DNA from: an uncultured Granulosicoccaceae bacterium
GTDB taxonomy: Bacteria > Pseudomonadota > Gammaproteobacteria > Granulosicoccales > Granulosicoccaceae
Assembly (NCBI GenBank): GCA_964390335.1
Contig: CAYMHU010000001.1
Span: 158,225-222,224 of the forward strand
Direction: 5' to 3'
Length of the DNA stretch: 64,000 nt
Shown here: positions 1 to 64,000 of the stretch, piece after piece
How positions within the stretch are numbered: the stretch's first letter is position 1
Layout of the letters: every line of letters starts with the position of its first letter
The notes under the pieces: generated by a model
What the model was told of the DNA's origin: nothing
What the model saw: the letters and a program-made list of their open reading frames with translations, nothing else
Databases searched by the model: none
Made by a program: the position numbers and the translations under genes

Positions 1-551
1 GCACCTTGTTGCAGGGTTGGCACTATGGAATCAAACATCGCTTGCATAATGCGTGGCACACCCGCCATCACAAACACATTACCCATACAAAACCCTGGTG
101 CTGCCGACACCGGGTTATCAATGAGTGATGCACCTTCTGGGATTCTGGCCATCCTTAGTCTGTCTGAGTTGGGAGTCACATTCCGCTCTGCCCAATAGTC
201 CATCAGTACTTTTTCAGCTTCGGGATGAATATCGATGGGTACGCCAAAGGCCTTAGCGATACAGTCGGCAGTAATATCATCGTGAGTTGGTCCAATACCA
301 CCCGTAGTGAACACATAAGTATTGCGGGTGCGCAGTTCGTTTAAAGTGCTAACAACCACGTCTTCTATATCAGGGATAACGCGCGCTTCGGAAACACGAA
401 TACCATGATCAGCTAATCGGGTTGCCATATACGAAAGGTTCAGATCTTGAGTACGGCCGCTTAAGATCTCGTTACCAATCAGCAGCACTGCCGCTGATGG
501 ATTTGACAAAGAACTTGTGGTGGAGTTTGTATTTGTTGGTGTGGCCACCAA
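1..551 (-). CDS. CinA-like molybdopterin-binding (competence/damage-inducible) protein, 3' end outside window
   Basis: Not in ORF track; manual translation gives AAVLLIGNEILSGRTQDLN...VFTTGGIGPTHDDIT...NPVSAAPGF...MAGVP; probable TTG start at 551 or GTG at 548, in-frame TAG at 572-570. Confidence 0.85.
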   Translation of the reverse strand, partial: MVATPTNTNSTTSSLSNPSAAVLLIGNEILSGRTQDLNLSYMATRLADHGIRVSEARVIPDIEDVVVSTLNELRTRNTYVFTTGGIGPTHDDITADCIAKAFGVPIDIHPEAEKVLMDYWAERNVTPNSDRLRMARIPEGASLIDNPVSAAPGFCMGNVFVMAGVPRIMQAMFDSIVPTLQQG

Positions 552-661
552 GGTGCTCGCTGTAAGATACTAGTATTAAACTATATCCTATTCTGCACGT
601 GAATAAACACATTTCGATCGATGCTGAAAAACGTTTGGCTACTGAGACACAACTACCAATC

Positions 662-1513
662 TTATGGAGGCAGAATCTCGGCAGAAAAAGTTGCTGATGC
701 GTCCCCGCTTGCTGGTACAAAAATATTTGTCCAAAGAACCGTATTTGCTGCAATACTCATGTTTGAAGACGAAGGTAAGCTGACTACCTGTAGATTTCCA
801 AAACCGCTGGGAACAACATCATCCACTCGCACGTCAACAGCATCGTCTGGCCCACTGTTTGACACTGTGAGTGTAAAAACCACAGTATCACCCACAGTCG
901 GGTTTTCATTGTTCACTGACTTATCAATAGTAAGTTCAACTTCATCTTGTAACGCAGTTATATTGCCAGAGGTTGCTGTCAATGAAACGTAGTCAAGCCT
1001 ACTGCCTTTTTCCCGCCGGAGAATCTTCAGTGTATGCTGGCCAGCTGCCAAGTTTGAAAATACGTCTGGCGTTATCAATCTCCAGTAACTTGATCGGTAT
1101 CCGTTAATTATTTGCCAATTGTTCGAGTCAAGCTTGTACCAAAATGAATCGTTAGTAGTGCTTGGCAGAAGTACGTTAATGTCAAATTGAACATCCGTCG
1201 TGTCGCTAAGGCTGAAGTTTATCTGAACTAGGCCTGTATCAGAATCTTCAGGACTACAGTTACAGCCACCCGAGCTGCTGTTCACCGGCCATTCTATGTA
1301 TTGACCGCCAGACGCATTGGTATCATTCAAGACCTCAAACGGTGGGAAACTTGGTTGCGTTGAAAGGCTTTCCAGCTCAACTATTAACGGGTTTGCATTA
1401 ACCGGACTGCTGACCGTCAAGAGAGTCACAGACATCACAGAAGTAGGCAGCAAGATATGTAACAAGCAACTGGATAGAAACCTGATAGCATTCATAAAAG
1501 CGCGAAGTAACAA
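662..1513 (-). CDS. Secreted protein: carbohydrate-binding-like beta-sandwich plus C-terminal DUF11 domain
   Basis: Signal-like N-terminus; DUF11 motif LTIDKSVNNENPTVGDTVVFTLTVSNSGPDDA; GQHTLKILRRE..RLDYVSL resembles CBM-type modules. Confidence 0.65.
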   Translation of the reverse strand: MLLRAFMNAIRFLSSCLLHILLPTSVMSVTLLTVSSPVNANPLIVELESLSTQPSFPPFEVLNDTNASGGQYIEWPVNSSSGGCNCSPEDSDTGLVQINFSLSDTTDVQFDINVLLPSTTNDSFWYKLDSNNWQIINGYRSSYWRLITPDVFSNLAAGQHTLKILRREKGSRLDYVSLTATSGNITALQDEVELTIDKSVNNENPTVGDTVVFTLTVSNSGPDDAVDVRVDDVVPSGFGNLQVVSLPSSSNMSIAANTVLWTNIFVPASGDASATFSAEILPP

Positions 1514-1670
1514 TTACACGAGAAATTATTTGGATCACACTAGCGATGTTTCACGCGCTGAGTGACCTATAGTGATTCACAGAATTGCAACTATAGTACC
1601 GATCAGCGGCACCAACACTTTCAACACAAAAGTAACTGGTTACACGGCCATCAGAATAGACCGCTATCGG

Positions 1671-2234
1671 TTACTCGCCGAGCGCGCAACTGTAAGGGTA
1701 ATCTCGCTCAGACAAATTAGCCGACAACCACAAATAACGCCCCATGATAGAACGCAGATAGGAACCTGGGTTGCCAATTGAACCATCAAAATCGGCAGCA
1801 CTGATTAGAATGCTGGCACCGGTATCTGTCACATGAGCACTGGCTTGAATGCTTCCATCAATGTGGCGAATGACTTCATCATAGCCGGCAACCGGTGTGA
1901 TATCCCCTTCCACAATCTCAACAACGGGTTCTTGCGCGGTTTGCTGCAAACACGTTTGCATATACAGCCACTGCTCTTCTATGTAGCTGCTCTTATCCTT
2001 GACTGATTGGGTGTTATCGTCGTAGTTAATCTGCATACCGATATCAGGTGTAAACTCGATGAGATTTTGACCTTGACCTGCGTTACCTACTGACAGGCCA
2101 GCCTGATCGGAAAGCGGACCATTGACTGTTGAATCGACTGTACCACTACCGCCACCACACGCACTCAAAGCTACTGCTATTGCAGCAAACATAATGGTAC
2201 GGAAAACGGTTTTCGGACTTGTTGCTGTGTTCAT
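1671..2234 (-). CDS. Hypothetical lipoprotein
   Basis: Lipobox LSAC-GGG; ATG 2234 preceded by GAGG (ORF track extends to 2303). Confidence 0.6.
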   Translation of the reverse strand: MNTATSPKTVFRTIMFAAIAVALSACGGGSGTVDSTVNGPLSDQAGLSVGNAGQGQNLIEFTPDIGMQINYDDNTQSVKDKSSYIEEQWLYMQTCLQQTAQEPVVEIVEGDITPVAGYDEVIRHIDGSIQASAHVTDTGASILISAADFDGSIGNPGSYLRSIMGRYLWLSANLSERDYPYSCALGE

Positions 2235-2386
2235 ATAGTCAGCCTCGTCATGGATCGTTATTTCGATCTCTAATACACCTGTACTGGTTAGCGGGCCATG
2301 CAAAATTTCCTACACATTTAAGTGTGATGAATCTCCCAAATTATGTTGGCAGTAATGATGATGACGGCAGTGCGTAACAATCGTTA

Positions 2387-3190
2387 TCAGTTGGGCGTTT
2401 CAGCGCTTTTTTGACGTGCTACAAGGGCTCGATTCAAAGCTCTGGACGCAGCAACTAACCCAAAGGTTCCGGTAACACCACTCACCGAACCATAGCCGTG
2501 ATCGCAATCGAGCGACGCGCCAGGCACACCCGGTTTGGTATGGGTAACGCCGCCGGCACCATCGGGATACTTGGGTTGTTCTGTGGAGAACACACACTCC
2601 ACACCAAAACGTTTTTTAGGGTACCGGCTAAAGCCGTAATCGGTGCGCAAACGTTTACGGACTTTGGATGCCAGCGCATCATTCCAGGTTTGGGACAAAT
2701 CGCATACCTGAATACACAAGGGGTCAATTCGACCACCAGCACCACCCGTGGTGATGATATCGATGCGTTGCCGCTTACAAAACGAGATCATAGCGGCTTT
2801 AAACCGAATGCTGTCTATTGCGTCGATGACCACGTCAAATTGCTGATCAAGATACTTCGATAAGTTACTCTCCGCCAGAAAGTCATCCACCGCGTGCACA
2901 TCACACTCGGGATTAATTTGCTTAACGCGATCTGCCATGAGCGACACTTTTGAGTCACCGATTGTCGTACTCATGGCATGAATTTGTCGATTGATATTGC
3001 CAACAGTCACATCGTCGTGATCTATTATTGTTATATGGCCCACGCCGGTTCTTGCCAACGACTCAACGGCCCAGGAACCGACGCCACCAATACCTACGAC
3101 GCAAAATCGGCATTGCGCCAGCAATTCATACGTTTCGCGGCCGAAAACTCGCGGCAGCGCAGCAAACGCAGTATCAGGAGAAAATGTCAT
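2387..3190 (-). CDS. tcdA: tRNA threonylcarbamoyladenosine dehydratase (ThiF/E1-like)
   Basis: VVGIGGVGSWAVESLARTGVG, DHDDV..NINRQ, IITTGGAGGRIDP, FGVECVFSTEQ, GTFG. Confidence 0.9.
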   Translation of the reverse strand: MTFSPDTAFAALPRVFGRETYELLAQCRFCVVGIGGVGSWAVESLARTGVGHITIIDHDDVTVGNINRQIHAMSTTIGDSKVSLMADRVKQINPECDVHAVDDFLAESNLSKYLDQQFDVVIDAIDSIRFKAAMISFCKRQRIDIITTGGAGGRIDPLCIQVCDLSQTWNDALASKVRKRLRTDYGFSRYPKKRFGVECVFSTEQPKYPDGAGGVTHTKPGVPGASLDCDHGYGSVSGVTGTFGLVAASRALNRALVARQKSAETPN

Positions 3191-3483
3191 CTGTCGAACT
3201 CAATAATGCGGAGACCTGGGTGGTGTATATCTTACGATGTCGCGACGATTCACTGTACACCGGAATTACCACCGATCTGCCACGCCGGCTACTAGAGCAC
3301 AATTCATCCAAACGCGGCGCGAGCTACACCCGTGGACGTCGGCCGGTCGATGTGGTTTTTAGCCAAAGTGCGCCTGATCGCTCAACTGCCAGCAAGCTTG
3401 AAGCCCGCATCAAGTCACTTAACAGGGCTGCTAAAGAGTCACTAATTGAGGAGGGTTTTGCTGGGCCCCAAAGCCAACCATGA
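3184..3483 (+). CDS. GIY-YIG nuclease family protein (UPF0213/YhbQ-like)
   Basis: WVVYILRCRDDSLYTGITTDLPRRLLEHN..GASYTRGRRPV..ASKLEARIK; start uncertain. Confidence 0.85.
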   Translation: MSSVELNNAETWVVYILRCRDDSLYTGITTDLPRRLLEHNSSKRGASYTRGRRPVDVVFSQSAPDRSTASKLEARIKSLNRAAKESLIEEGFAGPQSQP

Positions 3484-3774
3484 GTCAATTATGAGCCAAC
3501 TTTTGGACCATTCTTGAGCCCCTCGAAACCCGAGCCGACGCTGGAATAAGTTGCCAATTCGCGGTACAATCCACCCTGCTAAAGATTGCAGAAAACTCAC
3601 CCACCTGGTGCAGCCGGAATCCCGGTTCAGTGCAATCTGCCAGACCACCTTCTTAGTGTAAGTAGGTTACAGGCGTAGTAATCGTTCGAGACACGCTACA
3701 TCAGATCGCTCAGACCTGATCGGCATACTGCCGGTAGTCCGCTTTTGCGGTTTGAAAATGATAGAGGCCTATAA

Positions 3775-4041
3775 GTGAAAAAAATGTTTGTTGGTGGCTT
3801 GCCGCTAGAATCTACAGAAGAAACCGTAACGCAACTATTTGGCGAATATGGCACGGTGCGCTCGATTAAATTAGCCGCTGACGTATTCAGTGGAAAATGC
3901 AAAGGATTTGGTTTTGTGGAAATGGAAGGCCACGAAGCACGGGCTGCCATTGCCGGACTCAACGGCAAAATTGTTGGCGATAAGTCGCTCAAAGTTCAAT
4001 TTGAAGAACCCCGTAAAGGTAAAGGCGGACGCCGACGATAA
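3775..4041 (+). CDS. Single-RRM RNA-binding protein
   Basis: RNP2 MFVGGLP, RNP1 KGFGFVEM, basic Gly/Arg tail; GTG start. Confidence 0.9.
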   Translation: MKKMFVGGLPLESTEETVTQLFGEYGTVRSIKLAADVFSGKCKGFGFVEMEGHEARAAIAGLNGKIVGDKSLKVQFEEPRKGKGGRRR

Positions 4042-4047
4042 ATACCC

Positions 4048-4078
4048 GCGGCCGGAGACCAACTTGGCTTCCGGCTGC
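4048..4078 (+). other. GC-rich hairpin directly after RRM gene (possible terminator or stabiliser)
   Basis: GCGGCCGGA..CCAA-C-TTGG..TCCGGCTGC; no adjacent U-tract. Confidence 0.35.
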
Positions 4079-4291
4079 AACCTCGATATTGCGTTTTTTG
4101 TACTCAAAATCGCTCATCAACATCTATAATTAAACTCAAGGCGGGTCAGAGTCAATCACCTGGTCCCACAGCTCAAAAGGCAACAATGTACGGCGATATG
4201 CACCGCGATTTGTTCGATAGTTTTCTCGGTTTCTATATCGGAAGACATATCGGCGGCGGCGCTGCAAAGACATTGGCAGTGATATCCGCCA

Positions 4292-4993
4292 GTGAATGAG
4301 CCGACGCAATCAAAACTAACCAGCCGAAGCATTCGCAGCTTTGTTATTCGTAAAGGTCGATTGACCAAAGCGCAAGCGGCAGCAATGCAGACGCTGCTGC
4401 CCAAATACGGTGTTAGTTTCGATGCGCAATCACCGATAGTTGCAACGAAGTTGTTTGGACGGGTTGCGCCTTTGTGGGTGGAAATCGGATTTGGCAATGG
4501 TGATGCGCTTATCGACATGGCGCTACGGTACCCCGACACCAACTTTATCGGAATTGAAGTGCATGAGCCCGGCGTGGGTCAGGCACTGTCTGCAATTGCA
4601 GCCAATCAATTGACCAACGTGCGTGTCATGCAGCACGATGCGGTAGAGATCTTGCAGCAAATGTTTACCGCAAACTCGATTGACAGAGTGCTACTGTTTT
4701 TCCCTGACCCATGGCGGAAAAAGCGGCACTTCAAGCGACGTATAGTGCAAAAGGACTTTGTCGATCTTGTTGCTTCACGTTTAGTAACAGGCGGCGTATT
4801 CCATTGCGCAAGTGATTGGCAAGACTACGCAGAATGGATGTTGGAACGGCTGGAGGCTTGCGAGATGCTGGCAAATCAAGCCGCTCCGGGTGAGTATTCA
4901 CCCAGACCTGAATGGCGCACTAATACTCGTTTTGAACAACGGGGTGAACGCCTGGGTCACAGTGTTTTTGATTTGTTATACACACGGCGCTAG
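4292..4993 (+). CDS. trmB: tRNA (guanine-N7)-methyltransferase
   Basis: IRSFVIRKGRLT, VEIGFGNG, FIGIEVH, FFPDPWRKKRHFKRR, TRFEQRG. Confidence 0.95.
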   Translation: MNEPTQSKLTSRSIRSFVIRKGRLTKAQAAAMQTLLPKYGVSFDAQSPIVATKLFGRVAPLWVEIGFGNGDALIDMALRYPDTNFIGIEVHEPGVGQALSAIAANQLTNVRVMQHDAVEILQQMFTANSIDRVLLFFPDPWRKKRHFKRRIVQKDFVDLVASRLVTGGVFHCASDWQDYAEWMLERLEACEMLANQAAPGEYSPRPEWRTNTRFEQRGERLGHSVFDLLYTRR

Positions 4994-5044
4994 AGTGGCG
5001 CAGCCCGATCAGCAACTTGTGCTATTGGGTTTTTGGACACCTGA

Positions 5045-6901
5045 ATGATCGACGCGATTACGCTTAACTTAGAAATGATTGTAGTGCTGGTACTACTGGC
5101 CTTTACGATCTTCTTGTTCGCGTTTGAAATAGTACGGGTTGATGTTGCCGCCATTATCATCATGGTTTTACTGGGACTATCAACCATGGTCCCGGCTATC
5201 ACCCCACTGCTCTCCCAACAGGAACTGTTTTCCGGTTTTTCGAGTAACGCGGTTATCTCTGTCATTGCCGTTATGATCATTGGCGCCGGTCTCGATAAAA
5301 CCGGCTTGATGGGTAAGCTTGCGCAGCTCATATTAAATAAAGGCGGCAAAACCGAAAGCCGAATTATTCCGTTGGTATCCGGTACCGTGGCGTTTATCTC
5401 GAGCTTTATGCAGAACATTGGTGCTGCGGCGCTTTTCCTACCGGTTGTTAATAGAATCTCCGCACGAACCGATATTCCCATGTCGCGCCTACTCATGCCG
5501 ATGGGCTTTTGCGCCATTCTGGGTGGTACAGCCACCATGATTGGCTCTAGCCCACTTATCTTGTTAAACGACTTAATCATTTCGTCGAATAAAACCCTGG
5601 CACCCGATCAGCAAATGGACACGTTTGGACTGTTTGCTGTAACACCAATCGGTATTGCGCTGGTTATAACTGGCATTGTGTATTTCGTATTGGCCGGTCG
5701 GTTTGTATTGCCACAGGTTCGGGTAACTGACCAAAACCGCACGAGTCGCACCACGGATTACTTCGAAAGTTTATATGGCATTGGTGGTGAACTTCTGGAA
5801 GCACGCGTTACCGACGATAGCCCTATGGTTGGTATGAGCATCCGCCAAATAGAACAAAATTACCCAAACTGCCCTTTGATATTGGCTTTATACAGTGGTG
5901 ATGTTGTCAAGATTCCACCCGACCGCGAAGAAGTTGTGTGGGTAGGCACACACGTGGGTGTCATGGGTGATCAAAAACACCTTGATGCATTTTGCGAAGA
6001 ACACAAATGGGAACTGCGCGGCGAACCCGATCGATTCGCGGATGTGCTTAATCCGCAACACAGTGGCATCGCCGAATTAGTAATTCCGCCAGGCTCCAGT
6101 CTGGTTGGAAAAGAAATTAAAGACGTCAAACCACGGCGCAACTTCGGTGCGAACATCTTGCAAATTTATCGTACCGATCAGGTTATTAAGCGCGAATTCG
6201 CAGATCAAGTGCTGCAACCGGGCGACACGCTTGTTGTACACGCCAGTTGGAAAGATCTGAAAAAACTCTCACGCAACCGCGATTTTGTTATAGCTACCGA
6301 AGTGAAGTACGAAGATTTACGTACCAATAAAGTTCGTGAAGCCGCCATCTTTTTCTGTTTAGCACTGGCGCTGTTTCTAATTACCGATAATTTATCGGTG
6401 TCGTTACTAACCGGTGCCATGGGCATGGTTTTATCTGGTGTACTAACCATTGATGAAGCCTACGACGCCGTAAGCTGGCAAACGGTATTCTTACTGGCCT
6501 CATTAATTCCGTTAGGTATTGCAGTGGACCAGTCGGGCACCGCTGCGTGGATCGCACAGGAAATTCTAGTCTTGGTGGGCGATGTACCCAATTGGGTTTT
6601 GCAGGTGGTGGTTGCAGGCCTTGCTACGTTCTTCACACTGGTGATGTCGAACATCGGTGCTACCGTACTACTGGTGCCTTTAGCCGTTAACATTGCCGTG
6701 GCCGTTGGTGCCGACCCAGCCGTATTCGCATTAACGGTTGCCATTTCCACATCTAATTCTTTTTTAATTCCTACGCATCAAGTTAACGCGCTTATCATGG
6801 GTCCAGGTGGTTACCAAGTAGCGGACTTTATGCGCGCAGGAGGCATCATGACTATCTTGTTTATGGTGGTTAGCCTTGTCATGCTGAATTTGGTGGTTTA
6901 A
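5045..6901 (+). CDS. SLC13/DASS family permease with TrkA-C (RCK-C) domains
   Basis: Multiple TM segments, SSFMQNIGAAA and LGGTATMIGSSPLI motifs, central soluble RCK-C region, MSNIGAT and PTHQVNALIMGPGGY. Confidence 0.85.
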   Translation: MIDAITLNLEMIVVLVLLAFTIFLFAFEIVRVDVAAIIIMVLLGLSTMVPAITPLLSQQELFSGFSSNAVISVIAVMIIGAGLDKTGLMGKLAQLILNKGGKTESRIIPLVSGTVAFISSFMQNIGAAALFLPVVNRISARTDIPMSRLLMPMGFCAILGGTATMIGSSPLILLNDLIISSNKTLAPDQQMDTFGLFAVTPIGIALVITGIVYFVLAGRFVLPQVRVTDQNRTSRTTDYFESLYGIGGELLEARVTDDSPMVGMSIRQIEQNYPNCPLILALYSGDVVKIPPDREEVVWVGTHVGVMGDQKHLDAFCEEHKWELRGEPDRFADVLNPQHSGIAELVIPPGSSLVGKEIKDVKPRRNFGANILQIYRTDQVIKREFADQVLQPGDTLVVHASWKDLKKLSRNRDFVIATEVKYEDLRTNKVREAAIFFCLALALFLITDNLSVSLLTGAMGMVLSGVLTIDEAYDAVSWQTVFLLASLIPLGIAVDQSGTAAWIAQEILVLVGDVPNWVLQVVVAGLATFFTLVMSNIGATVLLVPLAVNIAVAVGADPAVFALTVAISTSNSFLIPTHQVNALIMGPGGYQVADFMRAGGIMTILFMVVSLVMLNLVV

Positions 6902-6939
6902 CCACTCGATCGAAAACACAAATAGATTTGGAGGTCAGT

Positions 6940-7326
6940 ATGTCAGATGATAACCAGTCAAATGATAAAAACCCGTTTCCGGATACTCAGTTCAAAGCGC
7001 ATAAATTTTCAAGGGCCGATATGAGCGGTGCAGATTTTGATGGCGTTAACTTGAGCAATGCAACGTTTTGGACTGTGCTTAAAAATGGCAAGTTCACTGA
7101 CAGTAATTTAGAAGCCTGTGAGTTCAACGATGTGAATCTGTCAAACAGTGTCTATGAGAACATAAACCTAAGTAACACAACATTCAACAATATCAATATG
7201 GTTGATGTGCGTTTCAGCAACTTGAACCTGGCCAATGCAGAGATTACTGAAGCTAACTTACAAGGCATGAAAATTAACGGTGTTCTGGTTAGCGACCTGT
7301 TCGAGGCATACGAAAAACAACAATAG
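6940..7326 (+). CDS. Pentapeptide-repeat protein
   Basis: ADMSG/ADFDG/VNLSN/INLSN/LNLAN repeats; GGAGG RBS at 6930-6934. Confidence 0.8.
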   Translation: MSDDNQSNDKNPFPDTQFKAHKFSRADMSGADFDGVNLSNATFWTVLKNGKFTDSNLEACEFNDVNLSNSVYENINLSNTTFNNINMVDVRFSNLNLANAEITEANLQGMKINGVLVSDLFEAYEKQQ

Positions 7327-7367
7327 CTGTATTTGAAATTTCGCCTATGCGCTAAATAGGAAACATT

Positions 7368-8057
7368 GTGTTGGACGTTGATTGGTTAGCAGAAGCAATA
7401 TCGAACAACGCAGCATGGTGCGATGCCATAGCATCTTCCCACAACGTTCCCACCAGCTGGAATGAGTCGTATTGGATGAGTAAACATCCGATGCCGCGTT
7501 TCTACCCCAATATCATCACACTCAAAAGTGATACCGCAATCGATAATCAAATCGACATCATTAAACCTCAACTTCCATCAGGCTGGGGCATTAAAGACAG
7601 CTTTGCAGAGTTAGATTTACATAGCAATGGGTTCTCACCAGCATTCGATGCACATTGGTATTGCCGAGTGCCAACAAATGGCATCATTGATAATTTTAAG
7701 CGGCAACACCATGTTCATACTGTAAAGACACAGCTTGAACTGAATCGCTGGGCGAGCGCATGGGGCGACGGCACTGATATTTTTAATGCTGCGTTATTGG
7801 AGAAGCAGTGCGTTGAACTGCTGTACATTGAGCACCACAACAATATAGTGGCTGGCTTGGCCATAAACCTCAGCGGTCATTCAGTCGGTATTTCCAATGC
7901 GTTTGGTTCGCCAAATGAATTGCTGAGCAGCGTTGCGTCAGTCATTGAAAAAAATCCAGACAAGGGCCTCGTTGGTTATGGTGATCAAACAGAGATGGCG
8001 CTGCTCAGTAAAATTGGATTCCGGAACATCGGTGATATGCGAGTGTGGGAAAGATGA
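7368..8057 (+). CDS. Hypothetical protein
   Basis: 229-aa ORF, GTG start, stop overlaps next ATG (ATGA). Confidence 0.6.
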   Translation: MLDVDWLAEAISNNAAWCDAIASSHNVPTSWNESYWMSKHPMPRFYPNIITLKSDTAIDNQIDIIKPQLPSGWGIKDSFAELDLHSNGFSPAFDAHWYCRVPTNGIIDNFKRQHHVHTVKTQLELNRWASAWGDGTDIFNAALLEKQCVELLYIEHHNNIVAGLAINLSGHSVGISNAFGSPNELLSSVASVIEKNPDKGLVGYGDQTEMALLSKIGFRNIGDMRVWER

Positions 8058-9008
8058 AAACTGACGTATCGGTAGCAGTTATTGGCGGTGGCATCGTTGG
8101 AGCATCATTGCTTTATTGGTTGGCCAAGTCGGGTGGGACAGACACAGTATTGCTGGAACGTCGCGAACTCACCTCCGGCTCAACCTGGCATGCAGCCGGT
8201 AACACCACGTATTTTGGCCCTTTTCCAAAAATGACATCGCTGTTTGCAGGATCAATACGCACCTACTTACAGGCCGAACAAGAGTCTGGGCAGTCGGTCG
8301 GTTTTCACCAAACTGGCAGTCTGCGATTAGCGGCGACTGCCAGAGAATTAGAGCTGTTCCACACCTATGCTTCGCGCTACCAGGATCTTGGGATTCCGTA
8401 TCATATTCGCACCCCGGAAGAAGTGGCTGAGTTGCACCCGTTCGTTAACATTAAAGACATCCATGGTGCTGCCCATACGCCAACAGATGGCCATGTTGAT
8501 CCGACCGGTGCGACCACTGCGTTGGCAAAGGCAGCGCAAAGCTTGGGGGCTGAAATTAAACGTCATTGTCCTGTAAACGCAATCATCAAAAGTGGTGACA
8601 CATGGCTATTGGAGATGCCAGACGGGAGATTGACTGCGCAACATGTTGTCGTAGCCACCTCGTTCTGGGCTCGCGAAATGCTCGCACCACTGGGTCTGAA
8701 CGTGCCGGTTTATGCAACACAACATCATGAAATTATTACAGAGAACCTGTCTGAAATTGCCAAGCTCGACACCGAGTTACCGGCAATGCGTGATAGTTGG
8801 GTGTCGTGTAACGTTCGACAAGAGCAGTATTGGCACGGGTGGCGGATCAGCCGAGTTCCTTGCCAAATGGATTACTACTGGAAGCCCACCTCCTGAGCTT
8901 GATGCCATGCATGCTGATCGATTTGGTAACGCAATGGAGAGGGACGCAGCGTTGGATGCGATTAGGCAGGTCTATGCTCGCGGTTATCAATTGCCCGAAT
9001 CAATCTAG
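8054..9008 (+). pseudogene. FAD-dependent oxidoreductase (dimethylglycine/sarcosine dehydrogenase N-domain-like), internally deleted and frameshifted near 8826
   Basis: VAVIGGGIVG, ELTSGSTWHAAG, HTPTDGHVDP up to VRQEQ; C-terminal SIGTGGGSAEFLAKWITTG..DRF continues in another frame; the GPI/TPDG region is absent. Confidence 0.75.
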
Positions 9009-9030
9009 AGCAATGGATACTGTTAGTTAT

Positions 9031-9528
9031 TTATTTGATGCTTAGGCAATACACACTGGCCGTTACACCAACACTGCTATCATTGGGTGGCAACAAAGTT
9101 GGGCATCTATAGAAAGTTGAACCAGCCACTGATGTAACGGTGAATCCACCTGACACATCACACGCACCACCTGTCGCTACTGAATCGGCAGGGCAAAAAG
9201 CGGTACAGCCAAATCTCGTATTTGGCCCTCCCATACAGCTTTGCGTTACCAAGGTAATCGGTGAGTTGGATTCGGTGTTAACTTCCCCTATTACTAATTC
9301 GGAGCTTTCAGCGTTCCACATGGTGTCAAAAACAACCAACTGATAAACTCCAGGCTCTACATCGCAAGGTGATGTGGCAACGGATGCAGAATCACAAACC
9401 GTTTGGTAGTTATCTGTAACCGATTGAAGCTGTGCCAATGCTACATCCGGCCCGGAAGGTAAGTTGTATTCGACAGCATTGGCAACTCCGAAAACAAACA
9501 ATAGAGGAAATATGGCTTTGAAATGCAT
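9031..9528 (-). CDS. Secreted Cys-rich hypothetical protein
   Basis: Signal peptide (ANA cleavage), 165 aa, CPADSVATGGAC...YCL C-terminal module. Confidence 0.6.
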   Translation of the reverse strand: MHFKAIFPLLFVFGVANAVEYNLPSGPDVALAQLQSVTDNYQTVCDSASVATSPCDVEPGVYQLVVFDTMWNAESSELVIGEVNTESNSPITLVTQSCMGGPNTRFGCTAFCPADSVATGGACDVSGGFTVTSVAGSTFYRCPTLLPPNDSSVGVTASVYCLSIK

Positions 9529-9631
9529 TATCGACTCCGTATCAACAAACTGAACAGAAAATAAAATACGCCATCTGGTTTGTCAAGCTATACCTCCCTT
9601 AGCCTTAGCCCTAGACCGCGAAAACGAATTG

Positions 9632-9660
9632 GGAACGCGTACTGTGTGCCAAACCTAGAA
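9632..9660 (+). repeat. Degenerate copy of ~24-bp cassette-boundary repeat (R0)
   Basis: GGAAC-GCGTACT-GTGTGCCA-AACCTAGAA, resembling R3; 31 bp past HNH stop. Confidence 0.35.
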
Positions 9661-9691
9661 AATTCAATAAAGCTTCACAGATTAACCTGAA

Positions 9692-11383
9692 TTAAACACA
9701 ATAAATTGCAGGCGATGACTCTTTGCATTGCCAAAGTGTTGAGTGGCAACTTGGGTCTACATTTGTAGAGTCCATCTGTGTTGATTCAATGAGTGTGGAG
9801 TCGATACCAGTATAGTCAACTCGTGTAGAGTCGCTTCGTGTAGAGTCGTCACTTAGTTTTTGTGCTGGCTTCAAATCAACCACCGCTGCATCCGTAATAT
9901 CTTGTCCGTTTTTATTAATTATACGAAATCGAAATCGTTCCGGTGATAGTTGCCGTATCGCGTTAAACGACTCCCGATCATTGCGCAATGATTCTTCAAA
10001 GTCGAATTGATTAAGATCATGAAAGTGTAGTTGTTGGAAAAACTGCTTATGCACACCGTCTTTATCCTGTGCAACTGCTTCGATTTTATAACCACCTTCA
10101 TGCACCAGCGTGTGATGATAAGAACACAGACAGACACCATTCTCAACGGACGTTGAACCACCGTCGGCCCAGTGCTGCATGTGATGGATATGCAAATGAC
10201 GCGAATGATCACAACCCGGCCAAACACACTGTTGATCACGTTCTTTGATGGCGCGAGCCATGGCGCTTGGCCAGATGCGGGATTTACGTCCGATATCGAT
10301 GGGCTCACCGCTCTGTGTTTTATTGACTGAGATACAGCAATCACAGGCAATGCGCCTGGCCGTTTCCCGGCCAATAGGGCCTGCGCCAATAATTATGGGG
10401 CGTTTTGCAGGGGTTACTGGTTCGGTATTGTTGTTTGAATTGTTGGTGATTGAGCCATTATTAATCGGAGCAAGCTCGCTTTCATCAACAGTAACACTCA
10501 CTTGATATCGATCAGCCGTGGCGATGGCTTTACCGGCACCTTGCAGGCTGGACTCTGCCATCAATACTGCCGCGTCTGCTCTGCGTTGTGACATGGCGTT
10601 GTCGGCCGTACCCAACTCACCCAGACTATGTTCAACGCTATTAAGAAAAGCTTGCGCAAGTTCAGGTGGTAAGACGAGTTGGATTTGCGTGCTGCCGTTA
10701 CTTGCCTCGCGCCACGTCAACGAACGCGAATCCCATTGCCTCATAGCACGGGTGTTTTCCGCGTCGCCATTGTCGTCTTCACACCACCGATAACCATCGC
10801 ACAAGCGCTTAACCTCTGATACTGATGCATCCAACGCGGCGTGACACAAGGTTTTTTCGTTATCACTATCAGCCACACGGGTGATCAAACGCACTTTCGA
10901 CCAAGACAACTTACCAACCCTAAACAAGGCCTGTAGCATGGGTAGAGATTGAAGTCGGCGACCCACGCGCAAATACTCCCAGCTCAATTTAGTGCTAATA
11001 CCGATTTCAGCGTTCATCCACGCAGCGCAATGGCTCGCGCCACTTTGTTTCCAGGCTTGTTGGTCATCAAACCGGACCAGCAGCTCTAGTAGATCTGCAT
11101 GTTGAGAGCTTATTTCTTGTGAGAGGAGTTTTAAGCGTTGCCGGATGGTTTGAGCATCTTGCGGTAATGCGTTGCGATCGATGCCTTCGGTATACTCTTT
11201 TTGTTCAGCACTTTTAGTGCGTTCAGCCTTACCTTCAATGCAGGCCATCGCTAAACGAACACGTTGACCAAACTGCTCACGGTCAGCGGCATCGAATGAG
11301 TTCATGCCCAGCTCAAAAGAGGCTGCGGATTTTTTATCGTTATTATTTTTGTCGTTATTACCAGGGTGGTTTGGTTTATCCAT
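9692..11383 (-). CDS. DUF222 (13E12-repeat family) HNH endonuclease
   Basis: LVRFDDQQAW..SGASHCAAWM, GKLSWSKVRLITRVA, RDQQCVWPGC..HIHHMQHWADGGSTSVENGVCLCSYHHTLVH; GGGAG RBS. Confidence 0.85.
   Translation of the reverse strand: MDKPNHPGNNDKNNNDKKSAASFELGMNSFDAADREQFGQRVRLAMACIEGKAERTKSAEQKEYTEGIDRNALPQDAQTIRQRLKLLSQEISSQHADLLELLVRFDDQQAWKQSGASHCAAWMNAEIGISTKLSWEYLRVGRRLQSLPMLQALFRVGKLSWSKVRLITRVADSDNEKTLCHAALDASVSEVKRLCDGYRWCEDDNGDAENTRAMRQWDSRSLTWREASNGSTQIQLVLPPELAQAFLNSVEHSLGELGTADNAMSQRRADAAVLMAESSLQGAGKAIATADRYQVSVTVDESELAPINNGSITNNSNNNTEPVTPAKRPIIIGAGPIGRETARRIACDCCISVNKTQSGEPIDIGRKSRIWPSAMARAIKERDQQCVWPGCDHSRHLHIHHMQHWADGGSTSVENGVCLCSYHHTLVHEGGYKIEAVAQDKDGVHKQFFQQLHFHDLNQFDFEESLRNDRESFNAIRQLSPERFRFRIINKNGQDITDAAVVDLKPAQKLSDDSTRSDSTRVDYTGIDSTLIESTQMDSTNVDPSCHSTLWQCKESSPAIYCV
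9762..9851. repeat. Six tandem 15-bp units encoding (D/E)STxx pentapeptides in HNH C-terminus
   Basis: TTTGTAGAGTCCATC/TGTGTTGATTCAATG/AGTGTGGAGTCGATA/CCAGTATAGTCAACT/CGTGTAGAGTCGCTT/CGTGTAGAGTCGTCA. Confidence 0.75.
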
Positions 11384-11445
11384 AAAACAGTTCTCCCTTG
11401 ACGTATTTCATCGTACCAGGAAAACCGCGCTCGCGCATCAACTAA

Positions 11446-11461
11446 CTGCATGTATATACAG
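11446..11461 (-). promoter_or_regulatory. LexA (SOS) box upstream of DUF222-HNH gene
   Basis: Minus strand CTGTATATACATGCAG matches CTG-N10-CAG with AT-rich core; 63 bp upstream of ATG. Confidence 0.7.
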
Positions 11462-11570
11462 TTTGCAACAAAAGCGATACTCGGATGGCTACTTCAGTAG
11501 CAGTATCGGCAGAGTTATTTTGGTGTTGTTTGTTGCTGATTGCAATCAGAAATTATATGTGGAAATTGTG

Positions 11571-11595
11571 TGACAGCTAAGTGCCCTCTGCCGAC
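11571..11595 (+). repeat. Cassette-boundary repeat R1
   Basis: T-GACAGCT-AAGTGCCC-TCTGCCGAC; 10 bp from DUF4375 stop. Confidence 0.55.
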
Positions 11596-11605
11596 GCTTG
11601 ATCTC

Positions 11606-12151
11606 TCACTGTCTGGATAACTTGCCTAGTAGGTGAGAAAGTATATTAGTTTTTCTACCAGGAAAAGAAATCTCGTCTCTGTTTAATTTTATAAATTCAA
11701 ACAAATTGTTCTCAATGCTTTCTGTGCTAAGCCTATAGAAATCTGCATCTAATTTATCTAATTGCTCATCTTGTTCTGTAGTGGCGTCAGCCGCGAGAGT
11801 TTGTATTTCAAGCTCGGTTGTTCTGCTCTTAACACCCAGAATCAACAAAGCATTTTCTAGTAGCGCAGCGGACTTCGGACAACCTATTTTCTTAAGCGAA
11901 TCAGATGCACCCTTTACATGGTATGGGGTATTAAAGCAAAAAGCATTAAAACCACCGTTGTTTACTTGACGTTCAAATGATTCGATAACAACGATTACCT
12001 TTTCGGTATCGGTCAGAGTGGGTTTTTGGTTCAATGCTTCATCAAATGCCAGCACAATTGAATCGACTCGATGTGTTGCACTCATTGCAATCAACTCGTC
12101 TACAGACTCACCACTGTATTTATCGAGGAATGGCAAATTGTCATTGTTCAT
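11606..12151 (-). CDS. DUF4375 (DMP19-like) domain protein
   Basis: FERQVNNGGFNAF..N....ASDSLKKIGC..A..L...L..LD..FY; GGAG RBS. Confidence 0.75.
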   Translation of the reverse strand: MNNDNLPFLDKYSGESVDELIAMSATHRVDSIVLAFDEALNQKPTLTDTEKVIVVIESFERQVNNGGFNAFCFNTPYHVKGASDSLKKIGCPKSAALLENALLILGVKSRTTELEIQTLAADATTEQDEQLDKLDADFYRLSTESIENNLFEFIKLNRDEISFPGRKTNILSHLLGKLSRQ

Positions 12152-12177
12152 CTTCTACTCCAATGAAGACTATTAAA

Positions 12178-12249
12178 GGTCAGCTTTTGGCCGGTTTCTG
12201 CCGGTTGGATAAAGTCTAATCGAACTAGTGCTTTGTGCCCGTTGCGGAC
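12178..12249 (+). repeat. Tandem pair of cassette-boundary repeats R2 (12178-12202) and R3 (12221-12249)
   Basis: G-GTCAGCT-TTTGGCCG-GTTTCTGCC and CGAAC-TAGTGCT-TTGTGCCC-GTTGCGGAC. Confidence 0.65.
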
Positions 12250-12263
12250 GGTCAGCCTGACGG

Positions 12264-13562
12264 CTATGGCGGAAAATCAACGAAATCACATGGAAAACCG
12301 ATTACCTCTTGGTACCCGCCAAAAGACTTTCTGAACTTTCTGAATTTGAATTCTCGCGAAAAGTACTCGGTGGTTTCTATTCCATTTTCTTGGTCAATGA
12401 AATCAGTTTCCTCGACAACCCTCCAATACGGGTCGTCAATTTCTTTAGTGATAGACGTTCTGGTTTGCGTTCGTCTCACACCATTAAAGCTCACCTCGAA
12501 ATACGTTCCAGCAACAGGGTCGCATACTGAGGTATCGTCAATTAATTTTCCTATTAAGTCGCTGCTTCTGTTCCCAGTAAATTGGTAGGTACCAAATGCG
12601 CCACCATCGGATTCTTCAACATACCTACGAGTGTATTCATCGACGAGTGTGACGGTGCTAGAAACATTTGTGGTGGCAGTATAATCACTTCCATCATAGG
12701 AATTTATAACACCTTCCCAGGACACAGAATTTTCTGAGTGTATTCGCGTACCAGAGGTATTTCTGTAATCTAAATTCGGTTTGAAATTATGCATGAGTAC
12801 TCCGTTACCGTCAGCATCAATATCGAGATTACCTGAAAGTGAATCTTGATTTGGATTATTTGGATGAGGCGCGAACGTTATAAAAAGTGGTCTTTCCTCT
12901 GTTAGATACGCTTCAAAATCCCAGGGAAATAAAACAGTAGTTGGAGTGTAGTCTTCTATCGGCAGCAATGAATCCTCATCAACAAAAGGGTCAGACCCTG
13001 CTATCAATTCGTCCAGATTATTTATCCCATCTTCATCAGCATCAAACAAATTACGGTCGAACTGATCTACACCAACAACAAACGTTTCTGCATCGTTATT
13101 GCCGCTTCTGTATTCCTGGTTTGAACGAGCTAATTCAATCCCACCCATGTTGTCATAGAAAGTCACAATGAGCGTCTGTACTGTGTTCTGGGGCAGATCC
13201 GCCGACGCTGACCAAAACTCATCACCAACCCATGTAGCAGAAAAGTAGAAGTCACCCCATTCCAATAGAACGCTCAGTTCGTTGGATTGGTACGCAGGCA
13301 CAGTGATCTCAAAAGAGACTTTGGTGGTGTTTTGTGTTTCTGACTCTTCTTCTGTTAAGGTCGGTGCGTCCTCAGCAGGGTTCAGCCCAGTGTCGGTTGA
13401 GCTCTCAGGATCATTTGTTTCAGTCGGAACATTGTCGTCGTTCGCGCCATTGAGGTTGCTCGGATCAGACGATGTGGACTCACTGGAGCTAGAACATCCA
13501 GAAAGGATGAAAACAAACAGGAGTAATACAACAAACCGATAGATGGATGTCTTGATAACCAT
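12264..13562 (-). CDS. Lipoprotein with low-complexity linker, beta-rich domains and TSP3-like Ca-binding motif
   Basis: Lipobox LSGC, S/T/E/N-rich linker, FDADEDGINNLDELIAGSDP. Confidence 0.7.
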   Translation of the reverse strand: MVIKTSIYRFVVLLLFVFILSGCSSSSESTSSDPSNLNGANDDNVPTETNDPESSTDTGLNPAEDAPTLTEEESETQNTTKVSFEITVPAYQSNELSVLLEWGDFYFSATWVGDEFWSASADLPQNTVQTLIVTFYDNMGGIELARSNQEYRSGNNDAETFVVGVDQFDRNLFDADEDGINNLDELIAGSDPFVDEDSLLPIEDYTPTTVLFPWDFEAYLTEERPLFITFAPHPNNPNQDSLSGNLDIDADGNGVLMHNFKPNLDYRNTSGTRIHSENSVSWEGVINSYDGSDYTATTNVSSTVTLVDEYTRRYVEESDGGAFGTYQFTGNRSSDLIGKLIDDTSVCDPVAGTYFEVSFNGVRRTQTRTSITKEIDDPYWRVVEETDFIDQENGIETTEYFSREFKFRKFRKSFGGYQEVIGFPCDFVDFPP

Positions 13563-13710
13563 GGTAATTTAACTATTGAGAAATTAATTTGCCCAGCACT
13601 AACGCATCGTATTGTACTTGATGCGCTGAACAGGCTTAACTAGGAAAATAAAACAATGGTGTCGGTATATTTACCATCCTTGGCAGCACTATGCGGTTAA
13701 TCAAATTGAA

Positions 13711-13740
13711 CGAACTTCCGCTATTGGCCGAAACCGGATC
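13711..13740 (+). repeat. Cassette-boundary repeat R4
   Basis: CGAAC-TTCCGCT-ATTGGCCG-AAACCGGATC; overlaps the RES gene stop codon (13739-13741). Confidence 0.65.
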
Positions 13741-14182
13741 ATCTTACCAGTCGCTTGTCGATCACCACATCAACAGGTTTTGAAATCTTGATCGTCTTAA
13801 AGTCTGGATGAAGTTGATTTATCAGTACATTACCCTCATAGGGTGATACTACCGATGGAACCCATAAAGCTACCGTTTTGCCATCATCGAACCACTTGTT
13901 ACCAACGGCACGACAGGCATCCTGGTCGTTGATATCTTTAGGTCTTTTCTCCAGCTGCTTACTCGAGTCGGGAATCGTCGCTACTACACACACCAATGTC
14001 GGTGGCAATGTGTTGCTTTGCCAATGAACCAGGTTTTCCAGTACGGCAAGTGAATAGCTAGACGCACCGTGAACAACTAACCTCCCGGGATCGACCCAAC
14101 GACTGCCCCATCGATAAGCACCTCCGCCATCAAAAGGAGGATACTGCTTGCTTACGATTCTGTAGACACGTTTACCCTTCAA
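13739..14182 (-). CDS. RES-domain toxin (RES-Xre type II TA)
   Basis: VYRI...DGGGA..GSRW..G...S.SLAVLE...LWVPSVVSP.E.NVLIN.LHPDF. Confidence 0.85.
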   Translation of the reverse strand: MKGKRVYRIVSKQYPPFDGGGAYRWGSRWVDPGRLVVHGASSYSLAVLENLVHWQSNTLPPTLVCVVATIPDSSKQLEKRPKDINDQDACRAVGNKWFDDGKTVALWVPSVVSPYEGNVLINQLHPDFKTIKISKPVDVVIDKRLVR

Positions 14183-14619
14183 GCTGGTAGGCCATGTAAT
14201 CCCCGTTCGATGACTTCCTCAACTGCCCTTCCACCTAATTCGGTCAATGCCGTTTCGAAAGGTGAGCGTCCGTCAAGCTCCGGATGTGAGCGCATCATGA
14301 ACCGAGTCGCCGCAGTAGGGTCTACAAATGCATCCAGAGCCATCGCATACAGTCGGGCAATTCGCTCAATAGTCTCACTGGTCTGAAGGTTGAATCGATC
14401 AACCCGGTTGTAGGTAGCACGCGGCACAATCCGAAAGCGTATGTCATTTGTTGAGGTCTCGGAGAAGTGTTCTCCAAACCCTTCAACAAGCGTGTCGAGC
14501 GCAGATTTTGGTAGTCCACTGGCGACGATGTTTTCTAAATCGCGCATTGTTTGGATTCTTTTGCCAAGACCCTTGGTACCGCCCAAGACATCAGATATAT
14601 TTTTTGCTGAAATGCTCAT
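14179..14619 (-). CDS. Xre/MbcA/ParS family antitoxin
   Basis: IVASGLP, IVPRATYNR, SETIERIARL, FMMRSHPELDGRSP, VEEVIERGLHG; 4-nt overlap with RES gene. Confidence 0.85.
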   Translation of the reverse strand: MSISAKNISDVLGGTKGLGKRIQTMRDLENIVASGLPKSALDTLVEGFGEHFSETSTNDIRFRIVPRATYNRVDRFNLQTSETIERIARLYAMALDAFVDPTAATRFMMRSHPELDGRSPFETALTELGGRAVEEVIERGLHGLPA

Positions 14620-14656
14620 ATGAGCATATTATGAGGCTCATTAAATCATTTTTCAA
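14612..14656 (-). promoter_or_regulatory. Sigma70 promoter and palindromic operator of Xre-RES operon
   Basis: TTGAAA-17bp-CATAAT, then 8 nt to ATG; perfect 16-bp palindrome ATGCTCATATGAGCAT (14612-14627) spanning the start codon. Confidence 0.65.
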
Positions 14657-14735
14657 TGCGCTCATAACAGGCGATTGAGTAAACGCCGACAGAATTAAGG
14701 CATAAACCCAACATCCATCGATATTTAACCTTTCA

Positions 14736-14858
14736 AATGACTGCTGTTGGCCAAAGGACTTGCTGGTCGTTGACCCAAATCAGCTTGTACATTGACCCGC
14801 TCTTTGGTGCCTAACGCGGTGTCAGAACGTACTAACTGTTCTTGGCGCTTTAACCCAC
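14736..14858 (+). repeat. Three degenerate cassette-boundary repeats R5-R7
   Basis: AAT-GACTGCT-GTTGGCCA-AAGGAC (14736); GACCCGCTCTTTGGTGCCTAACGCGGTGTC (14794); AACTGTT-CTTGGCGC-TTTAACC (14834, contains DUF6176 stop). Confidence 0.5.
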
Positions 14859-15044
14859 ACAATCAACTTTAGAAAATTCATCATCGATACTTTTTGGCGC
14901 AAAAGAGATAACGTGTTCCATATTAATCGGACGCCATTCAGTGTCTATACATTCAGTTCTTCAATTGGCCATCTCGCGCATCCACTCATTTGCACGTTGC
15001 TCCTTGCCTACTTTCACTCGAAAAATCGAGAAATCTGTGTTCAT
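14850..15044 (-). pseudogene. DUF6176-like small protein, central part deleted
   Basis: Manual translation: MNTDFSIFRVKVGKEQRANEWMREMAN* then, out of frame, ECIDTEWRPINMEHVISFAPK...; both ends resemble my recollection of DUF6176 termini. Confidence 0.5.
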
Positions 15045-15055
15045 AGTTTTCTCTT

Positions 15056-15083
15056 AATGACAGCTTATGGCCGAACGCGAGCC
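15056..15083 (+). repeat. Cassette-boundary repeat R8
   Basis: AAT-GACAGCT-TATGGCCG-AACGCGAGCC; 11 bp from the DUF6176 ATG and 56 bp from the metA stop. Confidence 0.6.
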
Positions 15084-15139
15084 TCATAGGTCATACAAAG
15101 TCGATATAGCAAGAGTTCAATCACCACAATTAGCAATCA

Positions 15140-16222
15140 TTATTTCAAGCCAACCCGCCCCCAACCAAGCGGATTGTTTATATCGATACCATCCATAAAC
15201 GGCAGCGCCCGATCAGCATTCGTCAACTGATACACCAAACCAATCCAGTTACCAACAATGGCTTCACCACTGTCATGCCAGGTGTTATGCAAAGTCGGTA
15301 AAACAAGTGCTTCTGGAAACGCAGGCACCGGCGTACCTTGCTGCTTTGCGGCTTTCACTTTGCCTTTGTATTCCTGCAAAATAGCCTTTGCGAATGAATT
15401 AAAATAGTACTTTGGCATTGGTGGGTATTCGTTTAGCTCGCCAAATGCGTATAAACCAATATCACGCTTGTACTCTTTCATTAAACTGATTCGATCGTAT
15501 TCCGGATGACCTTGAAAGAACACGGTTCTGAATCCGTCCGGGCTTACCGCCAGCTGCACACCGGCCTCTGTTCCCTGTGCCAATACGTGTAAACCTTTTG
15601 ATTGCATTTGCTCGGCAGTGACTTCATTAAAGCGCGATTGCGGCACTACAATGCGGGTATTCACATCATGGATTAAGGGATGATCGCGCAGCGTTACGTC
15701 AAATTCAAACACACCCCACCGTTTTTTATCCAGATGCTGGCGTTCTATTTCATAAGCACCCAACAGCACTGCATGGCTCGATAAACAAGAACACAAAGTT
15801 GAAGTGACATTTTCATGTGCCCAATGGTATAAATCCATCAACGGGCTCCAAAATACCTCTTTGGATAAATCGGCTTCGATGACGTTTGCACCCGTAATGA
15901 TCAGTGCATCCAAACCATGCTCTTTAATACTGGATAATGGTTCGTAGTAACGCGCTATGTGTTCGCTCGCGACTTCACCACGTGGAATTTCATCTAAGGT
16001 AAAGGGATGAATATGAAACTGTGCTATTGGGTTACTGGAGCCCACTAAACGAAAAAATTGTCGCTCCGTTGCAGCCAGTGCGGCATCGGGCATCATATTC
16101 AGCAAGCCAACATGCAAATCGCGGATATCTTGCTTTTGCGCGCGCTCTTGGGTGAGCACAGTGTGCCCTTCCTGACGCAGCCGCTCGAATGTGGGTAAAT
16201 TGCTGGTTTGAACCAATGGCAT
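15140..16222 (-). CDS. metA: Homoserine O-succinyl/acetyltransferase (MetA family)
   Basis: LHVGLLNMMPDAALAATERQF, DALIITGAN, STLCSCL, FFQGHPEYD; acyl specificity not assignable by eye. Confidence 0.9.
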   Translation of the reverse strand: MPLVQTSNLPTFERLRQEGHTVLTQERAQKQDIRDLHVGLLNMMPDAALAATERQFFRLVGSSNPIAQFHIHPFTLDEIPRGEVASEHIARYYEPLSSIKEHGLDALIITGANVIEADLSKEVFWSPLMDLYHWAHENVTSTLCSCLSSHAVLLGAYEIERQHLDKKRWGVFEFDVTLRDHPLIHDVNTRIVVPQSRFNEVTAEQMQSKGLHVLAQGTEAGVQLAVSPDGFRTVFFQGHPEYDRISLMKEYKRDIGLYAFGELNEYPPMPKYYFNSFAKAILQEYKGKVKAAKQQGTPVPAFPEALVLPTLHNTWHDSGEAIVGNWIGLVYQLTNADRALPFMDGIDINNPLGWGRVGLK

Positions 16223-16234
16223 GGAAATGACAGC

Positions 16235-17074
16235 CTATGCGTCTAGCGCGTTACTGATTAAATCAAGAAAATCGTCTGCTGAGCTAACGTTAAACGCATC
16301 CCGAGCCTTTATTGTATAGCCATATTCATCGGCTATCGCTTTGTAACGTGGCACTCGGGCACTGAACAGCATTGGGAATACCCAACGCACGTAATCGTCC
16401 GGTTCTATCTGCGCAACATATTCTATATTGCGTTGTTGCATGTACAGCGCCAAATGCTCATCAAGAAACGATTCACGATAGTACAACGGCTTAGGGTCTT
16501 TATAAGCACGCTCTATCAGAAACTTTTCGTCATCCTTGTCGGCTTCAATATAGATCATCACCGTATGGTCGGCGATCTCTCGAATAACATCCTTATCGTC
16601 GATCTCACAAAAGCTGCCGCTGGCATCGTTTAGAAAATTATCGTAACCATATACATCCTGGGCTTTATTGATAAATTCGGGCACGTCATGTAGGGCCGCA
16701 ATTTCTGCATCTAAATGTAAAGCTTGCCGGTATTTAAATTCATCAAGTGCCAATCCATGTAAATCCGGATTACCCAGTTTGCCCAAAAAGGTTGATAACG
16801 GTTTTAAGTTATCAACGGTAATATTGTTGGCGATATAAATGGAATCACTGAGCAGCAGGTCACGTAAAAACGGCACCTGCATTGCCTGTTTTTTTATGTT
16901 GTCGAGTATGGCTTCGTCGATATAGCGAGTACCTATACGGTAGTCCACCGAATAGTGAAACCAATTATCATCGCGCAAAAAGTTGGCTAGGCGTGTTTTG
17001 CCAACACCCGACATGCCCAACAAGGTAATGCATTTCCGGGGTGAGTCCAGAAATGCTTGCTTCGAAATTCGCAT
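16235..17074 (-). CDS. Uncharacterised P-loop ATPase/kinase
   Basis: Walker A ITLLGMSGVGKT; HYSVDYRIGTRY; FLNDASGSFCE. Confidence 0.75.
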   Translation of the reverse strand: MRISKQAFLDSPRKCITLLGMSGVGKTRLANFLRDDNWFHYSVDYRIGTRYIDEAILDNIKKQAMQVPFLRDLLLSDSIYIANNITVDNLKPLSTFLGKLGNPDLHGLALDEFKYRQALHLDAEIAALHDVPEFINKAQDVYGYDNFLNDASGSFCEIDDKDVIREIADHTVMIYIEADKDDEKFLIERAYKDPKPLYYRESFLDEHLALYMQQRNIEYVAQIEPDDYVRWVFPMLFSARVPRYKAIADEYGYTIKARDAFNVSSADDFLDLISNALDA

Positions 17075-17086
17075 TGTAACTATTTC

Positions 17087-17971
17087 TTATACGTTGGTTT
17101 GAAACGTATCGCATTGATTAGGATCGCCAAGCTCCAACCCGCGGTATAACCATTGCTGTCGCTGCTTTGAAGACCCGTGCGTAAACATATCCGGGTGCGC
17201 GCGACGACCGGCATTACGCATCAACACATCATCACCAATTTTTGATGCCGCATTCATGCCCTCTTCCAGATCGCCCGGCTCCAGCAGTTGAAAACGCTTG
17301 TGCGCATGATGCGCCCAGACGCCTGCATAACAATCGGCTTGCAGTTCTGCTAATACCGACAACTTGTTCGCCTGCACCTTAGGCACCTGACGCATGCGAC
17401 GTTGCACAGCCATTGAAACGCCTAGTTGATTTTGTACGTGATGCCCAACTTCATGCGCTAACACATAAGCCTGGGCAAAATCGCCACCTGCGCCCATGCG
17501 CTCTAGTTCGCGAAAGAACCCCAAGTCGATATAAACCTGGGAGTCACCGGGGCAATAAAAAGGTCCGGCAGCAGAGCTCGTAAAACCACACGCAGAATTG
17601 ACGCCGTTATTAAACAACACAAGCTTAGGCGGACGATATTGCTTACCGGCATTTTTAAACAGATCGATCCAGACATCTTCTGTTGTGCCTAACACATTCG
17701 CAATAAACGCTGACGCTTGATCTTCCGTGCGTAGCTTTGGCTGACCATCCGAGGTTTGTCGTTGTTGAGGGTTCAATTGCGGTACGTTACCGCCACCACC
17801 CATCAGCGGGCCAATAAGATCTTGTCCTAGGAACAATCCCAGCAATAACAAAATAATTGCGCCGCCGCCGCCAATTTTCATACCTGACCCGCCACGGGAC
17901 ATAGACCGGCCTGGCCCACGACCTCGGCGATCTTCCACATTTTGACTTTTTCGAGTGCGATTAAAACGCAT
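17087..17971 (-). CDS. ypfJ: Neutral zinc metallopeptidase (YpfJ family)
   Basis: SQNVEDRRG, SACG..SSAAGPFYCPGD, AYVLAHEVGHHVQ, ELQADCYAG, FTHGSSKQR; ATG 17971 with GGAG. Confidence 0.85.
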   Translation of the reverse strand: MRFNRTRKSQNVEDRRGRGPGRSMSRGGSGMKIGGGGAIILLLLGLFLGQDLIGPLMGGGGNVPQLNPQQRQTSDGQPKLRTEDQASAFIANVLGTTEDVWIDLFKNAGKQYRPPKLVLFNNGVNSACGFTSSAAGPFYCPGDSQVYIDLGFFRELERMGAGGDFAQAYVLAHEVGHHVQNQLGVSMAVQRRMRQVPKVQANKLSVLAELQADCYAGVWAHHAHKRFQLLEPGDLEEGMNAASKIGDDVLMRNAGRRAHPDMFTHGSSKQRQQWLYRGLELGDPNQCDTFQTNV

Positions 17972-18096
17972 GTTGGACTCCAGCCTATTTGATAACACTA
18001 CTTTTATTACACGTTGCGCAACACCGTGTTGTCGCGGCACCTTGTGGTACATTCTCTCACGAACCCGTACCGGGATAAAACCTTCACTTGCGGCCT

Positions 18097-18888
18097 ATGA
18101 GCTCCCGACACAATCCTGTACTAATCGATAGCCATATTCACCTGGACGACGAGCGGTTTTCCGACCAGCCAACCCAGCTGTTGACACAGGCAAGAGCACA
18201 CAATATTGCCGCATTTGTGGTGCCTGCCGTTTGCCAACGATTCTGGCCGCGCCTGAAAGCATTATGTGACGCGCATAACGATTTGTATGCCTGCTACGGC
18301 CTGCATCCCCGATTCTTCCACGAGCACGCCGATGAACATTTGCAACAATTGCCCTTATGGATTGGTAAAGAAGCGCCAGTGGCAATAGGAGAATGCGGTT
18401 TGGACTATGCGTATGCCGGCGCGGACAAATCCGCTCAGCAACACTTGTTCGGCGCGCAGCTGGCATTAGCCCGTGAATTTAATTTACCCATTGTTATCCA
18501 CGCCGTTCGGGCGGTTGAAGATGTCATCCGCATGATTCGCGCATCGGGACACCGAAACGGATTAATGCACAGTTTTAATGGCTCGCAACAACAAGCACAC
18601 CGGTTAATTGATCTTGGTTATAAAATGAGTTTTGGTGGCGCAGTAACCTACCCGAAGGCAGGAAAACTTCGCGAACTAGTGGCAAGCTTGCCACTGGATG
18701 CAGTGCTAATAGAAACCGACGCGCCTGATCAGCCACCGGTACCTTACCAAGGCGTGCAAAACCAACCGCACTATTTAATTGATATCTGGCAAAGCATTTC
18801 AAGTATCAGAGATGAATCAGCGGACGCTATTGCACAGGCGACCAGCCAAAACGCTCGACAACTATTCAATTTACCCGATGCAGTTTAA
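18097..18888 (+). CDS. TatD family DNase
   Basis: IDSHIHLD, YGLHP, AIGECGLDY, IVIH, MHSF, IETDAPD. Confidence 0.9.
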   Translation: MSSRHNPVLIDSHIHLDDERFSDQPTQLLTQARAHNIAAFVVPAVCQRFWPRLKALCDAHNDLYACYGLHPRFFHEHADEHLQQLPLWIGKEAPVAIGECGLDYAYAGADKSAQQHLFGAQLALAREFNLPIVIHAVRAVEDVIRMIRASGHRNGLMHSFNGSQQQAHRLIDLGYKMSFGGAVTYPKAGKLRELVASLPLDAVLIETDAPDQPPVPYQGVQNQPHYLIDIWQSISSIRDESADAIAQATSQNARQLFNLPDAV

Positions 18889-18922
18889 GCTGCTGCATTT
18901 CAAGTATTGGCGAAAAAATAGC

Positions 18923-19660
18923 TTATGGCGAGGTAGGCATTTTTTGCACTTCGCTTTCAATCCATTGTTGCGTTTCGTGCAGAATATCGGCCGCTTTGCG
19001 ACCCTTTGTTTTTATCAGCGGACCAATCACAATATCAATTTCGCCGGGCCACTTAATGTAACCATGGCGCGGCCAAAACACACCTGCGTTGTGCGCTATT
19101 GGTAACACATCTACACCTAATTCTTCGGCAACGATAGCGCCACCCATTTTATACTCCGGTTTGGCGCCTACTGCTTTTCTTGTCCCTTCGGGAAAAATAA
19201 TGACGCTCATCCCATTGCTCATTCGCTCCCTGCCCTGCTCAACCATTTGCTTTACCGCAGAGCGCCCTGAGCGTCGATCTATCAAGATAAAATTCAGGCA
19301 AATGAGGGCCCAACCAAAGATCGGGATATACCCTAAAGATTTCTTCGCTACGTACACAATGCGATTTAACAATGTGGGAATAAAGTAGGTTTCCCAAGTT
19401 GATTGGTGTTTAGCAAGCACCAATACGGGATAGTCCGGCACGTTCTCACGTCCTTGTACTTTCCACGTGATACCGCAAATGTGTTTTAAACCCCATAAGT
19501 TTCCGTGCAACCACCACACGCTCATTTTTGCCGAAAACTCGTATGAAATAAGCCTGCCAAGCAGTACTGGAGCGCCCATCAAAAGCGTGTAACTAATGGA
19601 CCAAATCCAAAATACCGTACTGCGCAACACTAATATGATGCGATTATGTTTAGTCTTCAT
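18923..19660 (-). CDS. plsC: 1-acyl-sn-glycerol-3-phosphate acyltransferase
   Basis: KHQSTWET, IFPEGTR, LPIAHNAG. Confidence 0.9.
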   Translation of the reverse strand: MKTKHNRIILVLRSTVFWIWSISYTLLMGAPVLLGRLISYEFSAKMSVWWLHGNLWGLKHICGITWKVQGRENVPDYPVLVLAKHQSTWETYFIPTLLNRIVYVAKKSLGYIPIFGWALICLNFILIDRRSGRSAVKQMVEQGRERMSNGMSVIIFPEGTRKAVGAKPEYKMGGAIVAEELGVDVLPIAHNAGVFWPRHGYIKWPGEIDIVIGPLIKTKGRKAADILHETQQWIESEVQKMPTSP

Positions 19661-20198
19661 CGTCCGGTGCTAACAGTTCATCAACATAGGCTGCAAGATT
19701 TTCGTATGCGGGAATGTGCTCAAGCCCTTTATTGGACTCGAGTGTTTTTTGTCCTTTACCGGTTTTAACTAATATGGGTTGAGCGGCGGCGGCCATAGCG
19801 GCTTGTATGTCTCGTAATGAATCACCGACAACCGCAACTTGCGATAAATCAATATCAAGTCGTTCACTGAGTGTGTACAACATGCCAGGGGATGGCTTTC
19901 TGCACGAACAATCGTCTGATTCGCTGTGCGGGCAAAACACCACGGTATCAATGCGCCCACCTGCTTGCGCCACCTGCTCGTGCATATGCTTATTGATTTC
20001 GTGCAAATCGTTAACGCTGAGTAAGTCTCGGGCGATACCCGATTGATTACTGGCAACCGCCACTTTATAGCCAGCCTGGTATAAGCGCGCTATGGCTTCC
20101 AAACTGCCTTCGATCGGCTCCCAGAGCTCAGGACCCGTAACCGGGCCGCCGATATCTTCATTTATGACGCCATCACGATCAAGTATGATCAGTTTCAA
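19650..20198 (-). CDS. gmhB: D-glycero-beta-D-manno-heptose 1,7-bisphosphate 7-phosphatase
   Basis: LDRDGVIN, SNQSGIAR, CPH..DDCSCRKPSPGM, GDSLRD. Confidence 0.9.
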   Translation of the reverse strand: MKLIILDRDGVINEDIGGPVTGPELWEPIEGSLEAIARLYQAGYKVAVASNQSGIARDLLSVNDLHEINKHMHEQVAQAGGRIDTVVFCPHSESDDCSCRKPSPGMLYTLSERLDIDLSQVAVVGDSLRDIQAAMAAAAQPILVKTGKGQKTLESNKGLEHIPAYENLAAYVDELLAPDDED

Positions 20199-20224
20199 CT
20201 AAGCACCCTCCGGCCCACAGGCAT

Positions 20225-22303
20225 TTATGCATCCGGCTGTAGCTGAGACAACTCTGCAGTGCACGAACACAAGGCATTGAGTTGTTTTAATAATGCTAAA
20301 CGATTGTCGCGAGTTGCTTTATCGTCGGTGTTCACCATGACATCATCAAAAAACGTATCCACACTGGTACGCAGCTCGGATGTTTTCATCATGGCATTTT
20401 GATAATCGCGATTGCCAAGGTCACTCTCAATTTTAGGTTGTAGCGTTTGTATCGCTTCATATAACGCACGTTCCGCAGGCTCAACCAATAGCGCATCGTT
20501 AACTGGCGTATCGTCAAAGTCAGTTGCTTTCTTAAGAATATTACCCGAGCGCTTGCTGGCAGCTGCTAATGACTCTGCAGCATCTGTTGCACGGAACTGC
20601 TTAATGGCTGTTAGCCGTGCCATGATATCCATCGGATTACTGACCGACTTTGCCAACACGGCTTCAATAACATCAGGGCTAAAACCTTGGTCTTGCGCAT
20701 AGCCTTTAAACCGTTCCAACACATATTCCAGAATGGATTCCGGCTGTAAATCGTTTGGTAAACGGTTGCCGTAACTGGCAATAGACTGTGCGATAAGTTC
20801 ATCCAGATTAATGTCGCGTTGTTTTTCAATCAAGATGCGCACAATACCTAAAGCACAACGCCGCAAACCGAAGGGGTCCTTTGCACCCGATGGCTTCATG
20901 CCCAATCCGTATATACCCACTAAGGTGTCGATTTTATCTGCAATTGAGACAACCTGAGACACGCCATGTTCGGGTAGCACGCCACCTGCCTGCTTAGGAA
21001 AATAATGCTCTTCCATGGCAGCTGACACAGCTTCGCTATGGCCATCGCGGGCGGCATAATAACGTCCTGCAATGCCTTGCATCTTTGCAAGCTCTTTGAC
21101 TATTTCAGTGTTTAAATCGCACTTACATAAACTGGCTGCAAGCGTGCTTTCATCGACTGACTCACCCAGTTGCTCGGCTAACCAACGACCGATTGCTTGC
21201 ATGCGCGCAACCTTGTCAGCAACACTGCCCAACTTTTCCTGGAACAACAACGAATCTAAACTGGCTTGATGATCGCTGAGTTTTTTCTGCTTATCTTGAT
21301 CCCAGAAAAACATCGTGTCAGCAAATCGAGGCCGGATAACCCGCTCGTTACCATCGATAACCGATTGCACTGAATGAGATTCCAAATTGGCAATAGTGAT
21401 AAACGCAGGTAACAGCTCATCGTTTGAATCCAGCACCGCGTAATAGCGCTGATTCTCTTGCATCGTTTGAATTAACGCCTCTTTGGGTATTTCTAAAAAT
21501 TTATCTTCGAAGGTACCCGCCACAATCACCGGCCATTCAACCAATGCTGTGACTTCATCTAACAATGCAGTATCGGACACAGCCGTACCACCCAACTCAG
21601 CTGCTTTCGCTTTTACCGCTTCATCAATGGCCTGTTTACGCTGCTCAAAACCGGGAATGACTTTATGCTTTGACAATTGTTCTGCATAGGAGGATGCGTC
21701 ATCCAGTTTGATGGGCTCAGGGCTGTGAAAGCGATGGCCTAGCGTGGTATTACTGGCGTTTAAATCAAACAAGCTGATAGGCAACACTTGGGTGCCATGC
21801 ATCGCAGTAAACCACACGACCGGACGCAAAAACTCATGGCTTTTATCAGCCCAACGCATACGTTTTGGCATGGGCATGGTTTTAATCACATCAGGTATTG
21901 CCTGATCAATGATGTCGCTTAAACTTTTACCTGCTTGTACTGTGCTCACTACCAACCATTCACCCTTAGGTGTTTCAATGGTGCTGACATCGTCAAGCGT
22001 TGCATTGGCTGATTTTAAAAAACCTAATAGTGCCTTTGATGGCTCGCCGTCGGTGTAAGCCGCTTTTGCAGATGGGCCGCGTCTTTCAACGGTTTGATCG
22101 GCTTGCTTGTCACCCACTGCATTCCAGCTTGCAGCAATGCGGCGCGGCGTTGCGTATATCGTGGCGGCGCTATCTGTTAAACCAGCTTTTATCAATACGT
22201 CTGATATGGCTTTGCCAAGATGTTCGGCCATTGGCAACACGGAAGCTGCAGGCAAATCTTCGCAGCCTACTTCAATCAGTAGTCCGGCGCGTGAATCAAC
22301 CAT
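20225..22303 (-). CDS. glyS: Glycine--tRNA ligase beta subunit
   Basis: [49 protein letters not shown]; start at 22303 overlapping glyQ. Confidence 0.95.
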
Positions 22304-23225
22304 GTGCTTCACCTCCTTCCGGCTTAAGCAACGGAAAACCCATGGCCTCTCGCCGAGCGTAATAGCTTTCTGCCACCTGGCGCGACAAGGTGCGCACGCG
22401 CAAGATATAGCGTTGTCGTTCAGTGACTGACAACGCATGCCGTGCGTCTAATAAATTAAATGAATGCGACGCTCTAAGCACTTGCTCATAGGCTGGCAAT
22501 GGCAGGTCCAACTCGCACAGTCGCGCGCATTCTTTCTCGCAGACATCGAATGCTGCATATAAAGCATCAACATCGGCGTGTTCAAAATTGTATGCCGACT
22601 GCTCTACTTCATTTTGATGAAACACATCACCATACGTTACTGTGCCATTTGCCGAAGTTCCCCAAACCAAATCGTAAACACTTTCCACTTGCTGGATATA
22701 CATTGCAAGGCGTTCAATACCATACGCCAGCTCACCGAGTACCGGCTTGCACGCAAGCCCGCCGCATTGTTGAAAGTAGGTATATTGAGTGACTTCCATG
22801 CCATTCAACCAGACTTCCCAACCTAAACCCCAAGCACCGAGTGTTGGCGATTCCCAGTTATCTTCAACAAATCGCACATCGTGCTCGAGTAGGTCAAAAC
22901 CCAGTGCGCTTAACGAACCTAAATACAGGTCCTGCATATTCTCGGGCGAGGGCTTCATTGCCACCTGGAATTGGTAATAGTGTTGCAGGCGATTCGGGTT
23001 ATCCCCGTACCGGCCATCGGTTGGGCGTCGCGATGCTTGCGTATGACACGCGTTCCAAGGCTCCGGGCCAATGGAGCGTAGAAAGGTTGAGCTGTGGAAT
23101 GTGCCAGCGCCCATTTCCATGTCGTAGGGCTGCTGCACAATGCAGCCTTGCTCGGACCAGTACTGCTGCAAAAGCGCAATCATGCCCTGAAATGTTTTTA
23201 CATCGTGCTGCTGAGCGACGCTCAC
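22296..23225 (-). CDS. glyQ: Glycine--tRNA ligase alpha subunit
   Basis: [46 protein letters not shown]. Confidence 0.97.
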
Positions 23226-23507
23226 TGATGATTCTCCGAATCGTTCTTAATGCAAGACACACAGTTTACTGGACACATACCGATGTTGCGGCGATTTTTG
23301 TGCTTTAAACGAACTGTTACAGCACAACTGCTAAGCGCTGACTGATGGTATTCAGACAGTTTTCAGATAAACTGATTGGTCACATTCACAGCGTCAAATC
23401 ATGCGGCGTCCCCATAATACAGCACACCATTTCGGCGCTCGCCATACTGGGGTGAATGATCTAACATTATGATTCTAAAAGACTTATAAGTAAGGGCTTG
23501 CCAAATT

Positions 23508-24920
23508 ATGTTGTCTGCACATGATGTACTACAAGCGATTGAAGATAACGAAGTCAGGTTCGTTGATTTCCGATTCACCGATCCGCGCGGCAAAGAAATG
23601 CATTTCTCGATGCCTGCCAGCCAGGTGGACGAAGGTACATTTGAGGAAGGCAATATGTTTGACGGCTCTTCAATTGATGGCTGGAAGGGCATTAATACAT
23701 CGGACATGATCATGATGCCCGACGTATCAACCGCGGTGCTCGACCCCTTCATGGAAGAGCGAACCTTGAACGTTCGTTGCGATATTGTTGAGCCGGATAC
23801 CATGCAAGGGTACCAGCGCGATCCACGCACTATTGCGAAACGTGCCGAAGCTTACTTGCAGCAAACCGGCATTGCCGATCAAGCCTTCTTTGGCCCGGAA
23901 CCAGAGTTTTTCATTTTCGACAACGTTCGGTGGAAAACCGATATGAGCGGCATGAGCTACGCCATCAACTCGGACGAAGCCAGCTGGAACTCAAACGCTA
24001 AAATGGATGGTGGCAACATTGGTCACCGTCCTGGAGTGAAAGGCGGCTACTTTCCAGTGCCACCCGTTGATTCTCTGGCTGATTTGCGCGCCACCATGTG
24101 TTTACTCCTGGAACAAATGGGTGTTGAAGTTGAAGTGCATCATCATGAAGTGGCAACGGCAGGTCAGTGCGAAATCGGCACTAAATACGATACGCTGGTT
24201 AAGCGTGCTGATAGCGTGCAAACCCTTAAATACGTGGTGCATAACGTTGCGCACCAGTATGGTCGTACCGCGACGTTTATGCCTAAACCCATCGTGGGTG
24301 ACAACGGCAGTGGTATGCACGTGCACCAATCGTTGTTTAAAGGTGGCGAGAACCTGTTCGCTGGCGATCACTACGGTGGTTTGTCTGAAACTGCGTTGTT
24401 CTATATTGGCGGTGTTATCAAACACGCACATGCAATCAATGCATTCTCCAACGCCTCCACTAACAGCTACAAGCGGTTGGTTCCGGGATTTGAAGCGCCC
24501 GTTATGCTTGCCTACTCTGCACGCAACCGTTCGGCATCCGTGCGAATTCCATGGGTTTCAAGCCAAAAAGCACGTCGAATTGAAGTGCGTTTCCCTGACC
24601 CAACAGGCAACCCATACTTCACGTTTTCTGCATTAATGATGGCGGGCCTTGATGGTATTAAAAACAAAATCCACCCAGGTGGTGCAATAGATAAAGACCT
24701 GTATAACCTACCTCCCGAAGAAGATGCAATGATTCCTAAGGTGGCTAGCTCGCTTGACCAAGCACTGGAAGGATTGAATAACGATCGAGAATTTTTAACT
24801 GCCGGTGGTGTGTTCACCAATGAACAGATAGATGCGTATATTGAACTGAAGATGGAAGAAGTGACTCGCTTGCGCATGTCGACTCATCCGGTTGAGTTTG
24901 ATATGTATTATTCGCTATAA
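23508..24920 (+). CDS. glnA: Glutamine synthetase type I (adenylylatable GSI-beta)
   Basis: [36 protein letters not shown], retained DLY adenylylation tyrosine. Confidence 0.97.
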
Positions 24921-24946
24921 CTGAGCCGTGTTAACCATGTAATCGC

Positions 24947-25891
24947 TTAAAACTCCTTAAGCACCCTAATCAACGCGGCAGCCGATTCTGGCCGATCAGC
25001 AGAGTTCTTACTAAGGCACTGCATAGCAAGAGCCTCAAGAATCTTTGGCACCGCGGCATCAGTAACGTCCGATGGTTTTGGTGGTACATCGTGCAACGTG
25101 CTTTGTATAACTTCATCAATCATTTCTCCCATAATCGGGGTACGGCCAGTAAGCGCTTCGTATAACAACACACCCAGACCATAGATATCTGAGCGAAAGT
25201 CGATATCCGGCGCCCGCTCAATTTGTTCAGGCGACATGTACAGCACAGTACCTTGCAACTTCTGGTAGCCCGTGATGCTGATATGCTCTTCACTGTTTTG
25301 CGCATCACTTTCATCGAGCTGATCCTGCTTGCCGTCCTTGTCCCAGACTTTGGCCAAGCCCCAGTCAAGCAGTAGCACTTCACCGTATGCACCGATGAGT
25401 ACGTTTTCCGGTTTGATATCACGATGCAGTACACCCATGGAGTGCGCGTACTCAAGTGCATAAGCCACCTGAATAATAATATTGACGAGCTGACTCAGAT
25501 CGTAGCGCTCGCGGTAATCAAAAATTTCACGCAAGGTATAGCCATGCACCAACTTCATCGTGAAGTAGTAGTGACCCTTTTTATTACGACCCAGCTCATA
25601 AGTGGGCACAGTGTTGGGGTGTTGCAACATGGCCGACACTCTGGCCTCACGCAGTAGACGTGTTTGCTCTACATCATCATCAGCAAACTCAGGCAACAAT
25701 GACTTGTAACAAATGACCCGGTTGAGGTGCAGATCCTTGCAAGATTGAATCAGCGATTTACCACCGCGCGCAATCGTCTTGAAATATGCATACCGGAAAT
25801 TAGGATCGGGTTTCTGCGCCAGTTCCTTATCGGTTTGCTCCAGCAACAACGGTTGTTTTTCGGGTAATTTCAGTTTCGGATATTCGCTCAT
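24947..25891 (-). CDS. Stand-alone Hanks-type Ser/Thr protein kinase
   Basis: IARGGKS loop, catalytic Lys (YKSL), REARV, HRDIKPEN, DWG, GTVLYMSPEQ; no TM or sensor domain. Confidence 0.9.
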   Translation of the reverse strand: MSEYPKLKLPEKQPLLLEQTDKELAQKPDPNFRYAYFKTIARGGKSLIQSCKDLHLNRVICYKSLLPEFADDDVEQTRLLREARVSAMLQHPNTVPTYELGRNKKGHYYFTMKLVHGYTLREIFDYRERYDLSQLVNIIIQVAYALEYAHSMGVLHRDIKPENVLIGAYGEVLLLDWGLAKVWDKDGKQDQLDESDAQNSEEHISITGYQKLQGTVLYMSPEQIERAPDIDFRSDIYGLGVLLYEALTGRTPIMGEMIDEVIQSTLHDVPPKPSDVTDAAVPKILEALAMQCLSKNSADRPESAAALIRVLKEF

Positions 25892-25968
25892 TTCAGCTAC
25901 CGATAACGGACTCTAACGAATCATAACTTCAGTATATTCCAGCCAGACGCCTAGCGTGCAACGGTATT

Positions 25969-26017
25969 ATCACCAAATTCTTGCATCATAAGGGATCGAA
26001 CGCACTCATAAGGTGCG
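25969..26017. promoter_or_regulatory. Tandem NtrC-like binding sites between kinase and glnII
   Basis: ATCACCAAATTCTTGCA (25969) and CGCACTCATAAGGTGCG (26001), 32 bp apart; consensus TGCACCA-N3-TGGTGCA. Confidence 0.5.
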
Positions 26018-26150
26018 TAAATTGACGCTAATTCTAGCCAATTCGGTCAATAGCCTTATGATTTTTGCTAAAGATACGCTTAATCCTTGAACAGGCCGTT
26101 GCGGATACTTTAGACTTGCAACCTTTGAAATTTGAGCTACGAGGATATCG

Positions 26151-27161
26151 ATGAAAAGCAAGTTGGAATACATCTGGCTGGACGGCTACGAGCCGACCCA
26201 AAGCCTTCGCAGTAAAACCATGGTGAGATCTAACTTCGGTGGCAAACTCGAAGAGTGCCCGATGTGGTCTTTCGATGGTAGCTCCACCGAACAAGCAGAA
26301 GGCGACGACTCAGACTGCTTACTTAAGCCTGTCGCAATCATTCCTGATCCTGACCGCAAGAACAGCTTCCTGGTCATGACTGAAGTACTGAACGCTGATG
26401 GTTCTCCACATGCATCAAATGGTCGTGCGACTATCGAAGAAGATGATGATGATTTCTGGTTCGGCTTCGAACAGGAATACTTCCTGATTAACACCGCCAC
26501 TAACTTACCTTTAGGATTTCCCGAGAATGGTTTTCCACGACCACAAGGTCCTTACTACTGTTCAGTCGGTGGCGCCAACGCTTTCGGCCGCGAGATCGTA
26601 GAAGAGCATCTGGATATGTGCCTGGAAGCAGGTTTAAATGTTGAAGGTATCAACGCCGAAGTAGCTGCAGGCCAGTGGGAATATCAGATCTTTGCAAAAG
26701 GCGCAAAGCAAGCTGGTGATGAAATCTGGCTGGCTCGTTACCTACTTGAACGTACCGCAGAAAAGTATGGCGTAGCCGTAGACTTACACCCTAAGCCACT
26801 TGGCGATACTGACTGGAACGGTTCAGGCATGCACGCTAACTTTTCAAATACTGCGATGCGTGAAGCTGGCGACGAATCCGTGTTCAACAAGATCTGTGAA
26901 GAATTCGGTAAAAACATTATGCGCCACATTAGCGTTTACGGTGCCGACAACGATCAGCGTTTGACTGGTAAGCACGAAACTCAGTCTATTGACCAGTTCA
27001 GCTATGGTGTATCAGATCGTGGTGCTTCTATCCGGATTCCGGTAGGCACTATTGAAGACGGTTGGAAAGGACGTCTAGAAGATCGTCGTCCTGCATCGAA
27101 TGCAGATCCTTATAAGGTTGCTGCTGCGATTATCAAGACAACAACTGAAGGATTGAGCTAA
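26151..27161 (+). CDS. glnII: Glutamine synthetase type II (eukaryote/rhizobia-like)
   Basis: EYIWLDG, WSFDGSSTEQA, QGPYYCSVG, GINAEVAAGQWEYQI, DWNGSGMH, RLTGKHET, EDRRPASNADPY. Confidence 0.92.
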   Translation: MKSKLEYIWLDGYEPTQSLRSKTMVRSNFGGKLEECPMWSFDGSSTEQAEGDDSDCLLKPVAIIPDPDRKNSFLVMTEVLNADGSPHASNGRATIEEDDDDFWFGFEQEYFLINTATNLPLGFPENGFPRPQGPYYCSVGGANAFGREIVEEHLDMCLEAGLNVEGINAEVAAGQWEYQIFAKGAKQAGDEIWLARYLLERTAEKYGVAVDLHPKPLGDTDWNGSGMHANFSNTAMREAGDESVFNKICEEFGKNIMRHISVYGADNDQRLTGKHETQSIDQFSYGVSDRGASIRIPVGTIEDGWKGRLEDRRPASNADPYKVAAAIIKTTTEGLS

Positions 27162-27262
27162 TCGTTCAGCCTCGAATGTAATGCAAACGAATTTGCATTA
27201 CAGCGTGTAACGTAGCTCATTCAAGCAGCCAACCAGCCACTGCTGGTTGGTGATGGTTGTCA

Positions 27263-27291
27263 CAAAAAGCCCTGTTTATCGGGGCTTTTTG
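27263..27291. terminator. Rho-independent (bidirectional-type) terminator after glnII
   Basis: CAAAAAGCCC-loop-GGGCTTTTTG. Confidence 0.75.
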
Positions 27292-27356
27292 CGTTATACA
27301 CCTAGTGAAAACCACATGTTTGGCCGATATACCTACCGAATACAGTGGTTTTAGAT

Positions 27357-28022
27357 ATGCCAAAGCAAGCATTTGCCAGTTTCAACTTAATCCGTAGCGC
27401 CCGCACCCAACTGGGTTCGCTGGCATTGTTGGGCTGCGCATACCTATTGATGGCAGCATCCCCTGTTGATGCCGGCATTTATAAATCAATCGGCCCCAAT
27501 GGCGAAATCATCTTTACAGATCAACCCTACGAAGCCACCGAAACAGTCAAAGATAAGGTCAGCACGCAAACCAGCAATAGCGAAGCGTTGGCTGCAAAGA
27601 ATCTGTCACCAGAGGCGCAAGACGCCTACGAGGTGGAAGACTGGAGCGTTCCAACCGAAGACGTTATTTCGCTAACCCCTGACCCAATAGCGCCTCCGGC
27701 TGCCGCCATGCCGTTTGAAGACGATGAACCTGAGGTAATACGTGTTAGCCGCGTTGATATTCTATCGCCGGTACACGATGCCATTTTTTCAAACCCCGAC
27801 GCCAAGTGGATTGAGTTTCAATCGTACCCAATGCCCATTAATGAAACCGGCTTAACAGCCGAACTGTGGATGAATAACCAGAAAGTCTCCAGCTCCAACA
27901 CGTTTATGTTGCGCATGCCGTCCCAGCCAGCTGGTTCGCATACCTTGCAGGTAAAGTTGGTTGATGCGGACGGGCGGTTGTTCATGCAATCAACAGCAAT
28001 TCAAGTACACACCACAAACTAA
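27357..28022 (+). CDS. DUF4124 domain exported protein
   Basis: Signal peptide then IYKSIGPNGEIIFTDQP; usual position between glnA and ntrB. Confidence 0.75.
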   Translation: MPKQAFASFNLIRSARTQLGSLALLGCAYLLMAASPVDAGIYKSIGPNGEIIFTDQPYEATETVKDKVSTQTSNSEALAAKNLSPEAQDAYEVEDWSVPTEDVISLTPDPIAPPAAAMPFEDDEPEVIRVSRVDILSPVHDAIFSNPDAKWIEFQSYPMPINETGLTAELWMNNQKVSSSNTFMLRMPSQPAGSHTLQVKLVDADGRLFMQSTAIQVHTTN

Positions 28023-28318
28023 ACCGGCTGGCCAGTAGGTCAACACGTTTTATTAACCGCAAGTCTTTTCTACTGCTTACAACTAATAGTTTGTACGACA
28101 AGTGGAAGCACTGATCTTGTCGGACCCGTTTATTTCGCTGAGTACCGTTCTTATGAAATTTTTACTTGGCGAAAAATACTGGAAGACAAAATTGTATCGC
28201 TCTGACTTACTCGGCTGATTACTGAGCTTGGGCGCTCGAGGCTGAGCGCTCTATCGACCTACCCCTATTTGTCCTCCGGACATTACCGCACTGCCCTCTG
28301 ACGACAAATGTCTCATTG

Positions 28319-28366
28319 CGCACTAATTTTGTGCATTTTTTTGCACCAATGCACTATCATGGTTCG
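28319..28366. promoter_or_regulatory. Tandem NtrC binding sites upstream of ntrB
   Basis: CGCACTAATTTTGTGCA (28319) and TGCACTATCATGGTTCG (28350), 31 bp apart. Confidence 0.65.
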
Positions 28367-28493
28367 ATTGTATTGGCAAAATCCAGCGCCACGCTCTGGC
28401 TATCTTATTGATTTTAATGTAGTTATGGTCTCTAAAAGCACGGATCTCATGCCAAACGAATAAGGTTCAAGATTTGCACCATGAGATATAGAG

Positions 28494-29561
28494 ATGAATA
28501 CGACTACTGAAATTACTGGCGAATTTGCATTGCTTGATCAGCTATCCACGGCTGTGCTGCTGCTCGACGACGCGCTGCGTATTGTGTACGTCAATGCGGC
28601 TGGTGAGCAGCTGCTGGGCGCCAGTGCGAGTCGCACCATTGGACGGCGATTGACTCAGGTTGTGACTTTGAGCGATGAGCTGCTCACGCGCATGCGCGAA
28701 TCGCTGGAGCATGGTCAACCGTTTACAGATCGTCGCGCAAGCTTTGAACCTCGCGGTCACGATCACAAACTGGTGGACTGCGCCATCACCCCTTACAGCA
28801 CGCAACGCTTAAGTCGCGGACTGCTAATTGAGATTGTTGCGATTGATCGACCACTGCGTATCGCTCGCGATGAAGCGATTTTGTCGCAGCAAGAGCATGC
28901 ACGTTCGTTGTTACGCGGGCTTGCTCATGAAGTTAAAAACCCATTAGGCGGACTACGTGGTGCAGCACAATTATTGGAGAAGCAATTAAGCGATCCCGAA
29001 TTACACGACTACACGTCCATCATTATTCGTGAAGCCGATCGTTTGCAGTCTTTGATAGATCGCATGCTGGGACCCAGCACAAAACCAAAGCACGAACAGG
29101 TCAACGTACATGAAGTATTAGAGCACGTACGAAAAATCACCTTAGTTGGAGCGCCAAGTGGTGTGAACATCACTTTCGACTATGACCCCAGTATTCCGGA
29201 GTTTCATAGCGATAGAGATCGACTGATCCAAGTACTTTTAAACATTGCCGGCAACGCCATTAACGCGATTGGACCAAAAGGCAATATCGTTTTCAAATCT
29301 CGCGTTATCAGTAGTTTTACGATTGGTTCTGAACGACACCCTCTTGTTGCCGCGTTAGAAATACGCGACGACGGCCCGGGCGTTCCGGAACATTTAATGG
29401 ATCAAATTTTCTATCCGATGGTATCGGGTACAGACATTGGCAGCGGGCTTGGACTATCCATAGCCCAAAACATCATGAATCAGCTTGGCGGTCTTATTGA
29501 ATGCCAAAGCGAACCGGGGAATACCGTATTCACGGTATTAACTCCGCTGGAGATAGTATGA
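28494..29561 (+). CDS. ntrB: Nitrogen regulation sensor kinase NtrB
   Basis: PAS, LAHEVKNPLGGLRGAAQLL, FDYDPSIP, DDGPG, GSGLGLSIAQ. Confidence 0.95.
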   Translation: MNTTTEITGEFALLDQLSTAVLLLDDALRIVYVNAAGEQLLGASASRTIGRRLTQVVTLSDELLTRMRESLEHGQPFTDRRASFEPRGHDHKLVDCAITPYSTQRLSRGLLIEIVAIDRPLRIARDEAILSQQEHARSLLRGLAHEVKNPLGGLRGAAQLLEKQLSDPELHDYTSIIIREADRLQSLIDRMLGPSTKPKHEQVNVHEVLEHVRKITLVGAPSGVNITFDYDPSIPEFHSDRDRLIQVLLNIAGNAINAIGPKGNIVFKSRVISSFTIGSERHPLVAALEIRDDGPGVPEHLMDQIFYPMVSGTDIGSGLGLSIAQNIMNQLGGLIECQSEPGNTVFTVLTPLEIV

Positions 29562-30970
29562 GCGGCGAATATATTTGGGTCATAGACGACGATCAGTCCA
29601 TTCGATGGGTACTGGAAAAAGCGTTGAAACAGGCTGATATGGAAGTATCAACCTTTGAAACAGCAGACGATGCGTTGCAGATGGTGCGTGACAATGCCAT
29701 TCCTCCCAACGCGATAATCAGCGACATTCGTATGCCGGGTTCTGACGGCTTATCACTGTTAAAACAGATTAAAAGTATTCATCCCGAGTTACCCGTGCTG
29801 ATCATGACAGCATTCTCTGATTTAGACAGCACCGTGTCTGCGTTTGAAGAAGGCGCGTTTGAATACATTCCAAAACCATTCGATGTTGATCAGGTTATTG
29901 AACGCACGCAACGCGCCTGTGAAGTATTGGCGGAAAAACAGAAAACGCCACCGCGTTCGGCTAAGGCAGATACCGATGAAGAGCAACACGATGAGCTGAT
30001 TGGTGATGCGCCGGCAATGCAGGAAGTGTTCAAAGCCATTGGCAGGCTTAGTAAATCAAAAATCACCGTTATGATTAACGGGGAATCCGGCACTGGTAAA
30101 GAACTGATTGCACAAGCCCTGCACCGCCACAGTCCACGTTCAAGTAAGCCTTTTGTTGCGCTGAATATGGCAGCCATTCCGCACGATTTAATGGAATCAG
30201 AATTATTTGGTCATGAAAAAGGGGCATTTACCGGCGCGCAGTCCATGCGCGTGGGTCGTTTCGAACAATCCGATGGTGGCACGCTATTCTTAGATGAAAT
30301 TGGTGATATGCCAGCCACCTTGCAAACCCGTTTGCTGCGAGTGCTTGCTGACGGACAATTTTATCGTGTTGGCGGTCATACCCCAATTAAAGTGGATGTG
30401 CGCATTATCGCAGCCACGCACCAAAACTTAGAAACGTTAGTTGACCAAAAGCTGTTTAGAGAAGATTTATTCCATCGTTTAAACGTGATTCGCATTGAGG
30501 CGCCACCACTGCGTGAACGGCGCGAAGATATTCCCATGCTGTTAAATCACTTTCTGGAAAAAGCGGCAACAGAGCTTAACGAAACAACAAAGAAGATGAC
30601 GCCAGAGTTTAAGGCTTATGTCACAGCTTTACCGTGGCCAGGCAATGTCCGCCAGCTACAAAATACCGCTCATTGGTTAACAGTCATGGCCAGCGGCAAC
30701 GATTTAAAAGTGGAAGACCTGCCGAAACACAATCAGGAACTGCCGATCGAGGTAGATTCTGACTGGGAAGCAAGTTTCCGGCAATGGGCTAATAAACAAT
30801 TGCACGATGGCGAAACCAATTTACTGTCTAAAGCCACGCCTGCGTTTGAGCGAATATTAATTCAAGTGGCGTTAAATAAAACCCAAGACAAGCGACAAGA
30901 AGCCGCACGACTTTTGGGTTGGGGTCGGAATACGTTGACGCGTAAAATTCGTGAATTGGAATTAGATTAG
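29558..30970 (+). CDS. ntrC: Nitrogen regulation response regulator NtrC
   Basis: REC (DDD, DIRMP), [46 protein letters not shown]. Confidence 0.96.
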
Positions 30971-31058
30971 TAACAGCTGCATCCGCCAGTAAGCGCATGA
31001 TTTGGCCAGCAAACTAAACTTATGACTAGTACGCTTATTACAGCAAACAAGGATTTCA

Positions 31059-31373
31059 AATGGAAAGCTTGGAGATAAATATACCGTCGAACAGGGATAT
31101 GAGTTCGCAAAGGCTACAGGGCTAGATATTCTTGCTGTAGTAAAACTTGAGTTAGGGTCATTAGAGAAAGTCACTAGAGTGGTGAAAATACAAGGTTTTG
31201 TAAATGCCACAAGTGACTTCCAACAGCACCCCAAAGTGCTAGATGGTTGTTCTGATCTGATGGCTCAAATTTTTGAAGAAAAAGGCGTGCATGCTCGCTC
31301 AGTCTTTGGAGCAAATTCAGTCCGCGGTAATCTGCCGATCATCATCGATTCCATATTCGAGTTTTCAATCTGA
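31059..31373 (+). pseudogene. RidA/YjgF-family gene, 5'-truncated
   Basis: In-frame GKLGDKYTVEQGY..LGSLEKVTRVVKIQGFVNA..FQQHPKVLDGCSDL..HARS; in-frame TGA at 31023 and no N-terminal segment or start. Confidence 0.7.
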
Positions 31374-31455
31374 ATTGACATCAAAGCATTGTTGTGGTCA
31401 ATTGGCGTTGTTTGTGCCAAATACATTATTACCCAGGAAATATTGGATACGTGAA

Positions 31456-32409
31456 ATGAGTTTTAGCCCGTGCCCCGACCCTACATTGGGCGACCGCAAT
31501 AGCTGCGATGCCATTGACCTTGTAATCGTGCCCAGAGCCGTGGATCTCGGTGAAATGACTGTTCGCCGAGCACTGCCTTCCACACAACGACAAATGGTTG
31601 GACCGTTTATATTTTTTGATCAAATGGGGCCAGCTGAATTTCTAACCAACCAAGGGATTGATGTTCGACCACATCCTCATATCAACCTTGCCACATTAAC
31701 CTATTTATTGAAGGGTGAGATTGTTCATAAGGATAGTTTGGGTTCTGATCTACCTATTCGCCCTGGCGAGGTTAATCTAATGAGCGCTGGAAAGGGAATC
31801 GTACACTCTGAACGAACCAGCGAGCACCACAAGCAGCACGGACAAACTCTATTTGGCCTTCAAACTTGGATGGCATTGCCCATTAATCAAGAAGAAGGAT
31901 CGCCTGCATTTACGCATCTTGGGAGAGCTGAACTGCCTACTATTGACGCAGAGGGTATTCATGCAAGAGTGATCGCTGGTAGTGCACTGGGCGTTAACTC
32001 GCCTTTAATTACTGCTTCACCAACACTCTACGTCCATACAACACTGTCTCCGAGATCGCAGCTACCTGTGCCAACCGACTATATCGAGCGTGCAATCTAT
32101 CTGCTGTCGGGCGAAATATCCATTGACAATAGTCAGTTTTCCGCTGGTCAACTAGTGATACTTAAGCGCAATCAAGAAGTTGTTATAAAGGCGTCTGATC
32201 ACGCAGAATTCATGTTATTCGGTGGAGAACCTATGGATGGGCCACGCTACATCTGGTGGAACTTTGTATCCTCTCGGATCGAACGAATCGAACTCGCCAA
32301 GGAAGAATGGTCTCAAGGTGTATTTGATACCGTGCCCGGTGATGAGGACGAGTTCATACCACTGCCAGCTGACGAATATCAACCGCGACTTGCGAAAGGT
32401 TCTGATTAA
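31456..32409 (+). CDS. Pirin family protein
   Basis: VGPFIFFDQMGP, VRPHPHINLATLTYL, HKDSLG, MSAGKGIVHSER, IWWNFVSS. Confidence 0.9.
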   Translation: MSFSPCPDPTLGDRNSCDAIDLVIVPRAVDLGEMTVRRALPSTQRQMVGPFIFFDQMGPAEFLTNQGIDVRPHPHINLATLTYLLKGEIVHKDSLGSDLPIRPGEVNLMSAGKGIVHSERTSEHHKQHGQTLFGLQTWMALPINQEEGSPAFTHLGRAELPTIDAEGIHARVIAGSALGVNSPLITASPTLYVHTTLSPRSQLPVPTDYIERAIYLLSGEISIDNSQFSAGQLVILKRNQEVVIKASDHAEFMLFGGEPMDGPRYIWWNFVSSRIERIELAKEEWSQGVFDTVPGDEDEFIPLPADEYQPRLAKGSD

Positions 32410-32417
32410 CTAGGACA

Positions 32418-32520
32418 TACCCAACTAATCGCGCAAAACACCCGCACATTTAGCATGAACACTGGCCACATCCCATTGGCCTTCTCGGGTGCAGGCATTC
32501 ACATACGAGCGGTGTACGCG
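32418..32520 (-). repeat. Diverged duplicate of the last 31 codons and stop of the prepilin-like gene (matches 33891-33993)
   Basis: Encodes RVHRSYVNACTREGQWDVASVHAKCAGVLRD*; 13 differences in 96 coding nt, 10 synonymous. Confidence 0.9.
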
Positions 32521-32568
32521 ACGATGTTGGACGTACTAGTTGGATTTGCGCGAAGTAGAGAGCAAAAA

Positions 32569-32590
32569 AGGCCGATTTTGGCCAAGTGCT
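32569..32590 (+). repeat. Copy of cassette-boundary repeat next to RHH promoter
   Basis: A-GGCCGAT-TTTGGCCA-AGTGCT. Confidence 0.4.
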
Positions 32591-32594
32591 TCAA

Positions 32595-32624
32595 TTGACA
32601 CCCGGTATAACTTCGGTTATACCG
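32595..32624 (+). promoter_or_regulatory. Sigma70 promoter with inverted-repeat operator for RHH antitoxin
   Basis: TTGACA-17bp-TATACC, 6 nt to ATG; perfect IR CGGTATAAC-TTCG-GTTATACCG. Confidence 0.7.
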
Positions 32625-32629
32625 AACGC

Positions 32630-32848
32630 ATGAAAACGGCTATTTCAATACCAGACAAAATCTATGAAGCAGCGGAGAAAGCTGCGAAGCGTCTAGGTGT
32701 ATCTCGTAGCGAGTTTTACGTGAATGCTATCGAGGAATATCTTGGCAAAACGTCAGATGAAAATCTAACAGAAGAACTGAACAAGGTTCATTCCAATCCA
32801 AAGTCCCTACCCCAAAGCGAGCTTGACCGACAGGGAATCAGTGGTTAA
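32630..32848 (+). CDS. CopG/ribbon-helix-helix antitoxin (MazF partner type), C-terminus altered by deletion
   Basis: MKTAISIPDKIYEAAEKAAKRLGVSRSEFYVNAIEEYL. Confidence 0.8.
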   Translation: MKTAISIPDKIYEAAEKAAKRLGVSRSEFYVNAIEEYLGKTSDENLTEELNKVHSNPKSLPQSELDRQGISG

Positions 32849-32945
32849 TGTATCGCAGATAGTAACACTCATTAAATCTTTCCTTTCTGATAAAGCTGAA
32901 AAAATCAATCCATCGAAAATGAAAGATATTGAGGACGGACTGTGA
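32808..32945 (+). pseudogene. C-terminal remnant of PemK/MazF toxin
   Basis: Frame reads PKASLTDRESVVNVSQIVTLIKSFL..KMKDIEDGL*LPL; no N-terminal part; TGA at 32943. Confidence 0.7.
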
Positions 32946-33035
32946 CTGCCCTTGAACGAATTTATCTTTCGCTCAGTGCACACTACCACCAGTTTACGAA
33001 CCGGTCCGAAGCTCTTCTCCAGGAATTTTTAATTG

Positions 33036-33329
33036 TTATGCTGCAAAAAGTTCGATAAGAACTTCTGGCCTTTTCAAGGCGATAGTGATGAGCTTTTGTG
33101 CTGCAGCTGACGGTTTTCTTTCATTCTGTTCCCATTTTTGCAGAGTCCGCACGGAAACACCCAGTAGTGCCGAAAATTGAGCTTGTGACATATTCAAATT
33201 AACACGTGCAGCTACAATCTCAGACGTCGGCACAACATTACCACTAACACTTTTAATTTCTTTCGCTGCTGCCAATAGCTCAGCGGCCAAATCTCGATCT
33301 GCGTCTTCAATTCGGTTGTCTTTACTCAT
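33036..33329 (-). CDS. HTH (HigA/NadS-like) antitoxin
   Basis: ARVNLNMSQAQFSALLGVSVRTLQKWEQNERKPS. Confidence 0.85.
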   Translation of the reverse strand: MSKDNRIEDADRDLAAELLAAAKEIKSVSGNVVPTSEIVAARVNLNMSQAQFSALLGVSVRTLQKWEQNERKPSAAAQKLITIALKRPEVLIELFAA

Positions 33330-33634
33330 GTGACCAACACCTCTTTCAATTTCTTTAAATCACGCACTTTCATATTCTCTTTGACATTTTTCCCGTAGAT
33401 CGTCATTAAGTGCACGTAGTTTTCAATACCTGCGAAATAAATGACACGCACGCCACCACGTTTACCCCCACTTTTTGCCTGCCATCGAATTTTTCTTACG
33501 CCGCCTGAACCAGGAACAACTTCACCCGCTTTTGCATGGCAGGCAATCCAAGAAGCAAATTCTAGAAACTCTTCATCACTCCAATATCGAGATTTTTCTG
33601 CTTCAAATATGCTGGACTCGATAACGGTGTGCAT
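33326..33634 (-). CDS. RelE/HigB-2 family toxin
   Basis: GEVVPGSGGVRKIRW...GKRGGVRVIYF...IYGKNVKENM; toxin-first order. Confidence 0.85.
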   Translation of the reverse strand: MHTVIESSIFEAEKSRYWSDEEFLEFASWIACHAKAGEVVPGSGGVRKIRWQAKSGGKRGGVRVIYFAGIENYVHLMTIYGKNVKENMKVRDLKKLKEVLVT

Positions 33635-33640
33635 CAACAA

Positions 33641-33669
33641 AATATACCCCATTGGGGTACGCTGAGCAA
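33641..33669 (-). promoter_or_regulatory. Sigma70 promoter with palindromic operator for higBA-like operon
   Basis: TTGCTC-17bp-TATATT, 6 nt to ATG; IR TACCCCA-T-TGGGGTA (33645-33659). Confidence 0.65.
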
Positions 33670-33751
33670 GTCAGCTTGGCCGTTAGCGCAAACTGCAAGT
33701 ACTCTCCGTAAACACCAGTTAATATGTCATTGGCTGCGGCCAGAGGCTAAC
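33669..33751 (+). repeat. Two degenerate copies of cassette-boundary repeat
   Basis: A-GTCAGCT-TGGCCG-TTAGCGC (33669) and TTGGCTGC-GGCCAG-AGGCTAAC (33730). Confidence 0.35.
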
Positions 33752-33897
33752 TGATTAATTGATGAGAAGAGAAAAGGAACCTACCACCACGACCGCATAA
33801 GCACAGATATTGATGGCGAAAAGGTCGAACCAACCTTGGCAGACTCCGAACGTGTAGATGAGCTAACAGCTCTCGCGGTCTAACCCGCGTTACCCAA

Positions 33898-34602
33898 CTA
33901 CTCGCGCAACACACCCGCACAATTAGCATGACCACTGGCCACATCCCATTGACCTTCACGTGTACAAGCATTTACATAAGAGCGGTGCACACGGAATCGC
34001 CCACTTTCAGGTTTGCCATCATCAAGCTTCATATCAAGTTGTGACAAAATGTTTACCGGGATATGATCGCCGGTGAAAAATTCGTGGGCTAGACCTTCCA
34101 CATCAGCCGCTTGTGCGCTGTAGCTTATTTTGTAATAACCATTGAACGGATTGCGGGGACACGTTTGTGGCCCGCATTCCATATCGGACGCGGTACCGGT
34201 TGCGTTTTGCGCACCATCAAAGTTGCCGGAGATAAGCCCTGCTAACGCTAACTGTTGCCAAACTGCCGCGCGCTCCTGGCCGCCGTCTATACGTCCATTG
34301 CCGTTGCCCTGCACTGCAGCATTATCTATTTGGGTGCGGGCGGATGCGAAGTCACCAGGGATAGAGCGGTAACGTTCCTGAAACGAAAACCATGCCGCAC
34401 GAATACCGGATACATCGGCGCTTAATGAACGGACGCGAGCACTATCGATAAGCGCCTGCCCCTTGAAAACCCCGCCCATTATTAAGCCAATAATAACGAG
34501 CACAATGGCGATTTCAACGAGTGTGAAGCCCGTTTGTGGCTTGCCAATCTGAGTGTTGCCCATCTTCTTTAACCCATCTAAGCGATTAGTGTGTCGTGAC
34601 AT
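33898..34602 (-). CDS. Prepilin-type N-terminal cleavage/methylation protein (type IV pilin-like)
   Basis: G|FTLVEIAIVLVIIGLIMGGV; AAGGAG RBS before ATG 34602; C-terminal Cys pair. Confidence 0.85.
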   Translation of the reverse strand: MSRHTNRLDGLKKMGNTQIGKPQTGFTLVEIAIVLVIIGLIMGGVFKGQALIDSARVRSLSADVSGIRAAWFSFQERYRSIPGDFASARTQIDNAAVQGNGNGRIDGGQERAAVWQQLALAGLISGNFDGAQNATGTASDMECGPQTCPRNPFNGYYKISYSAQAADVEGLAHEFFTGDHIPVNILSQLDMKLDDGKPESGRFRVHRSYVNACTREGQWDVASGHANCAGVLRE

Positions 34603-34741
34603 GCTCAATCTCCTTATTGAATGTCGGTGTGCTTTGCAGCAGATAGCGGCTAGTTTCCGTGATAGACACTAATTAATCAACAGTGAAAAAGTTCAGTGAT
34701 TAGTTTTTGATCGTGAACACTGTTGCGCTAGCCGGTACCCA

Positions 34742-36136
34742 CTAAAACGGTGCACTTCTGGGCACACGGGGAAACGGTATAGCATCGCGAATATTTTCCA
34801 TACCTGTGACGTAAGTGACCAAGCGTTCGAAACCCAATCCAAAACCGGCATGCGGTGCTGTGCCGTATCGACGCAAATCGCGATACCAACCCAGATGCTC
34901 AGCCAGGTCATTTTCACTTAAGCGTGCATCCAAATAATCGAGCCGCTCTTCACGCTGGCTACCACCAATAATCTCACCAATACCCGGTGCCAAAACATCC
35001 ATCGCAGCAACGGTTTTTTCATCATCGTTCAAACGCATATAAAACGCTTTAATCTCTTTCGGGTAGTTCATAAGAATCACGGGGCGACCCACGTGCTCTT
35101 CTGCAAGATAGCGCTCGTGCTCTGATTGCAAATCCAAACCCCAAGTGACTGGGAATTCGAATTTCTTTTTGGAAGCCTTCAAAATCTCTATGGCATCGGT
35201 GTAATCCATACGTTCAAACTCTGAATTCACCATAGCGTTGAGTCTGTTCAGCGCTTCTTTATCAACGCGCTGCGCGAAGAATTCCATATCGCTGCCGCTT
35301 TCATTTAGTACTGCATTAAACAAGTATTTTAAGAAATCTTCTGCCAAGGTCGCGTTATCGGCTAAGTCAGCAAACGCAACCTCCGGCTCTACCATCCAGA
35401 ACTCTGCAAGGTGGCGGCTGGTGTTCGAGTTCTCGGCGCGAAATGTCGGGCCAAAAGTGTATACGCGTGTTAATGCCAACGCATACGCTTCGGCATTTAA
35501 TTGACCCGACACCGTTAAGTAGGCTTCATCTCCAAAAAAATCTTTATCGAAATCCACATTGCCTTTATCGTTTCGGGGCGTGTTCACCATATCCAGCGTA
35601 CTAACGCGAAATAATTCCCCTGCTCCTTCGCAATCACTGGTGGTAATGATGGGTGTATTTACCCAATGAAACTGGCGCTCATGGAAATAGCGATGAATAG
35701 CGCTGGATAAGGTAGACCGAACCCGACTGATAGCACCAAACGCATTGGTACGCGGGCGCAAGTGCGCAACGCTGCGTAAGTATTCAAACGTGTGCCGCTT
35801 CTTGGCAATGGGATAAGTTTCCGGGTCGTCCACCCAGCCCAATACAGTGACTGCACTGGCTAATACTTCAACGCTTTGCCCCTTCCCTTGTGACTCAACC
35901 AGCTTGCCGGTGACTTCTACAGCGCAACCGGCGGATAAATGCAGTACTTCATCGTTGTAGTTGGATAACGTATTTTCTACAACAATTTGCAACGCATCGA
36001 AACACGAGCCGTCATACACAGCTACAAACGATAAGCCGGCTTTGGAATCGCGGCGACTGCGAACCCAACCTTTAACGAGCACATCACTGCCAACGTTCGC
36101 ATCTTTAAATACATCTGAAATGAGTGTTTGATTCAT
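34742..36136 (-). CDS. asnS: Asparagine--tRNA ligase
   Basis: [60 protein letters not shown]. Confidence 0.97.
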
Positions 36137-37173
36137 AGGTTTACATTATCAATCGGTGTTTGTGTTGTGCTATCCCCTGCAAGTCTGACACACAACGATT
36201 CGAAGGTATCCCATACATCACCTTCTGCATGACCCTTGGCGAGTTTATCTAGATGTGTTGCCGCCGATAACATATGCAACCAGCTCGATGCCGTGTGTCT
36301 TGCCATGGCGATTTTTAGCGGTGCCATTCGGTTTGCCCAAACACCAGCACTCTTGAGTGCCGAATCAATGGCAACACCTTGCTCATGTGCTTCAGCCGCT
36401 CGCGCACCACTGCGAATCTCCTGAGTTAACGACCACAGAATAAGCACCGGTGCCACCGCTTCATCACGTAAGCCACGAACGATTCTTACAGTGCGAACCC
36501 CATCACCTTGCAACGCAGCCTGCACCAGATCACCAATGGAGAATCGTGCGCTGTCGGCAACCGCTGACAATACATCATCAACTTGCAGCTCACCTTGTGG
36601 ATGCAACAGGGCCAGACGTTCCACTTCCTGACTGGCGGCTAACATATTGCCTTCAACACGATCAGTGATCAGCGCGATGGCATCGGGCGTGGCATTTAAT
36701 CCGTGATCACTGAGTTTGCGTTGCAGCCAGCGCTTCAATGCAGCGGGTTCTATTGGCCACACAGCAATGGTAACGCCCGCTTTATCGATGGCCTTAAACC
36801 AGGCACTTGATGTAGCACTGCGATCAAGCTTAGGACTGGTAATCAGGAGCAGCACATCGTCGGCAGGATTAGCACAGTACTGCTTTAGCACGTCACCGCC
36901 GGTTCTGCCCGGCTTGCCAGTAGGTAGCCGCAGATCGATCAGACGCTTTTCGGCAAACAAGGACATGCTGTCGGCCGCTTCACGAAACGATGACCAATCT
37001 GCATCGTCACTCGCCGATAACACTTGCCGTTCATCATAGCCATTCGCTTTGGCGTGCGCTCGAAGCTGATCGCTGATCTGCATCAACTGATACGGCTCAT
37101 CACCGTGCAGTAGATACACCGGTGCGGTTTGCCGATCTAAATGCGCTTTGAGTTTGTCTGGGTAGAGTTTCAA
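36133..37173 (-). CDS. holA: DNA polymerase III delta subunit
   Basis: [29 protein letters not shown]; probable TTG start (LKLYPDKL). Confidence 0.9.
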
Positions 37174-37290
37174 TGGATTGCAGCAATTGCACACAGTCAT
37201 ACTTCAGGTATGAGATAGTACCAAAATCCCGAGTACGGGCTTCATTTATTCATTATTCATTTAAAATTCAATATCACGTTCTAAATCACC

Positions 37291-38346
37291 ATGAACACCA
37301 CAGCAAACCCATCAGCTGCCGCGCCACGCGATGCGCTATACGCATTAGCTCGGGCCATTCTGTTCCGCATGGATCCCGAAAAAGCCCACGATTGTGCACT
37401 GCAATTGGCCGCGAACCCTATTATCCGCAAGCTCAATTCGACCAAATACCGAACAGCATGCACACCAATTGAGTGCATGGGCTTACACCTGCAAAACCCC
37501 ATTGGTCTAGCCGCCGGCTTAGATAAAAACGGTGACTACATCGATGCCTTGGCCGCAATGGGATTCGGCTTTTTGGAAATTGGCACCGTGACACCCAAAG
37601 CACAAGACGGTAACGCCAAACCACGCATGTTTCGCCTCACCGAGCATGAAGCCATTATTAATCGCATGGGGTTTAACAACTACGGGGTTGATCATCTTGT
37701 GGATAAGGCAAGCAAACGACAATACCGCGGCGTGCTTGGGATCAATATCGGCAAAAACGCATCAACCCCGCTGGAAAGGGCCGACGATGATTATCTGCAT
37801 TGCCTGAAAAAAGTGTATCCGGTTGCCGACTATGTCACGGTGAATGTGTCCTCGCCCAACACGCAGGGGCTGCGCGATCTACAACATGGCGACAAATTGC
37901 GCTCCTTACTCAGCACAATGAAAAACAACCAATCAGCATTGTCCACTGAACACGGCAAATACAAACCACTGCTGATAAAAATTGCCCCGGACATGACTCA
38001 CGAGGAGCTCACCGACTTTTGTTTGGCAGTGCAGGAATTTGAGATTGACGGTGTTATAGCGGGCAATACCACGCGTGAGCGCGAACCTGTCAGAACCAGT
38101 CCGCACGCAGATGAGGATGGTGGCCTGAGCGGCAAACCGTTACTCACGCTGGCAAACGAGCGCCTGCAGTTTGTAGCACAGGCCCTGAAAGGCTCCAAAA
38201 CAGCCCTGATTGGGGTTGGAGGTGTCAGTAACGGCGATGATGCAGCACAAAAACGCCAGCTTGGTGCAGATCTTGTACAGCTATACACAGGTTTAATTTA
38301 CAGCGGGCCTGCCCTGGTCCGAGACTGCATACGGAAAACAGCATGA
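37291..38346 (+). CDS. pyrD: Dihydroorotate dehydrogenase (quinone), class 2
   Basis: NPIGLAAGLDKN, GTVTPKAQ.GN.KPR.FRL, NRMGFNN, NVSSPNT, GGLSG. Confidence 0.95.
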   Translation: MNTTANPSAAAPRDALYALARAILFRMDPEKAHDCALQLAANPIIRKLNSTKYRTACTPIECMGLHLQNPIGLAAGLDKNGDYIDALAAMGFGFLEIGTVTPKAQDGNAKPRMFRLTEHEAIINRMGFNNYGVDHLVDKASKRQYRGVLGINIGKNASTPLERADDDYLHCLKKVYPVADYVTVNVSSPNTQGLRDLQHGDKLRSLLSTMKNNQSALSTEHGKYKPLLIKIAPDMTHEELTDFCLAVQEFEIDGVIAGNTTREREPVRTSPHADEDGGLSGKPLLTLANERLQFVAQALKGSKTALIGVGGVSNGDDAAQKRQLGADLVQLYTGLIYSGPALVRDCIRKTA

Positions 38347-39302
38347 CTCACTACGATGCATTTAATGGCGATGCCGATGGTATTTGCGCGCTTCACCAGC
38401 TCAGGCTTGCAGAGCCGCGCGAAAGCGTTCTGATTACCGGCGTTAAACGCGACATTAATTTGGTAAAGCAAATACCCACAAGCGATGCTTCCAGCGCCAC
38501 AGTGCTGGATGTTTCACTGGATAAAAATCGCGATGCATTACAGGGTCTATTGGATGCATCGATACCGGTATCTTATTACGATCATCATTTTGCCGGCGAT
38601 ATCCCTGCTAGCGAATTTCTGGATGCGCATATTGATACCGATGCGAACACGTGTACTGGCCTTATCGTCAACAAACAATTGAAAAGCGCTTTTTTACCTT
38701 GGGCAGTTACCGCTGCTTTCGGCGATAACCTACTGGACTCTGCGCGTACAGCTGCAGCTGAACTCAATTTAAATGAACAGCAACTAGCGCAGTTGCAATC
38801 ACTTGGCACCCTGCTTAATTACAACGGCTATGGCAGTACACTCGATGATTTATTTTTTCCACCAGCTGAACTGTATGAACGAGTCAAACCGTATGCTGAC
38901 CCATTTGCGTTTATTGCTGAAGATGATGCATACAAAACCTTGGATGAGGGTTATCGCAGCGATATGCAACAAGCCATGGATACCAAGCCGTACATGGCAG
39001 ATGATCACACGGCGGTGTTTATTTTTCCTGAAGAGAAATTTGCCAGACGCGTTAGCGGTGTTTATGCAAATGATCTTGCACAACAGAATCCTGACCGGGC
39101 ACATGCGATGTTAAGCACATTGCCGGGCGATGGATATTTAGTGAGTGTGCGTGCGCCGCTAGCGAATAAAACAGGCGCTGATGAACTGTGCAGACAATTC
39201 GATACAGGTGGTGGTCGTAAGGCCGCAGCAGGTATTAATTTCTTACCTGCCAGCGATTTGGATAAATTTAGCGATGCGTTTAAGCGGCAGTTTACGGCGT
39301 AA
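38343..39302 (+). CDS. DHH/DHHA1-family phosphoesterase-like protein
   Basis: FNGDADG, VLDVS, YYDHH, GGGRKAAAGIN. Confidence 0.75.
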   Translation: MTHYDAFNGDADGICALHQLRLAEPRESVLITGVKRDINLVKQIPTSDASSATVLDVSLDKNRDALQGLLDASIPVSYYDHHFAGDIPASEFLDAHIDTDANTCTGLIVNKQLKSAFLPWAVTAAFGDNLLDSARTAAAELNLNEQQLAQLQSLGTLLNYNGYGSTLDDLFFPPAELYERVKPYADPFAFIAEDDAYKTLDEGYRSDMQQAMDTKPYMADDHTAVFIFPEEKFARRVSGVYANDLAQQNPDRAHAMLSTLPGDGYLVSVRAPLANKTGADELCRQFDTGGGRKAAAGINFLPASDLDKFSDAFKRQFTA

Positions 39303-39328
39303 CAAGCACGTTCTATAGAGATGGGTTC

Positions 39329-40255
39329 TTAACCCATCTCCATCAATTCACGCACATGCGCTGTCGCGCTTCGCGCCAGTGCCGGTAAGGAATACCCGCC
39401 TTCAAGAATAGACACGATCCGTCCATCGGCGTGTTCCTTAGCAACGTTCATTATTTGTTGCGTTACCCATACAAAGTCGTTATCACCAAGCGACAACTGC
39501 GCCAGTGGATCTTCAATGTGCGCATCAAACCCCGCGCTAATAAAAATCATTTGTGGCTTGAAGTCGTTCAGTGCTGGCATCCAGTGTTCAAGAATGGCAG
39601 AGCGAAATTCATCGCTGCGCGTACCTGCAGCCAATGGCACATTTACGCGTTGGCCGTTAACGTTAGGCCGATACCCGCCCGGGTAGAACGGATGTTGAAA
39701 TGACGAACAGAACAGAATGTTTGGATCGCCATCGACTAAGTCTTCGGTGCCGTTACCATGATGCACATCAAAATCAACAATGGCCACACGTTTGAGTCCG
39801 TGAGAATTGATGGCGTGTCTTGCCGCAATAGCAATGTTGCCAAAAAAACAAAATCCCATTGCTTGTGATTGCTCGGCATGGTGGCCCGGTGGCCGCACCG
39901 CGCAAAATGCGTTGTTAACTTCGCCAGCGATGACTTTGTCGGTTGCTAGCAACCCTGCTCCCATACCACGCAACGCCGCATTTAGCGAATGCGGGTTCAT
40001 CGCCGTATCAGCATCGAGCTGCACAGTGCCTGACTCGGGCGAACTACTGACAATAGATTGAATATACGAGGCTGGGTGACAAGACTCAGCCGCTTCTGGT
40101 GGTGCTAACGGCGCATCGAAATGCGTCAGATAATCGTACAGATTCTCTTTTTTTAAGTGGTCTAGGATGGCACCAATGCGTTGCGGGCATTCAGGATGCC
40201 CGGGGCTGATTTCGTGCAGAACACAATCGTTATGAGTAATTAAGGCCGTAGACAT
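39329..40255 (-). CDS. Zn-dependent histone deacetylase family lysine deacetylase
   Basis: HPECPQR, RPPGHHA, GFCFFGN, DFDVHHGNGT, SAGFDAH..DPL, LEGGY. Confidence 0.92.
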   Translation of the reverse strand: MSTALITHNDCVLHEISPGHPECPQRIGAILDHLKKENLYDYLTHFDAPLAPPEAAESCHPASYIQSIVSSSPESGTVQLDADTAMNPHSLNAALRGMGAGLLATDKVIAGEVNNAFCAVRPPGHHAEQSQAMGFCFFGNIAIAARHAINSHGLKRVAIVDFDVHHGNGTEDLVDGDPNILFCSSFQHPFYPGGYRPNVNGQRVNVPLAAGTRSDEFRSAILEHWMPALNDFKPQMIFISAGFDAHIEDPLAQLSLGDNDFVWVTQQIMNVAKEHADGRIVSILEGGYSLPALARSATAHVRELMEMG

Positions 40256-40354
40256 GACGGTGTAATCGTTATATGGCTTGGTTACAACAATATAGCAATA
40301 AAGTGTTGCTTAGCGCCATAACGCAAGCGATACCGTGTGCTGTACCATCAGCGT

Positions 40355-43015
40355 ATGTCGACGATTCATCTGGAAAAACTGCTGAACCCAAAATCGATCG
40401 CGGTGGTTGGGGCCAGCGATCGGGACGGCTCGCCAGGCAAAGCCGTGGTACAGAGTATTATCGGCGGCGGCTATGCCGGACCACTCAGTTTCGTTAACCC
40501 ACGTTATAAAACCATCCTCGGCCAGGAATGCCTCAAAAGCATTAGTAAACTCACTGAGCCACCGGATTTACTGATTGTGTTGGTGCCGCAAAAAATTATC
40601 CGTAAAACACTGAGCCAAGCGGCGCACTTGGGTGTGCGTGTGGTCTTGGTGATGTCGAGCGTACGCGACAGCAAAGGTTTGCATCACTATGCACAAGAGC
40701 TGGGCATCAGGATGCTTGGTCCGTATTGCGCAGGTTTAATCAGACCACACATCAACCTCAATGCAACCTATTCCAATAATAAAATTGAGGTGGGCTCCTT
40801 AGCCATTGTTACTCAGTCGGCATCACTCGGTGCCGCCATCCTGGATTGGGCAGAACCTGTTGGTGTTGGGTTTTCCGCTGTGCTGTCAACGGGCGCCGAT
40901 ACCGACATCACCCTGCCCGACATTCTTGACCTGTTGGCAGAGGATCACCACACCCGGGCCATCATCATATATTTGGACCGGGTTAAACAAACGCGCGCAT
41001 TTTTAAGTGCCATCAGTGCTGCTGCGCGTGTAAAACCAGTGGTGTTAATGAAGTCAACGCAAGACGGTGCGCGCTACTGCGATCTCATAACGCGCACAGG
41101 ACAAGTTCTGTCAACTGAAGTGGTATTCGATGCCGCAATGCGCCGCGCAGGTGTGGTGCGCGTTAAAACGTTTTCGAATTTATTTTCGGCGGCCAAGATA
41201 CTGACTTCCGGTATTCGCATCAAAGGTAAACGCATAGCGATCATCAGCAACGGCGCGGCACCATCGATGTTAGCGTGCGAGCGAATTGCCACCAAAGGGT
41301 TTGATTTACCCGCTATCACCAACAACACGATAGCAAGTCTGCACAATCAACTTGGAAAAAAATGGACCGGACAGAATCCGATCGTATTGCGCAATGCCAA
41401 TGAGTTACCTTTACAGTACAAACAGGCACTGGCTACCATCCAAGCGTCGGGTGAATACGACGCCATTCTAGTGTTATTTGTACCCGATGCCCGAACCAAC
41501 CCCGAGGCTATTGCCAACGTTGTTATTGAGCAACACCCTGGCAGCACTCCCGTTTTAAACAGCTTTATGGGCGAAACCAGTGTACTGAGTAGTCGTGATT
41601 TGTTTGCTGACGCAAACATCCCGTGCTTTAGAACACCCGAAGCCGCTATCGATGCCGTGGACTTCTTGCATCGCTACTTATTAAGCCAGCAACAACTGTT
41701 GCAACTACCCAACCCGACATCACGGCATACACGCGCGGACTCGCACAGCGCCAAAGCATTAATCAGCAGCGAGCTTGAGCAAAACGCACGCGTATTGGGA
41801 CCACAAAAAACCCGCACATTGCTGGCTTTATTTGATATCGATGTGCTACCGGCACAGCGCGCTGAAAACGTTAGCGATGCAGTAAAATTTGCCAATAAAA
41901 TTGGCTATCCGGTAGCGATGAAACTGGTATCACCCAATATTCGATATAAAGCTGAAATTACCGGCACCAAACTTAATGTAGCGGATGAAACGGAGTTAAC
42001 AGAAACATTCAGCACCATACAATCTGAGTTAGCCACTAAACGACCCGAGGCTGAGTTCAGAGGCATTCTGATTGAAAGCATGTACACACAAAGCAACACT
42101 CGTGAACTCGCCATGAGTCTTACCCGGGACGCCACATTTGGCCCGGTTATCGGCGTCAGTATTGGTGGCGATCTATCATCGTTAATTCAAGAGCGCGCGG
42201 TACAACTCCCACCGTTAAATAATTTTTTAATCGATGGCATGTTGGCAACACCGGTTATCGCAAACTACCTGGGTAGCTTCCGACATCAAAAACCGGTTGA
42301 ACCCAGTAGCGCTGCACACGTGCTACGACGCTTATCAGAAATGGCGTGCGAGTTACCGGATGTGTATTCTGTGCATATAAACCCGCTAGTCGTCAGCCCA
42401 TCTGGTGCCGTTGCCATGGATGTGCAAGTGGTGATTGAACGCGCTCACACCGAGAAACGCTACAGCCATTTAGCCATTCATCCGTATCCGTGGCGCTGGA
42501 TTCGTCTCATTCAGCTCAAGCATGGCAAATCCATACAAATGCGGCCAATCAGACCGGAAGACGGTGAATCCATTAAAAAAATGGTCCAGAACATGTCGGC
42601 GGAATCCCGGTTTTTCAGATTTATGCATGCCATAAACGATCTGTCTCCGCAAATGGTTGCTCAATTCACCAAGCTCGATTACGACAGACAAATGGCTTTC
42701 GTGGCAGTTAGTCAAAGCGGTAAAGGCGATGTTGTGGGCGTGAGTCGTTACACCATGAGCACGGACCGACGCAGTGGCGAATTTGCTATTTCAGTCGCGG
42801 ATGATTGGCAAGGATTAGGGTTGGCCTCATCACTGATGAAACTCGTGATTGAACATGCAAGCACACAAGGGTTGGAGCAATTGTTTGGAGATGTGCTGAT
42901 GACAAATGCGCCCATGCGTGGATTAATGAACAGTCTTGGTTTTACTGGAAAGACCGACCCACACGATCGCGAGGTTATGCAATTTACGCTGGCGTTAACA
43001 AAGCCCGAATCTTAA
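40355..43015 (+). CDS. pat: Protein lysine acetyltransferase Pat (NDP-forming acyl-CoA ligase-like + GNAT)
   Basis: LLNPKSIAVVGAS, ATP-grasp GYPVAMK, C-terminal GNAT RPIRPED..RFFRF..DYDRQMAF..WQGLGLA. Confidence 0.85.
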   Translation: MSTIHLEKLLNPKSIAVVGASDRDGSPGKAVVQSIIGGGYAGPLSFVNPRYKTILGQECLKSISKLTEPPDLLIVLVPQKIIRKTLSQAAHLGVRVVLVMSSVRDSKGLHHYAQELGIRMLGPYCAGLIRPHINLNATYSNNKIEVGSLAIVTQSASLGAAILDWAEPVGVGFSAVLSTGADTDITLPDILDLLAEDHHTRAIIIYLDRVKQTRAFLSAISAAARVKPVVLMKSTQDGARYCDLITRTGQVLSTEVVFDAAMRRAGVVRVKTFSNLFSAAKILTSGIRIKGKRIAIISNGAAPSMLACERIATKGFDLPAITNNTIASLHNQLGKKWTGQNPIVLRNANELPLQYKQALATIQASGEYDAILVLFVPDARTNPEAIANVVIEQHPGSTPVLNSFMGETSVLSSRDLFADANIPCFRTPEAAIDAVDFLHRYLLSQQQLLQLPNPTSRHTRADSHSAKALISSELEQNARVLGPQKTRTLLALFDIDVLPAQRAENVSDAVKFANKIGYPVAMKLVSPNIRYKAEITGTKLNVADETELTETFSTIQSELATKRPEAEFRGILIESMYTQSNTRELAMSLTRDATFGPVIGVSIGGDLSSLIQERAVQLPPLNNFLIDGMLATPVIANYLGSFRHQKPVEPSSAAHVLRRLSEMACELPDVYSVHINPLVVSPSGAVAMDVQVVIERAHTEKRYSHLAIHPYPWRWIRLIQLKHGKSIQMRPIRPEDGESIKKMVQNMSAESRFFRFMHAINDLSPQMVAQFTKLDYDRQMAFVAVSQSGKGDVVGVSRYTMSTDRRSGEFAISVADDWQGLGLASSLMKLVIEHASTQGLEQLFGDVLMTNAPMRGLMNSLGFTGKTDPHDREVMQFTLALTKPES

Positions 43016-43030
43016 CAGAGCCCCACTAAC

Positions 43031-43915
43031 ATGAGACACACAAGAGTCCCACGCCCCGAAACGATCGCATTGCAAGTCGACGGCAAAACGATAGCCGGTA
43101 TTCGCCACCGCATTCCGGAGGCCGAACCGCAAGCTCGGTTACTGTGTGTACATGGCTGGCTTGATAACGCGAATAGTTTTTTACCGTTAATGCCGCTATT
43201 GCCGGAAATTGATTTGGTGGCCATCGACTTACCCGGCCACGGTTATTCTGATCATTTGGATACGGCTTATTCTGTACCCGAATCGGCGTATTGGGTGGCC
43301 GCGGTAATAAAGCAGCTTGGATGGGAGCAATGTCATTTAGCTGGACATTCACTGGGCGGCATTATCGCACCGTTGGTGAGTGTAGCCAGACCCGACACCA
43401 TCAGCTCATTAATTTTAATAGAGTCCAGTGGTGCGCTGACTAGCGAGGCAGATGAAATAGTACAACGCCTACGTACATCCATTGATGAGCGTTTACAAGA
43501 TAATAAATACGCATCGCGTGTCTACAAAGATAAAGATGCGGCTATTGATGCACGATTACGATCGGCACGTATGAAACCAAATTCGGCCCGCTTGATCATT
43601 GATCGTCAACTCAGTGAATCCGATGATGGCTGGCGCTGGCGATTCGATCCAAAACTCAGGGTGTCTACCGCACACCGTCTGACTGAAGCCCATGTACAAG
43701 AAATTAACGCGCAAATCGAATGCCCGGTATTAACCGTTTTAGGAAAAGAAGGTTTTTTGACATCAAGAGAAAAAACCGAAGAACGCCTGGCCTTACTCAA
43801 AAATCATAAGTCCGTATGGCTGGCCGGGCACCACCATTTGCATATGGATACGCCAGAGCCGGTGGCAGCTGCGATTAATCGCTTTCTGGGCACAACTCCT
43901 GCACTGGGTGGTTAA
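43031..43915 (+). CDS. Alpha/beta fold hydrolase
   Basis: HGWLDNANSF, DLPGHG, GHSLGG, GHHHLH. Confidence 0.9.
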   Translation: MRHTRVPRPETIALQVDGKTIAGIRHRIPEAEPQARLLCVHGWLDNANSFLPLMPLLPEIDLVAIDLPGHGYSDHLDTAYSVPESAYWVAAVIKQLGWEQCHLAGHSLGGIIAPLVSVARPDTISSLILIESSGALTSEADEIVQRLRTSIDERLQDNKYASRVYKDKDAAIDARLRSARMKPNSARLIIDRQLSESDDGWRWRFDPKLRVSTAHRLTEAHVQEINAQIECPVLTVLGKEGFLTSREKTEERLALLKNHKSVWLAGHHHLHMDTPEPVAAAINRFLGTTPALGG

Positions 43916-44040
43916 CACTGCGGCTTACAAACTGCTGGATTGCCACTTTTAGCGCATTCATGCAAATACGTAATAACGCAATTGCCAAATAGCGGGCGCT
44001 TAAGTAATAAAAGCGAGCTGTAAAAAGGTACAATCATCCG

Positions 44041-47000
44041 GTGAACATCCCGCCACGCGTTATCAGCTTTGACGACGTAATTGAGCTTTGCGGCTCAGTT
44101 GCAACTTCGCGAGGGCGCGTCTACAAAACCAGCAATGCGGTCATCGAACTGGATTGGATAGCCGATGCCAGTGTGCTGCAAAGCACGGTGCAAGGCAGCG
44201 AAGCCGAACCATACCAACAACGTATTCTTATCGCTCCGCACCGTCTGGATGGCGAGTGTACCTGCCCAGTGCACTACAACTGCAAACACGTAGCGGCGGC
44301 ATTACTCAGCTGGATAGATAAACAATCTGCATCCCCGTCAGCCGACGATCAAGCACTGCGTGCAGTCAATCGTTGGTTACAACGCCTGGTTGAACAAGGC
44401 AAAGTGGCCTCTCCTAGGCTTGAACACCATGAGCTTGGCGAACCACTGTTGTTTTATCAGTTAGATAGCAACTCAATCAGTCAAACTAAAACGGGCATAA
44501 CACTGGAGATACTACAAAGCCGGCTGCTTAAACGCGGCGGCTACGGCAAAGAAACACCGTATCGATATCATGGGCATTACCACCACCCGGAATGGGTGCT
44601 TCCAAGCGATCGTTCCATTCTGGAACTGGCCGTTGGTCGGCACAGCGATTTTAATTACCGCACCTTAACGATCGACGGAGACATCGGACATCTGCTGCTC
44701 GGAAAATTACTCAGCACCAATCGCTGCTATTGGGGTGACGATCGTGAAAAACCACTGCACGCTGGCGGCTCTAAAACGCTGAACTTCAATTGGCAGGCGT
44801 CAAACGATGACAACCTTAGCCTGCACGTTGAACTACCGGATATTGAAAACTGGCAACTGATCCCATCAGATCCACCATGGTACGTCGACACCGATACATT
44901 GGTGGCAGGTCAACTACAAGATGTGCCACCCACCAGCGTGCTGGTTAATTTAGTCAATGCACCTGCATTGCCTCAGGCACATGCACAGGCAGTCAGTAAC
45001 TACTTAGCCTCTCGCTTGCCTGATGCCAGCGTACCGTTACCCGTAGAGCCCAATTTTGTACGCGTAGAAGTCAAGCCCGAACCTTTATTGGTGCTGCAAT
45101 CACGCGAAGACAGCCCGGATATTCGCGACTTTTATGCATCCATCAGGTTTCGCTATGGCGACTACCTGCTGCCGTTTGATGGCATGGAAGCAGACGCAAC
45201 GCTCGAGGGTAAAACCAGCGATGGCAAACCGCTTATGCTTACCCGCGATCTCAGCACAGAAACCCGCTATGCCGTGGAATTTGGCAAGCGCTTTACCGAC
45301 TTTGAATCAGCTATTCAAAGCGACCCGACATTCTTTTCACGTGCCGACAGAAAACCGAAATCGCGCGACGTGCAAACCATTGCGCGCAATTGGCATAAGC
45401 TGCTGGCCGAGCGGCCAGAACTTATCGCAGAGGGTTGGAAAGTCCAATGCCGCGAACCGTTCGATCTCGACTTTAAATCCATTACCACCATCGAAGCCAC
45501 GCTAAGCGACAGCACATCCAGCTGGTTTGATATGGCGTTGCGCTTAACACACGAAAACCAAACGTTTGATCTGTTACCGCTGGTGGTTGAATGGTTGCAA
45601 TCCGATACCCGCGATCAATCCATCCTATTGCAATCAGAAAGCGGACAATGGTTGGAGGTAGCACCAGAAGTGTTTACCCCTGTAGCCGACATCCTGTTGG
45701 AATTGTTTGATGATCCAAGTCAAAGCGATAGCTTCCGATTACCACGCCAACGTGCAGGTACACTCGAAGAACTCGAGAAGCAATGGCATGGCACCGGATT
45801 ACACATCAATTGGAATGGAGCCGAAGACGCATTCGCCCTGGCAAAACAACTAGACAACTTTGAAGGTATAGAAAACCCGGAAATGCCACCAGCGCTTAAA
45901 GCCCGATTGCGTCCGTATCAATTGGACGGTGTTGGCTGGTTAAGTTTCCTAGCAGAATTTTCGTTTAACGGGATACTTGCCGATGACATGGGTCTCGGTA
46001 AAACACTGCAAACCTTAGCGCACCTGCTGCATGAGAAAACCATAGGTCGATTGAAGGGCACCACGCTTATTGTGGCACCCACCAGCTTGCTGGGTAACTG
46101 GTCTCGCGAAGCAGAACGTTTCACACCAACGCTTAAAACCCAGGTATGGCACGGCAGTGACAGAAAGTCGCATGGGCTCAACTTCGACGATGTCGATATT
46201 GTTGTAACAAGCTATGCGCTGGTCACGCGCGATATCGATATATTGCGTGAACAAAACTTCGGCTTTATTGTTTTAGACGAATCACAGGCTATTAAAAACC
46301 CTGGTGCTAAAGTCACACAAGCGCTTAAAACATTAACCATAAAGCGCAGATTATGCTTAACCGGTACACCACTTGAAAATCACTTAGGCGAACTGTGGTC
46401 GCAGTTTGATTTCCTGATGCCTGGGTTTCTTGGCACACGCAAACATTTTAATCGCTACTTCAGAAACCCAATTGAAACTCACAACAGCGCACAGCGTCAG
46501 GAACGCTTAGCGGCACTGATCAAACCGTTCTTATTGCGCCGCAGAAAAGAACAAGTGGCATCGGAGCTACCACCTAAAACCGAAATTATCCGCGAAGTGG
46601 CGCTGGACGGCGAACAAGCTCGCCTGTATGAAAGTATTCGCGTCACAATGGAACATCGGGTGCGGCAACTACTGGCCGAGCGCGGCTTGGCTCGCAGCCA
46701 CATTGAAATGCTGGATGCCTTGTTAAAGTTACGTCAAACCTGCTGTCATCCAAAATTAGTAAAACTGGACACCGCGCGCGGAATTGCTGAATCGGCTAAA
46801 ACTGATTTGTTGTTATCGATGTTGCAAGAGCTTATTGCAGAAGGTAAAAAAATTCTGTTGTTCTCGCAATTTACCGAAATGCTGGGGCTAATAGAAACAG
46901 AGCTTAATGCGGCGAACATTCCGTACGCCAAATTAACCGGACGCACCCGCAAACGCGATCAAGTTATCGATTCGTTCCAACATGGCGATATCCCCCTATT

Positions 47001-47316
47001 CTTAATCAGCCTGAAAGCCGGCGGTACCGGACTGAACTTAACTGCGGCAGACACCGTGATTCACTACGACCCTTGGTGGAATCCGGCCGTGGAAAATCAA
47101 GCCAGTGACCGCGCACACCGGATAGGCCAAACAAAACCGGTGTTTATCTACAAGTTAGTCGCCAGCAATACTGTGGAAGAAAAAATTCTGGCTATGCAGC
47201 AACACAAACAGCTACTGGCCGATCAAACACTTGATCAAAGCGAACAGACGGCTTTGCAGAATTTGAGCGCTGATGACATATTGAAGTTGTTTGAAGCGGA
47301 TACGGCGACTCAATAA
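44041..47316 (+). CDS. SWIM zinc finger + SNF2-family helicase
   Basis: CTCPVHYNCKH, LADDMGLGKT, LDESQAIKN, LTGTPLEN, SLKAGGTGLNLT, QASDRAHRIGQ. Confidence 0.93.
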   Translation: MNIPPRVISFDDVIELCGSVATSRGRVYKTSNAVIELDWIADASVLQSTVQGSEAEPYQQRILIAPHRLDGECTCPVHYNCKHVAAALLSWIDKQSASPSADDQALRAVNRWLQRLVEQGKVASPRLEHHELGEPLLFYQLDSNSISQTKTGITLEILQSRLLKRGGYGKETPYRYHGHYHHPEWVLPSDRSILELAVGRHSDFNYRTLTIDGDIGHLLLGKLLSTNRCYWGDDREKPLHAGGSKTLNFNWQASNDDNLSLHVELPDIENWQLIPSDPPWYVDTDTLVAGQLQDVPPTSVLVNLVNAPALPQAHAQAVSNYLASRLPDASVPLPVEPNFVRVEVKPEPLLVLQSREDSPDIRDFYASIRFRYGDYLLPFDGMEADATLEGKTSDGKPLMLTRDLSTETRYAVEFGKRFTDFESAIQSDPTFFSRADRKPKSRDVQTIARNWHKLLAERPELIAEGWKVQCREPFDLDFKSITTIEATLSDSTSSWFDMALRLTHENQTFDLLPLVVEWLQSDTRDQSILLQSESGQWLEVAPEVFTPVADILLELFDDPSQSDSFRLPRQRAGTLEELEKQWHGTGLHINWNGAEDAFALAKQLDNFEGIENPEMPPALKARLRPYQLDGVGWLSFLAEFSFNGILADDMGLGKTLQTLAHLLHEKTIGRLKGTTLIVAPTSLLGNWSREAERFTPTLKTQVWHGSDRKSHGLNFDDVDIVVTSYALVTRDIDILREQNFGFIVLDESQAIKNPGAKVTQALKTLTIKRRLCLTGTPLENHLGELWSQFDFLMPGFLGTRKHFNRYFRNPIETHNSAQRQERLAALIKPFLLRRRKEQVASELPPKTEIIREVALDGEQARLYESIRVTMEHRVRQLLAERGLARSHIEMLDALLKLRQTCCHPKLVKLDTARGIAESAKTDLLLSMLQELIAEGKKILLFSQFTEMLGLIETELNAANIPYAKLTGRTRKRDQVIDSFQHGDIPLFLISLKAGGTGLNLTAADTVIHYDPWWNPAVENQASDRAHRIGQTKPVFIYKLVASNTVEEKILAMQQHKQLLADQTLDQSEQTALQNLSADDILKLFEADTATQ

Positions 47317-47343
47317 CCATCCAGCATTGATGCTTCGGAAGCT

Positions 47344-48642
47344 TTAGCGACCGGTTTGCAATTGTTCCCGAATATCTCGATGAACCGCCTCAGTAATCGG
47401 ATACCCGCGCATAATAAGTAGCGCTGTTAACTTAAAGCCAATACATGGCAAGCCATACAAAATCGATAATCCTTGAATCGCATTTGCGTTATTAGACTCC
47501 GTTGCGCTGAAGCCGATAACATCAAGCAGCGGAAATGCGATGCCGATGGCCAACGCAAACGATAACTTGGACGCTGTGCCCCACAGCGCGAAAAACAATC
47601 CCGGTCTTTTGTACCCGGTATGTAGTTCATCCCATTCAATCAGATCGCCGTTTATGGCAGCTGGTAATACCAAATCGGCTCCCGTGGCGAATCCTGTTAC
47701 CGCAACAATCACGTAAAACCAGATAATGGATTGCTCGTCTAAAAATGGGGTCCAGACAAAAAACGCGGCAGCCAGCAATATGGCTATGGTCCACGTTTGA
47801 TGCTTGCCAAGTCGTTTTGCTGCTGCCACCCAAAATGGTACAGACACAGCAGAACACGCGAAGTATAAGAACAGCAACACGCCAACTTGATCCGCTGCAC
47901 CCAGCACGTGCGTGACATACAGAATAAACAAGCTTGCAGGTATAGCGTTACCCACCGCATTTAAGAAAAAGCTTGTAAGCAGCTGTCGAAACGGTGTTGG
48001 ACCACTGATGACCTTCCAGGCTTCACTGATGGTATTGTCTGGCAAGGTAATGTCTTTGTTATCCGGAACAAATACCGATACCAATACGGTGGTAATAAGT
48101 ATTGAAATAATGACTAAGCAGGTCACACCAAACAAGGTTTGATCTAGATGCGTTGAACTTTCAGATGAAAAGAACACCGCAACCAACAGCGCAGACAGCG
48201 AACCGAACAGGCCAAACGCAACACGCATACCGGTTATTTTACTGCGCTGGTGATAGTCTGAACTTAGCTCTGCGCCCCAAGCGGCGTAAGGCACTATAGA
48301 CATAGTGCCGGCAACGTAAATGGCAATTGTCCACACCAGTAAATAAACCCACGTGACTTCACCAGGAGGATTAAACAGATAGTATGTCGACAAGCAGATT
48401 AAAGGCGTGGCCAAAATAACAAACAGCTTGCGTCGTCGCCATGATGTTGGAGTGCGGTCTGACAAGTAACCCACGATGGGGTCAGTGACCGTGTCACACA
48501 AACGCGCTATCAATAACACGACACCGACAGCACTTAAGCTTAAGCCAGTTGATTCCGCATAGAAAGTAGGAATAAAAACTTGCAGGGCGATAAACGCCGC
48601 TGCCAACGGGAAGGCTATACTGCCGTACGCGACGGCGATCAA
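47344..48642 (-). CDS. MFS transporter (GPH/MFS_2 family)
   Basis: 12 TM, DTVTDPIVGYLSDR, PYAAWGAELSSDYHQRS. Confidence 0.85.
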   Translation of the reverse strand: MIAVAYGSIAFPLAAAFIALQVFIPTFYAESTGLSLSAVGVVLLIARLCDTVTDPIVGYLSDRTPTSWRRRKLFVILATPLICLSTYYLFNPPGEVTWVYLLVWTIAIYVAGTMSIVPYAAWGAELSSDYHQRSKITGMRVAFGLFGSLSALLVAVFFSSESSTHLDQTLFGVTCLVIISILITTVLVSVFVPDNKDITLPDNTISEAWKVISGPTPFRQLLTSFFLNAVGNAIPASLFILYVTHVLGAADQVGVLLFLYFACSAVSVPFWVAAAKRLGKHQTWTIAILLAAAFFVWTPFLDEQSIIWFYVIVAVTGFATGADLVLPAAINGDLIEWDELHTGYKRPGLFFALWGTASKLSFALAIGIAFPLLDVIGFSATESNNANAIQGLSILYGLPCIGFKLTALLIMRGYPITEAVHRDIREQLQTGR

Positions 48643-48733
48643 ACTCGGGATAGTGTTGATAATTTATATCCTATGTGGCAGCACTTTTGAACAATGCCCC
48701 TATGTCTAATTGCCGTATAAGACAATCGTATCA

Positions 48734-49693
48734 TTAAAATAGATTCGTTAATGCAACCCCGAATCCAATTCGATGTTGGAACCGGTCATAGTCTATTAAT
48801 GAATCACCATAGCCATTAAAGTACTGCACCATACCGCGAAACTTCCCGTGCAACGGAAACGTTAGCGTGGTATCCAGCGAGCCCTTACCCGTTGTTGTGT
48901 TGCCTCTCAGAATGCTCTGTACTTCAACATTCCTGTGCCGCCAACCCAACGACAGCTCAGCGTAGCCCAAATAGTTCAGAATATCCGGATTATCGTCTCC
49001 TTCTGCAGCATCAGGTGACACTTTTTCTTCCTCCGGCAATCTATACCACGGCCTTACTGAAGCTACGAAGGAACCACGCTCATAGATCAATGTAGCGTAT
49101 AAGCGATTCCAACTTCTTGAGAGCGCGGCTAACTGCCCGTTAGATTGATGCTCTAAGCCGAACATAAACACGGTTTTGCCACCAAACGGGCCCCAAACCA
49201 AAGGCGTTACATAAAATATTTCGGGCTGATAGTTAGTTTCACGAAATGGGCTGGATAATTCTGAGTTGTACAGTTGCCACCATGATTCAATGGTTATGCC
49301 CAGGTACACTGCATCGCCAGCGAACAGCAAGGATTTTTCATTCATCTGGGTTTTTAAACTGATCTGGAAATTAACCTCGAACGGTTTATAACTACCGTCT
49401 TCAGCACCGCCTTCACGCTCGTAGGCATCTTCGTTGATATTAGAGGTGTAGCTGAGCGGTAGAAAAAAATTGTGTTTGTGTGCAGTAATCACGTACGGAT
49501 TAAACGCATCCTCCCGCTCCGCCCTTACCCGTTCGCTGACAACGCCAGCCGCATCCTCTTTTTCAGCCGATGCCTCGCCATCAAGATCGACCGGCGATTC
49601 TTTGGCGACTGCTGACAAAGGTGAGCCAATGCACAAAAACATAAGGCACACGCGTAAGACCTGCGATGCAAACACGACGGATAAGCGAAACAT
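48734..49693 (-). CDS. pldA: Outer membrane phospholipase A1
   Basis: FQISLK, SSPFRETNYQPE, EHQSNG..SRSWNR, NGYGDSLIDY. Confidence 0.92.
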   Translation of the reverse strand: MFRLSVVFASQVLRVCLMFLCIGSPLSAVAKESPVDLDGEASAEKEDAAGVVSERVRAEREDAFNPYVITAHKHNFFLPLSYTSNINEDAYEREGGAEDGSYKPFEVNFQISLKTQMNEKSLLFAGDAVYLGITIESWWQLYNSELSSPFRETNYQPEIFYVTPLVWGPFGGKTVFMFGLEHQSNGQLAALSRSWNRLYATLIYERGSFVASVRPWYRLPEEEKVSPDAAEGDDNPDILNYLGYAELSLGWRHRNVEVQSILRGNTTTGKGSLDTTLTFPLHGKFRGMVQYFNGYGDSLIDYDRFQHRIGFGVALTNLF

Positions 49694-49742
49694 GGAAACT
49701 AAGACTGATGGCGGGTGCCCATTCTAATGTATGCAGCAGCAA

Positions 49743-51038
49743 TTACAACGACGGGAAAGGTAATAGTTGCATGGTCCCCATGACACTTGGATAACGCCAG
49801 GTTTGATCTGATTCGTCTTTGGTTTGACCCTCGGTTGCCGAAGGTGAAAACCAAGCCCATTTCGCATCGCGGTTACCACCATCGTCGTCTTGATCTATCT
49901 GAATTTCAAAGCCGAATGTTTGACCAACCGGAATGCCGGCTTCTTCAAGATTAATTTTAATTTCCCAGCCGATGCGCTCGCCCGGAGCTGCGCACAGACA
50001 GGTAGCAAATTCGACGTTGGCAACATCGAAGGGTACTTCGGCTTTCACGTTAGCACCGCGCTGAATTCGTGTATTGGCCGCCCCGCTCTCATTGGGCGTT
50101 CCATCGTCGCGCAACAACGGGATAAGCAGCTGCATATCGTCAACGGTATCGTATCCGTTGGACCGGCTCAGGTCGCCATCCCAGAAAATCTCTAGTGTGT
50201 CGTCGTTAAAATACTGTTCACCTGAGTCACCATGATTCGGGCTTAAGCCAGGCTTTGCCAACACATAGATTGTTAAAAATTCTTCGTCATGAATAGCCAG
50301 CCATTGATACTGCGTACTGCCATCCACATAGTCACCAACTTCATCGACAATCAAATTTCTAATGAGCAGCGTTTCATTATTGATATTATTGCCCTGCGCG
50401 TTGTTCCAGTAGGCCGAGTTATATAAACCATCAATGACATTGTCGGTACGACTGGTTGCAGGTACTTTAACTTGCGCTTGCTCACCGCCGGACACACTTG
50501 GACTGTTTGCATCGCGCGGGTTTGTATCCTGATTGCGTTCAATCAAATTAGCTATTGAATCGCCGTCTGCATCAAATTCAAGTGGATCGGGACTGCTTGC
50601 ATCGCTACTGGTGACGTAGCTATCGTCATCGAGCACAAAAGACACGTTGGTCGATACCACATCCAAACCATCAACAGCTCGCGCCAATAATAACGACTGA
50701 TTTTCAAATTGCTCATACCACTCAACTTTTAATGAAACCGCGCTACCTTCAGCAACCGTGGTTGAACCCACCCAATTGCTGCCTGATTTAGTTACCTCGA
50801 TAGTTGTCCCGTTAATTTCAACAATCGGTTGCAAGGTGTTTATATCGAGTGCTGCTCGCTCGCTAATAAAGCCTGGTGCGCTCAGCGATAATTTTGTGCT
50901 GCCATCAACATGATGTTGCACACTTGATTGATTTTCAGAACAACCTATCAGCAGCAGTGCAACTACCGCTAATCCGCAAAGCGCACCGGCTTTAGCCGAT
51001 TCTTTGGCCAAATTATGTAAACGCCTAATGATCATCAT
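49743..51038 (-). CDS. Lipoprotein with TSP3-like motif and CBM9/DOMON-like sugar-binding domain
   Basis: Lipobox LIGC; FDADGDSIANLIE; DDTLEIFWDGD, WEIKI, FGFEIQIDQDDDGG. Confidence 0.7.
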   Translation of the reverse strand: MMIIRRLHNLAKESAKAGALCGLAVVALLLIGCSENQSSVQHHVDGSTKLSLSAPGFISERAALDINTLQPIVEINGTTIEVTKSGSNWVGSTTVAEGSAVSLKVEWYEQFENQSLLLARAVDGLDVVSTNVSFVLDDDSYVTSSDASSPDPLEFDADGDSIANLIERNQDTNPRDANSPSVSGGEQAQVKVPATSRTDNVIDGLYNSAYWNNAQGNNINNETLLIRNLIVDEVGDYVDGSTQYQWLAIHDEEFLTIYVLAKPGLSPNHGDSGEQYFNDDTLEIFWDGDLSRSNGYDTVDDMQLLIPLLRDDGTPNESGAANTRIQRGANVKAEVPFDVANVEFATCLCAAPGERIGWEIKINLEEAGIPVGQTFGFEIQIDQDDDGGNRDAKWAWFSPSATEGQTKDESDQTWRYPSVMGTMQLLPFPSL

Positions 51039-51679
51039 GGCGCTCCAACTGTAACGGTCACGGTACATTGACCATCCGGGCATCCGCCGTCGGTTGAGCT
51101 GGACGCACCGGCCAACCCAGCCACTAAACCCGCCGCCAGCACACCGAGAACCACATACAGCACTTTTCTTGTGCCGCTGGTTGTTGTTGTCGCTGCTGCA
51201 GTTTGCTCAGGTGACGCTACCGGCGCCGTCAAACTAGGCTCGGTCACTTTAATGACCCTTAGCAACGGATTAAAAGCGTATCCACGAACCGTGCGATTGC
51301 CGGATTTATCACGCGCCTGAATGTAGTACTCAATGTTGCGATCGCTGGCAGGGTTCGTAGGAATATGGGCGATAAAAGTCGACGAAAAGGACACTCGATT
51401 CATGAGCGCCGTACTATAGGTTGGATCGTTATCAAAGCGATAAAACAGCGTGACGCTATCCAGCTCGTCATCATCGACCACAGTCGCAAAAAACGACTGG
51501 CGGGTATCGGCTTCAACTTCACTAATGGTTTGATGCTCAATAAGCGGTGGCTCGACATCAATAAAACTATCGCCATTTTGCAGGCTTTGCGCATTTGCCG
51601 TTGATACACCCAGCAAGGTTTGCGACAGCGCAAACCAACAAACAAATCCCGCCCTGAAAAGCTTGCTGATAAAAATCAC
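51035..51679 (-). CDS. Exported protein with C-terminal membrane anchor
   Basis: Signal peptide, PPLIEH..IEYYIQARD Ig-like segment, C-terminal TM; GGAGG RBS. Confidence 0.6.
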   Translation of the reverse strand: MIFISKLFRAGFVCWFALSQTLLGVSTANAQSLQNGDSFIDVEPPLIEHQTISEVEADTRQSFFATVVDDDELDSVTLFYRFDNDPTYSTALMNRVSFSSTFIAHIPTNPASDRNIEYYIQARDKSGNRTVRGYAFNPLLRVIKVTEPSLTAPVASPEQTAAATTTTSGTRKVLYVVLGVLAAGLVAGLAGASSSTDGGCPDGQCTVTVTVGAP

Positions 51680-52035
51680 GCTAGCCCTCCTCGGCCACTA
51701 TTACTGAATGCGCATACATAAAGTGTGATTCTGACTAAAAACACGACTGCTTCCAAGTAAAAACCGCCAACCGGTAATAATACCGTCGAAATTTGGCCAA
51801 TCTGGCTCTGCCTGCCCGGCCGAGACACTTGCCACTGCCCGATGGCGACAAACGTACATAGTACGCTAACTGACACCGATTCCGAGATTACCCGACCGCA
51901 GCCTACTCAAAATGACACGTAAAATAGTTGGTAAGCGCCAAGAATTTGCGGTTTTTTGCGTGTATTTCCCCTACCATATTGCCTTCAGACCACAGTGTTA
52001 CACTTCTGATCGACTTAGACTTCGGACTGCATTTC

Positions 52036-52593
52036 GTGAACCGGTACAAAAAATACTTACCCATTGCTGCCCTGGTACTTATCGCACTGGGTGGCGGCTT
52101 TGAAAAGCTCGGTATTGACCTGCAAAAATACCTTGACGGAAGCTCTTCGGGCCAAACCACTCAGAATGAGGAAGCGACTCCGCAGTCTCATCAAAAATGG
52201 TCCAGCACCAATCCTGAAATTAACCTGTGGCACATATTTGAGGGTGAGATAAACCGTAGCGGTAAACCCGTCGGGTATCATTCCCGCCCCGGTGGAATCG
52301 ATGCGCCAAACGCGCGCATTGTATCCATGAAGGATGGCCCTAACCGCCTTGGAGTGTATACCGCCACCATCGAGATTCGCGATGGTAATCAATGGAAATC
52401 AAAATTTTCCTCGTTTTTCCCGGACAGCATGTCGAGCGCCGAAGTTGTCGATGCCGTGTTAACAGCCTATAAAAACAGTGACAACCCGAAGAAGCAACCT
52501 TGGCAAGGCCCATCCGGTTTAGGTTTTAATATCCAAGGATATACAACTTCACGCGGCGGCATCAACACGGCTTTTCCTGTTTACCGGCGTTGA
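52036..52593 (+). CDS. Bacterial EndoU nuclease domain protein with N-terminal signal/TM
   Basis: HIFEGE...GYHS...SSFFP...INTAFP; KKY plus hydrophobic N-terminus; GTG start inferred. Confidence 0.75.
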   Translation: MNRYKKYLPIAALVLIALGGGFEKLGIDLQKYLDGSSSGQTTQNEEATPQSHQKWSSTNPEINLWHIFEGEINRSGKPVGYHSRPGGIDAPNARIVSMKDGPNRLGVYTATIEIRDGNQWKSKFSSFFPDSMSSAEVVDAVLTAYKNSDNPKKQPWQGPSGLGFNIQGYTTSRGGINTAFPVYRR

Positions 52594-52914
52594 ACATGTA
52601 AACAATCGCAACACGCACACATTATCAAGCAGCGCGTGTAACAGTGCGTCACAATTCAATTGTTACTAAAAACCCGGTTAATCGACAGGTAACTCGTAAC
52701 ACGTTAAGCAAAGCTTGTTATGAATCAACTTGTTAGCTGAGTGTATTGCAATGGTTATTTCGAATTGTAAATTTAAAAGCGGCTGAACCGTATTTATTTA
52801 ATAAAAAAAACGCTATACCGCAACTAACCGGTTACCCATTTAGTTGGTTGATGCTTGGTATTCGAGTTGCTAATTTCCGTGCATCGCTTAAACAGCGCGC
52901 TAGTTGTAGGTTGT

Positions 52915-54051
52915 ATGCAAACTATCATCTCTAAAAGCACATTTAACCGTAATCAATCCATTGATTCCGGTTCATTAGCCGAAGCAACGCAGAACAGATA
53001 TTCAATGGCATTGTTCAGCGAACCCGGAAGCCATGCTCGACATCAGCTCTCTAATAGCTTCGATGTTCGGCTGGTGTCATTGCATACGCCAATTCATCAT
53101 TTCGATTGCTGCTTGATCGATTGCCGTGGTCAACAACTCACTGAGCCCGCTTTAACAAACGTTGATAATTTTACCGGCGTGAAATTCGTACTAATAGATG
53201 AATTCACCATTATCTCAAACGCAAGGCAAGCCATCTCAGGTCATTATCAACTGATCACAGAAAATGAGTTCGATTCCCCAGCACTAATGGCGCGTGTCTC
53301 TGCCCATGCCTTACTAGACAATCGCTTTGACGTAACAGCCGTTACAGCCAAAACAGGTGGTTCTGCACAAGACGACACCACTGAAAGCGATAAACTTTCT
53401 GCTGCGAGCCATGATATTCGCCAACCCTTACAAGCAATCAGCCTGTTTATACACTCATTAGAATCCAAGTTAAACAATGAACAGCAACACAGCATACTGA
53501 GCAAGCTGAAGCAGTCAACCACTTCCTTACACAACTCACTGGATGACATGCTTGGCTTAATAAAAGCTAGCGCACCAAAACTGGATAAAAGCAGCGTTAA
53601 TGAACCTGCAACTATCAACAACCGGATTGTACAGTTACACCACGCGGACTCAGCAAATAAACCATTGCAGAATTACACAGTAATGGTGTTAGACAACAAC
53701 GAGGAAATCGTCGCTGCGTTGGAAACAAACTTACAAGATGCCGGGATGCACGTTTATCCCGCAACTAACTTAGATGAGGCGTGTGAAATAATAAACGAGA
53801 TCGATCAACTGCCCGACATGCTACTAGTTGATTTTAACCTTGATGACAATTGCACAGGTGACGATGCAATTCAAATGATCTGCAATACCGCGAAAAAAGT
53901 CATTCCCTCTATTGTGATTACCAGTGAAACCTGTACAACCAAATTACACCGAGCACAAGAGATAGCAACCGCCGTGCTACGCAAACCAGTACAAGCTGAT
54001 CACTTGCTAGCAACCATCAATCACTATATTGATGACACAGCAAGCTGTTAA
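52915..54051 (+). CDS. HisKA-REC signalling protein lacking HATPase domain
   Basis: H-box ASHDIRQPLQAI; C-terminal REC (VLDN..LLVDFNL..ITS..KP); no N/G1/F/G2 boxes in between. Confidence 0.7.
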   Translation: MQTIISKSTFNRNQSIDSGSLAEATQNRYSMALFSEPGSHARHQLSNSFDVRLVSLHTPIHHFDCCLIDCRGQQLTEPALTNVDNFTGVKFVLIDEFTIISNARQAISGHYQLITENEFDSPALMARVSAHALLDNRFDVTAVTAKTGGSAQDDTTESDKLSAASHDIRQPLQAISLFIHSLESKLNNEQQHSILSKLKQSTTSLHNSLDDMLGLIKASAPKLDKSSVNEPATINNRIVQLHHADSANKPLQNYTVMVLDNNEEIVAALETNLQDAGMHVYPATNLDEACEIINEIDQLPDMLLVDFNLDDNCTGDDAIQMICNTAKKVIPSIVITSETCTTKLHRAQEIATAVLRKPVQADHLLATINHYIDDTASC

Positions 54052-54076
54052 TTGACAGCGTACATAGCACTAGAAC

Positions 54077-55147
54077 TTAAACTACGCCTTGATGCGTTAT
54101 CGGCGTCGATAGACTGATATTCGCATCAATACTGGCCTCCAGTATTTTCTGCCTAAACAATTGCCGGGTTTTTATTATTGAGAACTCATCCTTTGTGTAG
54201 TAGTGCACCGACCACTCAATGGCATGATCACCGGCATCTTGCAACCTGATTTCCGGCGGATGTTGAGATTCCACTGCTATCTCTTCATCTTCTACCGCCG
54301 CGGTAAACGCCACTTCAAACATTTTCTTAACTTGTTCTGGTGGGACGTCATAGCCAATTTTAAACCGCAACGTTTCGCGCAAGCCTCGCGCTGAGGCAAA
54401 GCGCGACAGATTATGCACTGTGCAGTCTCTGATCTTGGAGTTGCGCATCATGATTCGGTGGTTATCAACTAAATTCAGTAGCTCAGTATGAAACGCAAGT
54501 GTACGGTATACGATTGCGATCAAATCTTCACCGCCATCTGACACTTTGATTACATCTCGCTCTTTAAACATTTTACTGTTCAGAATAACCAGCCCGCTAA
54601 TAATATCGGGAGCCCATGCACTTTGCGTCAATGCTAAAAAGACACCGATAAAGCCGATAACCCCGCCGGCTTCCAAAAGACTATTAAATCCCGCAACCCG
54701 AATAATGGAGATCATTGCCATTACGGCTATAAAGACACTGATAAAAATTGACAAAGCACGTGAAGCATAGGTATCAGCAATTCGAGTACCCGAACCACTG
54801 TGCTGAACCAGGCGACCAAAATGGATCCGGATAAACCGACCGATAAGATGAACAGCAAGATAAGATAAATAGATGATAACCAGTACAGATAACAGCTTTA
54901 TGCCAACACCCTGGCCCGATTGCCCGTCGCCATAGAATAAAATATACCCAAGCAAGGACAACAACAATACGTTAAGACCGCGAATTACATTGACTCTGAA
55001 ATCGATCGTATTCTCAGGGGTTTCTTTGTTGGAGACATGGCTAACAATTGCGGGAGCAAACACAATCAACACCAAATTAACAACAAGCAAGCCATAGAAC
55101 AACATCGGATTTTGCGAGATGTATTGGCTTATCTGCTGTATCAGCAT
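54077..55147 (-). CDS. Small-conductance mechanosensitive channel (MscS family)
   Basis: TM helices, LLEAGGVIG..ALT..DIISG, FKIGYDV. Confidence 0.8.
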   Translation of the reverse strand: MLIQQISQYISQNPMLFYGLLVVNLVLIVFAPAIVSHVSNKETPENTIDFRVNVIRGLNVLLLSLLGYILFYGDGQSGQGVGIKLLSVLVIIYLSYLAVHLIGRFIRIHFGRLVQHSGSGTRIADTYASRALSIFISVFIAVMAMISIIRVAGFNSLLEAGGVIGFIGVFLALTQSAWAPDIISGLVILNSKMFKERDVIKVSDGGEDLIAIVYRTLAFHTELLNLVDNHRIMMRNSKIRDCTVHNLSRFASARGLRETLRFKIGYDVPPEQVKKMFEVAFTAAVEDEEIAVESQHPPEIRLQDAGDHAIEWSVHYYTKDEFSIIKTRQLFRQKILEASIDANISLSTPITHQGVV

Positions 55148-55181
55148 TGTAGAAGTCCTGTCTTGACTCGAACGGTATCGA

Positions 55182-57068
55182 TCACGGTATTGACCCAGTG
55201 CGCCATTTATTAAAATAGTGACGCGAATCCAGCATGGGTATAAAGCCTAGCTGATACCTAAACTGTCGACCACTGATTAAATGCGGTTCAATGAAAAATT
55301 CCACGGATGCGTTTGCTCCATCACGCTTTAATCGTCCGCTTAATATTGGACTCACCACAGACGCAAGCTGGGTTTCGCTTTTAATTTTAATATAGTAGAT
55401 CTCTTGTAGCTGCCCGGATTCGTCAGGGATAATATCAGCTCTAATCTTTATTGCAGCAGAATCGCTTGCCTGGGAAATCGCTACGTTTTCGAATTCCGGG
55501 AAAGAACCCTGCGTACGATTATCGATTAGATCTTGCATGATTTGACGCCAGCGATTATTCACCAGTGCCAATTCGCAATCTATATATTGCAAGTGTGATC
55601 GCCAGAATGCCACACCTGATAAGTTTGGTGGCGCATTATCTCTACCGATAGCACGTAAAAAATTCCCCAGAGACTCAACGCCGCAAGCGTCAGCCATTGC
55701 GTGAACCCAGATATCACCAATACCGTATAACAACTCACCGTCATACAGCGTATCGAATATGGTTCGATTGGCCATTTCGGCAAACTTAATATTTTGACGC
55801 TGCCAGGCAAGCGATGAAACCAGCCAGTTGGAGTCTCTGGATACATCATCCGATACAATTGAAAACGACACATACTGCGCCATACCTTCAATGAAAAATC
55901 CAGTGCTGTTGGCGAACTCTCCAAGCTTTCGATTCGATTCTGTAGATTGCAAAACATGCGCAGTCTCATGAGACAATACACGCCTGTATAGAGGATCAAC
56001 ATCCAATGGTGTATTAAGCACCATTCGAATTTTTTTCCAAGATGCCAGACCCAAAGCATGATCACTCTCCGATGTCATATCAGCTTGAATGCGTGGCAGT
56101 TCTGTAACGCCCAGCAGTTCAGCTAATGCAGCATAGTCTTGCTCCACAAACGGAATGAGCAAGTTCATGGCCTGTGTGTCTTCGGCGTTGTACGTAAAAG
56201 AATAGTGCTCGGTGTTTTCAGCCTGAATATTTCGAATACGCGCGTCTTTTGCAGTATTACCAACCATGACTGCCAAAACACCGATCACCAGCAGAAAACT
56301 AAATACGACGCCCAATATTGGTAATATTTTCGACGCTTTACTGGTTCCTGGTGCACGTGGTTTGGAATCAGTATTAGTCCATAGGAAATAACTAACAAAG
56401 TACAAGATGAACGCAACACACAAATGGAAGCCGATGACCGCCCAATTGAGTATTAATTGTTGGCCAGAATACTCGTTGTCGAAAAACCCCAACACATTGT
56501 AAATACCGGAGAATCCAAATTGATTTTCCAGCCAGATAAGCGCGATGAGATAAGCGCAATATATAAGCAATCCGACTGTTCGAAACCAGGATAAAAATAC
56601 ACCGTGCGATATGACGACCACGGCAAAAAGAACGTTACGCAACAACAGTGCAAAGTCCACCTGCCAATAACTTTTACCCGTTAAGGATTGCGTGTTTAGT
56701 GACAGCAAACCAGCTTGAATCATATGATCAAGACTAATAAGACCAAACAACATTACCCATGCGGCAAAAATCTTGGACCAAAATAGCTTGGGCAGTTTTA
56801 CCGGCAAACTGCGAAGAAAGTCTATTGTGGAATCATCATACTCACGTGGAAAAAGATTGTATGCAGCAATTAAAATAATGAGTATTGTGAAGAGCGCAAC
56901 ATCTGAATTGCTACCAACGCGACAATAATCATCACACCAGGAGCTATAACTTTCTTCATCTATTCTGTGGGTGGCGAGCTCGGTAATATAGTACAGCGCA
57001 CTTAACGCAAACCACAGAAAAGCGAACGGTACTAACTGCTTTAATTCTTTCAGAACGAGTTGAATCAT
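55182..57068 (-). CDS. ABC-2-type permease fused to gluzincin metallopeptidase (intact site)
   Basis: KELKQL..REYDDSTIDFLRSLPV TM domain; HETAH plus EGMAQY; ATGA overlap with upstream gene. Confidence 0.75.
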   Translation of the reverse strand: MIQLVLKELKQLVPFAFLWFALSALYYITELATHRIDEESYSSWCDDYCRVGSNSDVALFTILIILIAAYNLFPREYDDSTIDFLRSLPVKLPKLFWSKIFAAWVMLFGLISLDHMIQAGLLSLNTQSLTGKSYWQVDFALLLRNVLFAVVVISHGVFLSWFRTVGLLIYCAYLIALIWLENQFGFSGIYNVLGFFDNEYSGQQLILNWAVIGFHLCVAFILYFVSYFLWTNTDSKPRAPGTSKASKILPILGVVFSFLLVIGVLAVMVGNTAKDARIRNIQAENTEHYSFTYNAEDTQAMNLLIPFVEQDYAALAELLGVTELPRIQADMTSESDHALGLASWKKIRMVLNTPLDVDPLYRRVLSHETAHVLQSTESNRKLGEFANSTGFFIEGMAQYVSFSIVSDDVSRDSNWLVSSLAWQRQNIKFAEMANRTIFDTLYDGELLYGIGDIWVHAMADACGVESLGNFLRAIGRDNAPPNLSGVAFWRSHLQYIDCELALVNNRWRQIMQDLIDNRTQGSFPEFENVAISQASDSAAIKIRADIIPDESGQLQEIYYIKIKSETQLASVVSPILSGRLKRDGANASVEFFIEPHLISGRQFRYQLGFIPMLDSRHYFNKWRTGSIP

Positions 57069-58987
57069 TGCATTACAACCCGGCCTGCCCACAAAGGTAT
57101 GGGCCTGTGAAACTCATCGCTCTCAAGCTCAAGCACAACGTAGGCCCTTTCTCCAACGGCATACCCCGGCTCAACTAAATGAGCAACACCAGTGATCACA
57201 CAAGGGCGTCGATCGCGCACGCGCGAGTAAATTGATGTTTCTATATCGAACGCTGGTGTGGGTTGATGGCGCAGCACGCACTGACCATACTCGCCTGGCT
57301 TGTAATCCGCACCGGCTCTGTAACTACCTTCAAGCAATCTGACGCCTTTCTCATTAACGACACTTTTTACCTGTGCTTGCAAGTCGGGAATGGCGTTGAG
57401 TTTCGCAGCCACACTATCGATTCGCGCTGTATCTTCTAGCCAGATCAACCAAGTTTTGATAAATTCACGTAAAGGCCATCCAGTTAGCTTTTCGAATCGG
57501 GCCTCGTCGGATACAGCCAGGCGTTTAAAAGATTCGATGGATGTATTACCTACTTTTTCGTTCACATAGTCCGAAGCTAATCGAATCACCACGTCGAAAC
57601 CACGCTCTTGCTCCAGATATTTAATGGCTGAATAAGACAATGCATCAGCCATTTCAAAACCGAGTTCATCCGTCAACGTTTGCCACAGCAACAAAGGTGG
57701 TGTGCCTTTATCGTACCGCCGCGCAGCGTGCACAGCCAATGCCATGAGCTCCGCATTGTGCTCGATCTGTAGGTTTTCCGGCGTGCCCAAATTGGCAGAT
57801 TCAGTCCACCATCTTGATAACCCATCCAAAATCCAATGTCGGGTTTCAAAATCCATACGGCTGTTCGATAAACTCAGTAAGGAATGATGCATGGCTATAT
57901 AAGCAATACCCTTGTCTTCAAACGCGTCATAGTCCAGGTAATTTGCCGTAACCAACACCCCGCTAACTAAATCGGGCTCGATCTCGGTGTGTTCAAGCTC
58001 TGTATTCAATTCTATTCTGACAGTGGGTAATTGGGTTAAACCAAGATCGGTTTTAAACTTTCCAAGTACCGTTTTTAATAACGTAGCTATCTGCGTAGCA
58101 CGCGCCAGTTGCTCTGGCTCTAAATACATAACCGCAATGGGTGGATCATCAAATCGAACCACATTGCTTGTACCAAACTCGAACGTTTCTACATCCCATG
58201 TTTTGGCAAGAGTTTGATAAAGCGTAACGGATGCAAGCACAACCAGCACCAACACAGCGATATCCCGCTTTGAGATCGGTTTGCTGAGTTTTTCTACCAA
58301 AGAGCCCTCATTGACAAGCGCTAATACATAACCGGCAGCTACCAATAGCGCTGACAATAACCAGGTCTGAATTAGTTGACTCCACGGAATGATGTCGCGC
58401 TCAAACACAAACAGTTGCCGATCCATTAGCCCAATTGGAGCCAGCAGGGCTTGATCGAAGTTTGGCGAGTTGATCAAAAACAGTAAAAACATACCCAAGG
58501 CCACATAACAAATTATGCGAATGCGGCCGGTGATGCTGATGAAGAAAACCAAACTCCATAATAGTGTGGCTATGGTTAACGTTTTCGTTAATACCAATAA
58601 TAAAAAGCGATTGTCGAGACCTTCCGAGTTGCTGGATAGTAGAACGGCAATACCCAACACGGCAGCTGCGAGCGTATTTATAAAAATAAAACCAAGGATA
58701 TACTTTATGGTCAATGGCAATGCGTTGCCCACTGGAAGCGCTTCAACAAACTGTCGAGTGCCGCCAATATATTCTCTGACGATCAGTCTATTACCTACAA
58801 TAATGGCAATTAACGGAATAACTGACATCAAGGAAAATCGGACAGTTTCAATAACACTTAAATTGAACTCGCCGCTAACTTGCTGGGCAATTAAAATTAA
58901 AACAACCACCAGTAAGCCACAAGCCAGCATCACCAAAGCCAACGTGTGTTCACGTAATTCCTTGCCCAGTAAACTGATGACGCCCAT
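57065..58987 (-). CDS. ABC-2-type permease fused to degenerate peptidase-like domain
   Basis: KELREH..REYIGGTRQFVEALPV; HHSLL and WILDGLS at the positions of HExxH and EG. Confidence 0.7.
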   Translation of the reverse strand: MGVISLLGKELREHTLALVMLACGLLVVVLILIAQQVSGEFNLSVIETVRFSLMSVIPLIAIIVGNRLIVREYIGGTRQFVEALPVGNALPLTIKYILGFIFINTLAAAVLGIAVLLSSNSEGLDNRFLLLVLTKTLTIATLLWSLVFFISITGRIRIICYVALGMFLLFLINSPNFDQALLAPIGLMDRQLFVFERDIIPWSQLIQTWLLSALLVAAGYVLALVNEGSLVEKLSKPISKRDIAVLVLVVLASVTLYQTLAKTWDVETFEFGTSNVVRFDDPPIAVMYLEPEQLARATQIATLLKTVLGKFKTDLGLTQLPTVRIELNTELEHTEIEPDLVSGVLVTANYLDYDAFEDKGIAYIAMHHSLLSLSNSRMDFETRHWILDGLSRWWTESANLGTPENLQIEHNAELMALAVHAARRYDKGTPPLLLWQTLTDELGFEMADALSYSAIKYLEQERGFDVVIRLASDYVNEKVGNTSIESFKRLAVSDEARFEKLTGWPLREFIKTWLIWLEDTARIDSVAAKLNAIPDLQAQVKSVVNEKGVRLLEGSYRAGADYKPGEYGQCVLRHQPTPAFDIETSIYSRVRDRRPCVITGVAHLVEPGYAVGERAYVVLELESDEFHRPIPLWAGRVVMQ

Positions 58988-59020
58988 GCTTAATTATTGT
59001 CTTTTGGGAGTAATAAATAC

Positions 59021-59992
59021 CTAAGTGCCGGTTTTGGCAACAACCGCAATAAACACGTCTTCGAGTGTCATTGAGTCTTCTCGCCAACCTGGCCTTAGGG
59101 GTATATCGCGCGGTGCGCCATACGGAAATTGCAACACCATGGTGTGCCTGCCATGGCGGCTAAGTGATTGCAGAACGTGGTCTGCGTTGTTGACGAAGTC
59201 TCCGGGAATATCACCTGGTTGATAGTAATCATTGCTTATTGAATAGGTAACAATACTGTTTGACAACGGCTCCAGTGCACCCTCGTACACAGCTTTGCCC
59301 GACTCCACAATACCAATACGATCGGCTATCGCTTCGATATCATCAATAAGGTGAGTGGAAAAAAATATGGTGGTGTCATCCTTTCGTGCTTCTTCACTAA
59401 CAAGATCAAGAAACTCCCTCCGCGCAACCGGATCCATACCGGCGGTTGGCTCGTCCAATATAAGGCATTCAGGTTTTGTCGCCAGCGCAACGGTGAGCGC
59501 AAGCTTTGCTTTCATGCCACCAGAAAATGTACCCACTTTACGCTTAAAAGGTAAATCGAACTGCGACAGGACATCTCGATAGCGTTGTTCATCCCAGCGC
59601 GGATAAAATCCACGTACAAACTTGCCCAATACTTTTGGCGTCATCCAGGGATAAAAATGTTGCTCCTGAGCAACGTAGCCTACACGTTGCCTTGCAGCAA
59701 CAACGTTGTCAGACACAGACTGTCCAAACAAATGAATCGAGCCACTAGAGATTTTGGTAATCCCCATAATCATTCTGATGGCAGTCGATTTACCAGCGCC
59801 ATTACGGCCTAAGAAGCCATAAACCTCGCCTTTTTGTACTTGCAGCGATAATCCATTTAAAACTTGTAGTGAACCATATCGCTTGCACACATTGTTAAGG
59901 GCAATAACGGGGGATTCTGACCGCGAAGTCATTATTCCATCAGACTGTAAAGACCCAACAGATCCGGCCTGAGCAAGTGCGGGAGAATTCAT
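59021..59992 (-). CDS. ABC transporter ATP-binding protein (DrrA/CcmA-like exporter type)
   Basis: GRNGAGKST, FSGGMKAK, LILDEPTAGMDP, STH. Confidence 0.9.
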   Translation of the reverse strand: MNSPALAQAGSVGSLQSDGIMTSRSESPVIALNNVCKRYGSLQVLNGLSLQVQKGEVYGFLGRNGAGKSTAIRMIMGITKISSGSIHLFGQSVSDNVVAARQRVGYVAQEQHFYPWMTPKVLGKFVRGFYPRWDEQRYRDVLSQFDLPFKRKVGTFSGGMKAKLALTVALATKPECLILDEPTAGMDPVARREFLDLVSEEARKDDTTIFFSTHLIDDIEAIADRIGIVESGKAVYEGALEPLSNSIVTYSISNDYYQPGDIPGDFVNNADHVLQSLSRHGRHTMVLQFPYGAPRDIPLRPGWREDSMTLEDVFIAVVAKTGT

Positions 59993-60046
59993 GGTTGGTT
60001 TTCCAAACTTGATCGGAGCAGTTTATCACTGGTCTGACAATTTACA

Positions 60047-60862
60047 TTAATGGGTCATAGAATAGATAACATAATTAACACCCATCCGATACGCCAAACC
60101 AGTAAAGCGCTCTGGATACTGTGCATCGTCGGCATGCTCCCATGCGTCACCTAAATCCTGATTAAAATTGACAGCAACCATAATTCGACCCAAGTCGTCT
60201 GTTATGCCAAGCCAAACGGGTTTGGTACCGCCTTTCTCCCACGTTCTACCGCTCATTACCGCTCTTATTCCGGGGATTTGTATGAGCGCGTCTATGGCAT
60301 AAACCAATTGAAAGGGTTCTGAGGATTTCTCCAGTTTTTCCATTTTACGATTTGGAAATATTGATTTCATGAGGGTTTCAAAATGACGCCATTCATAAGC
60401 ACCGTGAAAATCATCAACCATTAAAAACCCACCCCGCAACAGGTACTCGCGTAAACGATCCTGCTCTGCTGGCGATAAGTACATATGGCCCACTTCAACC
60501 GCATACAACCAAGGGAAATCATATAGCTCGTCTGTTTTTAAATTAACAAGCGTGCCTTCCGAATTTGTATCAACGCGGCTTAATCGCTGTAATCCTTGCG
60601 AGAAATGATATTCTGCATCCGGCCAATCGGCGCGCCAACGTGGCCATTCAAAACCACCGCTATAGGTGAGTCGTGCGAAGGTGAACTCGTGCGCAGGGCT
60701 ACGCACTACACTGCCACCAACGTTTGCGCGGTTACTGACAGGTAGTTCCTGTATCTGCACAAGTGGCTCAGCGCTTGCGCCTGCTATTGAGCTTAGCAAT
60801 AAACAACCTAGTGCTAAGCGCAGCAGAAAAGCGAGAACATTTGTTAAATAGGATTCGCGCAT
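60047..60862 (-). CDS. DUF4159 domain protein
   Basis: FTFARLTY..W..DWPDAE, YDFPWLY, LREYLLRGGFLMVDDFHG, GVNYVIYSMTH. Confidence 0.8.
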   Translation of the reverse strand: MRESYLTNVLAFLLRLALGCLLLSSIAGASAEPLVQIQELPVSNRANVGGSVVRSPAHEFTFARLTYSGGFEWPRWRADWPDAEYHFSQGLQRLSRVDTNSEGTLVNLKTDELYDFPWLYAVEVGHMYLSPAEQDRLREYLLRGGFLMVDDFHGAYEWRHFETLMKSIFPNRKMEKLEKSSEPFQLVYAIDALIQIPGIRAVMSGRTWEKGGTKPVWLGITDDLGRIMVAVNFNQDLGDAWEHADDAQYPERFTGLAYRMGVNYVIYSMTH

Positions 60863-60936
60863 ACAAAAACTATACGCTAGATCCGCGGCTTGCGGAACAG
60901 CCAAACGCGCAAACCGTTTGGCTTTACATTACCGTA

Positions 60937-62253
60937 TTAATGAGTACCTACTTTTTCCGGAATCAGGCCCCTGGGGCTAAAGCGCAGCGCCAGCAGCAAA
61001 ATAACCCCCATGGTCATAAGCCGCATATGCGCAGCTGAATCTATCAGGTGCAGGCGCAGCGGACTATCGGTATCCATACCAGCCGTTATGGCGTGCATGA
61101 GCCAGGTACCCATAGGCTCAGCTTCAACCCAGAAAAACCAGATTACAAAACCACCCAGAACCGCACCCCAGTTGTTACCCGAACCACCAACAATGACCAT
61201 AACCCAGATTAAGAAGGTGAATCTTAATGGGTGATAAGTTGACGGTGTTAGCTGACCATCGATAGTGGTGAGCATGGCACCTGCGATACCAACAACAATA
61301 CCGCCCAATACGAATACCTGTAGATGACGCGCCTTTACATCTTTGCCCATAGCGCTGGCAGATACTTCGTTATCTCTGATTGCGCGCATCATGCGTCCCC
61401 ATGGAGAGCGCAGCGCTTTTTCTGAAAACCATAGAATAATCAGTAGAACAATTGCGAATAACACGGCATAAGCAATCTTGACAAAGATACTGGAGAACGT
61501 GACAGGGTCTGCGCCTAATCGTTGCGACAGATCGATAAACCAACTTGTTTGCTGCAAATCAATTTCATATGGCACTGGACGCGGTAAACCGGTCACGTTT
61601 TTAACGCCACGCGTGAGCCAGTCTTCATGCTTTAGCATGGCGACGATGATCTCTGAAATGCCCAGCGTTGCAATGGCCAGATAATCGGTGCGTAAACCTA
61701 AGGTGATTTTGCCAACAACCCAGGCAGCCGCTCCGGCAAACAAGCCACCAATCGGCCATGCCAACAATATAGGCAAACCTAGGCCACCTAAGTATCCGGT
61801 TGCTGCAGGATTGACTTTTTCAATAGCAAGCGTTGCAGGATCAGTGACCTTCCGCAGTAAGTAATAGCCAACAATACATAAGACGACCACGACCGCTATG
61901 CGAAACCGCTTACCATCCATTTTTTTGAACGTAAATACAGCAGCAAGAATAGTGACCACTAAAATGATCAAACCAAACAATACGCCCACACCACCGACGG
62001 CCCAGGCTTCTCGTATCGGTGGCACAGAAATCAGCATAGCTGCTAATCCGCCCAACGCTGCAAAACCCATAATACCTACGTTAAATAATCCCGCATAACC
62101 CCATTGGATATTGACGCCCAACGACATGATGGCTGAGATCAGACACAAATTAAGTATGGTCAGCGATAAATTCCAACTCTGAAATTGGCCAACAACAATA
62201 AACGCCGCGGCCATCAAGCTAAAATACAATACGTTTCTCATGGCAGAATTCAT
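60937..62253 (-). CDS. livM: Branched-chain amino acid ABC permease (LivM-like)
   Basis: GYAGLFNVG, LRTDYLAIATLG, SPWGRMMRAIRDNE, VGGSGNNWGAVLG. Confidence 0.85.
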   Translation of the reverse strand: MNSAMRNVLYFSLMAAAFIVVGQFQSWNLSLTILNLCLISAIMSLGVNIQWGYAGLFNVGIMGFAALGGLAAMLISVPPIREAWAVGGVGVLFGLIILVVTILAAVFTFKKMDGKRFRIAVVVVLCIVGYYLLRKVTDPATLAIEKVNPAATGYLGGLGLPILLAWPIGGLFAGAAAWVVGKITLGLRTDYLAIATLGISEIIVAMLKHEDWLTRGVKNVTGLPRPVPYEIDLQQTSWFIDLSQRLGADPVTFSSIFVKIAYAVLFAIVLLIILWFSEKALRSPWGRMMRAIRDNEVSASAMGKDVKARHLQVFVLGGIVVGIAGAMLTTIDGQLTPSTYHPLRFTFLIWVMVIVGGSGNNWGAVLGGFVIWFFWVEAEPMGTWLMHAITAGMDTDSPLRLHLIDSAAHMRLMTMGVILLLALRFSPRGLIPEKVGTH

Positions 62254-63263
62254 ACGCCCGTCCCCTTAAAGATACCCGTAGGCCGGAATAACAGGACTAA
62301 CAATAAAATGACGAAACTGACGGCAAACTTGTAGTCGGTTGATAACAATTGCATTAAACCATCAGGTGCCCAATCACCGGGCACAAGATAAGCTGCGAAT
62401 CGCTTATAGGCGTAAGTGACCATGATTTCTGAGAACGCGATGACGAACCCACCGGCAATGGCACCCAAGGGATTGCCAAGACCACCAACAATGGCTGCAG
62501 CAAAAATTGGCAGCAGCAATTGGAAGTATGTAAACGGCTTAAACGACTTATCCAAACCATATAAAGTACCTGCAATGGTGGCTAGCGCCGCAGCAATAAT
62601 CCAGGTAACTGCAACAACTCTGTCTGGGTTTATTCCAGATAATAACGCCAGATCTTCGTTATCCGAATAGGCTCGCATTGACTTACCGGTTCTGGTTTTA
62701 TTGAGAAACCAAAACAAGACAGTAACAACAATAATCATGGTGACAACTGTGATGCCCTGACTGACCTTAATAGAAATACCTTCTGATAAACCAGTCATGG
62801 TTTTGAATTCGCGCGCTTTGATGATAAAGCGCTCCCCATCAGCGAAACGCTGATCATCGGGTCCGATGATAAAGCGCACAATACCATTGGTTACCAACAT
62901 CACCCCTACCGATGCTATTAAGTAAATAACCGGGTCGGCGCGTTTCTCTCTATAAAAGCGATACACAACACGGTCTGTTATGAGTAACCACACCGCACAT
63001 CCAATTATACCTAACGGCAATGCCAACAAGGCAGTAGGCAAAGGCCCAAAATTAATGCCCATCGATTGGAACCACCAAGTGAATAAGATGGTAATCATGG
63101 TTCCGAACGCCATGGTGTCGCCGTGTGCAAAATTTGAGAATCGTAGAATGCCAAATACCATGGTGACACCCAAAGCACCCAGGGCTAACTGACTGCCATA
63201 CGCTATGGCTGGCACCAACACAAAATTAGATAACAATGCGAATGCATTTAACACGTCTTGCAC
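62250..63263 (-). CDS. livH: Branched-chain amino acid ABC permease (LivH-like)
   Basis: FSNFAHGD, TRTGKSMRA.SDN, VGGLGNPLGA, RPTGIF; GTG start at 63263 inferred. Confidence 0.85.
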   Translation of the reverse strand: MQDVLNAFALLSNFVLVPAIAYGSQLALGALGVTMVFGILRFSNFAHGDTMAFGTMITILFTWWFQSMGINFGPLPTALLALPLGIIGCAVWLLITDRVVYRFYREKRADPVIYLIASVGVMLVTNGIVRFIIGPDDQRFADGERFIIKAREFKTMTGLSEGISIKVSQGITVVTMIIVVTVLFWFLNKTRTGKSMRAYSDNEDLALLSGINPDRVVAVTWIIAAALATIAGTLYGLDKSFKPFTYFQLLLPIFAAAIVGGLGNPLGAIAGGFVIAFSEIMVTYAYKRFAAYLVPGDWAPDGLMQLLSTDYKFAVSFVILLLVLLFRPTGIFKGTGV

Positions 63264-63264
63264 A

Positions 63265-63969
63265 TTAACCCCCAAGAAAACTCTTTCTGACTTCAGGATC
63301 ATTCATAAGTGCAACGCCTGTATCGGTGAATCGATTACGCCCTTGTACCAGCACGTACCCTTTATCTGCAATGTTCAACGCTTGCCGCGCATTTTGCTCA
63401 ACCATCAAGATAGAGATGCCTGTTCTGGCAACTTCAATAATACGATCAAACAATTCATCCATAACAATAGGTGACACACCGGCTGTTGGTTCATCCAACA
63501 TCAGCACTTTGGGCTGAGTCATTAACGCCCTGCCCACTGCAACTTGTTGTCTTTGACCACCGGATAATTCACCGGCATTCTGATTGCGCTTTTCGCCAAG
63601 AATTGGAAATAGCTCATACACTTGTTCCATCGTCGTGTTGATATCGTCACGTCTTAAAAAAGCGCCCATCTCCAAATTTTCGGACACCGACATAGACGGA
63701 AAAACGTTGTTGTTTTGCGGTACAAACGCCATGCCCTTGGCAACGCGGGCCTGAGGGGTGAGCGTCGTGATGTCTTCACCTTCCAACAAAACCTGGCCCG
63801 TGTGAATAGTTAACATGCCAAAAATGGCTTTCATCGCAGTTGATTTACCAGCTCCGTTGGGTCCAACTATGACGGCGATTTCTCCTTTCTCAGCGGCAAT
63901 GGTGCAATCGTGCAGGATATCTGCACCGCCATAGCCACCGGTCATGTTCTCACCGATTAAATAACTCAT
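63265..63969 (-). CDS. livF: Branched-chain amino acid ABC ATPase (LivF-like)
   Basis: GPNGAGKST, LSGGQRQ, LDEPTAG, MVEQNA, VRKSFLGG. Confidence 0.9.
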   Translation of the reverse strand: MSYLIGENMTGGYGGADILHDCTIAAEKGEIAVIVGPNGAGKSTAMKAIFGMLTIHTGQVLLEGEDITTLTPQARVAKGMAFVPQNNNVFPSMSVSENLEMGAFLRRDDINTTMEQVYELFPILGEKRNQNAGELSGGQRQQVAVGRALMTQPKVLMLDEPTAGVSPIVMDELFDRIIEVARTGISILMVEQNARQALNIADKGYVLVQGRNRFTDTGVALMNDPEVRKSFLGG

Positions 63970-64000
63970 GAGGTCGCCTTGTTTTTCAAACCTGTACCCA
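63966..64000 (-). CDS. 3' end of probable LivG-like ABC ATPase (partial)
   Basis: GTGLKNKATS* with ATGA overlap onto livF start. Confidence 0.5.
   Translation of the reverse strand, partial: GTGLKNKATS

Follow-up and report, generated by a model that had tools for sequence, protein, structure and literature searches.

The accessory genes downstream of metA are really separated by a family of 25-bp sites, and the likeness among these sites is not a matter of chance. In the orientation of the genes, the consensus of this roughly dyad-symmetric site of ~25 bp reads GnCnGnnnnnGGCmmwwAGCtGnCA, and in the complete arrangement a gene is followed by a junction of ~70 bp which consists of two sites ~47 bp apart. 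An integron-like organisation is present, with co-oriented genes that are each followed by a conserved site filling the gap, and with other cargo at other loci. The sites may well be double-stranded att-type sites used for module exchange by a recombinase encoded elsewhere, and this is the reading that we tentatively prefer.

The DNA analysed here, in the following called the window, is a stretch of 64,000 nucleotides. It contains an accessory insert of ~8.2 kb (6902..15139) between the convergent core genes CitMHS (5045-6901, plus strand) and metA (15140-16222, minus strand). As the preliminary description of this DNA had suggested looking for, relatives with an empty site downstream of metA were found: in L057 and L058 metA adjoins CitMHS, and in L056 four other genes lie there. 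The array occupies an insertion hotspot of accessory DNA that is empty in two relatives, and its GC content is 0.44 versus 0.475 for the whole window. All the enclosed genes are on the minus strand, as had been described. The gene next to metA is a DUF6176 remnant (14850..15044), a pseudogene with an in-frame stop after codon 27 in which 35 of the 109 profile positions match and only the N-terminal third of the family can be recognised. It is followed by a toxin-antitoxin module (13739..14619) of an Xre-family antitoxin (14179-14619) and a RES toxin (13739-14182), with its own sigma-70-like promoter (14656-14628), then by a predicted lipoprotein of 432 aa (12264..13562; lipobox-type N-terminus, faint TSP3 repeat, GC 43%) and by a DMP19/DUF4375-family protein of 181 aa (11606..12151; GC 39%), upstream of which no promoter-like match was found. 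The array ends in a gene for a DUF222 and HNH endonuclease protein of 563 aa (9692..11383). The insert further holds a pentapeptide-repeat gene, a 229-aa ORF, a DAO pseudogene and the gene of a 165-aa secreted Cys-rich protein (sec165). In agreement with the preliminary description, no recombinase was detected in the 64-kb window, and no transposase either.

The motif sequences listed at the outset are indeed present at the positions given for them, and five of the six main copies could be upheld as sites (15058-15082, 13715-13739, 12225-12249, 12178-12202 and 11571-11595, all on the minus strand). The first of these, GCTCGCGTTCGGCCATAAGCTGTCA (15058..15082), is a single site scoring 22.8 bits, or 16.6 bits with a position weight matrix (PWM) trained outside the window, and is separated by 58 nt from the preceding metA stop and by 13 nt from the ATG of the DUF6176 remnant that follows. 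The last, GTCGGCAGAGGGCACTTAGCTGTCA (11571..11595), lies 11 nt past the DMP19 stop and at the same time forms the left border of the DUF222-HNH unit. The sixth copy, CAAGTCCTTTGGCCAACAGCAGTCA (14738..14762, minus strand), is weak and doubtful, as it ranks 337th in the leave-one-out search and is missed by the outside-trained PWM. The weaker copies proposed at 9637, 14794 and 14834 score as background. Consequently, the idea that every gap holds a copy does not hold, since the gaps from the HNH gene to sec165 and from DUF6176 to Xre are left with no solid copy. The proposed placing of stop codons in or near the repeats is correct for RES, the lipoprotein gene and DMP19, which end 0-15 nt from a site, and fails for metA (58 nt) and for DUF6176; the latter is degraded, with its in-frame stop after 27 codons, so that a stop 'inside the repeat' has no meaning there.

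Several searches describe how specific the motif is. The pattern GCTNWKKGCC has seven matches on both strands of the 64-kb window, six of which are the originally described copies, all read on the plus strand and all intergenic. With leave-one-out PWMs over 128,000 positions, four copies rank directly behind the training copies and the copy at 13716 takes 8th place (ranks 6-8 overall). A PWM trained on nine sites from other loci returned 11571, 12225, 15058, 12178 and 13715 as the top five of the window, a test that is partly circular because those nine sites were picked for their likeness to the motif. An HMM derived solely from two junctions of another locus of this lineage (L105) matches the window at 12180-12239 with E = 1.3e-7, and the reverse cross-locus search gave E = 3e-4 and 0.028, the best two matches in 2.6 Mb. 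When the k-mers of the 1.2 kb of intergenic DNA were tested without bias, the significance was only modest, with 1 of 100 shuffles at the strictest setting and 0.06-0.5 at the other settings. It is extremely unlikely that the sites are operators of a local DNA-binding regulator, or a chance likeness enlarged by selection by eye. The dyad symmetry would fit an operator, and the k-mer test is only weakly significant; against this stand the strong cross-locus statistics, the position of the sites past stop codons and 6-28 nt ahead of start codons rather than at promoters, and their coincidence with the homology borders of mobile units. Furthermore, Xre probably has its operator in another palindrome (ATGAGC..GCTCAT, 14620-14680).

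The copies at 12226 and 12179, and the copy at 13716 plus its downstream flank, each belong to a conserved two-site junction of ~70 nt. Between the lipoprotein gene and DMP19, the junction (12180..12249, minus strand) is the one detected by the HMM from L105; it is composed of site A (12225-12249) and site B (12178-12202) and takes up nearly all of the 112-nt gap. Between RES and the lipoprotein gene (13674..13739, minus strand), the strong site 13715-13739 overlaps the RES stop and is followed by a degenerate second half; nhmmer gives E = 2.7e-10 for this copy, which was itself part of the model. Junctions occupy the whole gap from the stop codon to the next ribosome-binding site, both in the window (12152-12263) and in L105 (751-825 and 1120-1202). 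In the latter locus, the genes set apart in this way are a topology-modulation-like P-loop gene, one for a membrane protein of 97 aa and an ORF of 69 aa, and all three are unrelated to the window genes.

The DUF222-HNH gene differs from the other members of the array. It is multicopy in this genome, where it shows raised depth, contig breaks and loose ends at 9720 and 11415, and across Granulosicoccaceae. Homology among the units of the window, L105 and L059 begins at the site, with an upstream identity of 0.54-0.59 that equals the shuffled level, and the same motif stands at the equivalent place in L061 and L100. Their right end lies a few nt past the stop codon, and no site is found downstream of the HNH gene, which makes the unit unlike a two-ended cassette. 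A LexA-box-like CTGTATATACATGCAG (11446..11461, minus strand) is located 78 nt upstream of the start codon, and 18 of 34 loci of the family have a box CTGK-N8-RCAG at a distance of 47-98 nt ahead of the ATG. The preliminary description had counted this nuclease among the cassette cargo; instead, the DUF222-HNH gene makes up a multicopy selfish unit, and the site forms the left border of this unit itself. As a separate candidate, an RNA-guided element of the IscB/HEARO type was rejected: only the HNH motif matches IscB (22.9 bits, cutoff 175), Rfam gives no match and the upstream spacer is variable rather than conserved.

With such a unit at hand, the site could be the target of the DUF222-HNH nuclease, so that an SOS-controlled unit cuts or docks there and inserts to the right of it, and the remaining copies of the array would be additional targets or past ones. 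In five of the six loci of the lineage, 140-210 nt separate the site from the HNH start downstream of it, the homology between units starts exactly at the site, and all arrays seen so far end in an HNH gene. The dyad symmetry would suit a dimeric nuclease and the LexA box suggests activity induced by damage. We nevertheless regard this explanation as improbable. The sixth locus (L102), with small accessory genes upstream, is a counter-example with no site, and in other Granulosicoccaceae the HNH loci carry the LexA box and no such site. The right half of the site (TTAGCTGyCA) travels with the unit and may therefore simply be its end. Lastly, the insertion of another element at the same site and the two-site junctions between unrelated genes would be left unexplained.

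This other element was found in L137-L139 and consists of a recombinase gene (int) and an IS91-family Y2 transposase gene. The transposase, beside the recombinase gene, scores 413.7 bits, above the NCBIfam cutoff, and the recombinase is a Xer-like tyrosine recombinase of 294 aa; a co-occurring tyrosine recombinase, as had been proposed to look for, thus exists outside the window. In four of four copies, the element starts with ACTAAACCGC 3 nt (once 3+6 nt) past the left half and centre of a site. These flanking left half-sites rank 1st, 2nd and 7th within their own loci and differ even between copies with identical int genes. Two different selfish units begin at defined points inside the site, the HNH unit near position 13/14 and the IS near 19/20 by their inferred borders; as the borders differ, no single crossover point is defined. 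Three further arrangements look recombinant. In L100, the site is composed of the left half of the first and the right half of the second site of L061, with 65 nt missing. In the same locus, the int gene breaks off at codon 177, where the right half of a site is joined to it. In L137, a second int copy is followed not by the IS91 transposase gene but by a DUF1877 gene with a site behind it. In the population studied here the candidate integrase was found only as a truncated copy (L100/L140), and the intact copies come from other samples (BBAY).

The proximity to an IS91-family element raises the alternative that the sites are leftovers of rolling-circle capture, that is, terIS-type end-like sequences, with gene blocks taken up by one-ended transposition as proposed for ISCR. 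One-ended capture is established for the IS91 family, and the transposase adjoins the very recombinase gene whose left flank is the site. This alternative is quite improbable, as the left half of the site varies between IS copies with identical genes and is therefore flank rather than IS end. Additionally, tblastn with the Y2 transposase and int of the lineage detected no IS91 gene or remnant in the window, the GTTC/CTTG target typical of IS91 is absent at the border, and random read-through would not leave a single-gene spacing with conserved 70-nt junctions.

Another explanation, possible and yet rather doubtful, is that the sites are selfish or structural repeats like REP or MITE sequences, which would spread or be maintained by themselves in non-coding DNA and be preferred as landing sites by the IS and the HNH unit, and that the genes were never cassettes. 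The sites are extragenic and quasi-palindromic, measure ~25 nt, often lie just past stops and are sometimes paired ~47 nt apart. IS elements are known to target REP sequences, and site-targeted IS insertion is what the four copies show. The array is also stable in the population. However, when eight junction strands were folded as DNA, neither strand folded better than shuffled sequence (z -0.5 to +1.9). Core intergenic regions carry no copies in roughly 140 kb of sampled genome, the solid sites are co-directed with their neighbouring genes in 14 of 14 cases, and the junctions fill the entire gap instead of being set inside an older spacer. The two half-sites are alike whether they are compared as direct or as inverted repeats; a terminal inverted repeat with target-site duplication is not evident, and the orientation is always that of the genes. 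Finally, no RAYT gene is found in the 64-kb window of this incomplete genome.

In the DNA of the lineage sampled, the sites are confined to accessory arrays. No further copies were found outside arrays in about 157 kb of DNA of this lineage, in the HNH loci of Granulosicoccaceae or in syntenic loci of relatives, and pattern scans of public metagenomes and genomes returned no further members of the family; the collections scanned evidently lack this lineage. This sample amounts to 14 solid sites in about 157 kb, and since the loci were reached via the HNH and int genes, the association of the sites with them is partly a product of the search route.

Returning to the preferred reading of att-type sites, gene modules would be joined, exchanged or deleted there by a trans-acting site-specific recombinase, for which the 294-aa Xer-like enzyme carried by the IS91-family element of the same lineage is the prime candidate. 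Breakage and joining would then occur at the site, the tyrosine recombinase rather than the HNH protein would act on it, and single modules would move. The window would then hold a decaying array, inserted downstream of metA, in the order metA, site, DUF6176 remnant, (weak site), Xre-RES, junction, lipoprotein gene, junction, DMP19, site and DUF222-HNH unit. A single 4,909-bp contig covers 11374-16282 unbroken in all four metagenome runs that hold the sequence, so that mobility is inferred and not observed. Ten assemblies, obtained from several samples, agree in the gene order, and modules that had been gained, lost or turned into circles were not observed. The originally proposed cassette capture in trans is borne out in part, as regards the accessory hotspot and the sites bounding unrelated genes and mobile units elsewhere.

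A broader proposal, which we consider unlikely on present evidence, is that Granulosicoccaceae-related marine bacteria possess an undescribed cassette platform in which double-stranded dyad 25-bp sites and 70-bp junctions replace the folded attC, with either the IS91-borne Xer-like recombinase or the SOS-induced DUF222-HNH nuclease at the array end as the enzyme. If true, this would be the first proposed role for the widespread, functionless DUF222-HNH (REP13E12-type) family and for IS91-associated integrases.

In comparison to known systems, the DUF222-HNH unit described here shares with the DUF222-HNH genes of mycobacteria (REP13E12-type repeats) a multicopy gene family for DUF222 plus an HNH nuclease that is scattered in the genome as a repeated unit, and differs in the dyad-site left border, the conserved LexA box and the position at the end of small accessory arrays, a combination of which a literature search found no description. 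The element of L137-L139 is of the IS91/ISCR type with an upstream tyrosine-recombinase ORF, whereas the window has none; we know of no such element that targets a defined site of 25 bp for its insertion or is associated with cassette-like arrays. As in REP/BIME sequences and their targeting IS, short extragenic imperfect palindromes follow genes, sometimes in pairs, and an IS lands precisely inside, but here the stem-loop is not stable, the copy number in the sampled genome is very low, the sites are strictly co-oriented with the genes and copies occur only in accessory arrays. The link to GTCCGCT..GCGGAC hairpins that the preliminary description had drawn finds no support, and neither does that to GInt/GMT islands; the associated recombinase has no more than a faint match to the GmtY model.

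Likenesses also exist to two cassette systems. Similar to integrons and CALIN, the array contains co-oriented, mostly promoterless single genes or toxin-antitoxin pairs, i.e. cassette-typical cargo, each followed by a conserved 60-70-nt gap-filling element, and the site family is lineage-specific as in chromosomal integrons. Since intI is under LexA control, the SOS box beside the nuclease gene at the array end offers a loose parallel. Unlike in integrons, there is no IntI: the site-associated recombinase does not reach the IntI cutoffs, and its match to the IntI model falls into two pieces that skip the IntI-specific segment. The motif is not attC, as had been stated: the gaps contain no RYYYAAC/GTTRRRY core pair 40-130 nt apart, whichever strand is read, and there is no single-strand hairpin; what is conserved is the sequence and not a structure. 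Rfam has no match across 8800-15300, and no attI or Pc was identified. In the pdif/Xer modules of Acinetobacter plasmids and in IMEX, small modules, often toxin-antitoxin pairs, are flanked by short quasi-palindromic sites and served by a Xer-type recombinase in trans; small modules, quasi-palindromic borders and a Xer-like recombinase linked to the site are found here as well. In contrast to pdif, neither the 28-bp XerC-6-XerD (11-6-11) consensus nor an ATAA-N6-TTAT core is present in the site, whose own consensus is unrelated to the dif-like one (and no dif-like YATAA-N6-TTATS occurs in 8800-15300), the solid sites are all on one strand instead of alternating, as far as a near-palindromic site allows a firm statement, the location is chromosomal, and the candidate recombinase is IS-borne instead of host xerC/xerD. 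Overall, the system works like an integron or like Xer-dependent pdif modules and is a member of neither.

All genes between 9031 and 17074 lie on the minus strand, as the preliminary description had reported for the enclosed genes. Pfam/NCBIfam assignments were obtained for metA (15140-16222), an Xre-type antitoxin (14179-14619), a RES toxin (13739-14182), a 432-aa lipoprotein (12264-13562), a DMP19/DUF4375 protein (11606-12151), a 563-aa DUF222 + HNH protein (9692-11383) and a secreted Cys-rich protein of 165 aa (9031-9528). Between metA and the antitoxin gene lies a DUF6176 remnant, also on the minus strand (about 14850-15044), with 35 of 109 profile positions matched and an in-frame stop after 27 codons. 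Immediately ahead of the Xre antitoxin gene, palindromes of the ATGAGC..GCTCAT type at 14620-14680 overlap with a sigma-70-like promoter. These probably serve as the RES-Xre operator and differ from the repeated site.

The six main copies of the repeated site that had been described were all recovered at their positions. Matches to GCTNWKKGCC number seven on both strands of the window, six of them being these copies, which also obtained PWM scores of 20-28 bits as compared to 10 bits for the next best window match. When the PWM was applied in leave-one-out mode to 128,000 positions, four copies ranked directly behind the five training copies, the copy at 13716 came 8th and the copy at 14739 only 337th. 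The ‘weaker copies’ at 9637, 14794 and 14834 scored as background. Five of the nine copies originally proposed are consequently solid, the one at 14739 is doubtful and three are unsupported. Extra sites placed by eye, both at 9637 and past the end of the 165-aa gene, were likewise dropped, as the A-site PWM gave no support. No copies were found elsewhere in the window, as a repeat of the genome-wide type would have them, and alignment of 40 nt on either side of the six copies revealed no general similarity past the core of about 25 nt. An extended repeat was thus rejected, since the six copies share this core and the 70-nt junction is present in two gaps only. When only the 1.2 kb of intergenic DNA was considered, an unbiased word test reached no more than modest significance. 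The explanation that the sites are an operator or arose by chance is hardly credible.

Regarding the nature of the sites, the earlier idea of hairpins had to be abandoned because neither of their strands folds. Their non-attC character was borne out by the absence of attC cores; dif cores were also absent from the sites, and no Rfam family matches them. Terminator and promoter identities were rejected. For a sigma-54 promoter, the GG-to-GC spacing, judged from sequence, is 5-6 nt and not 10. An IscB/HEARO-type element was considered and rejected as well.

Other loci of the lineage were reached via HNH paralogues and int genes, and the association seen is therefore partly a product of this sampling; contig L145 contains no upstream sequence. 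A search with a single HNH protein returned Acidimicrobiales only, so that an alignment was required. In the window and at four further HNH loci (L059, L061, L100/L140 and L105), the HNH start is preceded by a site at a distance of 140-210 nt. Homology among the window, L105 and L059 covers the site and continues to the HNH start codon, and upstream of the site identity falls to 0.54-0.59, the level of shuffled sequence. The DUF222-HNH unit terminates a few bases past the stop codon.

In L105, which stems from a different metagenome, three small, unrelated genes lie ahead of the HNH gene, and both gaps between them are filled by elements of about 70 nt homologous to window 12180-12249 and 13674-13739. 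This homology held in two non-circular tests: a model built from L105 alone matches the window at E = 1.3e-7, and one derived solely from the window has the two L105 copies as its best matches in 2.6 Mb. From 15 aligned sites, 14 of them solid, the consensus GnCnGnnnnnGGCmmwwAGCtGnCA was derived, which is symmetric about GG|CC. Control loci of about 1 Mb held no sites at comparable scores and positions, HNH loci in other Granulosicoccaceae lacked them too, and a metagenome pattern scan gave 31 matches, all judged chance. The sequence GCAACAGGCAGAAACCGGCCARAARCGGAC lies in plasmid gaps without annotation in Pseudomonas / Azotobacter (L143 and L144, each at about 3001-3029) and matches the site B region of the window at 26 of 29 nt; with E = 1 in plasmid blastn, these 29-nt matches were treated as chance.

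The position upstream of HNH genes could also mean that the site is the target of the HNH nuclease. Considering the HNH locus L102, which has no recognisable site upstream, and the elements between other small genes in L105, we hold this to be improbable. At L102 (900-4100), small accessory genes (DUF4325, PIN/VapB, a HicB-like gene and GFA) stand before the HNH paralogue, and in general HNH genes appear to be located in hotspots of accessory genes. In 18 of 34 Granulosicoccaceae DUF222-HNH loci, a LexA-box-like CTGK-N8-RCAG precedes the start codon by 47-98 nt, most commonly by about 78 nt; these loci include the window (11446-11461), L059, L061, L100, L102, L105 and loci in the range L065-L099. 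This suggests that the whole multicopy DUF222-HNH family may be under SOS control.

No integrase or transposase was found across all 64 kb, in agreement with the preliminary description. A co-occurring tyrosine recombinase is present at other site-bearing loci. At L137-L139, intact copies of the gene for this 294-aa recombinase precede an IS91-family Y2 transposase gene. The first 177 codons of the recombinase gene make up the ORF that comes immediately before the site in L100. The recombinase is Xer-like, scores under every family cutoff and is without the IntI-specific segment. All four copies of the int + IS91 element start with ACTAAACCGC, three bases past the left half and centre of a site, a 6-nt duplication being present in one case. 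The left halves before these copies differ even beside identical int genes and rank 1st, 2nd and 7th within their loci, which indicates that the element inserts into pre-existing sites.

Such insertion is also what the main rival explanation would predict, namely a REP- or MITE-like repeat merely targeted by mobile elements, which we regard as less likely than module exchange at the sites. Three rearrangements have the appearance of having arisen by recombination at sites. The L100 site equals a fusion of two successive L061 sites, taking its first half from one and its second from the other, and 65 nt are missing. Also in L100, the int gene is joined to the right half of a site. In L137, a second copy of the tyrosine recombinase gene (3146-4666, minus strand; 91% identical) retains roughly 100 nt from the 5' region of the transposase gene; in place of the IS91 transposase gene itself, a DUF1877 gene and then a site come next. 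A genome scan for the IS left end gave four matches, all unrelated. The notion of IS91 capture debris is highly doubtful.

The metA protein was matched exactly on 19 metagenome contigs of one seawater project, with identical gene order on all. Relatives at 73-75% metA identity fall in a Granulosicoccaceae-like lineage and share the flank glnA-glyQS-gmhB-plsC-tatD-Zn peptidase-p279-metA; species-representative genomes reach no more than 61% metA identity, and their synteny is limited to the p279-metA pair. An empty site downstream of metA was found in two relatives (L057 and L058), where metA abuts a convergent CitMHS transporter gene, and in L056 four unrelated genes lie between the two. As CitMHS occupies 5045-6901 of the window, 6902-15139 is an insert of about 8.2 kb. 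GC content is 0.44 in the array part versus 0.475 in the window. Inside the insert lies a DAO (FAD-dependent oxidoreductase) pseudogene (8045-9008), in which homologue residues of about 238-331 are absent and the frame is shifted; truncation by the island was rejected in favour of a stand-alone pseudogene with an internal deletion. Elsewhere in the window, a shorter glutamine-synthetase-like gene (336 aa; 26151-27161) lies near full-length glnA (23508-24920) with a Ser/Thr kinase gene in between, and a 221-aa protein (51928-52593) has a bacterial, toxin-like EndoU nuclease domain, its adjoining ORFs being without family match.

In all four metagenome runs holding the sequence, a single contig of 4,909 bp covers 11374-16282 unbroken, and neither array variation nor a direct sign of module movement was seen in them. 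Contig breaks, raised depth and loose ends are confined to the HNH gene (reads at 9720, 9759-9857 and 11415), which is thus multicopy; a variant skipping 97 nt (9759 to 9857) in its repeat-rich 3' part was seen in all four runs. In the gap that separates the 165-aa gene from the HNH gene, a 6-nt indel of the GCTAAG repeat unit at 9597 is fixed differently in X3/X4 and X1/X2, the assemblies differing by 6 and 12 nt. About 20 dense substitutions at roughly half depth, mostly 3 nt apart, were found at 16283-16403 in the conserved 279-aa gene beside metA, of which two haplotypes seem to coexist in every run.

Altogether, our leading, still tentative reading takes the sites to be double-stranded and att-type, places at which gene modules would be joined, exchanged or deleted by an enzyme acting in trans. 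The first candidate for this enzyme would be the Xer-like recombinase borne by the IS91-family element, and the window would represent an old array in partial decay. On this reading, the arrangement would be one of site-bounded gene cassettes. Integrons serve as the model of single-gene stockpiling and shuffling in bacteria, and to our knowledge all of them depend on IntI and folded attC sites. If true, a second, unrelated site type doing the job of integrons would mean that cassette arrays arose more than once and that such arrays escape standard tools such as IntegronFinder. Testable roles would follow for DUF222-HNH nucleases and IS91-attached tyrosine recombinases, two common gene families for which we know of no function; no literature description was found tying either to such sites. 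Even the least exciting reading leaves a clear case of two different selfish elements landing at one short site. Compared to known systems, the sites fail the structural test for REP, and the array, while failing the defining tests of both integrons and pdif modules, resembles these two in the way it works.

Follow-up and report, generated by a model that had tools for sequence, protein, structure and literature searches.

In rhizobia, glnII is transcribed by way of NtrC and sigma-54, and in R. leguminosarum the gene for the inhibitor GstI, a small protein that blocks glnII translation, is divergent from glnII. Type I glutamine synthetase (GSI) is modified reversibly and covalently by a dedicated enzyme, GlnE, which places AMP on Tyr and forms a fast layer of control above NtrBC. 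The plant type II enzymes (GSII; GS1/GS2) are regulated by phosphorylation and bind 14-3-3 proteins (review PMC4515544), and the gammaproteobacterial GSIIB clade is the proposed origin of plant GSIIB (PMC2978018). Bacterial Ser/Thr kinases also reach this part of metabolism: B. subtilis GlnA is an in vitro target of PrkC, and glutamate metabolism in actinobacteria is under the control of PknG-GarA (PMC6213207). Oceanic bacterial GSII is plentiful, and Gammaproteobacteria are among its known carriers (Yooseph 2007, PMC1821046; Ghoshroy 2010, PMC2978018). GSI beside GSII on one scaffold was also reported in the marine survey, with Frankia glnA-glnII linkage cited there, and the reason for so many GSIIs was called unclear (Yooseph et al. 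2007, PMC1821046).

The locus described here lies in a 64,000-nucleotide stretch of DNA from a seawater Granulosicoccaceae genome (the window), in the order glnA, kinase, GSII, DUF4124, ntrB, ntrC. It resembles the rhizobial arrangement in having a second synthetase under apparent Ntr control, with a putative dedicated regulator gene divergent beside it; however, GstI is not a kinase, and the rhizobial GlnII clade was not seen among the kinase-carrying loci. As with GlnE and GSI, a dedicated enzyme would modify a glutamine synthetase reversibly and covalently, as a fast layer above NtrBC, and the window GSI has the GlnE target Tyr399. For GSII, however, the putative modification is phosphate on Ser/Thr rather than AMP on Tyr, the enzyme that would attach it has no relation to GlnE, and the synthetase is of the other class and has no adenylylation loop. 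The plant enzymes belong to the same family (decameric GSII), and their activity or stability is shifted by Ser phosphorylation, but plant kinases are eukaryotic, calcium-dependent or -independent and genetically unlinked to GS, and the effect is exerted via 14-3-3 proteins, which are absent from bacteria. Kinases of the PknB/PrkC type share with the window kinase the fold, the catalytic motifs, the activation-loop threonine, a PP2C partner in some loci and targets in glutamate/glutamine metabolism (proposed in the case of the window kinase). They differ in that a transmembrane segment and PASTA, TPR or rubredoxin domains are absent from the window kinase, which carries DWG for DFG and has GSII, not cell-wall genes or glnH/glnX, as its linked gene; no FHA-domain adaptor recurs near kinases of its type. 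The marine survey describes abundant GSII, GSI-GSII pairs and nitrogen-regulation neighbors much like those seen here, but it lists PII, a histidine kinase and other neighbors, with a Ser/Thr kinase absent (PMC1821046). Earlier publications cover the presence of GSII in marine Gammaproteobacteria and its adjacency to GSI; the kinase and PP2C partnership is the new element, and no published report of a kinase-GSII link was found. Note that GSII had been called unusual in gammaproteobacteria by a sequence-only reading of this DNA, which is an overstatement given the published work (PMC1821046, PMC2978018) and the scale of our GSII scans (at least 600 rows).

Organization of the locus

The glnA gene (23508–24920, + strand) encodes a 470-aa GSI that passes the cut-offs of NCBIfam PRK09469 (855 against 845 bits) and TIGR00653 (664 against 429 bits). 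Its adenylylation site, Tyr399, lies within an NLYDLPPEE-type loop. No glnE was found among the window ORFs checked. The Hanks-type Ser/Thr kinase gene (24947–25891, − strand, 314 aa) is convergent with glnA, and its stop codon (24947–24949) is separated from that of glnA by a 26-bp spacer (24921–24946), where no terminator-like hairpin was reported. GSII (26151–27161, + strand, 336 aa) is divergent from the kinase, the two genes having in common a control region of 259 bp (25892–26150). DUF4124 (27345–28022, + strand; PF13511, Pfam E=1e-6) encodes a protein with a hydrophobic leader at its N-terminus. It is followed by ntrB (NRII; 28494–29561, + strand), a PAS-HisKA-HATPase sensor kinase matching PRK11073 at 349 bits (cut-off 240), and by ntrC (NRI; 29558–30970, + strand), a sigma-54 activator matching TIGR01818 at 693 bits (cut-off 559). 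The mechanical ntrC ORF begins at 29501 and the match begins at ORF residue 25; the true start is probably the ATG at 29558, overlapping the ntrB stop. With equivalog-level matches and adjacent overlapping genes, ntrB and ntrC form an NtrB-NtrC two-component system. The sequence-only reading had given these gene positions and their order, the adenylylation Tyr of GSI, the 26 bp between the two stops, a sensor-less kinase on the opposite strand and a complete, divergent GSII, and all of these were confirmed.

No phosphatase was found in the window. GC content over the kinase and GSII is 46–49%, equal to that of the flanks, so base composition bears no mark of recent insertion. The closest relative found (L081) shares the gene order of the window, including a DUF4124 homologue adjoining GSII, but a spacing of ∼119 bp rather than 26 bp between glnA and the kinase. 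The DUF4124 family recurs in 17 loci; here we count it as context to the pair.

The synthetase and the kinase

GSII matches Pfam Gln-synt_N (E=2e-12) and Gln-synt_C (E=1e-22) and spans positions 1–329 of the 333-position NCBIfam GlnII model. Its score on that model, 406 bits, is below the cut-off of 500, and the next-best GS model gives 65 bits, far lower; it belongs to a divergent bacterial GSIIB clade. Relatives at 77–94% identity occur in many phyla. The closest solved structure is 4BAX (E=6e-101), named only “glutamine synthetase” in the match, which we take to be Streptomyces coelicolor GSII. Conserved with it are DGSST, FGFEQEY, NAEVAAGQWEYQ, GSGMHANFS, RLTGKHET, DRGASIRIP and EDRRPASN. 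All catalytic motifs are present, the metal-, ATP-, glutamate- and ammonium-binding motifs being kept, and the adenylylation loop is absent. Judged by its motifs, this is a second, catalytically intact glutamine synthetase.

The kinase has Pkinase as its sole Pfam domain (E=2e-41), and no hydrophobic segment was read from its sequence, which makes it by prediction a stand-alone, cytosolic Hanks-type Ser/Thr kinase. Residues K63, E82, H156-R157-D158, N163, D176-W177-G178 and S220-P221-E222 are kept, and across 25 family members they vary little or not at all; DWG stands where DFG is usual. Among solved structures, M. tuberculosis PknB is the nearest (E=4e-35), and the conserved activation-loop residue T207 aligns with a threonine of the PknB SVTQT segment. 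An AF2 model has a folded core, with pLDDT <50 for residues 1–33 and 178–213. No NCBIfam model matched at its cut-off. Assignment as a PASTA/PknB-Stk1 receptor kinase was rejected: PknB_PASTA_kin scores 221 bits against a cut-off of 450 and covers model positions 8–266 of 563 only, and the chain stops at residue 314, directly past the kinase domain. The orthologues make up one unnamed PknB-like family of stand-alone proteins of ∼310 aa, with no extra domain and with the motifs N-terminal xTD, GG[KST] loop, REARV..LQHPNT, HRD, DWG and YMSPEQ.

Because the kinase lacks a built-in sensor domain, it needs an input. One explanation, which we regard as unlikely, is that the flow is reversed, such that GSII would be a trigger enzyme sensing metabolism: depending on its state, substrate-bound or feedback-inhibited, it would bind the kinase and control it, and the kinase would relay nitrogen status to other targets. 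The disordered N-terminal tail of 33 residues, with its invariant E18/T20/D21/L24 motif, could serve as the docking site, and a precedent exists in Gram-positive bacteria, where feedback-inhibited GSI controls GlnR (PMC9249791). GSII sequences, however, are alike with or without a kinase.

Conservation of the linkage

Synteny of this kinase clade with glnII in other genomes, which the sequence-only reading had put forward, is borne out. GSII was adjacent in 45/68 informative loci when the window kinase was used as anchor, including 18/18 of those with kinase identity of at least 70%, and in 53/70 informative loci when a planctomycete orthologue was used. The orthologues elsewhere are thus linked to glnII in most informative kinase-anchored loci. 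Of the informative loci in two GSII-anchored scans, 44/68 and 25/67 had the kinase next to GSII, among the matches listed. The pair spans four phyla, occurring in Gammaproteobacteria, Planctomycetota (including the cultured Rubripirellula, Roseimaritima, SH139 and Laterigemmans), Verrucomicrobiota and some Bacteroidota; Opitutales, Puniceicoccaceae and Chitinophagaceae are also among the paired taxa. Gaps are mostly 100–600 bp. For the 95 unique paired loci of the first three scans, orientations were convergent (27), kinase downstream on the same strand (31), kinase upstream on the same strand (29) or divergent (8). Adjacency kept through such repeated rearrangement argues for selection on the linkage.

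A further idea is that history alone explains the adjacency, both genes having been transferred jointly between phyla with no functional connection. Lateral transfer is compatible with the 73–94% identity of GSII relatives over distant phyla and archaea (among the matches listed), and a Granulosicoccaceae-like pair is found on a chromosome labelled Pirellulaceae (L020/L103). Nevertheless, the kinases keep the adjacency at only 37–46% identity between phyla, the catalytic residues are kept in kinase and GSII alike, and a pair of passive hitch-hikers would be expected to separate rather than to recur in four orientations with PP2C inserted or absent. We consider this explanation very improbable.

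A third gene, for a PP2C phosphatase, at times accompanies the pair. Among the neighbors of the first 121 kinase-bearing loci, GSII (84) and PP2C (27) are the sole widely recurrent ones. Together, these comparisons give good support to a kinase(-phosphatase)-GSII module, and the retention of the pair in four phyla suggests that the kinase probably controls GSII. We tentatively prefer, at slightly under an even chance, the explanation that kinase and GSII are a conserved two-gene regulatory module, joined by PP2C in some lineages, in which the kinase phosphorylates GSII.

A possible but doubtful alternative is that the kinase, alone or paired with PP2C, signals nitrogen status through a substrate other than GSII, such as NtrB/NtrC, PII, GSI or a transcription factor, GSII being just a co-regulated neighbor within one nitrogen regulon. 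No adjacent GSII was found at 23 kinase loci, whose neighbors are unrelated housekeeping genes; those of Porticoccaceae, among them, keep kinase and PP2C. (In one MAG, CBDHHF01, kinase and GSII are on separate contigs, L043 and L146.) Conversely, among the matches listed, 64 GSII loci flanked by at least 2.5 kb on each side had no kinase in the vicinity; kinase-less loci include those of Marinimicrobia, group II archaea, SAR202, most Bacteroidota and a gammaproteobacterial GSII-ntrBC group. An alignment of 72 kinase-linked and 21 unlinked GSIIs has no column that tells the two sets apart, and there is therefore no dedicated acceptor-site signature; a GSII without a kinase-specific residue would suit a kinase aimed elsewhere. 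Several substrates are frequent for bacterial Hanks kinases (PMC6213207). The window kinase itself stands between glnA and GSII, with an NtrC-type box in common with GSII, and glnA-ntrBC surroundings are common among gammaproteobacterial loci of the pair, often directly beside it. Outside Gammaproteobacteria, however, glnA is seldom and ntrBC never beside the pair, and GSII is still adjacent; most planctomycete loci have no glnA in their flanks. Many Granulosicoccaceae, too, have the order glyQS-GSII-kinase without glnA, and besides GSII and PP2C the kinase has no recurrent neighbor. By this synteny, glnA is a context gene outside the conserved core.

In the preferred explanation, the kinase would act on GSII directly. 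GSII has no loop of the kind by which GlnE switches off GSI, and its own phosphorylation would serve instead, giving a quick change of GSII activity or stability as nitrogen supply shifts. A PP2C phosphatase, coded beside the pair or elsewhere, would reverse it. The kinase is of RD type and would probably be activated via phosphorylation of T207. Note that we infer GSII as the substrate, and likewise which way the effect runs and what signal the kinase senses.

Control regions

The region between the kinase and GSII contains an NtrC-type palindrome, CGCACTCATAAGGTGCG (26001–26017, core GCAC-N7-GTGC), located 135–149 nt 5' of the GSII ATG and ∼110 nt 5' of the kinase ATG. An exact core occurs at the matching offset in L001, L010, L013 and L081, and one-mismatch versions are at the aligned place in L003, L004, L008 and L019. 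The core was found in 50/174 unique GSII upstream regions, a strong enrichment over 0 in a coding control and 0.85 in shuffles. Sigma-54 promoters, which are likewise enriched, were found in 24/174, but the window region has none with standard GG-N10-GC spacing. With the box here, and NtrC boxes or sigma-54 promoters in relatives, GSII would be under Ntr control. Two NtrC-type boxes (28319–28366) also lie 5' of ntrB, one at 28319–28335 (CGCACTAATTTTGTGCA, with the same GCAC-N7-GTGC core at 28320–28334) and one at 28350–28366.

Alignment of eight divergent-type intergenic regions revealed two further blocks conserved among Granulosicoccaceae, CCTTGA (26086–26091) and ATACTTTA (26106–26113), and a GAGGA ribosome-binding site lies ahead of the GSII start. 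Downstream of GSII are three hairpins on the + strand (27177–27291, at 27177–27202, 27228–27251 and 27263–27291), which are strong (MFE −59.4 kcal/mol, z = −7.0 versus 200 shuffles). GSII is probably a single-gene transcription unit, and the last of the hairpins is terminator-like, with an A-run and a U-run at its sides.

The kinase-GSII locus

All genes named by the sequence-only reading were found in the window, using an ORF list and family scans. The gene glnA (23508-24920, + strand) encodes a type I glutamine synthetase (GSI) that scores above the equivalog cut-off and carries Tyr399 within its adenylylation motif. The stand-alone Hanks-type Ser/Thr kinase (24947-25891, - strand) has its stop codon 26 bp from that of glnA, and its 314 amino acids hold a protein kinase domain only (Pkinase, E=2e-41). 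The type II enzyme, GSII (26151-27161, + strand, 336 amino acids), is divergent from the kinase over a 259-bp spacer and is followed by a DUF4124 gene (27345-28022), ntrB and ntrC. The locus is flanked on the 5' side by glyQ, glyS, a HAD-family hydrolase gene and an acyltransferase gene, and on the 3' side by a pirin gene. No phosphatase or second kinase was found in the window, and no GlnE, GlnD or PII genes were seen among the window ORFs checked.

Base composition is even over the region and equal to that of the flanks, and a recently inserted island was rejected on these grounds. The nearest relatives of GSII and of the kinase, among the matches listed, belong to Granulosicoccaceae MAGs (92-96% amino-acid identity). 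Seawater metagenomes contain DNA near-identical to the window.

GSII and kinase proteins

The NCBIfam GlnII model aligned to GSII over its full length with 406 bits, which is under the 500-bit equivalog cut-off, and the protein therefore represents a divergent GSII clade. Its best match among solved structures was 4BAX (E=6e-101), which we take to be the GSII of Streptomyces coelicolor. Alignment to 4BAX shows every motif for binding metal, nucleotide, glutamate and ammonium to be intact. The adenylylation loop is missing from GSII, and GlnE is therefore unable to switch it off.

The run T94-I-E-E-D-D-D-D (residues 94-101, window 26432-26455), which corresponds to AALAELSE in 4BAX, precedes the FGFEQEY active-site strand and is kept throughout the clade. 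T94 with EEDDDD was considered as a kinase-specific phosphosite signature and rejected; it is present alike in GSIIs with and without a kinase gene nearby and is therefore uninformative on the kinase link. A column-by-column comparison of 72 kinase-linked and 21 unlinked GSIIs yielded no discriminating residue.

The closest solved kinase is the kinase domain of Mycobacterium tuberculosis PknB (E=4e-35). The window protein retains the beta3 lysine K63, the alphaC glutamate E82, HRD (156-158), N163 and the SPE motif, and has DWG (176-178) instead of DFG. T207 aligns with the threonine of the PknB SVTQT segment, T171, which is phosphorylated in the activation loop of PknB. By these residues and motifs, the two proteins both look functional. 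No transmembrane or sensor domain was found in the kinase, and an AF2 model of moderate confidence (pLDDT 68.6) has a folded core with residues 1-33 and the activation loop (178-213) disordered. An invariant motif, E18/T20/D21/L24, lies in the N-terminal tail. The kinase is not named by any curated family; among NCBIfam models the one for PASTA kinases scored best, at half its cut-off, and matched the catalytic part only, and database relatives are annotated merely as “serine/threonine protein kinase”. A role in a defence system was rejected, as MADS and BREX kinase models scored far under their cut-offs and the neighbourhood is metabolic.

Linkage of the kinase to GSII across genomes

Adjacency of the two genes was counted in informative loci, among the matches listed, in four scans over contigs from one genome per species. 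With the window GSII as anchor, the kinase was adjacent in 44 of 68 loci; anchoring on the GSII of L022, a MAG locus labelled Arenicella, gave 25 of 67. GSII was adjacent in 45 of 68 loci when the window kinase was the anchor and in 53 of 70 when a planctomycete orthologue (L054) was used. Note that the matches listed for the L022 scan omit the window's own contig, and absences from that scan carry no meaning. Among the matches listed for the window kinase, GSII adjacency was 18/18 at kinase identities of at least 70%, 25/38 at 60-70% and 2/12 below 60%.

The first three scans yielded 95 unique paired loci, mostly with a gap of 100-600 bp between the genes. Of these, 27 are convergent, 31 have the kinase downstream on the same strand, 29 have it upstream on the same strand, and eight share the divergent arrangement of the window. 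Gammaproteobacterial carriers of the pair span many families and include Granulosicoccaceae, Halieaceae, Pseudohongiellaceae, Thiodiazotropha, Oceanicoccus and Azotimanducaceae. The pair also occurs in Planctomycetota (including the cultured Rubripirellula obstinata, Roseimaritima sediminicola, strain SH139 and Laterigemmans), Opitutales, Puniceicoccaceae and Chitinophagaceae. Orthologues in other phyla are of equal length and without additional domains, and share an N-terminal xTD motif, a GG[KST] loop, REARV..LQHPNT, DWG.AKVW and YMSPEQ; we refer to them, with the window kinase, as the DWG-kinase family. That kinase and GSII were merely co-transferred is the least likely explanation of the linkage, because these orthologues are only 37-46% identical to the window kinase, yet adjacency is kept in every orientation.

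Linkage is not universal. GSII occurs without the kinase in 64 loci with good flanks, including those of Marinimicrobia, group II archaea, SAR202, most Bacteroidota and a group of Gammaproteobacteria in which ntrBC follows GSII directly. Conversely, 23 kinase loci have no adjacent GSII. Where GSII is lacking, the neighbours of the kinase are unrelated housekeeping genes (nitroreductase, FAD oxidoreductase, chorismate lyase, ThiG).

Neighbour clustering over the first 121 loci with the kinase gave just two widely recurring partners, GSII (84/121) and a PP2C phosphatase of ∼247 amino acids (27/121; Pfam PP2C_2, E=2e-15). In Halieaceae, Pseudohongiellaceae, Oceanicoccus and loci labelled Arenicella, the phosphatase gene is placed either between kinase and GSII or next to them; in Porticoccaceae it accompanies the kinase without an adjacent GSII. 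The sequence-only reading had placed the pair within a glnA-ntrBC frame. This frame proved not to be central: glnA and ntrBC are frequent neighbours in gammaproteobacterial loci only, many Granulosicoccaceae have glyQS-GSII-kinase without glnA, and most planctomycete loci lack glnA within the flanks. The conserved core is therefore kinase and GSII, with or without PP2C. By comparison of these neighbourhoods, the kinase(-PP2C)-GSII module is real and widely conserved; its mechanism is a proposal.

Several observations concern particular lineages. In the gammaproteobacterial GSII-ntrBC group (L058, L072, L169, L177, L179, L182, L183, L191 and L233), GSII lies directly upstream of ntrB-ntrC, the usual place of glnA, at ∼3001-4008 or 8001-9008 of the locus, with the ntrB start ∼350-650 bp downstream and no kinase nearby; here the role of Ntr-linked synthetase may have passed from GSI to GSII. 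Kinase-linked planctomycete GSIIs (L267-L309 versus L237-L264) fall into two classes of similarity to the window, 78-83% and 63-72%. The former class is convergent with the kinase, and the latter, from Pirellulaceae isolates, is mostly in tandem with GSII first. Other Rhodopirellula-type loci have the kinase alone or GSII alone, and two GSII paralogues per planctomycete genome are possible. A 7.8 Mb chromosome labelled Pirellulaceae (OZ247499.1, L020/L103) carries a Granulosicoccaceae-like pair in Granulosicoccaceae tandem order (GSII 88% and kinase 66% identical to the window), and is either a mislabelled genome or a case of transfer of the pair as a unit.

Regulation and expression

An NtrC-type palindrome, CGCACTCATAAGGTGCG, lies in the divergent spacer at 26001-26017; its core, GCAC-N7-GTGC, is that of an NtrC box and also occurs upstream of ntrB (28320-28334). 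Four other Granulosicoccaceae loci have the exact core at the matching offset, ∼150 nt before the GSII start, and the remaining aligned loci of this family have a one-mismatch core there together with two further conserved blocks. Of 174 unique regions upstream of GSII, 50 contain the exact core; a coding control gave 0 and shuffles gave 0.85. Consensus sigma-54 promoters were present in 24 of the 174 (0 in the coding control, 0.15 in shuffles), mostly in Planctomycetota and ∼200 nt upstream. In the window, no sigma-54 promoter with GG-N10-GC spacing was found upstream of GSII or glnA, allowing up to three mismatches. Judging from these upstream elements, the GSII clade is an Ntr-regulon enzyme in many lineages, as is rhizobial glnII.

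Three strong hairpins lie directly 3' of GSII (27177-27291; z = -7 versus shuffles), the last flanked by A and U runs in the manner of a bidirectional terminator. Because of these hairpins, GSII is probably transcribed alone. The window was not represented in the RNA runs searched. Contigs from lake-water metatranscriptomes (runs X10-X13), derived from a planctomycete relative at ∼92% similarity, span both convergent genes at even depth (L258:3900-6100). This suggests that kinase and GSII are both expressed in situ, with DNA carry-over possible.

Proposed role of the kinase

Ammonium enters biomass through glutamine synthetase. Fast control of GSI by adenylylation is textbook knowledge; we know of no fast control mechanism established for bacterial GSII. 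The obvious candidate for reversible control of GSII, which GlnE is unable to switch off, is this kinase: it is cytosolic and of the RD type, conserves the activation-loop threonine, is occasionally paired with PP2C and has kept its adjacency to GSII through many rearrangements. In the simplest reading the kinase would phosphorylate GSII directly, with PP2C, where present, as its partner in reversible control. Ser phosphorylation regulates plant GSII enzymes (PMC4515544), and PrkC of B. subtilis phosphorylates GlnA in vitro (PMC6213207). Weighing against direct phosphorylation are the lack of a discriminating GSII column, the 64 kinase-less GSII loci and the 23 GSII-less kinase loci. Besides mere co-transfer, two rival readings remain: the kinase may act on another nitrogen regulator, or GSII may be a sensor that controls the kinase. 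The earlier proposal of a kinase-GSII module controlling a second synthetase by phosphorylation is supported in one part, the linkage, which is conserved across four phyla.

A broader reading is that the DWG-kinase family and PP2C form a dedicated post-translational switch for bacterial GSII. This switch would have the function for GSII that GlnE has for GSI, and would be widespread among those Gammaproteobacteria, Planctomycetota and Verrucomicrobiota that are abundant in marine and fresh waters. We hold this tentatively, at somewhat less than an even chance. Since plant GSIIB is proposed to derive from this clade, phospho-regulation of GSII would on this reading be of ancient bacterial origin and not a eukaryotic invention.

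GSII itself is not rare in Gammaproteobacteria, contrary to the sequence-only reading, which called it unusual there. Abundant oceanic bacterial GSII, with adjacent GSI-GSII pairs and nitrogen-related neighbours, was described in 2007 (PMC1821046); the neighbours listed there include no Ser/Thr kinase, and its authors called it unclear why GSIIs are so numerous. In 2010 the bacterial clade GSIIB was described in Gammaproteobacteria, Planctomycetes, Verrucomicrobia and Bacteroidetes as sister to plant GSIIB, with kinases unmentioned (PMC2978018). The words “glutamine synthetase” are absent from the companion ocean kinome paper, and a planctomycete kinase survey mentions neither glutamine nor synteny. 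A full-text literature search found no paper describing the kinase/PP2C-GSII link, although absence there is not proof of absence. Metabolic enzymes under the control of Ser/Thr kinases are known in kind, as is the post-translational regulation of glutamine synthetase; the link of this kinase to GSII is the added element.

A kinase, in some loci with a phosphatase, whose place beside GSII has survived many rearrangements in four phyla is a concrete candidate regulator of an enzyme very common in marine bacteria. Confirmation would give bacterial nitrogen control a branch based on Ser/Thr phosphorylation, and would connect the regulation of bacterial GSII with that of the plant enzymes by phosphorylation. 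Planctomycetes with both genes are available in culture (Rubripirellula, Roseimaritima, SH139), which makes the candidate open to test.

Other features of the window

The mechanical ORF of ntrC begins at 29501. Because family matches start only at residue 23-25 and an ATG at 29558 overlaps the ntrB stop, this ATG is likely the true start, with translational coupling to ntrB. Rfam detected no RNA family in the window. Genes for a ribbon-helix-helix protein (32540-32848) and for a probable toxin-antitoxin pair lie in a stretch of lower GC (42-43%); in the pair, a RelE-like toxin (33326-33652) overlaps an HTH/MqsA-like antitoxin (33036-33329). Further along are a protein with a prepilin-type N-methylation motif (33898-34608), a Pat-type protein acetyltransferase of 892 amino acids with CoA-binding, ATP-grasp and GNAT domains (40337-43015), and a SNF2/RapA-like helicase (44041-47316).

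Follow-up and report, generated by a model that had tools for sequence, protein, structure and literature searches.

The locus raises the question of how an intact prepilin-like gene came to be accompanied by a second, diverged copy of its own 3' end, with toxin-antitoxin (TA) genes lying between the two. In the window, which is the whole stretch of 64 kb that was analysed, the end of the gene (copy A) is repeated as copy B over 103 nt at 87% identity and an offset of 1473 (BLAST E-value within the window 2e-32), and the pair makes up the longest repeat family there (Table 1). The repeat consists, in the frame of the prepilin-like gene on the minus strand, of 31 codons, the TAG stop and the seven post-stop bases TTGGGTA. 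Thirteen differences separate the copies, ten of them synonymous and three replacements (G>V, N>K, E>D), and 28 of the 31 residues are identical. An earlier sequence-only reading had described this duplicated prepilin 3' end, and its coordinates, offset, 31 codons plus stop and 13 differences all proved exact. The explanation found best, and judged rather likely, is that a second allele left copy B behind as a dead, orphaned piece of its 3' end, through illegitimate recombination in a fast-changing gap.

Table 1. Features of the prepilin-like locus, in order of their position in the window.
Feature	Position	Strand	Remarks
Whole variable segment	31390..33895		2506 nt; absent from close relative, which has 14 unrelated bases instead
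Pirin (bicupin) gene	31456..32409	+	Pfam Pirin and Pirin_C; convergent on copy B
Copy B	32418..32520	-	Apparently an orphaned, non-coding piece of the prepilin-like gene end, from another allele
Stretch between copy B and mazE module	32521..32592		72 nt; the 97%-identical X6 mazE copy matches only from 32593
RHH (MazE-like) antitoxin	32630..32848	+	Pfam RHH_1, 21.3 bits (cut-off 20.5)
MazF/PemK C-terminal fragment	32823..32945	+	40 aa; partial Pfam PemK_toxin match, profile positions 70-105 of 109
HigA-like HTH antitoxin	33036..33329	-	97 aa; HTH_3 (above cut-off) and MqsA_antitoxin matches; apparently intact
HigB/RelE-like toxin	33326..33652	-	PF06296, 25.7 bits against a cut-off of 27, E=1.4e-5
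fragX (stray gene fragment)	33755..33883	+	42 codons; converges on the pilin-like gene stop
Copy A	33891..33993	-	Last 31 codons, stop and 7 post-stop bases of the intact gene
Prepilin-like gene	33898..34602	-	234 aa, intact; G|FTLVE N-terminal methylation motif, four conserved cysteines

Judged from its sequence, the prepilin-like gene is unbroken and functional-looking. It is single-copy and adjoins asnS in Granulosicoccus, it has 2222 homologues with the best at 95% identity, and it is also called in L078. Matches to Pfam N_methyl (PF07963, 28.4 bits, cut-off 21.2) and NCBIfam IV_pilin_GFxxxE (TIGR02532, 21.8 bits, cut-off 16.3) were obtained, and the motif together with a hydrophobic helix places the predicted product in the type IV pilin / T2SS pseudopilin superfamily. 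Membership of the GspG or GspH subfamily was rejected, the scores being far under the cut-offs. Divergence from the close relative L088 was uniform, at 6-10% on either side of 33993, and copy A appears continuous in ancestry with the remainder of the intact gene, with no junction at that position.

Copy B, on the other side of the block, has no start codon, an in-frame stop precedes it by six codons, and it is not covered by any ORF of at least 40 aa on the minus strand. Its pilin-like homology ends exactly at 32520, and no further pilin-derived sequence was found anywhere in the window besides copies A and B. It differs by 12-13% from copy A, from the L006 orthologue, from L088 and from the X5/X6 relative alike, whereas copy A, the X5/X6 relative and L088 are only 4-7% apart from one another. 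In the family alignment columns, V and K of copy B replace a conserved G/A and a conserved N. Because it stands about 12-13% from every known allele and carries replacements at two family-conserved residues, copy B looks like a decaying orphan fragment, and the differences between the copies look like decay or an E/D polymorphism.

The proposal that both ends evolved under purifying selection in separate lineages was borne out, since dS (0.71) and dN (0.043) between the copies match the level between the intact gene and its L006 orthologue. The first 14 codons hold nine of the ten synonymous changes (Fisher p=0.0012), which the sequence-only reading had described as a cluster nearest the breakpoint. 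That description did not hold, and a mosaic or crossover reading was rejected with it: copy A against L006 and copy B against L006 give the same profile (pS ~0.8 vs ~0.1). As the clustering is also present between plain orthologues, it is a property of the gene and not the mark of a crossover or breakpoint. The last 17 codons are nearly without synonymous change among five lineages carrying different post-stop cargo; a search for an RNA element at the gene end gave no Rfam match and a folding no better than that of shuffled sequences (z = -1.3).

The ground on which copy B lies was found to be unstable. In Granulosicoccus the content of the gap that separates the pilin-like gene from the RidA-like/ntrC side changes rapidly, with cargo that differs in nearly every relative. 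Among 30 orthologous loci, the distance from the stop of the pilin-like gene to that of ntrC runs from 27 nt to >6 kb, and the post-stop sequence differs in every relative. The cargo of relatives includes genes for LysE, PEP mutase, an outer-membrane beta-barrel protein, DUF222, GCS2, an esterase, an epimerase and a solute-binding protein, as well as a PAP2-like gene, and no integrase. In these 30 loci and in L088, neither a second C-terminal copy nor pirin or TA homologues at the locus were found. A RidA-like gene is possibly among the truncated genes of the region. Only a few truly close relatives were available for comparison, and a scan of the genome collection yielded only 5 loci because it relied on exact peptide patterns. 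An empty-site relative, which the sequence-only reading had proposed to look for, was found in the X5 and X6 contigs: it has the joint 31389>33896, lacks the pirin gene too, and at 10 of the 13 diagnostic sites agrees with the copy-A type of end.

The DNA between the copies appears to be a patchwork of unrelated modules with separate histories. The sequence-only reading had listed higBA, a broken mazEF and repeat copies, with no integrase. The TA genes and the missing integrase were confirmed, but nothing within the block recurs in the window; the sole recurring piece, the fragX core at 33768-33873, recurs in other contigs of several metagenomes, ~90% identical and within a longer ORF. As an integrase remnant, fragX was rejected, its only matches being weak ones to two giant repeat proteins. 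Variants of the mazE-like gene occur in other contexts (X1, X3, X4, X6 and X8), the X6 copy being 97% identical, and the 3' end of the gene was altered by the deletion that took out most of mazF. That mazF is broken follows from an otherwise similar variant in the same metagenomes (X2 and X4 contigs, ~90-94% identical over the flanking 160-175 nt), which holds 260 nt more at 32828|32829. In the putative higBA pair the toxin gene lies upstream of the antitoxin gene with a 4-nt overlap; from its likely real start the toxin has 102 aa, looks intact and has homologues at 79-86% amino-acid identity, and the antitoxin has same-length homologues in L084 and L086. In three unrelated contexts, nucleotide homology to higBA does not extend beyond 33032-33672. 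No DNA match pointing to a plasmid or phage origin of the block was found, no recombinase is encoded in the ORFs of 32418-33993 or in the roughly 5 kb flanking each side, and predicted promoters and terminators were no more numerous than in shuffled sequence. Chromosomal type II TA modules, such as HigBA-like RelE/HTH pairs and MazEF, are cargo of variable regions. The two-gene modules here resemble other such cargo in recurring in unrelated contexts of related genomes, and with one pair seemingly intact and one decayed to an orphan antitoxin, they look in no way unusual.

Based on these findings, a mechanism is proposed in which DNA of a lineage about 12% diverged was joined through a single homologous anchor together with a non-homologous joint, the latter at 32520|32521, an event that would have trapped 103 nt of the diverged lineage's gene end. 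The recombination that left copy B was probably homology-facilitated. Homology-facilitated illegitimate recombination (HFIR), one of two routes offered by the sequence-only reading, fits the anatomy: by sequence, an intact gene is accompanied by a start-less orphan 3' end that is diverged as the allele of another lineage would be. The structure is most likely an ordinary recombination scar and not a new kind of mobile element. The minimal efficient processing segment of RecA is about 23-27 bp, and the persistence of copy B may be understood from its 19 identical bases in a row with copy A, which would be too few for efficient RecA recombination; in addition, the intact higBA pair may penalise loss. 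As to direction, the evidence leans weakly to copy A as native and copy B as the foreign piece, and the incomer could have been either copy A and the adjoining TA block or copy B and the adjoining pirin gene. Pirin-linked sequence extends to 32417, and 15 nt separate the pirin stop codon from that of copy B. Of the two parental arrangements, neither the pilin-like gene followed by pirin nor the pilin-like gene followed by fragX-higBA was present in any collection searched. No lineage was found in which pirin comes right behind the pilin-like gene, the closest pirin homologues (85%) sitting elsewhere in the genome, among ABC-transporter/racemase genes and away from any pilin-like gene; likewise for higBA, where the three homologous modules are all in unrelated contexts.

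Displaced 3' ends at T6SS and Rhs loci have been explained by HFIR (PMC5361080), and the orphan 3' fragments of Rhs, CDI and T6SS effector-immunity loci are attributed to it by Jackson et al. 2009, as cited in PMC5361080. The present locus resembles these in having an intact gene, then accessory genes, then a promoterless leftover of the 3' end of another allele, with no recombinase and with a proposed mechanism that pairs a homologous anchor with an illegitimate joint. The displaced ends of those systems code for differing toxin domains accompanied by cognate immunity genes and accumulate in arrays, whereas here a single orphan encodes nearly the same peptide, the neighbours are unrelated TA modules and pirin, and nothing has been diversified. 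C-terminal diversification in the style of polymorphic toxins was accordingly rejected, the two ends, so nearly identical in residues, not being different domains.

Among the other explanations, the one that survives best, though it is considered unlikely, is a decayed site-specific integrative element that inserted into the 3' end of the gene with a gene end of its own (copy A), displaced the native copy B and later lost its integrase. A direct precedent is the icd/icdC pair flanking prophage e14 of E. coli, where icdC is a pseudogene (Hill et al. 1989, as cited in PMC13626634). In both cases the gene keeps a working 3' end, and past the inserted DNA there is another copy of that end with some synonymous differences. 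Here a direct repeat brackets the accessory genes and contains a 19-nt identical core, and TA modules commonly survive in decayed elements. However, e14 is described in that source as a 15-kb prophage that encodes an integrase of its own and is excised upon SOS induction, whereas the insert here is 1.4 kb, and neither a recombinase nor a recognisable remnant was found, fragX, at the place where an integrase would be expected, being none. No excision or deletion joint between the copies was seen in the contigs of five runs, which can hide rare forms. The arrangement recurs at 0 of the 30 loci, and the boundaries of the empty site (31389/33896) are off the repeat ends (32520/33993). The presence of the copy-A type of end in close relatives is the reverse of what is expected if an element had carried copy A in, and the block is made of separately mobile modules. 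Site-specific integration, the other route offered by the sequence-only reading, is thereby disfavoured.

An improbable alternative, which the sequence-only reading had foreseen, is that a full second gene, an acquired or duplicated allele, once stood in tandem and later lost its 5' part by deletion or TA insertion. Copy B does stop abruptly at 32520 beside unrelated DNA, the block holds other truncated genes (mazF, fragX and possibly the RidA-like gene), and tandem arrays occur in distant homologues of other phyla (five in L038). Against this, no tandem copy exists at any of the 30 Granulosicoccus loci, the window is free of additional pilin-derived sequence, and the near-saturated synonymous divergence excludes a recent duplication within the genome.

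A further reading, to which very little probability is given, takes the last ~60 bases of the pilin-like gene as an attachment site for integrase-less cassettes moved by a recombinase encoded elsewhere. Its hints are the 17 nearly synonymous-invariant codons, the shared TTGGGTA, the 19-nt core and a break within that core in the relative L087. The same features tell to some degree against the recombination scar: the core and the TTGGGTA, which is common to copy A, copy B and the X8 relative, would also fit an att-like site; the synonymous conservation is odd across lineages with different cargo; and L087 has a different break in the same 31 codons, with few close relatives at hand. The 19-nt identical stretch, which is the longest exact match and lies mid-repeat, is also conserved among ordinary orthologues. 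The break in L087 falls 51 nt farther downstream, and no replacement end accompanies it; with no second copy in the 30 loci, the idea that other islands might break at the same codon among homologues found no counterpart.

The chance is slighter still that copy B is a silent, pilS-like cassette kept as a gene-conversion donor for the C-terminal disulfide loop. Neisseria pilE/pilS systems have many silent copies, dense amino-acid differences and frequent gene conversion. Copy B resembles pilS in being a promoterless partial pilin copy near an expressed gene, it spans both cysteines of the C-terminal loop, and two of its three replacements fall inside that loop. Unlike in Neisseria, there is one copy only, none exists in any relative, the differences are overwhelmingly synonymous, and no sign of conversion was seen. 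The variation of the disulfide region suggested by the sequence-only reading was not sustained either, as both loop replacements are confined to the dead copy B at family-conserved positions, and copy A showed no population variant at those sites across five runs and six assemblies, although rare variants may go unseen in contigs.

Finally, an assembly chimera of two co-occurring strains, which the sequence-only reading had named as a possible refutation and which a metagenomic source with related strains and variant TA copies might invite, is practically negligible, because the same structure was obtained in five sequencing runs and in independent contigs, and copies whose longest identical run is 19 bases cannot confuse the assembler. 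One 8.6-kb contig of run X7 spans the whole structure with 2 differences, overlapping contigs cover the region in runs X2 and X3, and sequencing depth is even across it. Six JGI contigs from different samples carry the gene and agree with one another; in the four of them that were read, the structure is unchanged and the 1370-nt block separating the copies shows 0-3 differences.

The finding would gain greater importance only if the gene end were a reused attachment site. As it stands it opens no new question, and its use lies in illustration and in annotation, where copy B ought to carry the label of a pseudogene fragment. In conclusion, if copy B was indeed left by illegitimate recombination, the locus would be a clean natural example of foreign DNA trapped beside a conserved gene without mobile-element machinery, and this orphan gene end from an uncultured marine genus would be its dated footprint.

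The duplicated gene end described by the sequence-only reading is real and was correctly described. Copies B and A align without gaps at 87% identity with a spacing of 1473 nt, and they form the longest repeat family in the 64-kb window (within-window BLAST E-value 2e-32). The repeat unit is in frame with the minus-strand gene 33898-34602 and consists of 31 codons, the TAG stop and the 7 bases TTGGGTA. Its 13 differences were also rightly counted as 10 synonymous changes and 3 replacements (G>V, N>K, E>D), and the longest identical run common to both copies is 19 bases. In copy B the pilin-gene homology ends abruptly at 32520, the frame is closed by a stop six codons upstream, and no minus-strand ORF covers the copy; no further pieces of the gene were found across the window beyond A and B. 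Position 32481 in the dead copy B is polymorphic (C/T) within the sampled population (sequencing run X4, contig L081), and copy A carries no variants in any assembly.

Features of the repeat pair and of the DNA between and beside the copies
Feature	Position	Strand	Description
Copy A	33891-33993	-	3' end of the intact prepilin-like gene
Copy B	32418-32520	-	orphan non-coding fragment of the same gene end
Prepilin-like gene	33898-34602	-	intact; 234-aa protein with prepilin cleavage/methylation motif
RelE/HigB-like toxin gene	between copies		overlaps HTH antitoxin gene; both normal length
RHH (MazE-like) antitoxin gene	between copies
MazF/PemK toxin piece	between copies		C-terminal, 40 aa
fragX	33755-33883	+	42-codon fragment; converges on the pilin-like gene stop
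Pirin gene			converges on copy B; 15 nt between stops

A chimeric assembly of two strains, which the same reading had raised against itself, is effectively excluded by a single 8.6-kb contig of run X7 that spans 30900-34700 with two differences, by agreeing JGI contigs, and by the copies having at most 19 identical bases in common. Overlapping contigs cover the region in runs X2 and X3; six contigs carry the gene, and the four that were read, from different JGI samples, have the same structure with 0-3 differences over the 1370-nt block between the copies.

The prepilin-like protein belongs to a large, well conserved family (2222 homologues), and the closest genomic relatives of its gene are in Granulosicoccus metagenome-assembled genomes. 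The Granulosicoccus orthologue is always single; distant homologues from other metagenomes (~30% identity; L038:5214-9113 and other loci among L037-L077) stand in tandem arrays of up to five genes. Between A and B, dS is 0.71 and dN 0.043 (Nei-Gojobori), equal to the values between A and the L006 orthologue, so the two ends grew apart while part of working genes in different lineages, which upholds the proposal that both ends evolved under selection. Nine of the 10 synonymous changes do fall within the first 14 codons, as had been counted, but their tie to the breakpoint fails. In each of the pairs A/B, A/L006 and B/L006, synonymous change approaches saturation over the first 14 codons (pS 0.72-0.83) and hardly touches the last 17 (33898-33951; 32425-32478; pS 0.09-0.18), and the clustering is therefore a property of the gene among these lineages. 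Lineages with the conserved last 17 codons (the L006, L088, X5/X6 and X8 relatives) have different DNA directly after the stop. The last 17 codons do vary in more distant relatives, and no RNA family or stable fold accounting for the conservation was found.

Differences among copy A, the empty-site relative and the near relative L088 amount to 4-7%; copy B stands 12-13% away from all three and also from L006. Since L088 differs uniformly from the window, by 6-10%, on both sides of 33993, the intact gene has no junction there. Only copy B has V and K where the family has G/A and N, which would be expected of a fragment decayed since. The evidence leans towards a native copy A and a copy B that is a trapped foreign piece, with a likelihood ratio of only about 4 (our own estimate, from counts in the empty-site comparison); alternatively, copy A may have been imported with a crossover further upstream.

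Judged by its homologies, the block between the copies is a patchwork. The higBA pair and broken mazEF reported there were both found. Homologues of higBA (78-80% nucleotide identity) occur in three unrelated contexts, with homology limited to 33032-33672, and mazE has a counterpart of 97% identity in another context, its match starting only at 32593. The nearest pirin homologues (85%) have an ABC transporter and a racemase as neighbours and no pilin-like gene close by, and pirin-linked sequence extends to 32417, exactly up to the start of copy B. No plasmid or phage match was found for the block. Because a related mazEF variant in the same seawater metagenomes has 260 nt more at 32828/32829 (~90-94% identical over the flanking 160-175 nt), the mazF of the window has suffered a deletion; that variant, whose depth is roughly one to two thirds of this genome's, has to belong to another strain or locus. 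The core of fragX (33768-33873, 106 nt) is found again, ~90% identical, in contigs from at least six runs and three or more studies, inside a longer reading frame whose flanks are alike among those contigs and unlike the window's, and it seems to come from the interior of a longer gene. The only matches of fragX are weak ones to two giant repeat proteins, and it is not a recombinase.

The DNA around the gene is a hotspot of change. At 30 orthologous loci the prepilin-like gene follows asnS and is usually convergent on ntrC, with a stop-to-stop distance of 27 nt to >6 kb and a different post-stop sequence in every relative. The cargo includes LysE, a PEP-mutase-like gene, an outer-membrane beta-barrel protein, DUF222, GCS2, an esterase, an epimerase, a solute-binding protein and a PAP2-like gene; no integrase was found among it. 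The empty-site relative that had been sought was found in algal metagenomes (X5/X6; flanking genes 6-11% diverged), with 31389 joined to 33896 via 14 unrelated bases, pirin, copy B and the TA block all being absent together and its gene end nearer to copy A. The RidA/YjgF-like frame after ntrC (31026-31373; only a 64-aa ORF is called) seems to miss ~35 N-terminal residues and may be truncated, and small joints occur in relatives just upstream (30986-31059). The X8 relative, a contig aligned on window 33890-34005, has the post-stop TTGGGTAA in common, then 552 nt unlike the window, and is a third lineage whose cargo begins at the same boundary as both copies. In L087:1790-2606, on a contig 94% identical to L006, 33%-GC DNA interrupts the gene in its 19-nt conserved core (after CAATGGGATG) with no replacement end, and the protein ends after three foreign codons, its last cysteine missing. 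This single contig could be a real insertion or a chimera. The survey for islands at the same codon gave no second example, and the L087 break lies 51 nt downstream of the window's; if genuine, that unverified contig would show that this gene end does get broken and that the codon is not fixed.

The repeat structure is best read as a recombination scar. DNA of another lineage would have been joined in the hotspot, anchored by homology at one end and joined illegitimately at the other (32520/32521), and 103 nt of its gene end would have stayed behind as copy B. An explanation on these lines has been put forward for displaced 3' ends of T6SS and Rhs loci (PMC5361080), and of the two routes first suggested the reading favors homology-facilitated illegitimate recombination. 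The site-specific route, by which the block would be a decayed integrative element, is the likeliest of three rivals and resembles e14/icd-icdC of E. coli, an arrangement that is similar but integrase-dependent (PMC13626634); three of its four defining tests failed here. Next comes a truncated tandem second gene, with copy B as the remnant of a full paralogue, which has no support among relatives: a second gene end, like pirin or these TA genes, occurs at none of the 30 loci. A pilS-like silent cassette varying the C-terminal disulfide region is the least likely, being contradicted by the pattern of differences. In conclusion, scars of this kind are ordinary, and what is unusual is how well the hotspot around this one is documented.

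Follow-up and report, generated by a model that had tools for sequence, protein, structure and literature searches.

The genes described here lie in a 64,000-nt stretch of DNA from a marine Granulosicoccaceae genome, hereafter called the window. An ABC ATPase and two large membrane proteins, the dead and the active subunit, form a triad, and a DUF4159 gene stands upstream of it. The features are as follows:

60047-60904, minus strand: DUF4159 gene (Pfam PF13709, E 3.8e-42)
59021-59992, minus strand: ABC ATPase, 323 aa (PF00005, E 1.2e-31)
57065-58987, minus strand: dead subunit, 640 aa; 7-TM ABC-2 permease, pseudo-gluzincin domain and C-terminal beta-sandwich
57875-57889, minus strand: HHSLL, relic of the zinc motif, residues 367-371 (exact-coordinate translation)
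57809-57826, minus strand: DGLSRW block, on the helix that would bear the third zinc ligand (exact-coordinate translation)
57065-57068, minus strand: ATGA start/stop overlap from the dead to the active gene (sequence)
55182-57068, minus strand: active subunit, 628 aa (PF12730, E 4.6e-10); permease, gluzincin domain (about residues 281-520) and beta-sandwich (about 525-628)
55956-55970, minus strand: HETAH, zinc-binding and catalytic motif with H367, E368 and H371 (exact-coordinate translation)
55872-55889, minus strand: EGMAQY with E394, the predicted third zinc ligand (exact-coordinate translation)
55725-55727, minus strand: Y448, candidate transition-state Tyr (spacing only)

The original prediction described four co-directional genes (DUF4159, an ABC ATPase and two large paralogs joined by an ATGA overlap), with a complete HETAH...EGMAQY site in one large protein and a lost site, HHSLL...DGLSRW, in the other. 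All four genes were found on the minus strand, the overlap lies at 57065-57068, and both motif pairs were recovered at their exact coordinates. The DUF4159 end given there, 60862, is the first ATG of an ORF that runs to 60904. In the ORF listing the active gene extends to a GTG at 57092; because the sequence there reads gtaATGcaATGAttc, the true start must be the ATG sharing bases with the TGA of the dead gene. Among 54 related loci, 49 have such a 4-nt overlap of start and stop codons (ATGA in 41, GTGA in 6 and TTGA in 2), and the genes also overlap in the distant triads L056, L065, L066, L078 and L079.

The triad has only one nucleotide-binding subunit, the ATPase, in whose sequence Walker A, the signature motif, Walker B with its DE and the H-loop are all legible. 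At each locus with enough contig to show it, the ATPase gene lies upstream of both permease genes. The top NCBIfam models were PmtA (1.9e-58), DrrA, NodI and GldA, each below its own cut-off, and a lantibiotic-protection ATPase family was also matched below cut-off. The solved nucleotide-binding domains (NBDs) nearest to it are those of ABCA3/7/4/1, Rv1218c (1.6e-38) and NosF (1.5e-32).

Both large proteins are seven-helix ABC-2 permeases with a NosY/Rv1217c-like fold. In their N-terminal halves, ABC2_membrane_4 (PF12730) was matched above cut-off in the active copy (4.6e-10) and below cut-off in the dead copy (0.011); many relatives of the dead copy have precomputed PF12730 matches. Foldseek matched the transmembrane domain of the dead subunit to NosY (TMt 0.55-0.60) and Rv1217c, and the seven hydrophobic segments of this subunit follow the positive-inside rule, with 9 Lys and Arg residues on predicted cytoplasmic loops versus 3 on outside loops, which puts the C-terminal domain outside. 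Conserved Cys pairs fall in predicted outside parts of both proteins (C45/C49 and C462/C498 in the active subunit, C570/C596 in the dead one), and the fused external domains of both are predicted to be periplasmic. A motif following TM2 is kept in each subunit (PRE..D.T.DFL..LP in one, NRL..EY..GT..FVE.LP in the other) and probably marks the NBD-coupling region. The proposed paralogy of the two proteins is real but distant: BLASTP gave a marginal alignment in the TM region only (E 0.015), and profile-profile alignment by hhalign gave 96.6% probability over 518 columns.

Foldseek returned gluzincin/M1 matches for both external domains, as the original prediction had supposed. The AF2 model of the active subunit (pLDDT 79.4) matched IRAP, ERAP1/2, APN, LTA4H, TAF2 and M60 ZmpB (E 1.6e-5 to 1e-3, probability 1.00), and that of the dead subunit (pLDDT 84.8) matched ERAP1, EryP and IRAP; the gluzincin assignment is one of fold similarity, with low TM-scores obtained from full-length query models that include the TM domain. 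A profile search with the active domain collected 451 clusters (50% identity); in almost all of these the proteins are 620-650 aa long, and the domain covers roughly residues 290-630.

In the active lineage the zinc site is strongly conserved. HETAH is invariant in a 45-sequence alignment, as are E394, G395, M396 and A397, and an intact zinc motif was found in the downstream copy at 53/53 genomic loci. By strict regular expression it was also found in 139 of 145 wide-search representatives; four of the six misses are short and fragment-like (196-308 aa), P0286 has a shorter spacer (X19), and P0325 truly lacks the motif. The EGM block begins 27 residues past the first His in 52/53 loci, with L045 lacking the exact EGM string. 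Y448 is likewise invariant and stands 81 residues past H367; in PepN of the same genome the corresponding Tyr stands 84 residues past the first His, a spacing that makes Y448 a candidate for the transition-state Tyr.

These features are shared with the M1 aminopeptidases (ERAP1, IRAP, APN and LTA4H; MEROPS M1), which, together with the pseudoenzyme TAF2, have the same thermolysin-like catalytic fold, HExxH followed by a Glu within an EG.A.Y block, and a Tyr some 80 residues on, and are the best Foldseek matches of both models. Unlike in M1, where the spacer is 18 residues, E394 sits 22 residues past the second His of HETAH, and the proteins described here lack both the N-terminal beta domain and the large helical domain IV. 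The GxMEN exopeptidase motif is also absent, with H-A-x-G-L-A-x-W in its place. No sequence model for M1, PF01433 included, or for any other peptidase recognised either external domain, and no sequence-level M1 match extended beyond the HExxH helix. The label of M1 aminopeptidase in the original prediction is thus too specific.

The dead subunit retains the fold and a conserved cleft and cannot bind zinc in the canonical manner. HExxH is absent from the homologous site of the upstream copy in 53/53 loci; in an alignment of the dead copies H367 is nearly invariant, the position of the catalytic Glu holds H, G or Q, and that of the second His holds L, S or I. The DGLSRW region is the best-conserved stretch of the domain, with W385 and W394 invariant and D388, G389, R392 and W393 conserved at 90% or more. 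External-domain dN was 0.082 for the dead copies versus 0.083 for the active copies, with dS saturated. The dead domain is under constraint, its rate of evolution being no higher than that of the live one.

The design of the triad is widespread. Wherever the contig permits, the ATPase gene is followed by the dead and then by the active gene, at 53 related loci and in five distant lineages, so that the conserved operon and active/dead asymmetry on which the original prediction depended were found at all 53 loci and beyond them. Four of the distant lineages (L065, L066, L078 and L079) have the same triad with the same asymmetry. The fifth, L056, keeps the triad and has lost the catalytic residues from both subunits, so that catalysis can be dispensed with in at least one lineage. 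Over 48 loci, the pairwise identities of the dead genes closely track those of the active genes (r = 0.97), and the system is present as a single copy in 56/85 genomes of the family. Across 56 loci, no other conserved neighbour family was found beside the triad, nor any conserved nearby gene for a substrate, precursor or regulator. A search for RNA runs returned none.

Among known systems, TCDB 3.A.1.145 also combines an ABC-2 permease with a C-terminal zinc peptidase, partnered by an ABC ATPase. The family, with Q1D520 of Myxococcus xanthus as founder, has been in the catalogue since 2013, its function uncharacterised (PMC3924187); NCBI names proteins of this type 'ABC transporter permease/M1 family aminopeptidase'. 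Q1D520 is described as a single polypeptide of 1200 aa, carrying 13 TMS and one domain that is seen as M1 by sequence methods. In contrast, the present system has two separate 7-TM half-permeases, and each bears an external domain; one of these domains is dead, and neither matches PF01433. Single-chain ABC-2/M1 fusions are thus already catalogued, while the split pair with one dead domain is an unstudied design. The TM fold and NBDs resemble those of the type V (ABC-2) systems NosDFY and Rv1217c-Rv1218c, whose permeases are homodimeric in the structures 7o0y and 8k1m. Unlike the triad, these carry no fused enzyme, and NosY works with a separate periplasmic NosD. A retained inactive partner has a parallel in the alpha/beta mitochondrial processing peptidase (M16), an anciently duplicated active/inactive zinc pair whose inactive half is kept, plausibly for substrate binding. 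That enzyme differs in having the inverzincin HxxEH fold and clan, in being soluble, and in having no coupling to ATP or to a membrane domain.

Taken together, the data suggest that the three genes encode a heterodimeric ABC machine of type V (ABC-2), in which ATP drives the cleavage of a peptide-like substrate associated with the membrane, a reading to which we assign a probability of roughly 0.55. Because both external domains match the gluzincin fold, and the asymmetry and the operon are conserved, the protease/pseudoprotease machine of the original prediction stands as the best inference, with DUF4159 left out of it. Two copies of the one ATPase would power the dead and active membrane pair, the genetics alone pointing to a heterodimer. 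In each subunit a NosY-like six-helix core is followed by a seventh helix predicted to put the gluzincin-fold domain and beta-sandwich in the periplasm, and the catalytic set of H367, E368, H371, E394 and probably Y448 is retained in the downstream subunit alone. ATP binding and hydrolysis may shift the membrane domains as in the ABCA, Rv1217c and NosFY transporters, such that an amphipathic, membrane-associated, peptide-like substrate is extracted or presented to a chamber that the two external domains enclose. There the substrate would be cut at the live site, and since the aminopeptidase anchor motif is absent we propose endo- or oligopeptidase action; the dead domain may serve as the binding or gating half. 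Both the coupling of ATP to proteolysis and the class of substrate are inferred.

A less likely but serious alternative is a pure mechanotransducer, in which nothing is translocated and ATP hydrolysis serves only to toggle the protease/pseudoprotease pair in the periplasm between a closed state (off) and an open one (on), so that a soluble or envelope protein is cut on demand. NosY, which the TM domain resembles, acts through a docked periplasmic partner, and the titles of M1-family crystal entries cover both open and closed states. As proposed for the triad, cytoplasmic ATP hydrolysis is tied to a hydrolase beyond the inner membrane in FtsEX-EnvC (PMC7668044) and YbbAP-TesA (PMC12646458), which are precedents for ABC control of periplasmic hydrolases; however, these have the type VII, MacB/FtsX-like fold rather than type V, and their hydrolases are separate amidases or a lipid esterase, not fused metallopeptidases. 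The nearest NBDs also argue against this reading, as they belong to ABCA lipid extractors and to the partner of Rv1217c, a drug exporter (PMC11406275). Sequence does not discriminate between a mechanotransducer and the peptide-cleaving machine.

It is rather doubtful that the triad works like LanFEG or Pmt, as a pump for self-protection or detoxification that clears the membrane of an amphipathic peptide, either antimicrobial or made by the cell itself, and destroys it outside. LanFEG consists of an ATPase and two different ABC-2 permeases, a layout that the triad shares; PmtA and the lantibiotic-protection family are among the sub-cut-off matches of the ATPase, and EryP, matched by the dead model, is a lanthipeptide protease. 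These ATPase matches are nevertheless generic within the DrrA/NodI group, the 56 loci have no conserved genes for biosynthesis, a precursor or a sensor beside the triad, and its single copy and vertical inheritance within one family are unlike typical immunity cassettes. More improbable still are external domains acting as non-catalytic receptors or scaffolds, or permeases forming two homodimeric transporters that share one ATPase. The loss of catalytic residues in L056 and the low dN of a dead domain that clearly functions without catalysis would fit such roles, but across the active lineage, even at identities as low as about 28%, H367, E368, H371, E394 and Y448 never vary, and strict 1:1 co-occurrence, translational coupling and co-divergence of the subunits oppose separate transporters.

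The four-component machine of the original prediction, with DUF4159 as a member of the conserved unit, is the least probable reading and is already contradicted as a general claim: the gene adjoins the triad in the window, in 5/7 sister-clade loci and in L070, a closer relative at 84% identity, but it is missing from at least 45 other triad loci, among them L004 and L008 in the same clade, and from L056, L065, L066 and L078, the distant triads with a readable upstream flank (that of L079 is too short). DUF4159 is a local, clade-specific neighbour and not a part of the machine. In favour of the four-component reading, the gene is co-directional and lies 54 nt upstream of the ATPase, its product is predicted to be periplasmic, with one hydrophobic N-terminal segment (signal or anchor), and in L006 and L007 of the sister clade it stands beside the ATPase although there is no Liv operon upstream. 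Against that reading, it is one of four paralogs in the genome, none of which has MoxR/VWA genes beside it. Two of the other paralogs trail ABC importer operons, and the sole solved relative of DUF4159 is 4i66, an uncharacterised protein.

The four genes and the motifs of the original prediction were recovered on the minus strand exactly where it had placed them, by ORF listing, Pfam searches and translation at exact coordinates:

55182-57068, minus strand, active subunit, 628 aa; ABC2_membrane_4 (PF12730) 4.6e-10, over the cut-off
57065-58987, minus strand, dead subunit, 640 aa; ABC2_membrane_4 (PF12730) 0.011, under the cut-off
59021-59992, minus strand, ABC ATPase; ABC_tran (PF00005), E 1.2e-31
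60047-60904, minus strand, DUF4159 gene; Pfam DUF4159, 3.8e-42

The active subunit carries the intact zinc site HETAH...EGMAQY, which in the dead subunit reads HHSLL...DGLSRW; together with the ATPase they form the triad. The first ATG of the DUF4159 gene lies at 60862, the end coordinate of the original prediction. The ORF listing stretches the active gene to a GTG at 57092; we place its start at the ATG inside ATGA because the junction DNA reads gtaATGcaATGAttc, in which the dead gene ends ...VMQ-TGA and the active gene begins MIQLV. Each large protein has its PF12730 match in the N-terminal half; the dead copy's own score is below threshold, yet many of its relatives have the domain. Promoter and terminator scans returned sites no more numerous than in shuffled sequence.

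The triad has the features of a type V/ABC-2 exporter in both its ATPase and its permeases. The cognate ATPase has all of its motifs intact, with GRNGAGKST (Walker A), FSGGMKA (signature), LILDEP (Walker B) and STH (H-loop) legible, and the permeases combine the PF12730 signature with a NosY-like six-helix fold. The solved nucleotide-binding domains nearest to the ATPase are those of ABCA lipid transporters, Rv1218c and NosF, and the nearest named families in NCBIfam are PmtA, DrrA, NodI and GldA, every one under its cut-off. In Foldseek searches, the dead membrane domain matched NosY of NosDFY (TMt 0.55-0.60) and Rv1217c; NosY was not among the top 50 matches of the active model. Taken with the NosY/Rv1217c-like fold of the membrane domain, this kinship of the nucleotide-binding domain speaks for a type V ABC system. 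The type V class (ABCA, DrrAB, Pmt) typically handles hydrophobic or amphipathic molecules drawn from the membrane.

The dead and active proteins are barely linked by BLASTP; comparison of profiles built from 45 homologs for one and 38 for the other aligned 518 columns in hhalign at 96.6% probability, and the two are distant paralogs with the same architecture. In AlphaFold models of both (mean pLDDT 79.4 for the active and 84.8 for the dead subunit), seven membrane helices are followed by an alpha/beta domain (~240 residues) and, at the C-terminus, a beta-sandwich (~100 residues). The dead subunit has seven hydrophobic segments, with nine Lys and Arg residues on the predicted inside loops vs three outside, and the helix pattern of the active model is the same. 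With the N-terminus inside, TM7 is predicted to put the C-terminal domains of the models in the periplasm. Conserved Cys pairs occur only where the chain is predicted to lie outside (active subunit, C45/C49 and C462/C498; dead subunit, C570/C596). We infer that a motif after TM2, kept in both subunits, contacts the ATPase. The predicted periplasmic TM1-TM2 loop of the active subunit is longer than that of the dead subunit. In the active-copy alignment its R35, D37 and E38 are invariant, and its CxxxC motif (C45 and C49; residues 45-49, window 56922-56936) is nearly so; by this difference the asymmetry reaches the outer face of the membrane domain.

The prediction that the external domains have a gluzincin fold was not contradicted, as Foldseek searches of the PDB returned M1-fold matches for both models. 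The active model matched the M1 aminopeptidases IRAP, ERAP1/2, APN, F3 and LTA4H (E 1.6e-5 to 1e-3, probability 1.00) and, in the same E range and at the same probability, M1-like TAF2 and the M60 protein ZmpB; for the dead external domain the matches were ERAP1, IRAP and EryP, an M1 lanthipeptide protease. Only the active subunit has the full set of features of a gluzincin (clan MA(E)), namely HExxH, a Glu ligand on the next helix and a thermolysin-like fold. H367, E368, H371 and E394 are invariant in the active-copy alignment, and the helices bearing the zinc-site residues span 354-377 and 386-404 in the AlphaFold2 model. In the dead subunit the gluzincin fold is present and the zinc ligands are absent.

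M1 enzymes are recognized by a GxMEN exopeptidase motif ~36 residues ahead of HExxH and by HExxH-X18-E spacing. The active domain has neither. Its spacer from HExxH to the Glu is 22 residues vs 18 in M1 (19 in one distant member), and the strand equivalent to GxMEN reads DHALGLASW (pattern H-A-x-G-L-A-x-W), with H337, G340 and A342 invariant. With E allowed up to 1, the M1 model PF01433 matched none of 31 members; it did not match the full proteins either, and across the whole genome it found only PepN, on contig C25. Alignment to this PepN with hhalign covered 13 columns, the HExxH helix only, at 0.6% probability. Searches of the external domains against PDB sequences (single sequence and profile) and NCBIfam gave no match, and Pfam gave sub-threshold local matches round HExxH only (DUF6055, eCIS_core, SprT-like). 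The label "M1 aminopeptidase" was thus abandoned, as both the sequence model and the motifs failed; in our classification the domain is a gluzincin of M1-like fold, outside the M1 family. Going by its spacing in the sequence, the invariant Y448 is a plausible transition-state Tyr, lying 81 residues past the first His compared to 84 in PepN of the same genome. There are therefore fold-level relatives of M1 that no sequence model picks up, and because sequence models are blind to these domains, annotation pipelines say only "ABC transporter permease" or "hypothetical".

Conservation of the operon and of the active/dead asymmetry had also been predicted, and this held for the three-gene core. A scan of one genome per species yielded 53 loci, nearly all from Granulosicoccaceae, and the gene order ATPase, dead, active was found in every locus whose contig permits reading. 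HExxH is present in all 53 downstream copies, with the EGM block starting 27 residues past the first His in 52, and is missing at the homologous site in all 53 upstream copies. HExxH strings in the dead copies of two loci, L016 (HEKPH) and L078 (HEWAH), lie ~110 residues off that site and were dismissed as chance occurrences. Of 54 loci, 49 keep the 4-nt start/stop overlap. Inspection of five distant examples showed the same triad, overlaps and asymmetry in L065, L066, L078 and L079; in L056 the catalytic residues are lost in both copies and the downstream copy is ~800 residues longer.

Pairwise identities of the dead and active genes are closely correlated over 48 loci (r = 0.97), with a mean identity of 42.8% for the dead gene, little below the 45.7% of the active one. 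As dS was saturated and dN/dS unusable, dN values alone were compared; comparison with the two closest relatives gave an external-domain dN of 0.082 for the dead and 0.083 for the live copy. This equality argues that the dead domain is maintained by selection. The best-conserved stretch of the dead domain is the relic cleft (H367, R377, E381, H384, W385, D388, G389, R392, W393, W394). The live/dead asymmetry is ancient and under selection.

A profile search with the external domain found 451 clusters at 50% identity, almost all of 620-650 aa with the domain at ~290-630, and the domain is therefore essentially always fused. The family is large: most Granulosicoccaceae have it, and so do unrelated lineages. 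Of 85 Granulosicoccaceae genomes, 56 carry the system as a single copy. It had no true match in 398 other Gammaproteobacteria, where one weak match (genome G365) proved to be an unrelated PD40/Omp85 protein. Cultured Granulosicoccus antarcticus (complete genome CP018632) has the system, which opens its function to testing.

Single-chain ABC-2/M1 fusions are already known, and this tempers the value of the present triad. TCDB family 3.A.1.145, catalogued in 2013, comprises a 13-TMS ABC-2 domain fused to an M1 peptidase (Q1D520) and has no functional data; it is a single polypeptide of ~1200 aa in which the ABC-2 domain is duplicated and the M1 domain lies at the C-terminus (PMC3924187). Compared by description, that family is one chain, whereas here two genes encode half-permeases of 628 and 640 aa with 7 TMS each. 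Unlike 3.A.1.145, the triad bears two external domains, one of them a conserved pseudoenzyme, and its domains have diverged beyond the reach of the M1 sequence model. A search of 21 related genomes turned up no 1200-aa M1 fusion, and literature searches found no paper on the function of ABC-2/M1 fusions. The triad also differs from LanFEG-type systems: it has no conserved neighbors that could form a lantibiotic biosynthesis or regulation cluster, and the ATPase scores 144 bits against the 310-bit cut-off of TIGR03740. PCATs are type IV exporters whose C39 cysteine peptidase is N-terminal and cytoplasmic, whereas the triad peptidase is C-terminal, of metallo-type and predicted to be periplasmic; Pfam found no C39 match in the triad proteins.

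We consider it somewhat probable (roughly 55%) that the two permeases heterodimerize with two ATPases and that ATP is coupled to cleavage of a membrane-associated, peptide-like substrate; the heterodimer, the coupling and the substrate are things we infer. ATP-driven movements would present the substrate to a chamber formed by the two gluzincin domains, to be cleaved at the live site by endo- or oligopeptidase action. Binding or gating would fall to the dead domain. A less probable rival is a machine that, like FtsEX or NosDFY, acts purely as a mechanotransducer; the NosY-like membrane fold speaks for it, and the kinship of the ATPase to ABCA lipid transporters and a drug exporter against it. 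A pump that detoxifies antimicrobial peptides is less probable still, as no biosynthetic, precursor or sensor genes are conserved beside the triad. Non-catalytic or homodimeric arrangements are an unlikely alternative; the doubly inactive L056 would suit a non-catalytic role, and the invariant catalytic residues of the active copies and the strict pairing of the two permeases count against these arrangements.

To our knowledge, there is no established machine for energy-dependent proteolysis beyond the cytoplasmic membrane, because the periplasm is without ATP. The triad, in which a conserved ABC engine is permanently joined to a protease/pseudoprotease pair, offers a concrete candidate. In its boldest form, which we regard as unlikely, the triad would be the outward-facing counterpart of FtsH, an energy-dependent protease working on that side of the inner membrane where there is no ATP. 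The heterodimeric type V membrane domain would relay ATP hydrolysis from the cytoplasm, and the resulting motion would pull polypeptides out of the membrane, for example leftover signal peptides, lipopeptides or misinserted proteins. The same motion would open and close a periplasmic clamp of one live and one dead gluzincin domain that cuts them.

The original prediction of a four-part machine that includes DUF4159 fails, as DUF4159 adjoins the triad only in the window, in the closer relative L070 and in five of seven sister-clade loci (55-61% identity). It is absent beside the triad in the other two sister-clade loci, L004 and L008, and in all other loci, including the distant triads with a readable upstream flank (L056, L065, L066 and L078; that of L079 is too short). 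DUF4159 is a clade-specific neighbor or accessory gene outside the core. The genome has four DUF4159 paralogs:

Contig C10 (L063:5992-6813), DUF4159 paralog
Contig C19 (L062:5992-6858), DUF4159 paralog
Contig C2 (L064:5992-6744), DUF4159 paralog
Window 60047-60904, DUF4159 paralog beside the triad

None has MoxR/VWA genes within ~6 kb. One lies 4 nt past an Opp-type importer operon (SBP_bac_5, OppB, OppC, fused OppDF), one 205 nt past a sugar importer operon (Peripla_BP_4, permease, ATPase), one adjoins redox genes, and the window copy lies 33 nt past livM. A link between DUF4159 and ABC operons possibly recurs in this lineage. Membership of the window copy in the upstream Liv importer operon was rejected as a general explanation because opposite-strand genes part Liv from DUF4159 in sister loci, and because in L006 and L007 DUF4159 adjoins the ATPase without a Liv operon. 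The sole solved DUF4159 relative is an uncharacterized protein (4i66), and literature searches on DUF4159 returned nothing functional.

Clustering of neighboring ORFs from 56 loci revealed no further conserved family. The next commonest neighbor, a GGDEF-EAL gene (24 of 56 loci), merely mirrors local synteny. An MscS-like channel gene (54077-55147, minus strand) follows the active-subunit gene co-directionally after 34 nt, identified by weak Pfam MS_channel matches and an NCBIfam MscS match of 2.6e-10, under the cut-off. It is kept in all seven sister-clade loci (68-75% identity), L070 and L072, and is absent from all other triad loci. Convergent to it, a plus-strand gene (52855-54051) encodes HisKA and receiver domains, with no HATPase_c at E up to 1e-5; in relatives this position, downstream of the MscS-like gene and opposite to it in strand, is taken by a HisKA-(HATPase_c)-REC gene. 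Close relatives also have a gene for EndoU_bacteria, a toxin-like RNase, a few kb downstream of the triad (L070:9268-9897, L072:7276-7890, L002:17754-17890). In the distant triad L056:1-10302, the downstream protein of 1433 aa reads YHQTLN...FFEKGLAEY, and its ~800-aa extension has no Pfam match. Prok-RING_1/trypsin, UQ_con (E2-like) and DUF2752 genes sit directly upstream of this triad; together they may make up a bacterial ubiquitin-like module.
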